Origin: Algisphaera agarilytica
Lineage (GTDB): Bacteria > Planctomycetota > Phycisphaerae > Phycisphaerales > Phycisphaeraceae
Direction: 5' to 3'
DNA: 24,000 nucleotides
Assembly (NCBI RefSeq): GCF_014207595.1
Contig: NZ_JACHGY010000001.1
Span: 3,604,212 to 3,628,211 of the forward strand
Shown here: piece after piece, positions 1 to 24,000 of the stretch
Layout of the letters: each line of letters begins with the position of its first letter
Numbering within the stretch: position 1 is the stretch's first letter
The notes under the pieces: model-generated
Database searches by the model: none
Seen by the model: the letters and a program-made list of their open reading frames with translations, nothing else
Told to the model about the DNA's origin: nothing
Made by a program: the position numbers and the translations under genes

Positions 1-130
1 TGATTATGAGCTCTGCGACGAGGAGGGAGTTGTTGAGGACTCTGGTCGGTACGAAGATGGGCAGCTTGTCGTAGAAGCGAGTAATTAGACACGGGTAGCT
101 TTGCTGACCTTATAGGAGACCGTATGTCTT

Positions 131-1108
131 CTACACCGAGCGTCGGGTGATCAACAATGTCATCAATGCGAAAACACTCGCCGTAGTGGGCTCCGGAATC
201 GGCGTGGCGATGAAGCCGTAGTGGGTGCCGTCGGGGGCGACGGCTTCGCCGACGATTTGGCCGAGGTCGTTGAGGCCGATGGGGATGGTGGAGGTGGCGC
301 CGATCAGGTCGAAGGGGAGGAAGGTGCCGGTGGCGTCGCGGATGAAGCCGCGGGCGGGTTGGGATTCGGGGGAGCCGAGGGCGGCGAGCCAGGCGCCGAC
401 GAGGACGCCGTCGTTGTTGATCCCGCCGACGAGGGTGCTGACCGCGGCGGGGTCGGGGTGGTCGATGGTCGTGAACGCGAGGCCGTCGTGGCTGACGTAG
501 CCGTGCAGGGCCCCGGTGGCGTCGGCGTAGAACCCGGCGATACGTCCCGCGTCGTTGATCGCCCGGACGGTGGTCGACACGGCACCGGGTACCGTGACGG
601 TCTGGAAGGTTCCGCTCGAGGACGGGGAGAGTTGCACGAAACCCCGCTGCACGCCGCCGGCGTCGTCGTATTCCCCGACGAAGTCGCCGGGGTTGTTAAG
701 ACCGCGGATGGTGGTGCCCTGGGTCGTGCCGGGGGCGTCGTAGGTCGTGAAGGTGGGGCCGGTGAGGACAAAGCCGTGCGAGCCCGAGTTGTTGAACGAG
801 CCGACCACGGTGCCGGCGTCGTTGTTACCGAACGCCCGGCGGTCGGTGAGTGAGGTGGGCGGGTTGATCGTTTCGGGCACGCCGCCGACGATCCGCAGCG
901 CGTTGGCGGTGTTGAAGTCGGCCGCGTCGGTCTGATAGTAGCCCACCACATCGCCGGCCGCGTTGATGTCACGGAACCCGGTGATCGGGGCCCCGGGGAA
1001 CTGGTAAGTGGTGACGGTGTACCCCGCGATCGACATCGCCGAGGCGGGCGAACCCGCCGCGGTCAGCACGATCGCATACGCAAAGACCAGCCAGCGACGC
1101 GGTTTCAT
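131..1108 (-). CDS. Secreted PEP-CTERM-anchored protein with HAF-like repeats (predicted beta-propeller)
   Basis: ORF 131..1213(-) trimmed to the ATG at 1106-1108, which gives the signal peptide MKPRRWLVFAYAIVLTAAGSPASA. C-terminus IPEPTTASVFALMTLLITRRSV is a PEP motif, a hydrophobic helix and a basic tail (PEP-CTERM sorting signal). The body carries six clear units about 40-45 aa apart: INAAGDVVGYY, NNDAGTVVGSF, LNNPGDFVGEY, INDAGRIAGFY, INNDGVLVGAW, LNDLGQIVGEA. G[FY][VI] strands recur between and after these units (HGFVL, RGFVQ, HGYVS, RGFIR, YGFIA). Confidence 0.8.
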   Translation of the reverse strand: MKPRRWLVFAYAIVLTAAGSPASAMSIAGYTVTTYQFPGAPITGFRDINAAGDVVGYYQTDAADFNTANALRIVGGVPETINPPTSLTDRRAFGNNDAGTVVGSFNNSGSHGFVLTGPTFTTYDAPGTTQGTTIRGLNNPGDFVGEYDDAGGVQRGFVQLSPSSSGTFQTVTVPGAVSTTVRAINDAGRIAGFYADATGALHGYVSHDGLAFTTIDHPDPAAVSTLVGGINNDGVLVGAWLAALGSPESQPARGFIRDATGTFLPFDLIGATSTIPIGLNDLGQIVGEAVAPDGTHYGFIATPIPEPTTASVFALMTLLITRRSV

Positions 1109-1305
1109 CCTCTTCTCCAGCAGGCGTGCGGAATCGGGAAGCACTCCCCGTGCATGATAAAGCGCGAGCGCTGGAGCGCAAACCATTCTTTGGCCACGGG
1201 GCTGAGTCGGCATGGGTGGGCGAGGCTCCTGCCGAGCCGTAAGGTTCAGACGACACCCGGCTCGGCGGGAGCCTCGCCCTCCCGATTAATCACGTCTACC
1301 CGTCG

Positions 1306-2340
1306 TTACTCGTCATCGCGCATGCTGCTGAGAATCGTGGGGGCTTCGGGCTTAACGAAACACACCGGGCAAGATTCGTGCAGGTCGCCTTCGAGGAAGA
1401 CCCGGTTCTGAGCCGGGGCGGCTTGGTTTGTGGTGGTGAGTGCCGGCTCGGCAACTTCTGTCTTGGCCGCGGTGACGGGGCCGATCTCGCCGGTGACGGT
1501 GTATTTGCCTTCGATGCGCACGTAGAGGGTGGCCGCTTCGTGGCTGTTGTTCGTGAAGGCGTGGGCAGTGACGCCCTGGGAGTCGAAGCTGCTGCCGGGG
1601 GCGAGGGCCTGGGCGTCGGCCTTGCCGGGGACTTCGTGGGTGGGCTCGCCCTGGATGACCACGGCGTTCAGGGGCGCGCCGTTGGTCTGCAGGTAGCCGG
1701 TGAAGCCGGGGGGGAGTTTGAGCATGCTGGCATTAAGCTCGCCGTTGGCGGGGGTGCCCCAGAGGTGAACGAGCTCGGGGCCCTCATCCGAGATCCAGGG
1801 GGTGTTGGACGCGTCGAGCCAAACGAAGTTGCTGGGGTCGACGTTGACGGGGCGTTCGCCGTTGTCGAAAGCCTCGGCCGGCGGCATCACGAGGTAGGGC
1901 CCCTTGGCGATCTCGATGAAGGCGACGTTGGTCTGGCCGGTCGCGGAGGTGATGTGGACCTCGCCAGCGGGCTGGGTCCAGTAGGAGCCGGGGGGCATCC
2001 ACATGTTGGCGGCATCGGGGTCGTCGTTGTGGACCAGGCCGTGGATGACCACGCCGCGATAAGTGACGTTGTGGATGTGCGGCGGGGAGGAGAAGCCGTC
2101 CACAAACTTCACGAGGAAGCCCGTGGGCACCTTGCCCTTGCGGTCGCCCCAGATCGTGCCGGCCTGCGGGCTCTTGTCGCCCCGCGCGGGGTTCAACGCG
2201 GTCCACGGTACCTCCGACGCGGGCAGGACGTTCACGGTGGCGTCATCCGCGGTGCGGGGGCCACTCACGTACGGGGCGGTGGAGCAGCCGGTCAGGAAGG
2301 CGGCAGAAGCGGCGAGAGCGAGCAGGGGGCGGGTGTTCAT
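1306..2340 (-). CDS. Lipoprotein with two cupin-like halves (DUF4437-like, from memory)
   Basis: ORF 1306..2490(-) trimmed to the ATG at 2338-2340: [18 protein letters not shown]|C is a signal peptide with a canonical lipobox (L-T-G-C). The first half has a cupin-type His cluster ([22 protein letters not shown] ... GEVHIT). The second half is a similar beta-rich unit without the His ligands. A CPVC pair lies near the C-terminus. The family name is recollection, not a search result. Confidence 0.55.
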
Positions 2341-2615
2341 GAAAGGCTCCGGGATCGAAACGGAGGATGGGTGATGACAACAGGGTAGGCACCCAATCAG
2401 CAAGACGGGCGAAATCGCAATGATTTTAATTGAAATCACGCAGGCCAGTTGCTTGTAGCTGCTTTTGAGAAAATGAGTCAGTAGCCTCAAATATTTTTTT
2501 GGATTAAGAGCGAAAACGCTGCGAGGGTGCGCACCAGGCGGTCGCGGGGGCCCTGGGTAGCGGGGCGGTGTTCTTTGACATGTGGAGACGGCAATTGCAG
2601 GCGTGCATCATTGGA

Positions 2616-2678
2616 ACTGGTCTGGTTTTGGTCTGATCGTGGTTGGGCGGCAGACCAGACCACCAAAACCAGACCAGT
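2616..2678 (+). promoter_or_regulatory. 17-bp perfect inverted repeat (29-nt spacer) built from GGTCTG/CAGACC hexamers, about 50 nt upstream of the ilvA ATG
   Basis: 2616-2632 actggtctggttttggt is the exact reverse complement of 2662-2678 accaaaaccagaccagt. Hexamer GGTCTG occurs at 2619 and 2630. CAGACC occurs at 2651, 2656 and 2670. No U-tract follows on either strand, so it is not a classical terminator. Confidence 0.4.
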
Positions 2679-2730
2679 GGATGAGTAGCAGAGCGGGACG
2701 GTGCAAGAGGGTTGTGCCATACTGGCCCGC

Positions 2731-4275
2731 ATGAGCAGCGAATCATTGCGGCAGCAACTCTTCAACGAAATCCTCCTCGCCCGGCAGCGGGTTTACGCGG
2801 TGCGGGAGCCTACGCCGTTGGAGCGGTTGGACATCGGGACGGATGCCGAGGTCTGGGTGAAGCGTGAGGACCAGCCGCCGATTCACGCCTACAAGTGGCG
2901 GGGGGCGTACAACAACATGGCCACGCTCAGCGAAGAGCAGCGGCAGCGCGGCGTCGTCTGCGCCTCGGCGGGCAACCACGCCCAGGGCGTCGCCCTCGCG
3001 GCGGCGAAGCTGGGATGCTCGGCGACGGTATTCATGCCCCGGCCCACGCCGATGATGAAACGCAAGGCCGTGGCGCTGCACGGCGGGGATCACGTGACGG
3101 TCGAGTTGGTCGGCGACACCTACGACCAGGCCTACCACGCCGCGCGGGACTACGCCGCAGAGCACGGCCTGGCGTTTGTCCACCCCTACGACGACCTGGC
3201 GACCATGGGCGGGCAGGGCACGCTTGCGGACGAGGTGGTGATGTCGGGCACCGGGCCGTTTGATGTGGCGTATGTGCAGATCGGTGGCGGGGGGATGGCG
3301 GCGGCGGTGGCGTGTTGGCTCAAGCACTACATGCCGGGCATTCGAGTGGTCGGCGTCGAAGCGGAGGGCCAGGCCTCCATGAAGGCGGCGGTCGCCCACG
3401 GCGGCCCGGTGGAGCTCGAGAGCCTCGACATCTTCTGCGACGGCACGGCGGTGCAGCGGGCGGGCGACCTGACGTTTGAGCTGTGCCGAGAGTTGATCGA
3501 CGAGTTCATCACGGTGAGCAACGCCGAGGTGTGCAACGCGATCCGCCGGTTCTGGAACTGGCGGCGGCGGATCGTCGAGCCGGCCGGGGCGTTGGGCTTG
3601 GCGGGGTTGCTTTCGCAGCAGGACCGACTCAGCGGAAAACGCGCCCTGGCCATCACCTGCGGGGCGAACCTCGACTTCTCCCAGCTCGCGGTCATCGCGG
3701 CCGACACGGGCATCGGCGGGCAGGTGCGGCGTCACCTGCGGTTCCGCATCGACGAATCGCCCGGGGCGTTGCTCGGTCTGCTGCGGGACGTGCTGGGCGG
3801 GTGCAACATCGTGGAGTTTCTTTATGGCAAGGCCCGGGCCGAGTACGCCGAGCCCGTGATCGGGTTGGACGCTTCCGATGAAGTGCTGCAAACGGTGATG
3901 CAACGCTGCGCCGCAGTCGGCATGCCGGTCACGGATATCACCGACGGCGAAGACGTCGATTTCCGGGTCATCAACTACGACGCGTCGTTGTTCCATCAGC
4001 CCCTACTATTGCGTTACGAGTTCCCCGAGCGGGCAGGGGCGCTCAACGAATTCCTCGAAACCATCCAGCCGCGGGCGAACGTCTGCTACTTCAACTACCT
4101 CTACTCCGGCGAGCGGGTCGGGCGGGCGCTCGTGGGGCTGGAGTTCGACACGGACGGCGACCGCCAGGCCTTCCTTGAGTTGCTCGATGAACACCCCGTG
4201 CTGCGATTGCGGCACCGCGTACTCTCGGCGGAAACAACGCAGCGGATGCTCGGCCTCCCGACAGGCGGGCAATAA
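2731..4275 (+). CDS. ilvA: Biosynthetic threonine ammonia-lyase (threonine dehydratase) with C-terminal regulatory domains
   Basis: PLP-lysine region QPPIHAYKWRGAYN, ASAGNHAQGVALAAAKLG, and Gly-rich loop IGGGGMAAAVA. A C-terminal extension of about 180 aa (two ACT-like repeats) is typical of the long, Ile-regulated form. The protein is 514 aa from the ATG at 2731. The track ORF starts at GTG 2701, so the start is uncertain by 10 codons. Confidence 0.9.
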   Translation: MSSESLRQQLFNEILLARQRVYAVREPTPLERLDIGTDAEVWVKREDQPPIHAYKWRGAYNNMATLSEEQRQRGVVCASAGNHAQGVALAAAKLGCSATVFMPRPTPMMKRKAVALHGGDHVTVELVGDTYDQAYHAARDYAAEHGLAFVHPYDDLATMGGQGTLADEVVMSGTGPFDVAYVQIGGGGMAAAVACWLKHYMPGIRVVGVEAEGQASMKAAVAHGGPVELESLDIFCDGTAVQRAGDLTFELCRELIDEFITVSNAEVCNAIRRFWNWRRRIVEPAGALGLAGLLSQQDRLSGKRALAITCGANLDFSQLAVIAADTGIGGQVRRHLRFRIDESPGALLGLLRDVLGGCNIVEFLYGKARAEYAEPVIGLDASDEVLQTVMQRCAAVGMPVTDITDGEDVDFRVINYDASLFHQPLLLRYEFPERAGALNEFLETIQPRANVCYFNYLYSGERVGRALVGLEFDTDGDRQAFLELLDEHPVLRLRHRVLSAETTQRMLGLPTGGQ

Positions 4276-4309
4276 AAAACCTGCCCACGGAGGTGATCCG
4301 CGGGCAGGT
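4274..4309 (-). terminator. Rho-independent terminator of eno (possibly weakly bidirectional for ilvA)
   Basis: 12-bp stem 4279-4290 / 4298-4309 with a 7-nt loop (aggtgat). On the minus-strand RNA the single imperfect position is a G-U wobble and the stem is followed by UUUUUUAUU (A-run 4274-4279 on +). On the plus-strand RNA the same position is an A-C mismatch and only GUGUGUUGAUU follows. Confidence 0.7.
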
Positions 4310-4338
4310 GTGTTGATTCAAGAGTTGGGTTGTGGGGC

Positions 4339-5757
<1,419 letters not shown>

Positions 5758-5908
5758 TTAGCCTTGAGTTTGGATTGTCGTTCCAATCCCAGGGGCGCAG
5801 CAAGGAAGCCGACGGCCGCATGCGCGACCGCCAGCCGGGGCTCGGATGAGCCCGTGGGGTGGGGCTGATTTGTGGTGGGTATCGGGCTAGGCGTCGGGCG
5901 ACCGGGGG

Positions 5909-6124
5909 TTAGTCGTCCTGATCCACCGCAGCGAGCGATTGTCCCTCGCCGGGCAACGCGGGCCAGAGCTCGACCGCCGCCCGTGCTTCGGGGTCCTGGA
6001 GGTAGGAGTACGTCGGGGCGTGGCTGATCCGGATCGTCGGGGCGCTCGTGCAGCCCACCCCCAGTGACCCAAACAGGCCCAGGGCGAGAACGAGGCTGGC
6101 GATTTGCCCTCGGCGGCGTTTCAT
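5909..6124 (-). CDS. Small secreted protein or putative lipoprotein (71 aa), unknown function
   Basis: ORF 5909..6202(-) trimmed to the ATG at 6122-6124: MKRRRGQIASLVLALGLFGSLGVG|C, a signal peptide ending in Cys (non-canonical lipobox). Third-position GC is high throughout, consistent with coding. I recognised no family. Confidence 0.45.
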   Translation of the reverse strand: MKRRRGQIASLVLALGLFGSLGVGCTSAPTIRISHAPTYSYLQDPEARAAVELWPALPGEGQSLAAVDQDD

Positions 6125-6204
6125 GGAGGTGTTCCCAAGAAGATCCCCGAGGACTGGCCGTGCTTTAGATTGGAAAAGCCCGATATGATCCATCAGTGGC
6201 AACT

Positions 6205-7233
6205 ATGCGTTATGCCGTCCGTCACGCCAGCGAGGCCGCCGTTGAATCTCCCATGAGCCGTCCACAAGCCCTACAGATGGACTTATTCGCACAAGCGGGG
6301 GTGGGTGTGCGGGTTGTACGGCCCGAAATCGGCTCGGCGATCCCCACCCCACGCGCCGCCGCCCGGGCAGAGACCCCCCGCGTCTGCGTGCTGGGCTCGG
6401 GCTCGGGCGGCAACTCCACGGTGCTGAACCACGCGGGGCGGTCGCTCCTCATCGACGCGGGCTTCGGCCCACGCACCACCACCCAGCGCCTCGCCCAGGC
6501 GGGTCTGACGCTGTCCGACCTCAGCGCGATCTGCCTGACGCACTTCGACACCGATCACTTCCGCAAGACCTGGATCCGCCCGATGGTCGATCTGGGCATC
6601 ACGCTCTACTGCCACCACTGGCACCTGCCCGACCTCCGCAAGGTGCAGAACAATCAGCAGCTGTTTGATGCGGGACTGGTCGAGCCGTTCGACGACAAGC
6701 CGTTCGAGGTGTGGGACGGCCTGGAGGCCTCCACCGTCCGCCTCCAGCACGATCGGCAGGGCACCATCGGCTACCGCTTCGACACCCGCGACTTCGCGGT
6801 CGGCCTCGCCACCGACCTCGGCCACGCGCCCGAACACCTCTGCGTCCACATGGCTGGGGTCGATGTGCTGTGCATCGAGTCGAACTACGACGAACACATG
6901 ACCGTGAACTCCCCGCGCCCCGCGTGGGTGAATCGGCGGAACCTGTCGGACTCGGGCCACCTCTCCAACGAGCAGTCCCTCGCTGCGGTGCAGCGCATCG
7001 CCGAGCTCAGCCCCCACGGCAACCCGCGGCGCGTCGTGCTGCTGCACCGCTCGAGCCAGTGCAACCACCCGATGAAGGTGCAGCGCTGTTTCGAGACCGA
7101 TCCCGCGATCGCCAAACGCGTCACGCTGACCGATCAACGCCGACGCACACGGTGGATCACTGCGCCGCCGCTGCGGGCGGTCCGACGCCGCCAACAAACC
7201 TTGGCCAGGGTGCGGGTGCGTGAATCGGCTTAA
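6205..7233 (+). CDS. MBL-fold metallo-hydrolase (YycJ/PhnP-like) with a variant metal motif
   Basis: VCVLGSGSGGNSTVL...SLLIDAGFG...AICLTHFDTDH...ATDLGH...SGHLSN...VLLHRS follows the order of metallo-beta-lactamase-fold motifs. The start is ambiguous: GTG 6196, ATG 6205, ATG 6253 or ATG 6277. The stop TAA 7231-7233 overlaps the stop of the convergent gene. Confidence 0.7.
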   Translation: MRYAVRHASEAAVESPMSRPQALQMDLFAQAGVGVRVVRPEIGSAIPTPRAAARAETPRVCVLGSGSGGNSTVLNHAGRSLLIDAGFGPRTTTQRLAQAGLTLSDLSAICLTHFDTDHFRKTWIRPMVDLGITLYCHHWHLPDLRKVQNNQQLFDAGLVEPFDDKPFEVWDGLEASTVRLQHDRQGTIGYRFDTRDFAVGLATDLGHAPEHLCVHMAGVDVLCIESNYDEHMTVNSPRPAWVNRRNLSDSGHLSNEQSLAAVQRIAELSPHGNPRRVVLLHRSSQCNHPMKVQRCFETDPAIAKRVTLTDQRRRTRWITAPPLRAVRRRQQTLARVRVRESA

Positions 7234-7604
7234 TCCGTGTCGGACACCGATCGCAGCCGATACACCCGCTCGGCCATGCGTGACGAGATTTTCTGCCCGC
7301 ATTCCGGGCAATCCCATCGCCCCGCCTGGATCGTCGGCCAGAGCTCGTATCCACACGCCAGGCACCGCCCGCGCCCCAGCACGCTCAGGACGTGCCGGTA
7401 GTTCAACACGGCCGCCCAGACGTATATCACCAAGCTGACGACCGAAAACGCCAGCAGCAGCGACGCGACGACCCACGATCGCCCGTAGATCGGTACGCCG
7501 TTGAACGCGATCGGTGTAGCCAACCAGCACAAGAGCATCGGCAGTGCCAGGTGTCGCGCTCGCGCCCAAGTCGGGTGGCGGATGGACGCCTCGAGCGAAT
7601 CCAT
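7230..7604 (-). CDS. Two-TM membrane protein with a C-terminal CxxC...CxxC zinc ribbon (124 aa), last gene of the ebo operon
   Basis: ORF 7230..7817(-) trimmed to the ATG at 7602-7604, which overlaps the eboF stop by 1 nt (TAATG). Hydrophobic segments are LALPMLLCWLATPIAF and WVVASLLLAFSVVSLVIYVWAAVL, followed by GRCLACGYELWPTIQAGRWDCPECGQKI. Confidence 0.6.
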   Translation of the reverse strand: MDSLEASIRHPTWARARHLALPMLLCWLATPIAFNGVPIYGRSWVVASLLLAFSVVSLVIYVWAAVLNYRHVLSVLGRGRCLACGYELWPTIQAGRWDCPECGQKISSRMAERVYRLRSVSDTD

Positions 7605-8950
7605 TATTCGCCTCTCGATCCGAACAACGCGTCGAGGATCACCCCACGCACATCCGTGCACGGCCGCGGCGTCTCCGACACGCCTGTGCCGATCAGAAGC
7701 GGCTGCAACTCCGATGGGTTGTTGATGCGCCCGTGTGTGCCACGCACCAGATCGGTGTCGAGCGGGGTGACGTCCATGAGTTGTCGGAAGCCGAGTTTCT
7801 TGCGCAGCAGCTTCCACGCGATCGCGGCCTTGCCTTTGTCCGCGAACAGCTCGCGCGGGTCGTAGCCTGGCTTGCGGTGGATGTCGACGGTGCGGGCGAA
7901 GTCCGGGGCCTTGCTCTCATCTAGCCAATAGTCGTAGGTGAACCACCGTCCCGGGTCCGCAACGAGCACGGTGTTGCCCGCGCGCGGGTGCTCCATCTCC
8001 ACCGGCTGACATCCGGGGATGAGCGGCAGCTCCAGGCCGGGCTCGTGGTACACGTGGGCAATCTGGTGATCTGCCACCGCGAACGCCCGGCAGGCCCCGG
8101 GGTCGAGCAACTCGCCGCCGTCTTCTTCACGGACTTGAAGCAGCCCGGCCCCACGCAGCATCTGGTTGATGTTGATCGCGGCGTCCTGCGGGAGCGTGGG
8201 CTCGATGCCGTACTCGCTGAGCAGGACGACGCGGACATCACGCTTGGCGTAGTGATCGAGCAGGTCGCCCACCACCGCGTCAACCTCGGCAACATGTTGC
8301 GGGATGTCGGCGTGATCGGGGCCTAGCTTCTGCAGGCCGTAGTCGAGGTGGGGCAGGTAGACGAGGCTGAGCGAGGGCTGGTGCCACTGATCCACCCGCA
8401 TCGCGGCGTCGGCGATCCACCGCGTCGAGGTGATGTCGGCCAGCGGCCCCCAGAAGCGGAACAGCGGGAAGGTGCCGAGCTCGGCTTGCAGGCGGTCACG
8501 CAGTTCGGGGAGGTTGGCGTAGCAGTCGGGGATCTTGCGCCCATCCGCTTTGTAGATCGGGCGGGCCTGCAGGACGATGTCGCACGCCGAATAGGTGTTG
8601 TGCCACCAGAACAGGTTGGCGCAAGTGAAGTTGGGGTTGCGCTTCTTTGCCGTTTCCCAAACCTTCTCGCCGTGGACGAGGTGGTCGCTGCGTTGCCAGA
8701 ATCGGACTTCGCAGGTGTCGCGGTGGTACCAGCCGTTGCCGACGATGCCGTGTCCCCCGGAACCGTCAACGGGCAAACCCGTGGTCATCGACGCCTGGAC
8801 GCTGCACGTTACCGCGGGGAAGACGGGTTGCAGGGGGGTGACGCCGCCGGTGGCCTCGGCGTAGGCATGGATGCGCGGCGCGTGCGGCAGCAGCGAGGGC
8901 GTGAGCCCCACCACGTTCAACACCGCGATCGTTTGCATCGACTCTGCCAT
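7604..8950 (-). CDS. eboF: EboF-type alkaline-phosphatase-superfamily enzyme (nucleotide pyrophosphatase/phosphodiesterase family)
   Basis: 448 aa. The N-terminal IAVLNVVGLTPSLL ... FPAVTCSVQASMTTG resembles the metal/Thr-nucleophile region of type I phosphodiesterase/NPP proteins. The ATG 8948-8950 abuts the eboC stop (TAAATG) and is preceded by AAGGAAG. The assignment is strengthened by the eboC/E/B/D context. Confidence 0.8.
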   Translation of the reverse strand: MAESMQTIAVLNVVGLTPSLLPHAPRIHAYAEATGGVTPLQPVFPAVTCSVQASMTTGLPVDGSGGHGIVGNGWYHRDTCEVRFWQRSDHLVHGEKVWETAKKRNPNFTCANLFWWHNTYSACDIVLQARPIYKADGRKIPDCYANLPELRDRLQAELGTFPLFRFWGPLADITSTRWIADAAMRVDQWHQPSLSLVYLPHLDYGLQKLGPDHADIPQHVAEVDAVVGDLLDHYAKRDVRVVLLSEYGIEPTLPQDAAININQMLRGAGLLQVREEDGGELLDPGACRAFAVADHQIAHVYHEPGLELPLIPGCQPVEMEHPRAGNTVLVADPGRWFTYDYWLDESKAPDFARTVDIHRKPGYDPRELFADKGKAAIAWKLLRKKLGFRQLMDVTPLDTDLVRGTHGRINNPSELQPLLIGTGVSETPRPCTDVRGVILDALFGSRGE

Positions 8951-9745
8951 TTAGCTTCCTTTGATCCATCGCTGACCTGCGAGACTCAGCACCGCACACC
9001 CCGCGCAGAACACCGACATCGGCCACAAGCCCATCAGCCCGACAAACAACGCATCGACCAGCGCCATCCCCGCGATCATGACGCCGATCCACGAGGCGAG
9101 CTTGCCCATGCTCGGCAACGCTTCGCCCCAGGCGATGAGCGTGATGATCAACGTGTAGCACGTAATTGCGAGCACACTGCCCAACACACGCGGGAGGTCG
9201 GCGTCGATTCCAACCCCCGCCATAAACGCCGAGGCCGATAGCCAGATCACCAACCCGCGACATACGGGCATGAGCACCAGCCCCGCCCAGCGCCAGCGGT
9301 GCAAAAGGTTGTAGCCCAAGATCGCCGCGACCAGAACGCCCGCCCACACCGACACGGCTTGCGGGTAGACGAGGGTGCACGCCCAGCCCAGGGCCAGCAT
9401 GACCACCCCGCCGATGAATGCTTCTCGCTGCGTAACCCGTCCGCTGGGGATCGGGCGGTTGGGGCGATCCTCTTTGTCGATCGCGACATCGCACGCGTCG
9501 TTCAGCACCATTCCGGCGGTGTAGAGCAGGCTCATCCCGACGAGTAGCAGAAACGCCTGGTCAAGCAATCGGCCCAGGTCGCCCCAGCCGATCGGCGGGA
9601 CCTGGCCGGGGTACTCTTGGCGGAGCGGTTCGAGGAGGGCGACGAACATGCCGACCGACAGGCCGTGCACGACGTTCGACCACACGGTGGGCAGGTTGCT
9701 GATGCGCCCGAGGTTGAGCCAGGCCTTGAGGTACTTCCCGATCAT
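8951..9745 (-). CDS. eboC: EboC-type UbiA-superfamily prenyltransferase (polytopic membrane protein)
   Basis: ORF 8951..9973(-) trimmed to the ATG at 9743-9745 (MIGKYLKAWLNLGRISNLPTVWSN), giving 264 aa that are hydrophobic throughout. The first Asp-rich motif NDACDVAIDKEDRPNRPIPSG (NDxxDxxxD) is characteristic of UbiA enzymes. The start overlaps the eboE stop (ATGA). Confidence 0.8.
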   Translation of the reverse strand: MIGKYLKAWLNLGRISNLPTVWSNVVHGLSVGMFVALLEPLRQEYPGQVPPIGWGDLGRLLDQAFLLLVGMSLLYTAGMVLNDACDVAIDKEDRPNRPIPSGRVTQREAFIGGVVMLALGWACTLVYPQAVSVWAGVLVAAILGYNLLHRWRWAGLVLMPVCRGLVIWLSASAFMAGVGIDADLPRVLGSVLAITCYTLIITLIAWGEALPSMGKLASWIGVMIAGMALVDALFVGLMGLWPMSVFCAGCAVLSLAGQRWIKGS

Positions 9746-10962
9746 CGGCCGTGTTCCGTGAGGACCCACTGCAATTCGTCGCCGATGCCCGCGGCCAGGT
9801 CGTCGGTCTGCAGCGATTCGGGCAAGACATCCCAGGCGTAGGTCTCGACCTCGAAGTGGTGCGTCTCGTCCTCGGGTTGGATGGCGGCGAGGTAGTCGCC
9901 GATCTGGGATTGGGTCGTGTCGCTCGGGCCGAGCGTGTCGAGGTGGACCGGGACGTGGAAGTGCACCCGCCATTCGCCACGCGGCTGGGGTTGATCCGCG
10001 AGTGCATCGGGCAGGTCGAGGTAGCTGTTCACCCGGCCGTCGTCGGTGCGGATCGAGGTCTGGTGGAGGTAGCGGTTTTCGCAGAAGCCGTGGAGCTGAG
10101 TCAACGCGGCGGAGCGTGTTTCGGCATCCATCGTGTCGAAGTCGACACGGACCGCCGAGGAGAGTTGGGCCTTGCCGACTTTGATTCCCGCGTCACGGTA
10201 GTTCTGCAACGCCTCGGCCTGATCTTCGAACATGACCGCGGCGTGGCAGACGTCGTGGCACACGCGGAGGTACGACAACACGCTCAGGTCGTCCGCGCCG
10301 CCGAGCAGGAACTGTTCGAAGAACTGGACGACTCCCGCCGAGGTTTCCAGGATGCAGCCGGGCTCGGGTTCGAGGTCGATGTGGATGTGCTTGCCGGTGT
10401 CGAGCTCGATGCGGGCCAGCGTGTGGACGAGCTGCATGAGTTGGTCGGTCGCGGCCTGGGCTTGCTTAGGGTAGTCCTCCGGCCGGCCGCAGAACGACGA
10501 CGGCCACCCCAAAGGCAAAGTTGAGATCGATCCTTCTTCCGCGTCGTCCGGGAGCAACTCGGCCAGGATCGACGCGAGGCCGAGCGTGTAGTCGTAGCGG
10601 TCGCGGTCGGCCCAGTGGGGTAGATACACCTTGCCCTTCATGACGGGTTGATGGAAATCGTCGTAGGGGAAGCCGTTGAACGTGTACGGCAACAGGCCAT
10701 GCTCGGACAGCCAGGCGCGGAAGTCGGGGATGAGTTTTTCGGCGACGGCGTCCTGCATCGCCTGGGCCGAGAGCCAGAGCCCGACGCCCATCGGCGCATC
10801 GGGGCTGACGCGTTGCTTGACCGGCAGGGCGTAACGCTCAAGGTTGGCTTTCATCTGCGCGAACGAAGCGCCCGCGTGGACGTTGGTGCAGTAGCCGAGG
10901 ATGGTGCCGGAGCCGAGGGCGTCGCGCATTGAGGTATTAAACCACGAAGCGGGGGACAACAC
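9742..10962 (-). CDS. eboE: EboE-type xylose-isomerase-like TIM-barrel protein (sugar phosphate isomerase/epimerase family)
   Basis: 406 aa from GTG 10962, or 395 aa from ATG 10929. The N-terminal ILGYCTNVHAG and the overall length match what I recall of EboE proteins. The call rests on that recollection plus the operon context. Confidence 0.7.
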   Translation of the reverse strand: MLSPASWFNTSMRDALGSGTILGYCTNVHAGASFAQMKANLERYALPVKQRVSPDAPMGVGLWLSAQAMQDAVAEKLIPDFRAWLSEHGLLPYTFNGFPYDDFHQPVMKGKVYLPHWADRDRYDYTLGLASILAELLPDDAEEGSISTLPLGWPSSFCGRPEDYPKQAQAATDQLMQLVHTLARIELDTGKHIHIDLEPEPGCILETSAGVVQFFEQFLLGGADDLSVLSYLRVCHDVCHAAVMFEDQAEALQNYRDAGIKVGKAQLSSAVRVDFDTMDAETRSAALTQLHGFCENRYLHQTSIRTDDGRVNSYLDLPDALADQPQPRGEWRVHFHVPVHLDTLGPSDTTQSQIGDYLAAIQPEDETHHFEVETYAWDVLPESLQTDDLAAGIGDELQWVLTEHGR

Positions 10963-10998
10963 GAAGGGTGTTAAGCTCGCGGTCGTCTTGATGGATCG

Positions 10999-11100
10999 GG
11001 GTGGCCGGGGATGAGGCTTGGCGAAACCCAGGAACGGTTTGCGGGGTGCTGAGCTCTTGTCTGTGGTTCCGGGGCATCGCGGACCCTGCCCCGGCCACCC
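10999..11100 (-). promoter_or_regulatory. Nested GC-rich stem structure in the eboB-eboE spacer (possible RNA element)
   Basis: 10999-11010 gggtggccgggg is the perfect reverse complement of 11089-11100 ccccggccaccc (12 bp). It encloses 11027-11035 cccaggaac / 11066-11074 gttccgggg (9 bp, 1 mismatch). No U-tract follows on the transcribed strand. Confidence 0.3.
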
Positions 11101-11119
11101 AAAGTTGTGAATGCAAACG

Positions 11120-11998
11120 TTAGACGCTGAACCGGCCGGACTGGGAAAGGAACGCTTTGGGGTTGGCGAAGGTGATGCGATCGATGAGCTTTTGGGTGTG
11201 GCCGCGGGCCTTCATCTCGGCGATGCACTTGGGCACGCTCAGCGGGTCGGAGTGGCCCCAGTCGCCCGCGGAGTTGATCCAGAGGCGTTCGTCGCCGTAG
11301 CACTCGACGATGTCCACGGCCCGCTGGGGGGTGCATTTGCTGTCGGGGTAGAGGGTCATGCCCGCCCAGTAGCCCTGGTCAAGCACCATGCCGACGGTGT
11401 GTTCTTCGACGTGGTCGATGAGGACGCGCTCGGGGCGGATCCGACCGTCGCGTTTGAGGGCGTCGAGGATGAGCTGGGTGCCTTTGAGTTTGTCTTCGAG
11501 GTGGGGCGTGTGGACGAGGATGAGGCGATCGTGCTCGGCGGCGACGGCGATCTGCTCTTCGAGGATGGCCATCTCGTTCTTGGAGTTTTTGTTGAGGCCG
11601 ATCTCGCCGACGCCCAGGACGTTGGGCTTGTCGAGGAACTCGGGCAGGAGCTGGATGACCTCACGGGCGAAGCCGGGGTCTTCGGCTTCTTTGGGGTTGA
11701 TGCAGACCCAGGCGTGGTGGGCGATGCCGTGGGCGGCGGCGCGCTTGGGCTCGACCTCGGTGAGCTGGACGAAGTAGTCGTAGAACCCCTGCGGCGAAGA
11801 GCGGTCGTAGCCCGCCCAGAACGCGGGCTCGGTCACGGCGACACAGCCGGCCAACGCCATGCGCTGGTAGTCGTCGGTCGTGCGGCTGACCATGTGGATG
11901 TGGGGGTCGATGTAGGGCAAGGGCAGGGAGTAGGCAGTAGGGGAGAGCGGCTTAGGGTTGTGGGGCGCCAGAGGCGCCTTTGCCGGGGGCTTTGTCAA
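11120..11998 (-). CDS. eboB: EboB-type TatD-fold metal-dependent hydrolase
   Basis: YIDPHIHM (HxH), GVGEIGLN, LILVHTPH, LIDHVEEH and NSAGDWG appear in the order of the TatD/amidohydrolase metal ligands. No ATG lies upstream of the HxH motif. Candidate starts are TTG 11998 (292 aa, 47-nt overlap with the upstream ORF) or TTG 11920 (266 aa). Confidence 0.75.
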   Translation of the reverse strand: MTKPPAKAPLAPHNPKPLSPTAYSLPLPYIDPHIHMVSRTTDDYQRMALAGCVAVTEPAFWAGYDRSSPQGFYDYFVQLTEVEPKRAAAHGIAHHAWVCINPKEAEDPGFAREVIQLLPEFLDKPNVLGVGEIGLNKNSKNEMAILEEQIAVAAEHDRLILVHTPHLEDKLKGTQLILDALKRDGRIRPERVLIDHVEEHTVGMVLDQGYWAGMTLYPDSKCTPQRAVDIVECYGDERLWINSAGDWGHSDPLSVPKCIAEMKARGHTQKLIDRITFANPKAFLSQSGRFSV

Positions 11999-12260
11999 GG
12001 AGGTCCGTCGTTGGGTCGCTGAGTTGTTCGAGGATTTGGCGGGTGCGGTCGGGTTGGTCGCTGCTGAGTAGCTCGAGGGCGTTGCGCAGGGCGGCGAGGC
12101 GGAAGTCGGTGTCGCCTTGGGCGTTTGAACTTCCGGGGGCCCGGTCGCAGCGGTCGAGGAACGCGGCGAGGTCCAGGAGCTTGGCGCGGTACTCGAGGAA
12201 GGTGCGGTCGAGCAGGGCGTCGAGGGGCTCGGGGCAGGTTGGTTTTTTAGGTTTGGCCAT
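11952..12260 (-). CDS. Small helical protein (102 aa) in the EboA position of the cluster; family not recognised
   Basis: This is the C-terminal part of track ORF 11952..13310(-), starting at the ATG 12258-12260: MAKPKKPTCPEPLDALLDRTFLEYRAKLLDLAAFLDRCDR.... Third-position GC is high and the composition is normal, unlike the Arg/Pro-rich upstream part of the same ORF. It begins 11 nt after the eboD stop. Confidence 0.5.
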   Translation of the reverse strand: MAKPKKPTCPEPLDALLDRTFLEYRAKLLDLAAFLDRCDRAPGSSNAQGDTDFRLAALRNALELLSSDQPDRTRQILEQLSDPTTDLLDKAPGKGASGAPQP

Positions 12261-12271
12261 GGCGGCTGGGG

Positions 12272-13441
12272 TCAGCGGGTGTTGGCTTGGGTGGCAGAAG
12301 TGAGTTCGTCGATGCAGCGTTGCATGAGCGCGGTGTCGATCTCGTGGAGGTCGAGGGGGTCGGCGACGCCGCGGATCATGGTGACGGTGAGTTGGCCGCC
12401 GAGGTGTTCGCGGAACTCGTTGAGACCGTCGAGCAGGGCGGGGTTGGTCAGCTCGGGGTGTGCGAGGGCGAAGCCCATGCGGGTGAGCGTGGCTTTGATA
12501 TCGGTTGCGATTGCGGGAGTGAGCAGGCCGGTGTGGGCGGCGTAGGTGACGTCGAGGGCGAGGCCGATGGCGACGGCCTCGCCGTGGCGGAGCTCGTAGC
12601 CGGTGAGTTGTTCGAGTTTGTGGGCCGACCAGTGGCCGAAGTCCAGCGGGCGGGCCGAGAGGTTTTCGAACGGGTCGCCGCCGCCGCCGTCGGCTTTGGA
12701 TGCGGTGATGTGGTGCAGGTGGAGCTGGGCGGAGCGTTGCCAGACGTCGTCGCTGAGCGTTGAGGTGCGGCGAGCAAGATCCTCGGCGTTGTCTCGGAGC
12801 AGCGTGTAGAACTCCGCGTCCTTGAGCAGCGCAACCTTGACCGCTTCCGCGAGGCCGCAGCGCCAGTCGCGGTCGGACAGCGTGTCGAGCAGGGCCAGGT
12901 CGTTGACCACGGCGTGGGGCACGGCGAAGGTGCCGATGAAGTTCTTCTTGCCGAACATGTTCACGCCGTTCTTCACGCCGACACCCGAGTCGCCCTGGGC
13001 GAGGGTGGTCGTGGGCATGCGGACGAGACGCACCCCGCGGTGGGTGACGGCCGCGGCAAACCCCACCATGTCGAGCAGCGCCCCGCCCCCAATCACCAGC
13101 ACTGTCGATCGGCGGTCGATGCCCAAACGGTTTATCTCGCCGAGCAGGCTTTCGAGCAGCGACAGGTCGTTCTTGCCTTGTTCGCCCCCGGGCATAGCGC
13201 GGAATCCGACGAGACGCGGGAGGCGGTCGGCGTGGTAGGCGACATAACCTTTGAGGTCGCGTTGCAATGTGAGCGTGGACTCGACCAAGCCCTGATCCAC
13301 CACGACCCACAGCCTCGGCTCGCCCGGCTCGTCGCGCACATCCAGCACCTGGGCGAGCGTAGGGTTACTCACGTCAAACGCTCCGCGGGTAAAACGCACG
13401 CGGTGGGGCAACTCAAGATGGACGGTGTGGTCGGTCGGCAC
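12272..13441 (-). CDS. eboD: EboD-type 3-dehydroquinate-synthase-like sugar phosphate cyclase
   Basis: 389 aa from a GTG start. DHQS-fold motifs are VLVIGGGALLDMVGFAAA, RMPTTTLAQGDSGVGVKNGVN, FGKKNFIGTF and RHGEAVAIGL. The LNxGHTxGH region of true AroB is replaced by LDFGHWSAHKLE. It is embedded among eboB/C/E/F-type genes. Confidence 0.8.
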   Translation of the reverse strand: MPTDHTVHLELPHRVRFTRGAFDVSNPTLAQVLDVRDEPGEPRLWVVVDQGLVESTLTLQRDLKGYVAYHADRLPRLVGFRAMPGGEQGKNDLSLLESLLGEINRLGIDRRSTVLVIGGGALLDMVGFAAAVTHRGVRLVRMPTTTLAQGDSGVGVKNGVNMFGKKNFIGTFAVPHAVVNDLALLDTLSDRDWRCGLAEAVKVALLKDAEFYTLLRDNAEDLARRTSTLSDDVWQRSAQLHLHHITASKADGGGGDPFENLSARPLDFGHWSAHKLEQLTGYELRHGEAVAIGLALDVTYAAHTGLLTPAIATDIKATLTRMGFALAHPELTNPALLDGLNEFREHLGGQLTVTMIRGVADPLDLHEIDTALMQRCIDELTSATQANTR

Positions 13442-13473
13442 AAAAGAATCCGAAGGGAAACCAAACCCTTAGT

Positions 13474-14823
13474 TTAGTCAGAAGAACCGCGGAGCCGATC
13501 CAGGAACTCGAAATAATCGGGGAAGGTTTTTTCGACGCAGCTCGGGTCGTTGATCACCACCTGGCTGCCTTCGCCGCCCGAAGCGCCTAGCCCCGCCACC
13601 GAAAACGCCATCGCCATGCGGTGGTCGTCGTAGGTGTCGATCTCGGCGCCGCCCAAACTCTCGAGCGCAGCGGCCACGCCCTCGGCGGGGGGGGTGATCG
13701 TGATGTCGTCTTCAATCGTCGTGACCGATGCGCCCAGCTTGATCAGCTCGTTCTCGAGCGCGGCGATGCGGTCGGTTTCTTTGACACGCAGGTTACCGAC
13801 GTTGCGGATCGTGGTGGGGCGGTCTCCGAACAACGCGACCACGGCCAGCGTCTGGGCCATGTCGGGCATGTCGTTGAGGTCGACATCCACGCCGCGGATC
13901 TGGCCGTCCACCGGCGCGGTGATGGTGGTGGAGTCGAGCTTCTGGTCGACGCCGCATCCCATCCGCCCGAGCACATCGCAGAACTCCGCGTCGCCCTGGA
14001 GGCTGCGCGAGCCCAGGCCCTCAACGGTGCAACGGCTGCCCGGCACCACGGCCGCGGCGGCGAGGAAATAGCTGGCGTTGCTGGCGTCCGGCTCGATGGG
14101 GTAGTCGTAGTGCCGGTACCCGCCCGTTGGCACGTGCACCGCGCGGTAGCCGGTGTCGGCTTCGAACTCGGCGCCGAACTGCTTCATCAGGTTCAGCGTC
14201 ATCTTGACGTAGGGTAGGCTGGTCACCGGTCCGTCGAACTCGATCTCCAGGCCACGCTGGAGGTACGGCCCGATCATCAGCATCGCCGAGATGAACTGGC
14301 TCGACAGCGTCGGCGTGAGCTCGAGGAACCCGCCGTTCATCCCCGGGGGCTCGGCGATGATCTTCAGCGGGGGGTAGCCGTCTTCGCCGAGGTACTCGAT
14401 GTCGGCTCCGAGTTCGAGCAACGGCTCGACCAGTTCGCCGATGGGGCGCTGCCGCATGCGTGGGATGCCGTCGAGGGTGTACTCGCCCAGGCCCAGGCAC
14501 AGCGCCGCGGTGAGGAAACGCATGGCGGTGCCCGCGTTGCCCAGGTGCAGCTCGGCCTCGGTGCTGGGGATCGTGCCGTGCTTGCCGCGGATGGTCACGG
14601 CGCGGTTGGGCTCGTCGATGTTGAGTTGGAAACCCAGGGCTTCGAGCGCTTCGAGCATCCGCCGGGTGTCGTCGGCAAACAGGACGCCGGTGAGTTTGGA
14701 CGAGCCCTTGGCCAGCGCGGCGAGCAGCAGGGCGCGGTTGGTCAGGCTCTTGGAACCGGGCGGGCGCAGCGTGACATCGAAGGGATCGAGCCGGCTGATA
14801 GGCAGTGATTCAAGCATATTCAC
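13474..14823 (-). CDS. aroA: 3-phosphoshikimate 1-carboxyvinyltransferase (EPSP synthase)
   Basis: LRPPGSKSLTNRALLLAALA, LHLGNAGTAMRFLTAAL and LRVKETDRIAALENELIKLGA are canonical class I AroA motifs. The start is GTG 14823 or ATG 14817. The stop lies 32 nt upstream of the eboD start on the same strand. Confidence 0.9.
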   Translation of the reverse strand: MNMLESLPISRLDPFDVTLRPPGSKSLTNRALLLAALAKGSSKLTGVLFADDTRRMLEALEALGFQLNIDEPNRAVTIRGKHGTIPSTEAELHLGNAGTAMRFLTAALCLGLGEYTLDGIPRMRQRPIGELVEPLLELGADIEYLGEDGYPPLKIIAEPPGMNGGFLELTPTLSSQFISAMLMIGPYLQRGLEIEFDGPVTSLPYVKMTLNLMKQFGAEFEADTGYRAVHVPTGGYRHYDYPIEPDASNASYFLAAAAVVPGSRCTVEGLGSRSLQGDAEFCDVLGRMGCGVDQKLDSTTITAPVDGQIRGVDVDLNDMPDMAQTLAVVALFGDRPTTIRNVGNLRVKETDRIAALENELIKLGASVTTIEDDITITPPAEGVAAALESLGGAEIDTYDDHRMAMAFSVAGLGASGGEGSQVVINDPSCVEKTFPDYFEFLDRLRGSSD

Positions 14824-14877
14824 AGCAAAAGTTTACCGTTTTCGCCCAGAAGTGTTGTTGACAAAGCTCTGCGTGGA

Positions 14878-15207
14878 TCAACCCTCCGCCTTGCGGAAGA
14901 CGGCCACGACGTTGGCCACGGGCACGACAAACAGCCGGTTGTCGCCCTCGAAATCGACCGGAATCGCGTCTTTGGGGTTGAACAGCACGCGGTCGTACTG
15001 CTCGATGGGGTATTTCTCGTCGACGGCGACCTCGGCCGAGACGGTCACGACCCGGCCGGTGAGGGTGGGGATTTCGATCTTGTCGGGCAGGTGGATGCCG
15101 GACTTGGTCTGCTTCTTGTCCTGGTCCTTGCGGATCAGCACGCGCTTCCCGATGGGCTCGACGGTTTCGAGCGGCTGGGGTTTGGAGGTTGGGGTGGATT
15201 GACTCAT
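14878..15207 (-). CDS. GroES/Cpn10-fold co-chaperonin-like protein (orphan, no groEL downstream)
   Basis: VEPIGKRVLIRKDQDKKQTKSGIHLPDKIEIPTLTGRVVTVS...YDRVLFNP...VVPVANVVAVF aligns by eye with GroES (IxPLxDRVLVK..E.KTxGGIxLP.....K...G.VVAVG...GD.V.F..........I....DILA). An extra 16-aa N-terminal tail is present. Confidence 0.6.
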   Translation of the reverse strand: MSQSTPTSKPQPLETVEPIGKRVLIRKDQDKKQTKSGIHLPDKIEIPTLTGRVVTVSAEVAVDEKYPIEQYDRVLFNPKDAIPVDFEGDNRLFVVPVANVVAVFRKAEG

Positions 15208-15328
15208 AGCTGAGCTATTTTAGAGCTTTCCCCAGCCGACTTCTAGCGGGCACGTTGTCGCAGCGATGCGGATGTGCTGATCACGACTACATCTGGGGAA
15301 CAAATTTCGTATCTTGTGCGTTGCTATA

Positions 15329-15373
15329 GGCACGTGCCGGTCCGTCGCCTCGAAGCGGACGGACTCCGGTTTT
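15329..15373 (+). promoter_or_regulatory. 10-bp perfect palindrome GGCACGTGCC overlapping a terminator-like hairpin plus T4, 24 nt upstream of the DinB-family ATG
   Basis: Palindrome at 15329-15338; a half-site GGCACGT also occurs at 15249-15255. Hairpin 15337-15369 (ccgg-tccgtc-gc / loop ctcgaa / gc-g-gacgga-ct-ccgg: 12 bp, two bulges) is followed by tttt at 15370-15373. Confidence 0.3.
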
Positions 15374-15396
15374 GATCGCGGTATCCGAGGCTCCCC

Positions 15397-15966
15397 ATGA
15401 CCGATTCGTCCCTAGCTCCCCACCAACTTTCCGAGGCGGCCCCTGTGGTGCTCGATCACGTCGGCCCGCTGCGTGAAGTCCTGGGCCAACTCGCCCGGCT
15501 CGTCGATCAACTCGACGACACCGCCTACAACACCAAGCCCGTCACAACCTACGGCGGCAGCATCGGCGGCCACGTCCGCCACTGCCTCGACCATGTGAGC
15601 GCCCTGCTCTGCGGAACCCATGGCGACCTCATCGACTACGAGGCTCGTGAACGCGGCACCGACATCGAAACCAACCCCGTCTCGGCCTGCTCCGAGCTGC
15701 AGCGCCTCGACACGGCTCTGGCCGAGCTGCCCGAAGACGTCGGCCAACTGGAGGTGACCACCTCCATCCTGCTCACCCCGTCGGGCCCCGCGCTCAAAGC
15801 CCCGTCGAGCGTGGCCCGCGAACTCGCCTTCGTGCTCAGCCACACCATCCACCACAACGCCATGATCGGCGGCATGGCCAAAGCCCTGGGCAGCGACGTC
15901 CCCGCAGACTTCGGCATGGCCCCGGGCACCCTCGAACACCAACGCAAGCGTCAAGCCCAGGCTTGA
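15397..15966 (+). CDS. DinB-family (DinB_2/YfiT-like) metal-binding four-helix-bundle protein
   Basis: 189 aa. His-triad pattern GGHVRHCLDHV ... LSHTIHHNAMIGGM is typical of the DinB superfamily. Confidence 0.7.
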   Translation: MTDSSLAPHQLSEAAPVVLDHVGPLREVLGQLARLVDQLDDTAYNTKPVTTYGGSIGGHVRHCLDHVSALLCGTHGDLIDYEARERGTDIETNPVSACSELQRLDTALAELPEDVGQLEVTTSILLTPSGPALKAPSSVARELAFVLSHTIHHNAMIGGMAKALGSDVPADFGMAPGTLEHQRKRQAQA

Positions 15967-16049
15967 ACACTCGGTCGGGTTACCCGTTCTCATGCCATCC
16001 TCCGTCCGGCTAGGATGCTTAGGCTATCCGCCCGCAGGTCTACGCCGCC

Positions 16050-16793
16050 ATGTGCACCGCCACCCTGATTCAAACCGACCCGTCCGCCCCGGCCCTCCGC
16101 CTGGTGACCAATCGCGACGAGTTGCACACCCGCCTTCCCGCCGATCCGCCGGAGATACGCACGTTCGGGGACTACCAGACGCTGCTCCCGATCGACCCGC
16201 AGAGCGACGGCACCTGGATCGCCGTCAACGAAGCGGGGCTGGTCATCACCCTGCTGAACCTCAACCCCGAGCAAGCACCGACGCCACGGCCGGGCCTGCG
16301 TAGCCGTGGGGGCGTGGTGCCATCGTTGATGGGTTGTTCGACCGTGAAGCAAGCGATCGAGATCGCAAAAGAACTGCCCACTCAGACGATGATGCCGTTC
16401 CGCTTGCTGCTTGCGGACCGAGACAACGTCGCCACGGTGCGTGCCGACGGGCAATCCGTGGCCACCGCGGTGCACCCGATTGCCGACGCCCCGGTGATGC
16501 TGACCAGCTCCGGGCTGGGCGATCACATCGTCGAAGGGCCTCGGCGTGACCTGTTTGAGAGTGCCCCGCCCCGCGACGCCGAGGCTCAGGATGCGTTCCA
16601 CCGCCACCGCTGGCCGGACCGCACGCCTGTCTCGGTCGCGATGTGCCGGGAAGACGCCCGCACCGTCAGCCGCACCGTCGTGGAGATCGACGCCCATCGG
16701 GTGCAGATGCACTACACGCCCGTCTCCATGTACGGCGGGGAAGGGGAACTCCAAGTGTTGACCTTGCCCCTGCGAGCCGAGGCCAAGGGGTGA
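16050..16793 (+). CDS. NRDE-family (TANGO2-like) protein
   Basis: The N-terminal MCTATL (Cys2) and the eponymous LVTNRDE motif sit at the expected position near residue 20. The protein is 247 aa. The stop TGA 16791-16793 overlaps the GTG 16790-16792 of the next gene. Confidence 0.8.
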   Translation: MCTATLIQTDPSAPALRLVTNRDELHTRLPADPPEIRTFGDYQTLLPIDPQSDGTWIAVNEAGLVITLLNLNPEQAPTPRPGLRSRGGVVPSLMGCSTVKQAIEIAKELPTQTMMPFRLLLADRDNVATVRADGQSVATAVHPIADAPVMLTSSGLGDHIVEGPRRDLFESAPPRDAEAQDAFHRHRWPDRTPVSVAMCREDARTVSRTVVEIDAHRVQMHYTPVSMYGGEGELQVLTLPLRAEAKG

Positions 16794-19483
16794 CCACGAT
16801 CAAGAAGCAACCCCGCAAACCTCGCCGAGCGCGTCGGCCGTTCCTGCGTCAGCGGTGGTGGAAGGTGTATGGGCTGCTGGTCGTTTTGTCGTTTGGCGTG
16901 CAAACCTACCGCAACGCCAACACGCCATTGGATGGTGAGCCGGGAACAGCGATGGTGCAGACCCCCGCGTTCACCAAGGAGGGCGGCGGGGGCGAAGCCC
17001 GGGTGGATTTCGCGTACATCGATACGGACCTCAAAGCGGGTTCCGCCGCCTCACCAGCAGATGGTGTCGAATCCGATGAACGCCCCGTGCTGATTCTCAT
17101 CCACGGCTCGCCGGGGGCGAAAAAGAATTTCAGCCTGCTGATCCCCACGCTCGAATCGCATTTCCGAGTGATCGCGCCGGACATGCCGGGCTTCGGGGAT
17201 TCGTCGAAGTGGATTCCGTCCTACAGCACCCGTGCCCACGCCCGCTACGTGCTGGAGCTCATGGACCAGCTCGAGATTGAGTCGGCCCACATCCTTGGCT
17301 TCTCCATGGGCGGCGGGGTCGCGCTCAACCTTTTCGACCTTGCGCCCGAGCGCCTCGAATCGATCATCTTCTACGGCGCGATCGGCATCCAGGAAGGCGA
17401 GGGCACCGGCGACTACGGGTTCGAACACTTCAAGTACACCGTGGGCTACGGTGCTTTGGTGGCGGCGCCCGAGTTGGTTCCGCACTTCGGCTTGCTCGGG
17501 CCCCGGTGGTTCCGCCACTCGTTTATCCGCAACTTCAACGACACGGACCAGCGGCCGATGCGCGGGTACCTCGAGGCGATGAACACGGCCGACACGCCGT
17601 TCCTGATCCTGCAGGGCTACAACGACCCGCTCGTCCCCGAGTGGACCGCCCGTCAGCACCACAACATCGTCGAGCACAGCGAACTGGTGATGTTCGACCG
17701 CTCGCACTTCATGGTGTTCGATCAAAAGGGCGCGGCGATGCTGGCCGAGGAGATCGTCCCGTTTGTCGAACGGTTCAGCACGCCCGGAGCGGTGCCGACG
17801 CGGCGGACCGTGATGGGCCCGCACTTTGAAGAAGACCAGCCCAGCATCTTGCCTGTGGCTCTGGACATCCCGCGGGGCACAAACCCGTGGTGGACGGTGG
17901 CGGTGATTTCTGCGGCGAGCTATGTGCTCGAAGACCCGGTGACGATCACGGTCGGGCTGATGATCCGGGACGGGAAGATCGATGCGTTTCTCGGCGTCTT
18001 CGCGGTGTTCATCGGCATCTTCACCGGCGACTTGTTGCTCTACCTGATGGGCGTGATTTTCGGTCGGCGGGCGCTGGCGTGGGGCCCGGTCGCCAAGCGT
18101 TTGCCCGCCCGGCACGTCGAGGCGCTTGGGCACTGGTTCGACACGCACGGCTGGTCGGCCGTGTTGGCGTCGCGGTTCCTCCCGGGGACTCGGCTGCCGC
18201 TGTACGTCGGGGCGGGGGCGCTGGGCAAGAAGCCCGGGCGGTTTGCGTTGTGGACCTTCCTGGCGGTGATGATCTGGGCCCCGGTGATGTTGCTGCTGGT
18301 GGTCTTGCTGGGCGAAGCAGCGGCGAGCCCGTTCAAGCTGCTGTTTGGTGACAGCTGGATCGCCCTGATCGGCGTGGTGATGGTGCTGTTGATGGTGGTG
18401 CGGGTTGTGATGCAGCTCCCGACCAAGCGGGGGCGGCAAGGGCTTTGGGTGAAACTCAGTCGGGTCTGGCGGTGGGAGTTCTGGCCGATGTCGCTGTTCT
18501 ATCTGCCGCTGGTGCCGTGGCTGGTCTGGTTGGCGCTGCGGTATCGGTCTACGACGGTGTGGACGCTGGCCAACCCGGGCCTGCCGGATGGCGGGGTGGT
18601 GGGTGAATCCAAAGCCGAGATCACCGCGGCGCTGTGCACGCCGACGGACGAGCACGTCCTGCCCGCGGTGCTGGTGCGTGATGCCGACGAGGCGCGGCGC
18701 GCGATGGCCGAGAAGGGCTGGTCGCTGCCCGTGATCGTGAAGCCCGATGCGGCGCAACGCGGAGCGGGGGTTCGGCTGATCGAGCCGGGCGAAGACTTCG
18801 ATGAATACTTCGGCGACTCACAGGCGCCTGCGATTTTGCAGAAGTACCACCCCGGGCCGTTCGAGGCGGGCGTGTTCTACACCCGCACGCCCGGTGAGCC
18901 GCGTGGCCGAATCTTCTCGATCACCGACAAGCACTTCCCGCACCTCACCGGCGACGGCGAGTCGACGCTGGAAGAATTGATCTGGGCCCACCCGCGCTAC
19001 CGCATGCAGGCGTCGGTCTTCCTGCAGCGGTTCGAGGACGCCAACGAACGCGTCCTGGCCGAGGGCGAAACGCTCCGTCTGGCGATGGCGGGCAACCACT
19101 GCCAGGGCACGCTGTTTGCCGATGGTGGGCATCTGATCACGCCCGAACTCGAAGCGGCTGTGGATGAGGTCGTGCAGCGGGTGGAGGGGTTCTACTTCGG
19201 CCGGCTTGATGTGCGGTACGCCGAGGTGGAGTCTTTCAAACGGGGCGAGGACTTTGCCGTGGTCGAGCTCAACGGCGTGACCAGCGAATCGACGAATATC
19301 TACGACCCCAAGTGGTCGCTATTGCGGGCGTACCGCACGCTGTTTCGCCAGTGGGCCGTCTGCTTTGCGATTGGTGATGCCAACCGAAAACGCGACGGGT
19401 TGGAGCCGCCCAAGGCCTGGGCGCTGATCAAGCGTGTGCGGCGTTACTACAAGCAGCGGCAGTTCGACCTGCACGCGGACTAG
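16790..19483 (+). CDS. Tri-domain membrane protein: N-terminal TM anchor, alpha/beta-hydrolase, DedA/VTT (SNARE-associated) membrane domain, C-terminal ATP-grasp ligase-like domain
   Basis: Track ORF 16643..19483 trimmed to GTG 16790 (GTGA overlap with the NRDE stop), giving 897 aa. It begins with a basic N-terminus and a TM helix (KKQPRKPRRARRPFLRQRWWKVYGLLVVLSFGV). The hydrolase (about 16985-17776) shows LILIHGSPGA, the nucleophile elbow GFSMGG (Ser codon 17303-17305), GYNDPLVP and DRSHFMVF. The DedA-like region (about 17876-18538) shows FTGDLLLYLMG...SRFLPGTRLPLYVGAGALG. The ATP-grasp-like region (about 18560-19480) shows LPVIVKPDAAQRGAGVRLI ... FAVVELNGVTSESTNIYD. Confidence 0.75.
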   Translation: MTTIKKQPRKPRRARRPFLRQRWWKVYGLLVVLSFGVQTYRNANTPLDGEPGTAMVQTPAFTKEGGGGEARVDFAYIDTDLKAGSAASPADGVESDERPVLILIHGSPGAKKNFSLLIPTLESHFRVIAPDMPGFGDSSKWIPSYSTRAHARYVLELMDQLEIESAHILGFSMGGGVALNLFDLAPERLESIIFYGAIGIQEGEGTGDYGFEHFKYTVGYGALVAAPELVPHFGLLGPRWFRHSFIRNFNDTDQRPMRGYLEAMNTADTPFLILQGYNDPLVPEWTARQHHNIVEHSELVMFDRSHFMVFDQKGAAMLAEEIVPFVERFSTPGAVPTRRTVMGPHFEEDQPSILPVALDIPRGTNPWWTVAVISAASYVLEDPVTITVGLMIRDGKIDAFLGVFAVFIGIFTGDLLLYLMGVIFGRRALAWGPVAKRLPARHVEALGHWFDTHGWSAVLASRFLPGTRLPLYVGAGALGKKPGRFALWTFLAVMIWAPVMLLLVVLLGEAAASPFKLLFGDSWIALIGVVMVLLMVVRVVMQLPTKRGRQGLWVKLSRVWRWEFWPMSLFYLPLVPWLVWLALRYRSTTVWTLANPGLPDGGVVGESKAEITAALCTPTDEHVLPAVLVRDADEARRAMAEKGWSLPVIVKPDAAQRGAGVRLIEPGEDFDEYFGDSQAPAILQKYHPGPFEAGVFYTRTPGEPRGRIFSITDKHFPHLTGDGESTLEELIWAHPRYRMQASVFLQRFEDANERVLAEGETLRLAMAGNHCQGTLFADGGHLITPELEAAVDEVVQRVEGFYFGRLDVRYAEVESFKRGEDFAVVELNGVTSESTNIYDPKWSLLRAYRTLFRQWAVCFAIGDANRKRDGLEPPKAWALIKRVRRYYKQRQFDLHAD

Positions 19484-19495
19484 TGTCAGGGTGTG

Positions 19496-20239
19496 TCACT
19501 GAAGCCGCTGGATGGTGGTGGCGTCGATCTTGAACCACGCCAGGTCGCCGTGCTGTTCGATGGTTCCCTCGGCCGAGATCGGGTCGGCGATGTAGGGCTC
19601 GATGGAATCGAAAACCGCCTGGCCCTCGCTGTCGGTCAGCAGGTAGAGCTTCCGCTCATCGCCCGGGGTTTTGGTGAGAAACATCGGGGGGATGCCGCCC
19701 TTGATGCAGAGCGTCGCGCACGCCTTATGGATCTTGCCCTCGCCCGGCTTCATCGCGCCGAGGTAACACTTGGGGTCGATGATCTGCCCGATGAGTTGGA
19801 AGCGGCCCTCGGGTTCAGCATCGGGTGTTGCCACCGAGGGTTCGCCGTCTGCGGCTTCGATGCCCGACTCGTTGTCCAATAGGGTGAGCATCGCTCGGCC
19901 GTCCCGCTCGACCACGTTGCCCCGAACGGTGACGCGTTGCCCGGCGTGGCTCGCCACACGGTCGCGTACGCCGGTCTTGCCCTGCGAAACCAGGAGGATG
20001 GTTTGCAGCCCGTCGTCAGCCGCGGTGAGTACCGCGGGGTACGGTTCAGCGATCAGCAGGCCGGTGTAGGCGTCGGCCTGGCTCAGGTCCCACGAGCCGG
20101 TGCCGGGGTCGTTCTGTTGTGCGGGGATGAGGCCCGCGATGAGCACGCCCGCGACAAGCAACACGGGCAAGAGCACCAGCAACCGGCCCCGGATCCCCTT
20201 GGGCACCGGGAGGTATCCGACATAGAACTCACGCTTCAT
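19496..20239 (-). CDS. N-terminally TM-anchored, predicted periplasmic protein with a conserved-looking Cys/His cluster; unknown function
   Basis: 247 aa. MKREFYVGYLPVPKGIRGRLLVLLPVLLVAGVLIAGLI is a signal anchor. The motif is IIDPKCYLGAMKPGEGKIHKACATLCIKGGIPPMF (C-x16-C-x3-C with one His). The ATG 20237-20239 overlaps the upstream Rieske gene by 11 nt. Confidence 0.6.
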   Translation of the reverse strand: MKREFYVGYLPVPKGIRGRLLVLLPVLLVAGVLIAGLIPAQQNDPGTGSWDLSQADAYTGLLIAEPYPAVLTAADDGLQTILLVSQGKTGVRDRVASHAGQRVTVRGNVVERDGRAMLTLLDNESGIEAADGEPSVATPDAEPEGRFQLIGQIIDPKCYLGAMKPGEGKIHKACATLCIKGGIPPMFLTKTPGDERKLYLLTDSEGQAVFDSIEPYIADPISAEGTIEQHGDLAWFKIDATTIQRLQ

Positions 20240-21311
20240 GGTTCGACTCCGGTGGGGGGGAGGCTTCGATCGTGGCGGGCTCGACCGCCGTGCCCGGCGG
20301 CAACGGCTCGGGGTTCACCAGGATGCGCGAGCCCTGAACGCTGACCCGGTAGGTCGGGATTTTCTCGGTGAACGGCGGCGGGGATTGACCGTTGTGCGGG
20401 AGGTATTGGTAGCCGTGCCACGGGCAGGTGAGGCAGCCGTCGACGACTTTGCCTTCGCCGAGTGGCCCGTGCTGGTGGGCGCAGACGTTGCTGACCGCCG
20501 AGACCTTGCCGTCGTATTTCAGGACGGCGATGCGTTCGCTTCCCGCGAGGGTGACGACCTTGCCGTAGCCATCTTCGATGTCGTTCACATCAGCGACATC
20601 GATCCATTCCTGGTCGTCGGTGTTCGGGGCGGCGGCATCTTTGCGCCACTCACGCCAACCCGTGATCAGGTGCAGGCCCGCGATCATGACAAAGCCCAGC
20701 ACCAGCAGCCCGATGTACAAGACACTCGGGTTGCTCTGCAACGCGCCGAGGACGACATGCATCACCAGCAGTGCATACGCCACGTAGACCAGCGTGTGCA
20801 GCGTCTTCCAGGTGCGCGGCCCGAGGTTCGCCAACCAGAAGTCGTGGCTCGTGGCGGCCATGAGGAACAGGATCAAGAGGGCGATGAAGCCCAGCGGCTG
20901 GAAGGGGAACGCGGCGATCTGGTCGTAGTTGCCGTTGCTGGTGAAGATCGAGACGATCGGGTTGACCACCCCGAAGCCGTGGTACCACAGCGTCGCAAGG
21001 GCCGCGTGGAGGAATGCGAGGATGAACATGGTGACGCCCATATGACGCCGGTTGTACAGCAGCGGCGCGAACACCCCCGGCCAGAGCCGAGCCAAGGGGC
21101 CGATGCAGAGGATCAGGTGGAGCAGGATGATCGCCGCCGTGCCGAACGCGCGGATGAGCAGCGTCATCGGCGTGATGCCGTTGTCGCCGGACAGTGCCAG
21201 CGAACTCACGACGACAAAGACGACGAGATACAGCCCCACGCCGCCCGCGAGCAGCAGGTCGTACACCTTCTTGTGCTTGTTCCATTGCACCGCGCGGTAG
21301 GCATGGCTCAT
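20229..21311 (-). CDS. Ferric-reductase-like (MsrQ/YedZ-type, 6-TM, dihaem-b) domain fused to a C-terminal Rieske [2Fe-2S] domain
   Basis: 360 aa with six hydrophobic helices and conserved-position His residues (LLHLILC, RRHMG, AFLHAAL, LHTLVYV, VMHVVLG). The C-terminal CAHQHGPLGEGKVVDGCLTCPWHGYQY is the Rieske signature CxH-x16-CxxH. The start ATG 21309-21311 overlaps the upstream stop (ATGA). Confidence 0.8.
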   Translation of the reverse strand: MSHAYRAVQWNKHKKVYDLLLAGGVGLYLVVFVVVSSLALSGDNGITPMTLLIRAFGTAAIILLHLILCIGPLARLWPGVFAPLLYNRRHMGVTMFILAFLHAALATLWYHGFGVVNPIVSIFTSNGNYDQIAAFPFQPLGFIALLILFLMAATSHDFWLANLGPRTWKTLHTLVYVAYALLVMHVVLGALQSNPSVLYIGLLVLGFVMIAGLHLITGWREWRKDAAAPNTDDQEWIDVADVNDIEDGYGKVVTLAGSERIAVLKYDGKVSAVSNVCAHQHGPLGEGKVVDGCLTCPWHGYQYLPHNGQSPPPFTEKIPTYRVSVQGSRILVNPEPLPPGTAVEPATIEASPPPESNHEA

Positions 21312-21493
21312 GGCTTGGCCTCCTGCGGGGGTGTTGCCTCGGCGGCAGGCGGGCTGGTTTCTTCAATCGCGATCGGCCCCTCGGAGATCGCTTCGGGTGG
21401 CCGTTGGCTTAGTCCGAGCGCGATCCCGATACCGACCAGCGGAGCAAGGAGTAACCACACCAGGACATGACGGCGGCGGGCTTGGCGCTTCAT
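21308..21493 (-). CDS. Mini membrane protein (61 aa, one TM, acidic Pro-rich tail)
   Basis: Track ORF 21308..21724(-) trimmed to the ATG 21491-21493: MKRQARRRHVLVWLLLAPLVGIGIALGLSQRPPEAISEG.... ATGA overlaps are present at both ends (21490-21493 and 21308-21311). Confidence 0.5.
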   Translation of the reverse strand: MKRQARRRHVLVWLLLAPLVGIGIALGLSQRPPEAISEGPIAIEETSPPAAEATPPQEAKP

Positions 21494-21738
21494 GCTTCGC
21501 TCCCCGCTGCGTTGTGATTCGAGACTAGCTTCCTTACCAGCAAAGGCCAGAGCGCGGCCGTTCCCGGCAGGATGAGCAAGCGGAAACCCCACGGCCCGTC
21601 TTTCGCGGCCGGATCGAGCCGTCCCACGCCGGTGAATACAAACCACACCGCGAACAGCAGTCCAATGCCCGCGTACGCCCCCAGGCCGATGACGATGTAA
21701 TGTGCCCAACCCATGACAGACCAACCTTCAACATCCAC
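21490..21738 (-). CDS. Mini membrane protein (74-82 aa, two TM), first gene of the Rieske operon
   Basis: The start is GTG 21738 or ATG 21714 (MGWAHYIVIGLGAYAGIGLLFAVWFVF ... FRLLILPGTAALWPLLV). The stop overlaps the next start (ATGA). I recognised no family. Confidence 0.5.
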   Translation of the reverse strand: MDVEGWSVMGWAHYIVIGLGAYAGIGLLFAVWFVFTGVGRLDPAAKDGPWGFRLLILPGTAALWPLLVRKLVSNHNAAGSEA

Positions 21739-21808
21739 GATTCATTCCCCCGCGGAAATATTTACCGGCCGATTCAAGTTTCATGGATGACCTCCACATT
21801 GGAACCGG

Positions 21809-22279
21809 ATGATGATGCGATATCAAATCTTTTTCGTGTTGTGTTTACTCATGACGGCCCCTCAAGCTTTGAGCCAAGCCGACGGAAACGTCGATAAGAA
21901 CGGCGTGGCGATCAAGGGCTACGACCCCGTGGCCTACTTCCCCGACCACGGCGGCGAGGCGACCAAAGGCAAGAAGGACATCACCGCCGAGTACAACGGG
22001 GCGGTCTATCGTTTTGCCAGTGAAGCCAACCGGGACGTGTTCCTGAGCGATCCCGAGGCCTACGCCCCGGCCTACGGCGGGTGGTGTGCCTACGCCATGG
22101 CCGACGGGAAACCCGTGACCGTGGACCCCAAACGCTTCGAGGTTCACGACGGCCGGTTGTTCTTGTTCTACCGCGACTGGTTTACCGACACGCTCAAGCC
22201 CTGGCAGAAAGACCGCGACACTCTTCGGGACCGGGCAGACCGGGCGTGGAGTGAGATCGTGGAAGAATCGGAAGGTTGA
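21809..22279 (+). CDS. Secreted YHS-domain protein
   Basis: Signal peptide MMMRYQIFFVLCLLMTAPQALSQA, followed by GYDPVAYF...G......Y.GAVYRFASEANRDVFLSDPEAYAPAYGGWCAYAMA, the typical YHS-domain pattern. 156 aa. A small 7-bp hairpin (22292-22308) follows the stop. Confidence 0.8.
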   Translation: MMMRYQIFFVLCLLMTAPQALSQADGNVDKNGVAIKGYDPVAYFPDHGGEATKGKKDITAEYNGAVYRFASEANRDVFLSDPEAYAPAYGGWCAYAMADGKPVTVDPKRFEVHDGRLFLFYRDWFTDTLKPWQKDRDTLRDRADRAWSEIVEESEG

Positions 22280-22326
22280 GTTGGCCGCTGCGGCGATCTG
22301 CGATCGCCCGCTAAACACGGCGGTGG

Positions 22327-24000
22327 TTATTCGGTCACGCCGTGGTGTTTGCGGTAGGCGTCCCATGCCTCAGCCCCGAAGTAACGCTTGCCGAGCGCCT
22401 TTGGCATGTTGGGTATGTCGATAAGCATCAGGCCGTCGAGCACGTTGCCGAATTCGGGGTCGACGTTGAAACCCAGGAACTGGGCGTTGAGCTTGAGGTA
22501 CTGCCGCAGCAGCACGGGCATGGGTTTGCCGTCCGCTTCGATCTCACGGACCAGGTGGCCGACTTCTTCGAGGTTGGAGGCCACGGTCGAGAACGCCGCG
22601 CGGTCCCAGTCGCGGGTACGCCGACGCGAGGGCGGGTTCTTGGGGCGGATCTGGCTGGCGAGGTTTGGCAGGAACCGGTGCAGCTGCAGGAACGTCATCA
22701 GCAGGTTCTTCGACATCGACGTGTAGTTCGCGCTGATGCTCACCGGGCCGAAGAGGTGGCGGTACCGCGGGTGCAGCGCGGCGTAGGCGGCGATGCCTTT
22801 CCACAGCAGCTGCAACGGTTGGTAGCTGCGCTGGTAGTCGGGGTGGACGAACGACCGCCCCAGCTCGAGCGCGGGGGTGACCTGCTTGATGAGTTTTTTG
22901 CGGAAATTGAAGAGGGTGCTGGTGTAGAGCCCCTTGACGCCGAGGCTGGGCAGGATTTCGTCGGTCGGGCCCATGCGGTAGCTGCCCACGATCTCGGCGG
23001 TGTTGCGGTTCCAGACGAGCAGGTGCAGGTAGTGGTCGTCGAAGCGGTCGAGGTCACAGGCTTTGCCCGAGCCCTCGCCGACCTGGCGGAAGGTGATCTC
23101 GCGGAGTCGGCCGATCTCGCGGAGCAGGGCGGACATCTGCGGTCGTCGGGCGTAGAGCACGTCGTACTCGCCGCTCTGCATCAGGGTTTGCTGCGGGGGC
23201 AGGGCGCCGATCTCCTCGGCCAGGACCTCGGGCGATTCGGGCGGGATGATCGGGGCGTATTTGGAGTCGTCGGGCCGGGCCGATAGGTCGATCTGCCGGT
23301 GACGTGGACGCAGCAGGTACGTCCGCACCCGCAGGTAGTTGGTGAGTTGTTCACGGCCCTCGAGCTTGCTGGTACGCTCGGGCGGGATCGGGGCGCCGAT
23401 GACCATGGGTACCCGTGATCGGCGGCGCTTGAGCAGTTCGTGCGGCAGCATCGCCGAACGCAGGGTGGGGTGGACGAACCCGGCGATCTGGAAGAGGTTG
23501 CTGTTGCGTCCATCGAAGAACACCGGCACCACGGTCGCGCCGGTCCGTTGGATGATCCGCGCAGTCGCGCTCTGCCAGGGCGGGTCGGCGACGTTGCGTT
23601 GACGCAGGGTCAGGTGCGAGACCGCGCCGGAGGGGAACACGCCCAGGGCGTGACCGTCTCCGACCCACGACATCGACTGCCGGATGGCCGCGGCGTTGAG
23701 CCGCTTGGCCTGGGCGTCTTCGCCGAAAACATCCACGAAGAAGAACGTGTCGCGCAGCTCGGGGATGCACGAGAGCATCTCGTTGGCCAGCAGTTTCACG
23801 TCCGGCCGAACCCGACGGAGCAGCGATGCGAGGATGATCCCCTCGATCCCGCCGAACGGGTGATTCGCCACCACAACCAACGGCCCCTCCTTCGGGATCG
23901 CCTCGAGCGTTTCTTCGTTCAGGTCCAGGACGATCCGCATCACCTCGAGCGCCTTGTCGGCGAAGTGACGCTCCTGCCCCGGGTCGTGCGCGATGATGTT
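22327..24000 (-). CDS. OlsF-like bifunctional acyltransferase (N-terminal PlsC-type O-acyltransferase plus C-terminal OlsB/GNAT-type N-acyltransferase); 5' end outside the window
   Basis: The N-terminal part has VVVANHPFGGIEGIIL...GVFPSGAVSH (acyltransferase H-x4-[DE] and G blocks). The C-terminal part has LREITFRQVGEGSGKACDLDRFDDHYLHLLVWN...EIVGSYRMG...LELGRSFV (OlsB/hemolysin-like GNAT pattern). The frame stays open from 23943 to the window edge (..NIIAHDPGQERHFADKALEV-MRIV..), so the true start is probably beyond 24000. Confidence 0.7.
   Translation of the reverse strand, partial: NIIAHDPGQERHFADKALEVMRIVLDLNEETLEAIPKEGPLVVVANHPFGGIEGIILASLLRRVRPDVKLLANEMLSCIPELRDTFFFVDVFGEDAQAKRLNAAAIRQSMSWVGDGHALGVFPSGAVSHLTLRQRNVADPPWQSATARIIQRTGATVVPVFFDGRNSNLFQIAGFVHPTLRSAMLPHELLKRRRSRVPMVIGAPIPPERTSKLEGREQLTNYLRVRTYLLRPRHRQIDLSARPDDSKYAPIIPPESPEVLAEEIGALPPQQTLMQSGEYDVLYARRPQMSALLREIGRLREITFRQVGEGSGKACDLDRFDDHYLHLLVWNRNTAEIVGSYRMGPTDEILPSLGVKGLYTSTLFNFRKKLIKQVTPALELGRSFVHPDYQRSYQPLQLLWKGIAAYAALHPRYRHLFGPVSISANYTSMSKNLLMTFLQLHRFLPNLASQIRPKNPPSRRRTRDWDRAAFSTVASNLEEVGHLVREIEADGKPMPVLLRQYLKLNAQFLGFNVDPEFGNVLDGLMLIDIPNMPKALGKRYFGAEAWDAYRKHHGVTE

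Follow-up and report, generated by a model that had tools for sequence, protein, structure and literature searches.

An eboG-type ebo operon in the alga-associated planctomycete Algisphaera agarilytica

Several arrangements of the ebo genes have been described. The canonical eboABCDEF operon occurs in Bacteroidota, Cyanobacteria and eustigmatophyte plastids (e.g. Aureibacter tunicatorum pAT1, Maribacter). Another arrangement, listed as 'DGBECF', has been given for Deinococcus and Herpetosiphon aurantiacus (Yurchenko et al. 2016, Open Biol 6:160249; PMC5133447, Table S2), and the same authors considered that operons with EboA and those with EboG might differ in their end products. Actinomycetes that produce saccharoquinoline/thallusin (Saccharomonospora, Streptomyces) carry ino1-eboC-ino2-eboA-eboB-eboE-eboF. 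Belonging to the EboA type, these clusters share the core genes B, C, E and F and lack eboD, the cyclitol being provided via inositol-3-phosphate synthase. In Planctomycetia (Stieleria maiorica Mal15, Rhodopirellula) the ebo genes are scattered, a pattern that a preprint of May 2026 (bioRxiv 10.64898/2026.05.21.724671) extends to the whole phylum.

The pathway has also become clearer. EboD is reported to convert mannose-6-phosphate to DEI (Tanoeyadi 2024, via PMC12904256), and EboC farnesylates quinolines, its substrates being hydroxyquinaldic acids (PMC9235831; bioRxiv 10.64898/2026.05.21.724671). The same preprint ties the ebo genes to thallusin, a signal by which bacteria shape green seaweeds: Stieleria maiorica no longer makes thallusin once eboB, C, E or F is deleted, and a comparison of 38 strains shows production to be correlated with ebo genes. 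The assayed panel consists of strains other than eboG-type organisms and Phycisphaerae, and eboG is not mentioned in that preprint. An initial annotation of the locus described here considered the product of the cluster as still unknown, a statement superseded by the work on EboD and DEI, EboC farnesylation and thallusin.

Gene order and distribution of the operon

Algisphaera agarilytica (Phycisphaerae), with whose proteins those encoded in the window are 100% identical, is an isolate from the green alga Cladophora (PMC4042473). Within the window, i.e. the whole stretch of 24,000 nucleotides that was analysed, the region 7230-13441 is, judged by family models and gene order, an intact eboG-type ebo operon with the order eboD-eboG-eboB-eboE-eboC-eboF. 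Its seven ORFs are all intact and all on the minus strand, as is the upstream neighbour aroA (EPSP synthase, 13474..14823; 421 bits on TIGR01356, cut-off 287), which is not an ebo gene. The aroA stop is followed by a gap of 32 nt (13442..13473) with a weak 5-bp hairpin at 13470-13453, and then by the GTG start codon of eboD (12272..13441), which codes for a DHQS-like sugar-phosphate cyclase (499 bits on NF004852, cut-off 333). The next genes are eboG (11952..12260), coding for a small helical protein of 102 aa, and eboB (11120..11998), coding for a TatD-fold metal hydrolase (33 bits on PF01026, cut-off 27). After an unusually structured intergenic region come eboE (9742..10929), a xylose-isomerase-like TIM barrel (442 bits on NF035939, TIM_EboE, cut-off 250), eboC (8951..9745), a UbiA-type prenyltransferase in a short form of 264 aa (54 bits on PF01040, cut-off 34), and eboF (7604..8950), a member of the nucleotide pyrophosphatase/alkaline-phosphatase family (182 bits on PF01663). 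The last ORF (7230..7604) codes for an accessory membrane protein that combines two hydrophobic segments with a C-terminal Zn ribbon.

The ebo cluster, its gene coordinates and the tight junctions had been recognized in the initial annotation and were borne out by the family models and by reading of the sequence. The eboE/eboC junction is an ATGA at 9745-9742, in which the eboC start overlaps the eboE stop, the eboC/eboF junction is TAAATG at 8953-8948, and the junction between eboF and the Zn-ribbon gene is TAATG at 7606-7602. Some gene starts had to be revised. That of eboE is the ATG at 10929 (MRDALG), kept in five relatives, with which the spacer between eboB and eboE measures 190 nt (10930-11119) and not 157 nt, and that of the Zn-ribbon ORF is 7604 instead of 7606. 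For eboB, a TTG at 11920 is the likely start and would yield a protein of 266 aa; it is favoured because alignments with homologues start at residues 25-29 and because the corresponding genes of the comparison locus L036 and of Deinococcus code for 266-276 aa. This start leaves a 31-nt gap behind eboG in place of a 47-nt overlap.

The order had at first been described as rearranged, D-(A?)-B / E-C-F. This description does not hold, as the small protein is EboG and DGBECF was already tabulated in 2016; the cluster is a further case of this published type and, with the gene set linked to thallusin, of a system already known. Its six genes match those of the Deinococcus/Herpetosiphon clusters in identity, order and strand, with EboG likewise between EboD and EboB, and with an EboB of the same clade. 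Unlike these, it belongs to a Phycisphaerae planctomycete, has aroA in front, has an insert of 181 nt separating eboB from eboE, codes for a short-form EboC and has a Zn-ribbon gene coupled to eboF. The canonical operon has orthologues of EboB to EboF (25-45% identity to Aureibacter) and, like the A. agarilytica cluster, a small protein gene directly upstream of eboB. It differs by its order A-B-C-D-E-F, by an EboC that scores above the NF035940 cut-off and by its small protein, the EboA of models NF035937/NF035938, to which EboG bears no relation.

Inspection of gene neighbourhoods in other genomes, as the initial annotation had proposed, showed that the co-directional cluster recurs. All six genes were found in this order in L002-L004, L009, L010 and L036 and on two Deinococcus plasmids, where D-small gene-B-E-C-F is identical to the A. 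agarilytica order, and the partial contigs L005, L006, L022 and L023 are consistent with it. Parts of the cluster also occur separately: D-G-B is present in L035 with E-C-F not alongside, E-C-F is present without D-G-B in L007, L021 and L049, and the P0048 contig has the G-B pair alone. With the thallusin gene set of Planctomycetia, A. agarilytica shares the phylum and the core genes eboB, C, E and F, but it has all six genes contiguous, including eboG, whereas those of Planctomycetia are scattered. No other ebo gene lies within 10 kb of eboE in seven 21-kb loci of Planctomycetia, which come from Pirellulaceae, Gemmatales and an unclassified Planctomycetota MAG. A clustered eboG-type operon in Phycisphaerae is modestly new, and it corrects the notion that the ebo genes of Planctomycetota are scattered and lack a small partner gene, since Phycisphaerae have a compact operon with eboG.

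The small protein EboG and its partner EboB

The 102-aa protein is, by homology and position, EboG and not EboA. It is 44-45% identical (BLASTP E 1e-16 to 1e-18) to the Deinococcus gene located between eboD and eboB, which is identified as eboG by its place, being the sole non-ABCDEF gene inside clusters that Table S2 of Yurchenko et al. lists as DGBECF. No Pfam or NCBIfam model matched the protein, and the EboA models NF035937 and NF035938 gave no match even at E<=10, whereas the EboA of Aureibacter scored 171 and 138 bits on them, respectively. Alignment of the EboG and EboA families with hhalign returned a probability of 0.18%. The EboA reading that the initial annotation had marked with a question mark was therefore abandoned, given the silent EboA models, the hhalign result and the match to Deinococcus EboG.

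At E<=1e-3 the EboG family counts 1,318 representatives; the C-terminal tail of the protein (SDPTT..APGKGAxGA) is conserved. Its gene lies between eboD and eboB in nine Planctomycetota loci and upstream of eboB in Gemmatirosa. The AF2 model consists of three helices (pLDDT 78.5); the best match in a Foldseek search of the PDB had E = 3.3, hence the fold gives no clue to function. Of the longer proteins that contain an EboG domain, two (P0383 and P0320) were discarded, since they look like chimeric gene calls or read-through from EboG into EboB and not like clean fusions. A GAF-EboG fusion (P0303) was seen as a single case.

EboB also reflects the distinction between the two small proteins. It is 56-60% identical to EboG-linked EboBs and 45-46% identical to EboA-linked EboBs, and a neighbour-joining tree of 20 sequences separates the two groups with 100% bootstrap, A. 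agarilytica falling on the EboG side. The DPHIH motif of EboB is at residues 31-35. EboG is a small cytosolic helical partner, encoded always directly upstream of eboB and holding the slot of EboA, and we infer that it may act as an accessory or regulatory subunit of EboB. With some 1,300 cluster representatives and neither a Pfam nor an NCBIfam model, the family is the least understood conserved component of the ebo system.

The cyclase, the prenyltransferase and the predicted product

A cyclase gene placed 32 nt behind aroA could be the 3-dehydroquinate synthase gene of the shikimate pathway of the organism, with the ebo genes as coincidental neighbours. The adjacency to aroA, kept within a Phycisphaerae clade and there also in L035, whose E-C-F genes are elsewhere, and the PGAP-style name of the cyclase, '3-dehydroquinate synthase', speak for this explanation, but we consider it very improbable. 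The protein fails the cut-off of the aroB equivalog TIGR01357 (203 versus 305 bits) while passing NF004852, a pattern shared with the cluster-borne EboDs of Aureibacter, Azospirillum and Deinococcus. In a neighbour-joining tree it falls in the EboD clade, which has 100% bootstrap support and excludes the AroB sequences (six), the DOIS (one) and the SH7P cyclases (two), and it is 40-49% identical to EboDs but just 26-28% identical to the six AroBs. A bona fide AroB was rejected on these grounds, in agreement with the initial annotation, which had separated the cyclase from AroB and proposed the phylogeny. The DGBECF clusters of Deinococcus have no adjoining aroA, and none was seen beside the Aureibacter or Azospirillum clusters either. 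The adjacency is a synteny conserved inside one Phycisphaerae clade: the order GroES-like gene, aroA, eboD is kept in L002-L004, L023, L035 and L036, the aroA-eboD gap being 9 nt in L036. In A. agarilytica a Cpn10-like gene (14878-15207) lies near aroA on the upstream side of the operon, and the ebo genes are probably co-transcribed with both. A scan for terminator-like sites found 7, against 5.9 +/- 2.1 expected, i.e. without enrichment. It may be noted that the NCBIfam equivalog NF004852 itself labels EboD-type cyclases '3-dehydroquinate synthase', which is a trap for annotation.

The products of the E-C-F module have counterparts in other clusters as well. The match of EboE to NF035939 spans model positions 1-378 of 379, and the protein is 42-52% identical to EboE of Pirellulaceae; EboF is 44-54% identical to cluster-borne EboFs. 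EboC is more divergent (25-38% identity to EboCs of reference clusters). Its NDxxDxxxD motif is conserved, but it scores 91.6 bits on NF035940, under the cut-off of 250, and 88 bits, a similar value, on the model of SCO3242-type prenyltransferases. The cluster-borne EboCs of Deinococcus (107 bits) and Azospirillum (89 bits) also fail NF035940, so this model tests for the Bacteroidota subtype alone. Truncation or degeneration of the A. agarilytica protein was ruled out, as UbiA homologues of 235-265 aa, aligned over 98% of the query, are common; on other contigs, too, short-form eboC genes were located with eboE on one side and eboF on the other. A Kyte-Doolittle analysis of EboC gave a number of transmembrane segments that was too noisy for use.

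Clear orthologues of all four thallusin-essential genes (eboB, C, E and F) and of eboD are present in A. agarilytica, which has the thallusin gene set as the preprint defines it. The chemistry and the final product can be proposed by orthology of each step to characterised enzymes. From the cyclitol made by EboD and L-aspartate, EboB, EboE and EboF would together form a polyhydroxylated quinaldic acid, to which the membrane prenyltransferase EboC would add farnesyl from FPP, and it may also cyclise the farnesyl chain. The resulting saccharoquinoline-type meroterpenoid would then be oxidized, with opening of a ring, to thallusin. We regard it as fairly likely that the A. agarilytica operon serves this saccharoquinoline-type meroterpenoid/thallusin pathway, the link to thallusin itself being drawn through the preprint.

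The cluster might instead make a related but different prenylated cyclitol-derived metabolite, with EboG, perhaps jointly with the short and divergent EboC, determining a different acceptor, late step or length of the prenyl chain. In favour of this, there is no relationship between EboA and EboG (hhalign; PMC5133447), the EboB and EboC phylogenies divide along the A/G line, EboC has a low identity to the references and misses the NF035940 cut-off, and the strains assayed for thallusin include no G-type. However, besides the orthologues of all essential genes, the locus L050 pairs a short-form EboC with an eboA-type gene set, the EboCs of three phyla that are about equally divergent from one another farnesylate the same substrate, and actinomycete clusters with SCO3242-type EboC still yield thallusin (both in the preprint), which makes a different metabolite rather unlikely. 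A wider version, in which EboG-type operons make a non-thallusin product or regulate the pathway differently, with EboG as a non-homologous functional replacement of EboA, appears similarly doubtful as a whole; EboG might then bind or control the TatD-like EboB, and Phycisphaerae may have gained the operon in one piece and not together with the eboA-type genes that are scattered in Planctomycetia. Among EboG-type operons, that of A. agarilytica is the first cultured case from an alga-associated planctomycete. A role mainly in moving metabolites across the inner membrane, like that put forward for the precursors of scytonemin in Nostoc, with a lipid-linked carrier and not a secreted signal as product, is more improbable still. 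The NCBI name of EboE is 'metabolite traffic protein', and periplasmic export defects are reported for ebo mutants (Klicki et al. 2018, PMC6282210), but scytonemin genes were not found in the 24-kb window, and N. punctiforme itself secretes thallusin, the transport phenotype being treated as indirect in the 2026 preprint. Under the favoured thallusin pathway, A. agarilytica is a testable candidate producer; as a cultured bacterium from an ulvophyte green alga, it could reveal whether eboG-type clusters yield thallusin.

Lineage-specific additions: the spacer insert and the Zn-ribbon gene

The intergenic region between eboB and eboE (10930..11119) owes its length to an insertion of about 181 nt that is unique to A. 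agarilytica among the sampled genomes and is placed at the boundary of the D-G-B and E-C-F modules. The two genes are 9-10 nt apart in seven related clusters; the junction reads TAA, 9 nt, ATG in L002-L006, and the distance is 10 nt in L036. The spacer folds into a long hairpin (-69.3 kcal/mol, z = -3.3), with none of 200 shuffled sequences folding as well, and the base of the hairpin is a perfect 12-bp stem (GGGTGGCCGGGG/CCCCGGCCACCC). A structured spacer had been noted as a feature of the cluster; the structure is real, but it belongs to an insertion in one genome and not to the cluster type. An Rfam search of the spacer at E<=10 returned nothing beyond a chance 11-nt match, no sigma-70-like promoter was found in it, terminator-like sites were not in excess, and no further copies were detected in the window, in 50 comparison loci or in metagenome contigs. 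A repeat element or riboswitch is thus without support, as there are no extra copies and no Rfam family.

The Zn-ribbon membrane gene is likewise a lineage-specific addition and not a trait of the cluster type. Its presence and its translational coupling to eboF through TAATG agree with the initial annotation, but it is no general extension of the cluster: it follows eboF directly in A. agarilytica, L004 and L036 and is absent from L002, the closest relative (90% identical), and from L003, L005 and L006. Its 3' end overlaps by 4 nt a convergent gene of the metallo-beta-lactamase fold (MBL). The protein family has only 6 members among 5.8 billion proteins, in which the CxxC/CPEC motifs and TM1 are invariant.

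Gene content and order of the ebo cluster

Eight intact, co-directional ORFs were called on the minus strand of the window within positions 7230-14823. They encode, from 5' to 3', AroA (13474-14823; TIGR01356, 421 bits), a DHQS-like cyclase (eboD, 12272-13441; NF004852, 499 bits, cut-off 333), a 102-aa protein without a match in Pfam or NCBIfam (eboG, 11952-12260), a TatD-fold protein (eboB, 11120-11998; PF01026), EboE (9742-10962; NF035939, 442 bits, cut-off 250), a UbiA prenyltransferase (eboC, 8951-9745; PF01040), a Phosphodiest-family enzyme (eboF, 7604-8950; PF01663, 182 bits) and a 124-aa Zn-ribbon membrane protein with two hydrophobic segments and a CxxC...CPEC ribbon (7230-7604, with the start adjusted to 7604). 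The junctions ATGA, TAAATG and TAATG and the 32-nt gap behind aroA agree with the sequence at each base. The most likely start of EboE is the ATG at 10929, which is kept in five relatives as MRDALG, MHDALG or MLDVLG, and for EboB the TTG at 11920 is the probable start.

Homologous loci were collected by an EboE scan with one genome per species, followed by tblastn with all window proteins. The order cyclase, small protein, TatD, EboE, UbiA and phosphodiesterase is repeated across Phycisphaerae-type MAGs; all six genes are present at loci L002-L004, L009 and L010, which L036 joined later, and L005, L006, L022 and L023 fit the same order, interrupted by contig ends. Within 10 kb of eboE, no further ebo gene was present at seven 21-kb loci of Pirellulaceae, Gemmatales and related Planctomycetia. 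When the window TatD was searched against plasmids by tblastn, the top matches were from Gemmatirosa (60%) and two Deinococcus plasmids (56-58%), well above the EboA-linked EboB homologues (44-48%). The clusters of these two Deinococcus plasmids are annotated as 3-dehydroquinate synthase, hypothetical protein (108-112 aa), TatD, eboE, UbiA and phosphodiesterase, and the hypothetical proteins are 44-45% identical to the 102-aa protein (E 1e-16 and 1e-18). EboG was described in place of EboA in Deinococcales, Herpetosiphon, an acidobacterium and Thermithiobacillus, and the 'DGBECF' arrangement is tabulated in Table S2 of the same study (Yurchenko et al. 2016, PMC5133447). The order in the window is therefore a published one, and, with the Deinococcus match, its small protein is EboG. 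In a neighbour-joining (NJ) tree of 20 EboB sequences, EboG-linked and EboA-linked proteins were split with 100% bootstrap, the window protein being on the G side.

The identification as an ebo cluster, proposed in the initial annotation, is thus borne out by the family models, the EboD tree described below and the recurring neighbourhoods, whereas the order, presented there as unusual, had been in print since 2016 and is shared with the Deinococcus plasmids. The novelty is modest and phylogenetic: in Phycisphaerae the ebo genes form one compact operon of the eboG type, whereas only scattered ones had been described for the phylum.

The EboG, EboD and EboC proteins

The 102-aa protein had been considered a possible EboA, a view contradicted by its Deinococcus homology, by the EboA models, none of which matched it, and by an hhalign comparison of a 43-sequence EboG profile with a 5-sequence EboA profile (probability 0.18%). 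A profile search of 50%-identity clusters retrieved 1,318 EboG representatives at E<=1e-3, of which 616 remained at E<=1e-10; the family is bigger and better conserved than the description 'short and poorly conserved' implies. Its invariant motifs are FLEHRAKLLDLAAFLDR, DFR and SD. The AF2 model (pLDDT 78.5) shows three helices plus a tail, APGKGAxGA, that is conserved yet of low confidence, and no structural neighbours of the model were found in the PDB. One family representative, P0303, consists of a GAF domain fused to EboG in a single protein, and two others, P0383 and P0320, contain EboG joined to EboB sequence. The splice point of P0383 is a shared EPKRAA motif and P0320 resembles a frameshifted EboG-EboB read-through; both joins may be assembly or gene-calling artefacts.

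In all contexts seen, including Gemmatirosa, eboG is located immediately 5' of eboB. The pair occurs without other ebo genes on one contig, and with eboD at L035, where E-C-F is missing. In A-type clusters this place next to eboB is taken by EboA. We infer that EboG and EboA may both be partners of EboB.

The window cyclase scored 203 bits against the aroB equivalog TIGR01357, below its cut-off of 305; the EboDs of Aureibacter (ABCDEF), Azospirillum (ABFDEC) and Deinococcus (DGBECF) likewise pass NF004852 and fail the aroB model. A cyclase that groups with bona fide AroB and is the sole DHQS of the genome had been named beforehand as an outcome that would refute the ebo reading. The grouping with AroB was not found: when six AroBs, one DOIS and two sedoheptulose-7-phosphate cyclases were included in an NJ tree, all EboDs and the window cyclase formed one clade with 100% bootstrap. 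The window cyclase is 40-49% identical to EboDs of other phyla and 26-28% to AroBs, and no solved structure was nearer to it than ordinary DHQS (140 bits). NF004852 (PRK06203) is an NCBIfam equivalog named '3-dehydroquinate synthase' and matches every cluster-borne EboD tested, all of which (window, L029, L030, L032 and L034) fail TIGR01357. By this name and its capture of EboDs, RefSeq therefore labels EboD-type DEI synthases as DHQS.

The window EboC lies below the NF035940 cut-off, as do the EboCs of the Deinococcus and Azospirillum clusters, and is ~45 residues shorter than these references in its C-terminal half. UbiA homologues with a length of 235-265 aa are frequent, and G-type as well as A-type contexts have them between eboE and eboF; the window EboC is therefore a normal short subtype.

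Predicted product

The product, initially described as unknown, has since been addressed in PMC12904256, in PMC9235831 and in a May 2026 preprint (bioRxiv 10.64898/2026.05.21.724671). EboD was reported to produce DEI from mannose-6-phosphate (Tanoeyadi 2024, as cited in PMC12904256). EboC (UbiA-297) transfers a farnesyl group to 8-hydroxyquinaldic acid and to related quinolines (PMC9235831). According to the preprint, thallusin production parallels the ebo genes in 35 strains of four phyla and in three cyanobacteria, the quinoline ring incorporates L-aspartate, a 6,7,8-trihydroxyquinaldate ester is farnesylated by EboCs of three phyla, and single deletion of eboB, C, E or F abolishes thallusin in Stieleria maiorica (10.64898/2026.05.21.724671). 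By orthology, the window cluster would convert a cyclitol and aspartate into a hydroxyquinaldate, whose farnesylation and cyclisation would give a saccharoquinoline, to be oxidised to thallusin. Its product is probably thallusin or of the saccharoquinoline type. That it makes a distinct relative of these compounds seems rather unlikely to us, even if Yurchenko et al. (2016) left differing end products of EboA and EboG operons possible, and the strain panel of the preprint, which never mentions eboG, contained neither Phycisphaerae nor eboG-type strains (10.64898/2026.05.21.724671). The host is Algisphaera agarilytica, to whose proteins the 102-aa, Zn-ribbon and UbiA proteins are 100% identical. 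As a cultured member of the Phycisphaerae that came from a green alga, Cladophora (PMC4042473), it could decide whether thallusin is made by clusters of the eboG type.

A gene pair adjoins the ebo genes at L032 (4073-7133; Aureibacter tunicatorum pAT1) and L033 (10981-14262; a Gloeothece verrucosa PCC 7822 plasmid), two hosts of different phyla. It encodes an uncharacterised protein, ~590-660 aa long, together with a ferritin-like protein (PF12902); compared across the two hosts, these share 36% and 40% identity. Neither the window nor the Phycisphaerae and Deinococcus loci have the pair. Speculatively, it is a candidate for the oxidative step from saccharoquinoline to thallusin.

Lineage-specific features and flanking genes

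The eboB-eboE junction reads TAA, 9 nt and ATG in L002-L006 (10 nt in L036); the window has ~181 nt extra, folding into a long hairpin (z = -3.3). With EboE starting at 10929, this intergenic region is 190 nt long, so that of the structured 157-nt spacer reported earlier the structure stands and the length does not. The spacer had no match in Rfam, no promoter-like site and no second copy in any sequence searched. On sequence comparison, it is a genome-specific insertion and does not belong to the cluster type as such. Its position is the sole junction at which other genomes split the cluster physically, with D-G-B only at L035 and E-C-F only at L007, L021 and L049; the operon therefore behaves as two modules.

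The Zn-ribbon protein has six homologues with invariant cysteines and TM1, and its gene is real and under constraint. The window, L004 and L036 have the gene directly 3' of eboF; it is missing from L002 (EboE 90% identical), L003, L005 and L006, a distribution that marks it as a narrow-clade accessory. Of the proposed extension of the cluster, the gene and its TAATG coupling are thus retained, as a lineage-specific trait. Its 3' end overlaps by 4 nt (7230-7233) that of a convergent metallo-beta-lactamase-fold gene (6196-7233, plus strand), whose position is kept in L002-L006 and L036 with or without the Zn-ribbon gene.

The order Cpn10-like gene, aroA, eboD is kept in L002-L004, L023, L035 and L036; the clusters of Deinococcus, Aureibacter and Azospirillum do not have it. 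Labelling data speak against a shikimate origin of the quinoline (10.64898/2026.05.21.724671), and we read the aroA-eboD adjacency as clade-level synteny. The Cpn10/GroES-like gene (14878-15207, minus strand), 5' of aroA, is lone and divergent, with no adjoining groEL; it scored 60 bits with Pfam Cpn10 and 42 bits with the NCBIfam GroES models (cut-offs at least 96).

Elsewhere in the window, a minus-strand gene (22327-23943, 538 aa) encodes a PlsC-type acyltransferase fused to a GNAT Acetyltransf_5 domain, an architecture that we take to be that of bifunctional OlsF-type ornithine-lipid synthases. A Ferric_reduct transmembrane domain and a Rieske [2Fe-2S] domain are joined in a 360-aa protein (20229-21311, minus strand), whose gene is overlapped by the coding region of a 247-aa protein without a Pfam match (19496-20239, minus strand). 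A 946-aa plus-strand ORF (16643-19483) contains an alpha/beta-hydrolase and a VTT/DedA membrane domain, ~390 C-terminal residues being without a Pfam match; its mechanical start overlaps a TANGO2-family gene (16050-16793) by 151 nt, and the gene caller gives 897 aa. ORFs 131-1213 and 1306-2490, whose facing ends are convergently placed, are separated by an intergenic region with an inverted repeat (1214-1283; 26-nt arms, 92% complementary, with 18 nt between them).

Follow-up and report, generated by a model that had tools for sequence, protein, structure and literature searches.

A DinB-like, TANGO2-like and DedA::ATP-grasp operon in Algisphaera agarilytica, a candidate tailoring and translocation module for ornithine-lipid-type membrane lipids

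Our analyses place the studied genes of Algisphaera agarilytica in an uncharacterised but widespread operon, of which they appear to be the Phycisphaerae form. Its core consists of a DinB-like gene, then an NRDE/TANGO2-family gene, then a gene for a DedA::ATP-grasp membrane protein. The most likely role of this module, and one that we favour with moderate confidence, is to tailor and translocate ornithine-lipid-type (acyloxyacyl amino acid) membrane lipids. In many bacteria the set adjoins genes for the synthesis of amino-acid lipids, and it hence probably modifies and moves such lipids. This adjacency is the strongest functional clue and was absent from the first-pass annotation, which had been made from the sequence alone. 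Judged from its sequence, the Phycisphaerae membrane protein has an additional N-terminal anchor and a Ser-Asp-His hydrolase on the predicted periplasmic side. The four domain assignments of the first-pass annotation (NRDE, hydrolase, DedA and ATP-grasp) all hold. In contrast, the protein is not the self-contained machine that had been suggested, as it is encoded by the last gene of a conserved operon. The literature that could be searched contained no description of a DinB-like/NRDE/DedA::ATP-grasp module, in agreement with the earlier view that the architecture is uncharacterised. The features are listed in Table 1, with positions given in the window, i.e., the whole analysed stretch of 24,000 nt (contig NZ_JACHGY010000001.1, positions 3,604,212-3,628,211, forward strand).

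Table 1. Features of the operon and its associated neighbour, in window positions.
Feature	Position	Strand	Evidence
DinB-like metalloprotein, operon gene 1	15397..15966	+	Pfam DinB_2 1.9e-6
NRDE/TANGO2-family protein with Met-Cys-Thr N-terminus, predicted to be a Cys-Ntn hydrolase or acyltransferase	16050..16793	+	Pfam TANGO2 1.4e-12
GTGA, fusion start codon overlapping NRDE stop codon (translational coupling)	16790..16793	+	read from sequence
N-terminal basic tail of residues 1-22 with 10 K/R, predicted cytoplasmic, then first TM helix of residues 23-40	16790..16909	+	sequence
Alpha/beta-hydrolase, predicted periplasmic	17078..17728	+	Pfam Abhydrolase_1 4.8e-29, Abhydrolase_6 3.9e-15
DedA/VTT membrane domain	17882..18427	+	Pfam VTT_dom 2.8e-14, above cut-off
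Trp/Pro-rich conserved hydrophobic helix from last DedA TM helix to ATP-grasp fold, probably membrane-interfacial	18479..18544	+	consensus 'EFWPxWxFYLPLVPWLxWLxxRYRS'
ATP-grasp ligase domain, cytoplasmic (predicted)	18500..19483	+	AlphaFold pLDDT 89.2, pTM 0.87
OlsF-like bifunctional aminolipid synthase (PlsC-type O-acyltransferase and OlsB-type N-acyltransferase), associated neighbour	22327..23943	-	Pfam Acyltransferase 1.1e-8, Acyltransf_2 6e-14, Acetyltransf_5 3e-25

The NRDE frame closes with TGA (16791-16793), and the 897-aa fusion opens with GTG (16790-16792) and runs to 19483, so that both frames share 4 nt, exactly as first annotated. A GAGG is read 8 nt 5' of this GTG. Among 80 related loci, NRDE precedes the DedA::ATP-grasp gene on the same strand in 72, and in 70 a DinB homologue lies immediately 5' of NRDE, again on the same strand. 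The NRDE stop overlaps the next start by 1–4 nt, like the GTGA seen here, in 53 of 69 related loci. The suggested NRDE coupling is thus real, is kept across phyla and is sometimes even physical: the homologue P0027 is a four-domain NRDE-hydrolase-DedA-ATP-grasp fusion with its cytoplasmic NRDE domain joined directly ahead of the tail and TM segment. All 70 DinB-like sequences share H59, R61, H62, D65, H66, Y81, R84, R86, E91, R141, E142, H149, H152 and H153.

An OlsF-like homologue was found at most 6 kb from the ATP-grasp gene in 31 of the 80 related loci, Acidobacteriota among them. Moreover, ornithine-lipid synthases are known in three kinds, OlsF, OlsB with OlsA, and OlsH with OlsI, and genes of each kind adjoin the module. 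OlsB-like and OlsA-like genes stand directly 5' of the fusion in one overlapping operon (L101, L105, L108), and a GH3 (OlsH-like) gene with an alpha/beta-hydrolase (OlsI-like) gene is found directly upstream (L112) or directly downstream (L037, L045). Repeated adjacency to three non-homologous synthase systems narrows the probable substrate from the envelope lipid or carrier of the first-pass annotation to aminolipids of the ornithine-lipid type. Synthase adjacency is frequent, yet not universal. Gemmataceae-type loci had no aminolipid synthase gene within 6 kb, and three genomes (G001, G136, G157) carry an OlsF-like gene elsewhere, away from the module. In a sample of 301 mutually related Planctomycetota genomes, all 32 with the module have an OlsB/F-type (PF13444) or GH3 gene (23 PF13444, the other 9 GH3) versus 106 of the 269 without it, a soft figure because GH3 genes are common (99 of the 301) and need not be OlsH. 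The PF13444 match lies 3–5 kb from the ATP-grasp match in 14 of the 23 genomes with both. Since some lineages (L101, L108) combine the fusion with OlsB/OlsA but have neither NRDE nor DinB, the parts of the module may not act on one molecule in fixed order.

The synthase genes might also be neighbours only through a common remodelling of the membrane under stress, with the ATP-grasp domain joining phosphatidylglycerol, phosphatidylethanolamine or phosphatidylserine to an amino acid or small acid, DedA flipping the product and the periplasmic hydrolase removing the addition. MprF systems, with their periplasmic aminoacyl-phosphatidylglycerol hydrolases, have the same make, flip and trim logic. 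The two DedA arginines would suit a phosphate-bearing lipid, and a stress regulon would fit the ECF sigma and anti-sigma genes adjoining the operon in L112 and the ECF sigma family found in 19 loci. Nevertheless, we consider this reading unlikely, for it leaves unexplained both the presence of three non-homologous aminolipid synthase systems in the fusion's overlapping operon and the OlsB/F-type or GH3 gene in every sampled module genome. In MprF (an aminoacyl-phosphatidylglycerol synthase and flippase), to be compared together with AcvB/VirJ and PA0919-type hydrolases, one polypeptide couples a cytoplasmic head-group enzyme to a lipid-translocating domain, as proposed here, and the modification is undone or trimmed by a partner alpha/beta-hydrolase in the periplasm, as may be the case with the present hydrolase. 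However, MprF and the fusion have no sequence or fold relation, and a Pfam search of the 897-aa protein found no MprF domain. MprF employs aminoacyl-tRNA and a GNAT-like synthase on phosphatidylglycerol and its flippase is not a DedA protein, whereas the fusion would use ATP and an ATP-grasp fold, likely on an aminolipid.

The fusion belongs to an ATP-grasp family that comprises 1118 clusters at E<=1e-30 and 293 loci in species genomes; its members fall into length classes around 540, 880, 370 and 1100 aa. Full-length homologues share 47-88% identity. Hundreds of proteins from separate genome assemblies have the same fusion, which is therefore genuine and not the frameshift or assembly artefact that the first-pass annotation had considered it might be. 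As homologues conserve both the basic tail and the first TM helix, translation must begin upstream of the alternative ATG at 'MVQTPAF', in keeping with the GTG start. Homologues bearing the hydrolase keep the R-rich tail and 'RWWxxYLxLLxAS'; those without it begin with a short uncharged tail directly ahead of the first DedA hairpin. The triad consists of Ser172 (17303-17305, in GFSMGG), Asp279 (17624-17626, in NDP) and His306 (17705-17707, in SHF), and all 33 full-length homologues keep it unchanged, as they do an HG oxyanion motif. The hydrolase is accessory: about half of the DedA::ATP-grasp family has no such domain, and the family tree shows about 12 gains or losses of it. In the make, flip and trim cycle proposed initially, trimming is hence no core step. 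From comparison with OlsI, the domain could also be an acyltransferase instead of a hydrolase.

Between hydrolase and ATP-grasp domain, as first annotated, lies the DedA domain; SRFLPGTRLPLYVGAGALG and VIVKPDAAQRGAGV, quoted at that time, are both contained in the fusion. It features a first re-entrant hairpin tipped by Glu381-Asp382, a second hairpin, SRFLPGTR, with Arg462 and Arg468, and three TM helices. The transport residues E, D and both R are kept in 33 of 33 homologues. Two re-entrant hairpins and three TM helices, together with the Pfam VTT match, are common to DedA lipid transporters (UptA, E. coli YqjA/YghB, PetA), and the acidic tip and the R-x5-R spacing match the COG0586 subfamily (bioRxiv 10.1101/2023.01.04.522824). 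Known COG0586 fusions comprise only rhodanese and PAP2 domains; the same account describes no fusion to an ATP-grasp ligase or alpha/beta-hydrolase, unlike the present protein (bioRxiv 10.1101/2023.01.04.522824). Cysteine accessibility showed that YqjA is N-out/C-in (bioRxiv 10.1101/2021.10.18.464800). Positive-inside charge counts of the fusion and the short uncharged start of the hydrolase-less homologues agree with this topology, and thus the hydrolase probably is periplasmic and the ATP-grasp domain cytoplasmic with DedA between them, in line with the placement suggested in the first-pass annotation. DedA could alternatively act as an undecaprenyl-phosphate flippase for a polyprenyl-phosphate intermediate (lipid II or an undecaprenyl-linked glycan), with the ATP-grasp domain amidating or extending a stem-peptide or uronic-acid carboxylate. 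Ddl and related ATP-grasp enzymes act in peptidoglycan precursor synthesis, and Ddl is among the structural matches of the ligase domain. The invariant acidic hairpin tip and R-x5-R are typical of the COG0586 UndP-flippase subfamily, and UptA is the nearest NCBIfam model for the membrane domain (1.2e-11), but its 45 bits fall far under the cut-off of 250. Cell-wall or polysaccharide genes do not recur in the neighbourhoods of related loci, and a polyprenyl substrate gives no role to a lipid-amide Cys-Ntn partner or to the aminolipid synthase neighbours; we regard it as quite improbable. As a separate observation, the presumed ligand of the two retained arginines is the phosphate group in undecaprenyl phosphate, and aminolipids have none, which counts against the aminolipid reading.

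The ATP-grasp call is supported by profile and structure comparison. Searched as a profile against the PDB, the domain matched almost exclusively ATP-grasp enzymes (cyanophycin synthase, E 0.002 over 200 positions). Foldseek placed its AlphaFold model closest to the cyanophycin synthetase 1 G domain (7wae_A, E 2.5e-11, TMq 0.55-0.58), followed by CphA2, GshF and Ddl within 486 matches at E<=1e-3; the probability was 1.0 for cyanophycin synthetase, GshF and Ddl. No curated Pfam or NCBIfam sequence model was reached, with CPSase_L_D2 at 15.6 bits (cut-off 19.8) and the NCBIfam cyanophycin synthetase model at 20 bits (cut-off 850). Key residues are Lys651 (KPD), Asn769-His-x-Gln-Gly, Arg805-x-Asp807-x-Arg809 and Glu826-x-Asn828, VELNGVTSE also being present, and the catalytic-type residues are invariant among homologues. 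With the G domain of CphA1/CphA2, which besides GshF and RimK-type ligases is closest in structure and sequence profile, it has in common the ATP-binding strand KP...G, the insert 'tGDG..T..eLi' and the magnesium site E-x-N. Likeness is restricted to the common ATP-grasp core at about 17% identity, and in contrast to cyanophycin synthetase the present domain has neither an N domain nor a Mur-ligase-like M domain. Instead of the usual ATP-grasp N-terminal subdomain, it has the membrane-proximal hydrophobic helix tied to DedA, modelled as helical (pLDDT 92-98) and preceded by a +5 charged loop.

A sequence search of the NRDE protein against the PDB matched no chain. However, Foldseek aligned its AlphaFold model (pLDDT 95.4) best with human TANGO2 (9bwa/8sv7, E about 3e-11), followed by isopenicillin-N acyltransferase, penicillin V acylase and bile-salt hydrolases. 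The NRDE protein shares its fold and N-terminal Cys nucleophile with TANGO2 and with Cys-Ntn amidases or acyltransferases, acid ceramidase included, and the NRDE motif is common to the human and the bacterial protein. All 63 homologues with a placeable start begin with M/V-C-T, and C2, T3, R22, D23, E24, R28, N70 and S85-R86-G87 are invariant. A human disease protein thus has a bacterial relative coupled in translation to a large membrane protein, a setting without eukaryotic counterpart; identity is about 15%, and the activity of either protein is a predicted one. Glutathionylspermidine synthetase/amidase also couples an ATP-grasp amide ligase stoichiometrically to a Cys amidase able to undo the amide bond, but there the amidase has a CHAP domain in place of an Ntn fold, and the enzyme acts on soluble substrates without a membrane domain. 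Human TANGO2 binds acyl-CoA (PMC11867700) and, according to one proposal, hydrolyses fatty-acyl derivatives as a Cys-Ntn enzyme (PMC13044924). The amphipathic, fatty-acyl-sized cavity of the TANGO2 fold speaks against a module for the synthesis and export of a soluble product, either a small peptide or a low-molecular-weight thiol, with a glutathione-synthetase-like ATP-grasp domain, DinB as thiol transferase, NRDE as amidohydrolase and DedA as exporter, for periplasmic redox balance with neighbouring Rieske/ferric-reductase, YHS and redoxin genes. DinB-fold proteins do include thiol S-transferases, GshF is among the best structural matches, and redox genes are repeatedly found close by (FRD/Rieske in 26, p247 in 24 and YHS in 19 of 80 loci, besides secreted redoxins). 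Yet DedA proteins are known as transporters of lipids rather than solutes, the ligase is joined to the membrane domain via a conserved hydrophobic helix without the normal soluble N-terminal substrate domain, and the aminolipid synthase linkage would go unexplained, which makes a soluble product very improbable.

For the favoured aminolipid substrate, the neighbouring synthase (OlsF here, OlsB with OlsA or OlsH with OlsI elsewhere) would yield a lipid with a free head-group carboxylate. At the cytoplasmic face, the membrane-tethered ATP-grasp domain might convert a carboxylate to an acyl phosphate and then ligate an amine, i.e., an amino acid, taurine or similar. The activated group most plausibly would be the lipid's own alpha-carboxylate, because it resembles the peptide C-terminus used by the G domain of cyanophycin synthetase, the closest structural relative; enzymes of this type phosphorylate a C-terminal carboxylate and then add an amino acid. 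DedA, in which the acidic tip of the first hairpin and the arginine pair of proton-coupled DedA flippases are retained, would shift the lipid to the outer leaflet. There, in this variant, the predicted periplasmic hydrolase may deacylate or otherwise trim it. NRDE, supplied in fixed ratio via the start/stop overlap, could act on the same lipid from the cytoplasmic face as fatty-acyl-amide hydrolase or acyltransferase and thus serve turnover, editing or acyl exchange, and the DinB-like protein would be a metal-dependent accessory of unspecified step. Like the ornithine-lipid tailoring enzymes OlsC, OlsD, OlsE and OlsG, the genes adjoin that for an aminolipid synthase, and their products would act on the lipid once it is made, although no ATP-grasp, DedA, Ntn or DinB protein is found among the tailoring enzymes known so far. 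Transfer of taurine onto the ornithine-lipid carboxylate to give cerilipin in Gluconobacter cerinus is ATP-dependent and its gene is unknown (PMC12971839); this amide formation on a head-group carboxylate is a reaction that an ATP-grasp enzyme could carry out.

The hydrolase–DedA–ATP-grasp fusion is a real and conserved protein. Protein searches returned more than 100 full-length relatives (800–1120 aa, 47–88% identity), which come from many separate assemblies. Scanning a single genome for each species yielded 293 loci, and HMMER, run exhaustively with the ATP-grasp domain as query, gave 1118 clusters at 50% identity (E ≤ 1e-30). The fusion is thus not an assembly or frameshift artefact absent from relatives, a possibility raised in the first-pass annotation. 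The nearest relatives of the window were Phycisphaerae MAGs. Length classes corresponded to ATP-grasp with a hydrophobic helix only (∼370 aa), DedA plus ATP-grasp (∼540 aa), hydrolase plus DedA plus ATP-grasp (∼880 aa), and proteins with NRDE also fused (∼1100 aa; for example the homologue P0027). ORF map and sequence agreed exactly with the gene boundaries first assigned to NRDE and fusion, and all motifs quoted at that stage were found. The GTG start of the 897-aa frame overlaps the NRDE stop codon and is preceded by a GAGG 8 nt upstream. The ATG of 'MVQTPAF', considered as another start, is ruled out because homologues conserve the Arg-rich tail and the first hydrophobic helix encoded 5' of it. 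A promoter and terminator scan gave no signal above chance.

Mapping of 80 loci with tblastn showed a nearly universal order on one strand, with NRDE first, then an optional hydrolase, DedA and ATP-grasp. NRDE lay immediately 5' of the membrane protein gene in 72 of these loci (three of the eight exceptions have no upstream sequence), so that the proposed NRDE linkage is conserved. The nearest start of the membrane protein overlapped the NRDE stop by 1–4 nt in 53 of 69 loci, and in 70 of 80 a DinB-like gene (Pfam DinB_2), whose product has 14 invariant residues, six of them His, was found directly 5' of NRDE. From this conserved upstream pair and the stop/start overlap it follows that the unit is a three-gene operon and not the self-contained protein initially envisaged. 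The hydrolase is an accessory part that was gained or lost repeatedly, and DedA::ATP-grasp is the core: an in-frame hydrolase was present in 30 loci and absent in 35, and a maximum-likelihood tree of the ATP-grasp domain featured about 12 changes of hydrolase presence, at least seven of them forced by well-supported branches, in a tree whose bootstrap had yet to settle fully and in which a few 'absent' labels stem from truncated contigs. The window falls within a 23-member clade in which all members carry the hydrolase (support 98/97). In L039 and L098, the ORF after NRDE encodes an ATP-grasp protein of ∼373–391 aa in which no DedA domain was detected, corresponding to the ∼370-aa length class; these loci may do without DedA or have its gene at another site.

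The ATP-grasp assignment made in the first-pass annotation gave weak signals in sequence-only tests. The best Pfam match of the domain was CPSase_L_D2 (15.6 bits, below the cut-off of 19.8), the best NCBIfam match cyanophycin synthetase (20 bits, below the cut-off of 850), and phmmer against the PDB gave only E 0.45. The call therefore relies on a profile-based search together with a modelled structure. A PDB search with a profile of ten homologues retrieved ATP-grasp enzymes almost exclusively, with cyanophycin synthase first (E 0.002, 200 positions). An AlphaFold model of the C-terminal ∼330 residues, built on 34 sequences, adopted an ATP-grasp fold (pLDDT 89.2, pTM 0.87). With this model, Foldseek found 486 PDB matches at E ≤ 1e-3, of which the best 50 were all ATP-grasp enzymes, led by the cyanophycin synthetase 1 G domain (E 2.5e-11, probability 1.0, TMq 0.55–0.58) and followed by CphA2, GshF and D-Ala-D-Ala ligases. 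Furthermore, K651, D807 and E826-x-N828 were invariant in the 34-sequence and 10-sequence alignments and lined up with the cyanophycin synthetase motifs, that is, the conserved ATP-binding Lys and the Mg-binding acidic and E-x-N residues. Since profile, model and Foldseek matches set the fold and the catalytic-type residues are invariant, the suggestion that the C-terminal 300 residues might match no ATP-grasp model does not hold. On the strength of the model, the domain is a real ATP-grasp, placed in the superfamily by structure and outside every curated family. CphA1 comprises N, G (ATP-grasp) and M (Mur-ligase-like) domains, whereas the fusion aligns only with a G-like core (profile positions 55–255) and gave no Pfam match to a Mur-ligase domain; judged by domain content, it falls outside the CphA1 family.

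Domain searches also bore out the other two parts of the fusion as first described. VTT_dom (PF09335) matched residues 382–503 with 54.1 bits, above the gathering score of 33.9 (2.8e-14), and Abhydrolase_1 scored 102.2 bits (4.8e-29), likewise above its cut-off. The Ser172-Asp279-His306 triad and the HG motif of the hydrolase were kept in 33 of 33 full-length homologues. Ser172 sits in a G-x-S-x-G motif (GFSMGG), as in other proteins of this fold. This hydrolase had also been considered as an orthologue of OlsI, which is unsupported, with 23% identity only and a generic alpha/beta-hydrolase match. In the DedA domain, Glu381-Asp382 at the tip of the first re-entrant hairpin and Arg462 and Arg468 (SRFLPGTR) in the second hairpin were equally invariant in all 33. 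Todor et al. use such acidic and Arg residues to define the proton-coupled, phosphate-binding COG0586 DedA subfamily (bioRxiv 10.1101/2023.01.04.522824). With E381, D382, R462 and R468 all in place, the domain is a putative member of this UndP-flippase-type group. A polyprenyl-phosphate-linked substrate would be one alternative for the module; scores against the NCBIfam UptA/DedA equivalogs remained below their cut-offs (UptA 45.1 bits, 1.2e-11, versus 250; PRK10847 20.7 versus 236). Fusions of COG0586 DedA proteins have so far been described with rhodanese and PAP2 only (bioRxiv 10.1101/2023.01.04.522824). Another alternative, modification of a phospholipid head group in the manner of MprF, finds a parallel in that MprF with its periplasmic hydrolase resembles the module in working logic, although the two have no domain in common: the LPG synthase C-terminal domain and the MprF-type flippase TM domains are absent from the fusion (no Pfam or NCBIfam match at E ≤ 0.1).

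We argue the topology of the fusion from charge counts and published YqjA data, as structure models cover single domains and neither the first TM helix nor the hairpins were picked up by simple hydropathy. Ten K/R residues precede the first helix, the loop between DedA TM2 and TM3 contains ten K/R versus two D/E, and the loop after the last DedA TM contains six versus one. In E. coli YqjA, cysteine accessibility placed the first hairpin and the residue before it on the periplasmic side, and the central loop and C-terminus in the cytoplasm (bioRxiv 10.1101/2021.10.18.464800). The fusion would hence run from a tail inside through a TM helix to a hydrolase outside, followed by a hairpin entering from outside, a TM helix, a cytoplasmic loop that includes the second hairpin, a further pair of TM helices and a cytoplasmic ATP-grasp domain. 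This order fits with the ATP required at the C-terminus, with the cytoplasmic Met removal that NRDE requires, given that in P0027 NRDE is fused before the first helix, and with the short uncharged tail directly before the hairpin with which hydrolase-less homologues start. A Trp/Pro-rich helix (564–585) would then lie at the membrane interface, where it could lead the head group of a lipid into the ligase. In L060 of Gemmata sp. IIL30, NRDE and DedA::ATP-grasp share one 778-aa frame without hydrolase and without an obvious extra TM helix between NRDE and DedA. This arrangement would place the DedA N-terminus on the wrong side; it may reflect an error in sequencing, or else a genuine fusion whose topology differs.

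The NRDE protein matched TANGO2 (PF05742) with 48.8 bits against a cut-off of 22.6 (1.4e-12). As phmmer found no match in the PDB, a fold search was needed. With an AlphaFold model of pLDDT 95.4, the best Foldseek matches were human TANGO2 crystal structures (9bwa and 8sv7, E about 3e-11), followed by acyl-CoA:isopenicillin-N acyltransferase, penicillin V acylase and bile-salt hydrolases. All 63 homologues with a placeable start begin with Met/Val-Cys-Thr, and the NRDE motif (R22-D23-E24) was invariant. The fold matches also assign it the alpha-beta-beta-alpha fold of the TANGO2/NRDE family. Because of these matches, the Cys after Met and this motif, the modelled protein has the hallmarks of a Cys N-terminal-nucleophile (Cys-Ntn) enzyme. 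Human TANGO2 was recently proposed as a Cys-Ntn enzyme with fatty-acyl derivatives as substrates (PMC13044924), and binds acyl-CoA (PMC11867700).

The gene neighbourhood, the chief addition to the first-pass annotation, points to aminolipid synthases, of which the OlsF, OlsB plus OlsA, and OlsH plus OlsI systems are known. The protein encoded at the end of the window combines the two domains expected of OlsF and is a predicted synthase. Of the 80 loci, 31 encode a homologue of it no more than 6 kb away from ATP-grasp, those of Vicinamibacterales (Acidobacteriota) among them. In more distant Planctomycetota, OlsB-like (PF13444) and OlsA-like (PF01553) genes share an overlapping operon with the fusion, which comes last, and L113 has OlsB, DinB and NRDE together, 10 kb from DedA::ATP-grasp. 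An alpha/beta-hydrolase and GH3-family pair, corresponding to OlsI and OlsH of Singulisphaera (PMC12493201; PMC12971839), precedes the operon in L112 and lies just downstream in L037 and L045. The module was found in 32 of 301 sampled Planctomycetota genomes, 23 with PF13444 and the other nine with GH3, and PF13444 or GH3 in 106 of the 269 without it, in a sample where genomes are related to each other and GH3 is common. In 14 of the 23 genomes with both, the PF13444 match was 3–5 kb from the ATP-grasp match. Gemmataceae-type loci lacked synthase adjacency. OlsF as an obligatory partner was rejected, since OlsF-like proteins (E ≤ 1e-30) occurred in only 8 of the 32 module genomes; the link is therefore to aminolipid synthases in general. 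Six loci from several Planctomycetota families (L101, L103, L104, L108, L109, L111) combine a hydrolase-DedA-ATP-grasp gene with an OlsB-like gene (OlsA-like confirmed in L101 and L108) and gave no NRDE or DinB homologue at E ≤ 1e-4, so that these two are not obligatory partners everywhere. An OlsA-hydrolase-DedA-ATP-grasp fusion hinted at by a 1159-aa frame in L108 was rejected, as the genes are separate but abutting. The AMP-dependent synthetase/ligase at the head of the L101 operon could supply an activated fatty acid. In Vibrio cholerae, the putative VCA0649–VCA0646 operon of a published sketch ends in OlsF; the published primer sequences had no exact match in the genome contigs searched.

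Features of the window and of related loci (L-numbers) with their coordinates or gene order
Locus	Feature	Coordinates	Strand	Remarks
Window	DinB-like gene	15397–15966		
Window	NRDE/TANGO2 gene	16050–16793		stop TGA 16791–16793
Window	Fusion gene	16790–19483	+	start GTG 16790–16792
Window	Redox cluster (small TM, ferric-reductase-like/Rieske, 247-aa anchored protein)	19496–21738	−	homologues at most 6 kb away in 21–26 of 80 loci
Window	Secreted YHS-domain protein	21809–22279	+	Pfam YHS 8.4e-9
Window	OlsF-like gene	22327–23943		PF01553/PF19576 residues 10–212 (PlsC-type); PF13444 residues 280–380 (OlsB-type GNAT)
L039	ATP-grasp ORF	5869–6990		
L060	NRDE and DedA::ATP-grasp in one frame	4654–6990		
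L074	YHS fused to redoxin-like domain	2609–3547		312 aa
L076	ECF sigma family	8644–9279		
L098	ATP-grasp ORF	5815–6990		
L101	AMP-dependent synthetase/ligase	3685–5409		PF00501, 8.2e-94
L101	Operon			AMP-ligase, OlsB, OlsA, fusion
L105	Operon			OlsB, OlsA, DinB, NRDE, fusion, YHS
L108	Operon			OlsB, OlsA, fusion
L112	ECF sigma factor and putative anti-sigma gene	2778–4390		

The best-supported reading of the module is an aminolipid tailoring and translocation system, in which every chemical step is inferred. In structure, the ligase comes closest to enzymes that add an amino acid to a C-terminal carboxylate after phosphorylating it, and ornithine-type lipids expose such a carboxylate; the ligase might thus act on this head-group carboxylate and add an amino acid or amine. 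As a further alternative, the substrate could be a soluble thiol or peptide. For the aminolipid reading, ATP-dependent transfer of taurine to the ornithine-lipid carboxylate (cerilipin formation) is known as an activity without assigned gene (PMC12971839). The DedA domain would flip the lipid, and the accessory hydrolase, where present, would then act on it outside. NRDE has relatives among enzymes of fatty-acyl amide cleavage or exchange, and its own task on the cytoplasmic face might be hydrolysis or transfer of an acyl-amide. Tentatively, and with more doubt than confidence, we suggest that the module is a previously unknown system for ATP-grasp-dependent head-group extension or amidation of ornithine-lipid-type aminolipids at the membrane, with export by its own DedA domain, and NRDE a lipid-amide (N-acyl amino acid) hydrolase or acyltransferase.

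Fusion and NRDE belong to the ATP-grasp, DedA, alpha/beta-hydrolase and TANGO2 superfamilies and to no characterised family within them. In agreement with the first-pass annotation, which did not recognise the three-domain architecture as a characterised system, we found no description of the module in the full-text literature on DedA, ATP-grasp and TANGO2 together or in the OlsHI paper. This ATP-grasp family comprises more than 1000 sequence clusters across Planctomycetota, Acidobacteriota and other phyla, yet none of its members, nor any DedA::ATP-grasp fusion, has been assigned a function. The module ties a DedA domain to a defined enzyme partner and a likely lipid class, which could help to settle DedA cargo, and offers a candidate enzyme type for ATP-dependent aminolipid head-group amidation, known since the 1970s without a gene. 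It also couples a TANGO2 homologue from bacteria to membrane-lipid enzymes at a fixed ratio, in one operon and at times in a single polypeptide, thereby opening the disputed function of human TANGO2 to bacterial genetics and lipidomics. If NRDE is indeed a lipid-amide enzyme, this would put the TANGO2 family into a biochemical context for the first time and provide a bacterial model, open to genetic tests, of a human disease protein.

Several other gene families accompany the module. The redox cluster of the window lies between fusion and OlsF, downstream of the fusion gene and convergent with it, and in L102, L105, L107, L109 and L115 it immediately precedes OlsB or DinB in the same orientation. 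This suggests a link to the same pathway and a redox step, perhaps lipid oxidation or hydroxylation. Genes for secreted YHS-domain proteins adjoin the module in 19 of 80 loci, often right after the ATP-grasp stop (L021, L022, L105, L107), and YHS was fused to a redoxin-like domain in some, for example L074. The OlsI/OlsH-DinB-NRDE-fusion operon of L112 has genes for an ECF sigma factor and a putative anti-sigma factor directly 5' of it, and an ECF sigma family occurs in the flanks of 19 loci, L076 among them, which hints at envelope-stress control. In the flanks of L021–L100, a secreted peroxiredoxin-like family was seen in 14 loci and a tandem glyoxalase/VOC family in 15 (e.g. L033 7172–7756, L086 9856–10911).

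Follow-up and report, generated by a model that had tools for sequence, protein, structure and literature searches.

An overlapping four-gene membrane cassette centred on a ferric-reductase/Rieske fusion protein in Algisphaera agarilytica, a variant of the MsrPQ/NOX kind

To our knowledge, only one bacterial system of the YedZ group has been characterised functionally, MsrPQ (YedYZ) of E. coli. Its membrane subunit MsrQ, a flavocytochrome with one haem b and FMN, six transmembrane (TM) helices and the N-terminus inside, is a ferric-reductase domain (FRD) protein which receives electrons from a free flavin reductase, Fre, and serves a dedicated periplasmic partner encoded alongside, the molybdoenzyme MsrP. 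In NOX, FRE and bacterial long-form FRD proteins (e.g. SpNOX), the FRD and a C-terminal cytoplasmic electron-input domain, an FAD/NADPH dehydrogenase, form one polypeptide that carries the full bis-haem signature and transfers electrons outwards, to O2 or metal chelates. STEAP1-4, which are eukaryotic, have the YedZ/STEAP signature (an Arg in TM3), a single outer haem, an inner flavin site and an N-terminal NADPH oxidoreductase domain, and have no protein acceptor. The combination of an FRD with a Rieske domain was catalogued as architecture 'M4' by Zhang et al. 2013, the Rieske domain being called an 'electron transfer agent' (PMC3591440); as far as the M4 entry goes, it gives the architecture only, without function, partners, operon or topology. 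The literature searched contained no functional study of FRD + Rieske, of YHS + DinB or of aminolipid + ATP-grasp + TANGO2, the 2013 architecture catalogue being the only source, in agreement with an earlier sequence-only reading of the locus described below, where the module was said to have no known characterised function.

The cassette lies in a 24,000-nucleotide stretch of the A. agarilytica genome (the window) and is a real variant of the MsrPQ/NOX kind. It consists of four minus-strand genes, A, B, C and D in this order, which are overlap-linked in the open reading frame (ORF) list of the window (Table 1). As in MsrPQ, the central protein, C, has a six-TM FRD with the YedZ/STEAP signature, in which H102 and H185 align with H91 and H164 of MsrQ, and a cytoplasmic reductant would feed a dedicated periplasmic partner. 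In place of Fre, however, C has a fused Rieske [2Fe-2S] domain, and in place of MsrP stands D, a membrane-anchored OB-fold Cys/His/Met protein; two more small membrane subunits, A and B, and additional His residues at the inner site further set the cassette apart from MsrPQ. C resembles the NOX/FRE proteins in having an FRD and a C-terminal cytoplasmic input domain in one chain, with outward transfer likewise proposed, but its input is a one-electron Rieske centre, an Arg replaces the first haem His, and the proposed acceptor is a dedicated protein. With STEAP, C shares the TM3 Arg and, by prediction, the single outer haem and inner flavin site, whereas STEAP has Gln where C and MsrQ have His (H172). 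The likeness to M4 is that of the two-domain combination, drawn from the listed architecture alone (PMC3591440). The cassette would be the second such system in the YedZ group after MsrPQ, and a far more widespread one, distinguished by its built-in iron-sulfur input and by a periplasmic acceptor of a new type.

Table 1. Cassette genes, their domains and neighbouring genes, in positions of the window.
Feature	Positions	Strand	Description
Gene A	21490-21738	minus	two-TM protein; GTG start at 21738 gives 82 aa, ATG at 21714 gives 74 aa
Gene B	21308-21493	minus	61 aa, one TM, short form
Gene C	20229-21311	minus	360 aa; FRD (six TM, MsrQ-like) and C-terminal Rieske [2Fe-2S] domain
FRD membrane domain	20655-21263	minus	C residues 17-219; aligned to E. 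coli MsrQ
Rieske domain	20316-20609	minus	C residues 235-332; ligands C277, H279, C296, H299
Gene D	19496-20239	minus	247 aa, one TM, two OB-like barrels
D signature	19685-19777	minus	D155-P-K-C158-x-x-G-x-M163-K-P-G-E-G-K-x-H171-x-x-C174-A-x-x-C178-x-x-G-G-I-P-P185
YHS-domain protein, secreted	21809-22279	plus	divergent; NCBIfam NF041384, E 7e-38, 129 bits vs cut-off 70
DinB_2	15397-15966	plus	convergent to cassette; Pfam/NCBIfam
TANGO2	16050-16793	plus	convergent to cassette; Pfam/NCBIfam
Hydrolase-DedA/VTT-ATP-grasp fusion	16643 or 16790 to 19483	plus	convergent; Pfam/NCBIfam
OlsF-like fused O-/N-acyltransferase (aminolipid synthase)	22327-23943	minus	NCBIfam OlsF, E 5.8e-121, under family cut-off

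The A/B and B/C junctions are both ATGA, at 21490-21493 and 21308-21311, and C and D share an 11-nt overlap (20229-20239), so that ORFs and junctions agree with the overlap-coupled four-gene operon that had been described. A promoter/terminator scan detected no sigma-70-like promoter, and only weak hairpins. The lack of such a promoter, together with the shortness of A and B and their having no database family, would fit an accidental, annotation-level cluster of four ORFs, in which A and B are not genuine genes. Against this stand the order, the strand and the motifs, all kept over some 11 phyla, and the stop-start overlaps, which are likewise kept. In a sample of 87 genome loci, drawn from about 11 phyla and each with a full-length C, the A-B-C-D order recurred in 84 to 86: A was found upstream of C on the same strand in 84 of the 87, D directly downstream on the same strand in 86 of the 87 (the sole miss is a contig end), and, in 84 of 85, the space between A and C held a small hydrophobic TM ORF like B. 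Synteny of the four genes across genomes, which the sequence-only reading had put forward as a check, is therefore borne out. Among the 48 C/D junctions with a placeable start, 31 overlap and 12 have a gap of at most 20 nt. Conservation of the cassette order is far beyond chance, and because of the synteny counts the accidental cluster is effectively refuted; we give it next to no credence. The cassette is also common: more than 8000 C homologues of like architecture were scored, carriers include cultured marine Flavobacteriaceae, and 11 of 151 Planctomycetota genomes carry C, with D adjoining it in all 11.

The two small subunits show conserved features of their own. The consensus of the A family, built from 86 sequences, is G.Y...G.LFA..FV..G....DP.A.G...GFRLLILPG..ALWP.LL.RW., and A has no Pfam or NCBIfam match. 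In B, the residues R6-x-x-H9 and W13 (nt 21455-21478) sit where the TM helix meets the cytoplasm, and an R-x-x-H motif precedes this helix in 83 of 84 loci. BLAST recovers B in just 6 of the 87 loci, and neither the short form nor the long forms of 120-170 aa present in other genomes, which have an extra periplasmic domain, gave anything above noise in Pfam/NCBIfam. Judged by its conserved sequence pattern, B is a real protein family. A, B and D are all without family assignment; once defined, they would give thousands of 'hypothetical proteins' a name.

Both domains of the ferric-reductase/Rieske fusion noted in the sequence-only reading were confirmed by Pfam. Ferric_reduct (PF01794) matches residues 56-183 of C over the full model (1-121; E 2.7e-15, 56.9 bits vs a cut-off of 28), and Rieske (PF00355) matches residues 235-310 (E 6e-15, 55.4 bits vs a cut-off of 20.3). 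An alignment of the C FRD profile to E. coli MsrQ by hhalign (probability 91%, E 1.1e-6) places R88, H102, H172 and H185 of C, all invariant, on R77, H91, H151 and H164, with the canonical spacings R88-x13-H102 and H172-x12-H185 kept. R88 stands where the first canonical haem His would be, and the His counted in its stead when the domain was called 'dihaem-b type', H90, is two residues out of the canonical register; this part of the earlier description is not supported as it was worded. An Arg at the first haem-His position, in TM3, is given as the signature of the single-haem YedZ/STEAP group in the catalogue of Zhang et al. (PMC3591440). C has this TM3 Arg in place of the first His and keeps the outer-haem His pair, H102 and H185 being the predicted ligands. 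Of the MsrQ FMN-pocket residues, R77, R78, L131, S135, W147 and H151 (PMC12525009), five are kept in C as invariant residues (R88, R89, S155, W168 and H172), and the sixth, L131, is replaced by an invariant Met, M151. The whole inner cofactor pocket of C, N87-R88-R89-H90, S155, H156, W168, H172 and H214, is invariant (alignment A6), and three of its His residues, H90, H156 and H214, are specific to the family. Because the YedZ/STEAP signature and the MsrQ pocket residues occur together, the alignments support one outer haem, a second haem being possible. The change from two haems to an MsrQ-type haem and an inner pocket alters the expected spectroscopic result.

The FRD of C can be told apart from both neighbouring classes. 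Of the 4 canonical bis-haem positions of NOX/FRE, two in TM3 and two in TM5, only 3 are His in C, and after TM6 only Rieske models match, with no FAD/NADPH domains. The NCBIfam MsrQ model scores 48.6 bits vs a cut-off of 130, and the operon has no molybdoenzyme, the neighbour of C being D in 86 of the 87 loci. A search of PDB sequences with the FRD-only profile gave no true match, and Foldseek matches of a C-D fusion model were dominated by the Rieske domain.

This Rieske domain has the motif C277-A-H279-x16-C296-P-W-H299, whose four ligands are invariant in 50 homologues, and an additional invariant Cys, C293. The solved proteins closest to it in sequence are dioxygenase ferredoxins, namely BphA3, the NDO ferredoxin and CarAc (E 1.6e-11 to 3.9e-10), and Foldseek comparison with Rieske ferredoxins gave target TM-scores of 0.84-0.89 with an rmsd of 1.7-1.9 A. 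Rieske proteins of the high-potential bc1/b6f type have a disulfide Cys pair (CTHLGC ... CPCHGS) and are exported by Tat to the positive side of the membrane. In C, box I reads C-A-H-Q-H-G, without the second Cys, and a twin-arginine motif is absent. By these sequence features the Rieske domain of C is of the soluble, low-potential ferredoxin type.

The position of D relative to this domain is informed by natural fusions. We found 11 in-frame C-D fusion proteins, of 600-639 aa, which were used as bridges in the combined C+D alignment (A5); among the 87 genome loci, 6 have C and D fused, and these come from at least 3-4 lineages. In a model of a fusion (pLDDT 86.2, pTM 0.85), the Rieske domain is followed by a seventh TM helix and then by D. 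Because this extra helix parts them, the fusions fix the topology, with the Rieske domain inside and D outside; the homology to MsrQ and the extra helix are two independent lines, and both agree with the sequence-only reading, which had placed the Rieske domain in the cytoplasm and the 247-aa protein in the periplasm. D had also been taken for a dedicated partner of C, and its distribution fits. Apart from adjoining C in 86 of 87 loci, it occurs standalone or C-fused only (1.84 billion representative proteins), and its homologues form 2687 clusters at 50% identity.

D starts with a cytoplasmic N-tail with a conserved F-Y-V-G-Y-L-P (nt 20201-20227), followed by a TM helix (residues 14-41) and two periplasmic OB-like beta-barrels in the AF2 model (pLDDT 92.6, pTM 0.84). 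Within the D signature, C158, M163, H171, C174 and C178 are invariant in 53 sequences and in the 11 fusion proteins. The model is least confident in this signature (pLDDT 65), and low model confidence is common in cofactor-dependent loops. Its sequence makes it a candidate redox, metal or thiol site. Because D is membrane-anchored or fused to C and lacks a twin-arginine signal, a metal ion or thiol centre seems more likely than an Fe-S cluster. D has no Pfam family, Pfam/NCBIfam searches gave nothing above noise, and Foldseek returned no PDB match at E <=1e-3, the best hits being generic OB folds (HIN, LysRS, Mpa). The string C-x7-G-E-G-K-x4-C-x-T is common to the D motif and the Rieske cluster loop. 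The D motif was considered as a divergent Rieske cluster loop and rejected: hhalign of the D and C profiles gave a probability of 0.75% (E 0.075, 24 columns), and the folds differ.

The reading we favour, with moderate confidence, is that the products of all four genes assemble into a single inner-membrane complex with ten TM helices in total, which would act as an MsrQ/NOX-like conduit taking electrons across the membrane, from the cytoplasm to D. A cytoplasmic donor would first reduce the low-potential Rieske [2Fe-2S] centre of C; the likely donor in many genomes is a pyruvate-oxidase-like TPP/flavin enzyme with a fused Rieske domain, and some genomes may use a Rieske-fused GltB-like FMN enzyme or FMN reductase. 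Next in line would be an inner cofactor, bound in a pocket of MsrQ type (R88, R89, S155, W168 and H172 with H90, H156 and H214); it would be a flavin, as it is in MsrQ/STEAP, or else perhaps a second haem. From there the electron would move to the outer haem b held by H102/H185, and finally to the periplasmic domain of D, where the Cys3-His-Met site would be the acceptor. D would in turn reduce a periplasmic or outer-leaflet substrate, candidates being the YHS Cys/Sec protein and products of the aminolipid and DedA-ATP-grasp genes. The outward direction is suggested by analogy with MsrQ, NOX and STEAP and by the donor-like PoxB-type enzyme. Such a conduit could turn out to be a hitherto unseen way for aerobic heterotrophs to use cytoplasmic reducing power in the envelope.

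The YHS-domain protein encoded next to the cassette belongs to the 'GxU' YHS family, which is listed among selenoproteins with the motif GxU (PMC13188914), and represents its Cys form, with GGWC. In 23 of the 87 loci a YHS-domain gene is found at most 10 kb from C, and its product is a candidate downstream periplasmic redox partner. The frequency of this neighbour bears also on a different view of D, YHS domains being generally tied to metal binding. The complex could be the same with D not the acceptor: Cys3-His would bind zinc in a structural role or work as a thiol switch, D and the long-form B would make up a substrate-binding, scaffolding or sensing module, and the outer haem would directly reduce Fe3+, Cu2+, O2 or quinone, as in STEAP, FRE and NOX. 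The fold of D, two OB-like barrels without a redox-protein relative, is in line with this, as is the place of the FRD in the YedZ/STEAP group, the eukaryotic members of which are ferric/cupric reductases. However, an invariant Met and several charged residues in the motif would be unusual for a purely structural zinc site, and the occurrence of D with C only, with repeated fusion, is more what one expects of an obligate electron-transfer partner than of an optional adaptor. We consider this alternative rather unlikely, and keep D as the putative acceptor.

As for donors, the Rieske-fused TPP enzyme, which in NCBIfam comes closest to pyruvate oxidase and PoxB (E 1.8e-114), is present in 8 of 8 C carriers among Flavobacteriaceae, always adjacent, vs 4 of 113 non-carriers, and in 5 of 11 carriers vs 2 of 140 non-carriers among Planctomycetota; in 26 of the 87 loci its distance from C is at most 10 kb. 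Rieske-GltB-like genes lie within the same distance in 22 of the 87, and many cassette loci have no proposed donor within 10 kb. In the A. agarilytica genome, the Rieske-TPP gene, at contig positions 3772563-3774508, is 148 kb from the cassette and reads as frameshifted, and a Rieske-GltB homologue is absent. The GltB-type FMN domain is normally an electron consumer, and its frequent proximity would suit an inward flow, in which D or B takes electrons from a periplasmic donor or metal and passes them through haem and Rieske centre to cytoplasmic Rieske-fused enzymes, e.g. the GltB-like FMN/Fe-S enzyme. MsrQ potentials have suggested ubiquinone as a possible acceptor, so that reverse or branched paths may exist in the family (PMC12525009). 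We nevertheless hold inward flow to be quite improbable: transfer is outward in all characterised FRD proteins, the tightest-linked partner is a PoxB-like oxidative decarboxylase, an electron producer, and a low-potential ferredoxin-type Rieske centre would be a poor sink for b-haem electrons.

Starting from the preferred outward conduit, a much broader scheme can be drawn, which we regard as doubtful. The cassette would be the hub of a 'Rieske-plug' network, in which enzymes with the same N-terminal Rieske domain (PoxB-like 2-oxoacid oxidase, GltB-like FMN enzyme, FMN reductase) dock on the Rieske domain of C; electrons would flow through the MsrQ-like flavin/haem path to D, a new periplasmic OB-fold Cys3-His-Met class, and D with the YHS Cys/Sec protein would drive reductive repair or modification of envelope aminolipids made and flipped by the products of the OlsF, DedA-ATP-grasp, TANGO2 and DinB genes. 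Within 10 kb of C, ATP-grasp genes were found in 28 of the 87 loci, DinB in 27, TANGO2 in 22 and VTT in 17. The DinB/TANGO2/DedA-ATP-grasp set is statistically tied to the cassette, occurring in 9 of 11 carriers vs 9 of 140 non-carriers in Planctomycetota, and in 6 of 8 carriers vs 18 of 113 non-carriers in Flavobacteriaceae. Through its link to aminolipid genes and a TANGO2 homologue of bacteria, the cassette offers a concrete handle on what the disease-related TANGO2 family, still poorly understood, does. An OlsF-like gene lies within 10 kb of C in 16 of the 87 loci.

The cassette is a real, widespread and uncharacterised transmembrane electron-transfer system. Its four overlapping genes, A to D, were found with the coordinates, the ATGA junctions (A/B and B/C) and the 11-nt C/D overlap that had been read from the window DNA alone (see table). 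In a Pfam run, C matched both Ferric_reduct (residues 56-183, the ferric reductase domain or FRD) and Rieske (residues 235-310) well over the gathering scores, and its Rieske motif is CAH-x16-CPWH, which bears out the fusion and the motif claimed in the sequence-only reading. No match was found for A, B or D in Pfam or NCBIfam. No sigma-70-like promoter was detected in the divergent region between A and the YHS gene. The earlier statement that no function had been characterised also held: the literature searched yielded no functional study of the cassette, and the FRD-plus-Rieske architecture by itself appears in a 2013 catalogue that gives it no function (Zhang et al., PMC3591440).

Coordinates of the cassette genes and of associated features (window positions unless a locus, L, is named)
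Feature	Position	Strand	Remark
A	21490-21738	minus	82 aa from GTG start; 74 aa from ATG at 21714
B	21308-21493	minus	61 aa
C	20229-21311	minus	360 aa
D	19496-20239	minus	247 aa
A-YHS intergenic region	21739-21808		70 nt, divergent
R-x-x-H-x-x-x-W of B	21455-21478		
D motif	19685-19777		
Rieske loops of C	20415-20483		
Rieske-TPP, reference	L018:7576-9546		
Rieske-TPP, this genome	L101:1474-3449		G000:C1:3772563-3774508
MGH1-like/GH63	L016:1-2508; L019:6075-8837; L106:1357-4053		
ECF sigma/anti-sigma	L019:11921-12792; L016:2853-3098 and 14867-15457		

More than 8000 homologues of C with the same two-domain architecture were scored, and a scan with one genome per species gave at least 596 C loci. 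The best 80 of these, together with loci from other look-ups, made up 87 loci with full-length C, from Planctomycetota, Bacteroidota, Acidobacteriota, Pseudomonadota (Hyphomonadaceae), Verrucomicrobiota, Gemmatimonadota, Balneolota, Rhodothermota, Nitrospirota, Spirochaetota, Kiritimatiellota and KSB1. A was upstream of C in 84 of the 87 and D directly downstream, on the same strand, in 86, the sole exception being a contig end; a B-like ORF was present in 84 of 85. Synteny thus upholds the treatment of the four genes as one module, and these counts speak against a chance arrangement, which is effectively excluded. C and D overlapped at 31 of the 48 junctions with a placeable start, usually by -4 (ATGA), -8 or -1. 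Distribution was patchy: 11 of 151 Planctomycetota genomes (completeness 90% or more) had C, as did 8 of 121 Flavobacteriaceae genomes, about 7% in either sample. D was adjacent in all 11 of the former. Despite this patchiness, identity between phyla was 50-65%, and the C tree largely tracked phyla (13 label changes, the minimum being 10), apart from a few cross-phylum placements. The Phycisphaerae clade holding the window's C is sister to marine Hyphomonadaceae (support 99).

BLAST matched B in only 6 of the 87 loci. Despite this, B is a genuine conserved family, because a small hydrophobic ORF lies between A and C in 84 of 85 loci, and 83 of these 84 carry R-x-x-H, usually followed by W, directly before the transmembrane (TM) helix. 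The Arg and His (R-x-x-H-x-x-x-W) are invariant at the cytoplasmic edge of the helix, with B-like ORFs in loci L013-L099. Members are either short (30-65 aa, the window's B among them) or long (120-170 aa), the long forms having an additional periplasmic domain, some 100 aa in length, that includes a PDLLVYW-like motif and matches nothing in Pfam.

The membrane part of C was compared with E. coli MsrQ, using an FRD-only profile (hhalign probability 91%, E 1.1e-6). R88, R89, H90, H102, M151, S155, W168, H172 and H185 of C aligned with R77, R78, L79, H91, L131, S135, W147, H151 and H164 of MsrQ, respectively; all are invariant in C, with the canonical spacings R88-x13-H102 and H172-x12-H185. The YedZ/STEAP group is defined in Zhang et al. 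(PMC3591440) by an Arg in place of the first canonical haem His. Since R88 occupies that position, with spacings kept and residues invariant, C has the YedZ/STEAP signature and not the four-His NOX/FRE signature, and the earlier label "dihaem-b type" is not supported. In MsrQ, the single haem lies at the periplasmic side with H91 and H164 as its ligands, and R77, R78, L131, S135, W147 and H151 line an FMN pocket (PMC12525009). An outer haem in C is well supported by this alignment. For the inner site a flavin is one possibility, by analogy with MsrQ; another is an occupant using the family-specific invariant H90, H156 and H214, or even the invariant His of B.

The nearest relatives of the Rieske domain of C are soluble low-potential ferredoxins from ring-hydroxylating dioxygenases, judging both by sequence (BphA3, NDO ferredoxin and CarAc, E 1.6e-11 to 3.9e-10) and by model (target TM-scores 0.84-0.89, rmsd 1.7-1.9 A). 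The bc1-type disulfide pair is absent from it.

Natural C-D fusions were found in 11 proteins of 600-639 aa, and stop-free, in-frame fusions at 6 of the 87 loci (L019, L042/L051/L060, L064, L099), which fall in at least 3-4 lineages of the C tree. The order was always FRD, Rieske, an F-Y-V-G-Y-L-P motif, a new TM helix and the D domain. When one fusion was modelled with AF2 (pLDDT 86.2, pTM 0.85), this seventh helix fell at residues 371-397. With the extra helix between them, the Rieske domain and D must face opposite sides of the membrane. E. coli MsrQ, to which C aligns, is N-in with its haem at the periplasmic side (PMC12525009), and C is without a twin-arginine signal. These three points make the Rieske domain cytoplasmic and D periplasmic, as the positive-inside rule had indicated.

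A D profile search of 1.84 billion representative proteins gave 2687 clusters; among the 150 best, D stood alone (about 240-280 aa) or followed C in a fusion, and two odd-length members were truncated Rieske-plus-D pieces. The AF2 model of D (53 sequences, pLDDT 92.6) has a TM helix (residues 14-41) and two OB-like beta-barrels, with no PDB match at E <=1e-3 in Foldseek. An invariant cluster, D155-P-K-C158...M163-K-P-G-E-G-K-x-H171-x-x-C174-A-x-x-C178-x-x-G-G-I-P-P, belongs to a loop-helix insertion within the second barrel, the lowest-confidence part of the model. Since D has no Tat motif yet is inserted in the membrane, and in the fusions crosses it as the C-terminal domain, a periplasmically loaded metal ion or thiol centre is more plausible here than an Fe-S cluster. 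Alternatively, D may be a non-redox adaptor, electrons going to a diffusible acceptor. Near-invariance of its cytoplasmic N-tail, F-Y-V-G-Y-L-P, suggests docking on the cytoplasmic face of C. The D motif and the Rieske loops of C have the string C-x7-G-E-G-K-x4-C-x-T in common, in exact register; homology between motif and loop was considered and rejected (hhalign probability 0.75%, E 0.075).

Within 10 kb of C, the 87 loci held ATP-grasp (28), DinB_2 (27), a Rieske-fused pyruvate-oxidase-like enzyme (Rieske-TPP, 26), YHS (23), TANGO2 (22), a Rieske-fused GltB-like FMN enzyme (22), DoxX-like (18), DedA/VTT (17) and OlsF-like (16) proteins. In Flagellimonas and Croceitalea (L028, L032, L045) a single co-directional run reads Rieske-GltS, Rieske-TPP, A, B, C, D, YHS, DinB, TANGO2, ATP-grasp. 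In the window the second half of the run is represented: DinB, TANGO2 and a hydrolase-DedA-ATP-grasp fusion are convergent on the operon, and YHS is divergent, with OlsF next. Counts in C carriers versus non-carriers, descriptive only because related genomes are not independent, were 9/11 versus 9/140 (Planctomycetota) and 6/8 versus 18/113 (Flavobacteriaceae) for ATP-grasp, and 5/11 versus 2/140 and 8/8 (always adjacent) versus 4/113 for Rieske-TPP. The TPP part scored best against pyruvate oxidase and PoxB (E 1.8e-114, under the equivalog cut-offs), two families whose flavoenzymes draw electrons from a 2-oxoacid. Rieske-TPP is strikingly conserved: across some 650 aa, the sequences from Acidobacteriota, Flavobacteriaceae and Planctomycetota are 60-74% identical to one another. 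This genome lacks a Rieske-GltB homologue and has a Rieske-TPP homologue 148 kb from the cassette, read in two frames (residues 7-244 in frame +1, 231-656 in frame +3) that switch near ...ctcgaaaagcctttggggg...; it is otherwise 65-72% identical to an acidobacterial orthologue, with no other stops, and the split reflects a recent frameshift or an error in the assembly. In a second genome (G090) Rieske-TPP is also split, at another position (residues 378/393).

The best-supported reading is that the cassette is an outward electron conduit. A Rieske-tagged cytoplasmic donor would reduce the Rieske domain of C, from which the electron would pass to the putative inner-pocket cofactor, to the outer haem b and to the Cys/His/Met site of D; D would then hand it on to a periplasmic or outer-leaflet substrate, the candidates being the YHS protein and aminolipid-related chemistry. 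The data establish the make-up of the cassette, its conserved ligands, the topology, the tie between C and D, the synteny and the co-occurrence, whereas the direction in which electrons flow, the nature of the inner cofactor, a redox role for D and the substrate are inferred. Inward flow is the standing alternative as to direction. The closest system is MsrPQ, alike in FRD subgroup and overall logic; relative to it, the fused Rieske input, D as partner and the two extra subunits (A and B) are the differences.

The window's YHS protein belongs to family NF041384 and carries Cys, in GGWC; the family has selenocysteine members, with motif GxU (PMC13188914). Three Planctomycetota genomes, this one included, have an MGH1-like/GH63 glycoside hydrolase gene close to the cassette or to Rieske-TPP. 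In two Planctomycetota loci, ECF sigma and zf-HC2 (ZAS-type) anti-sigma genes adjoin the cassette, a hint of control by envelope or thiol stress.
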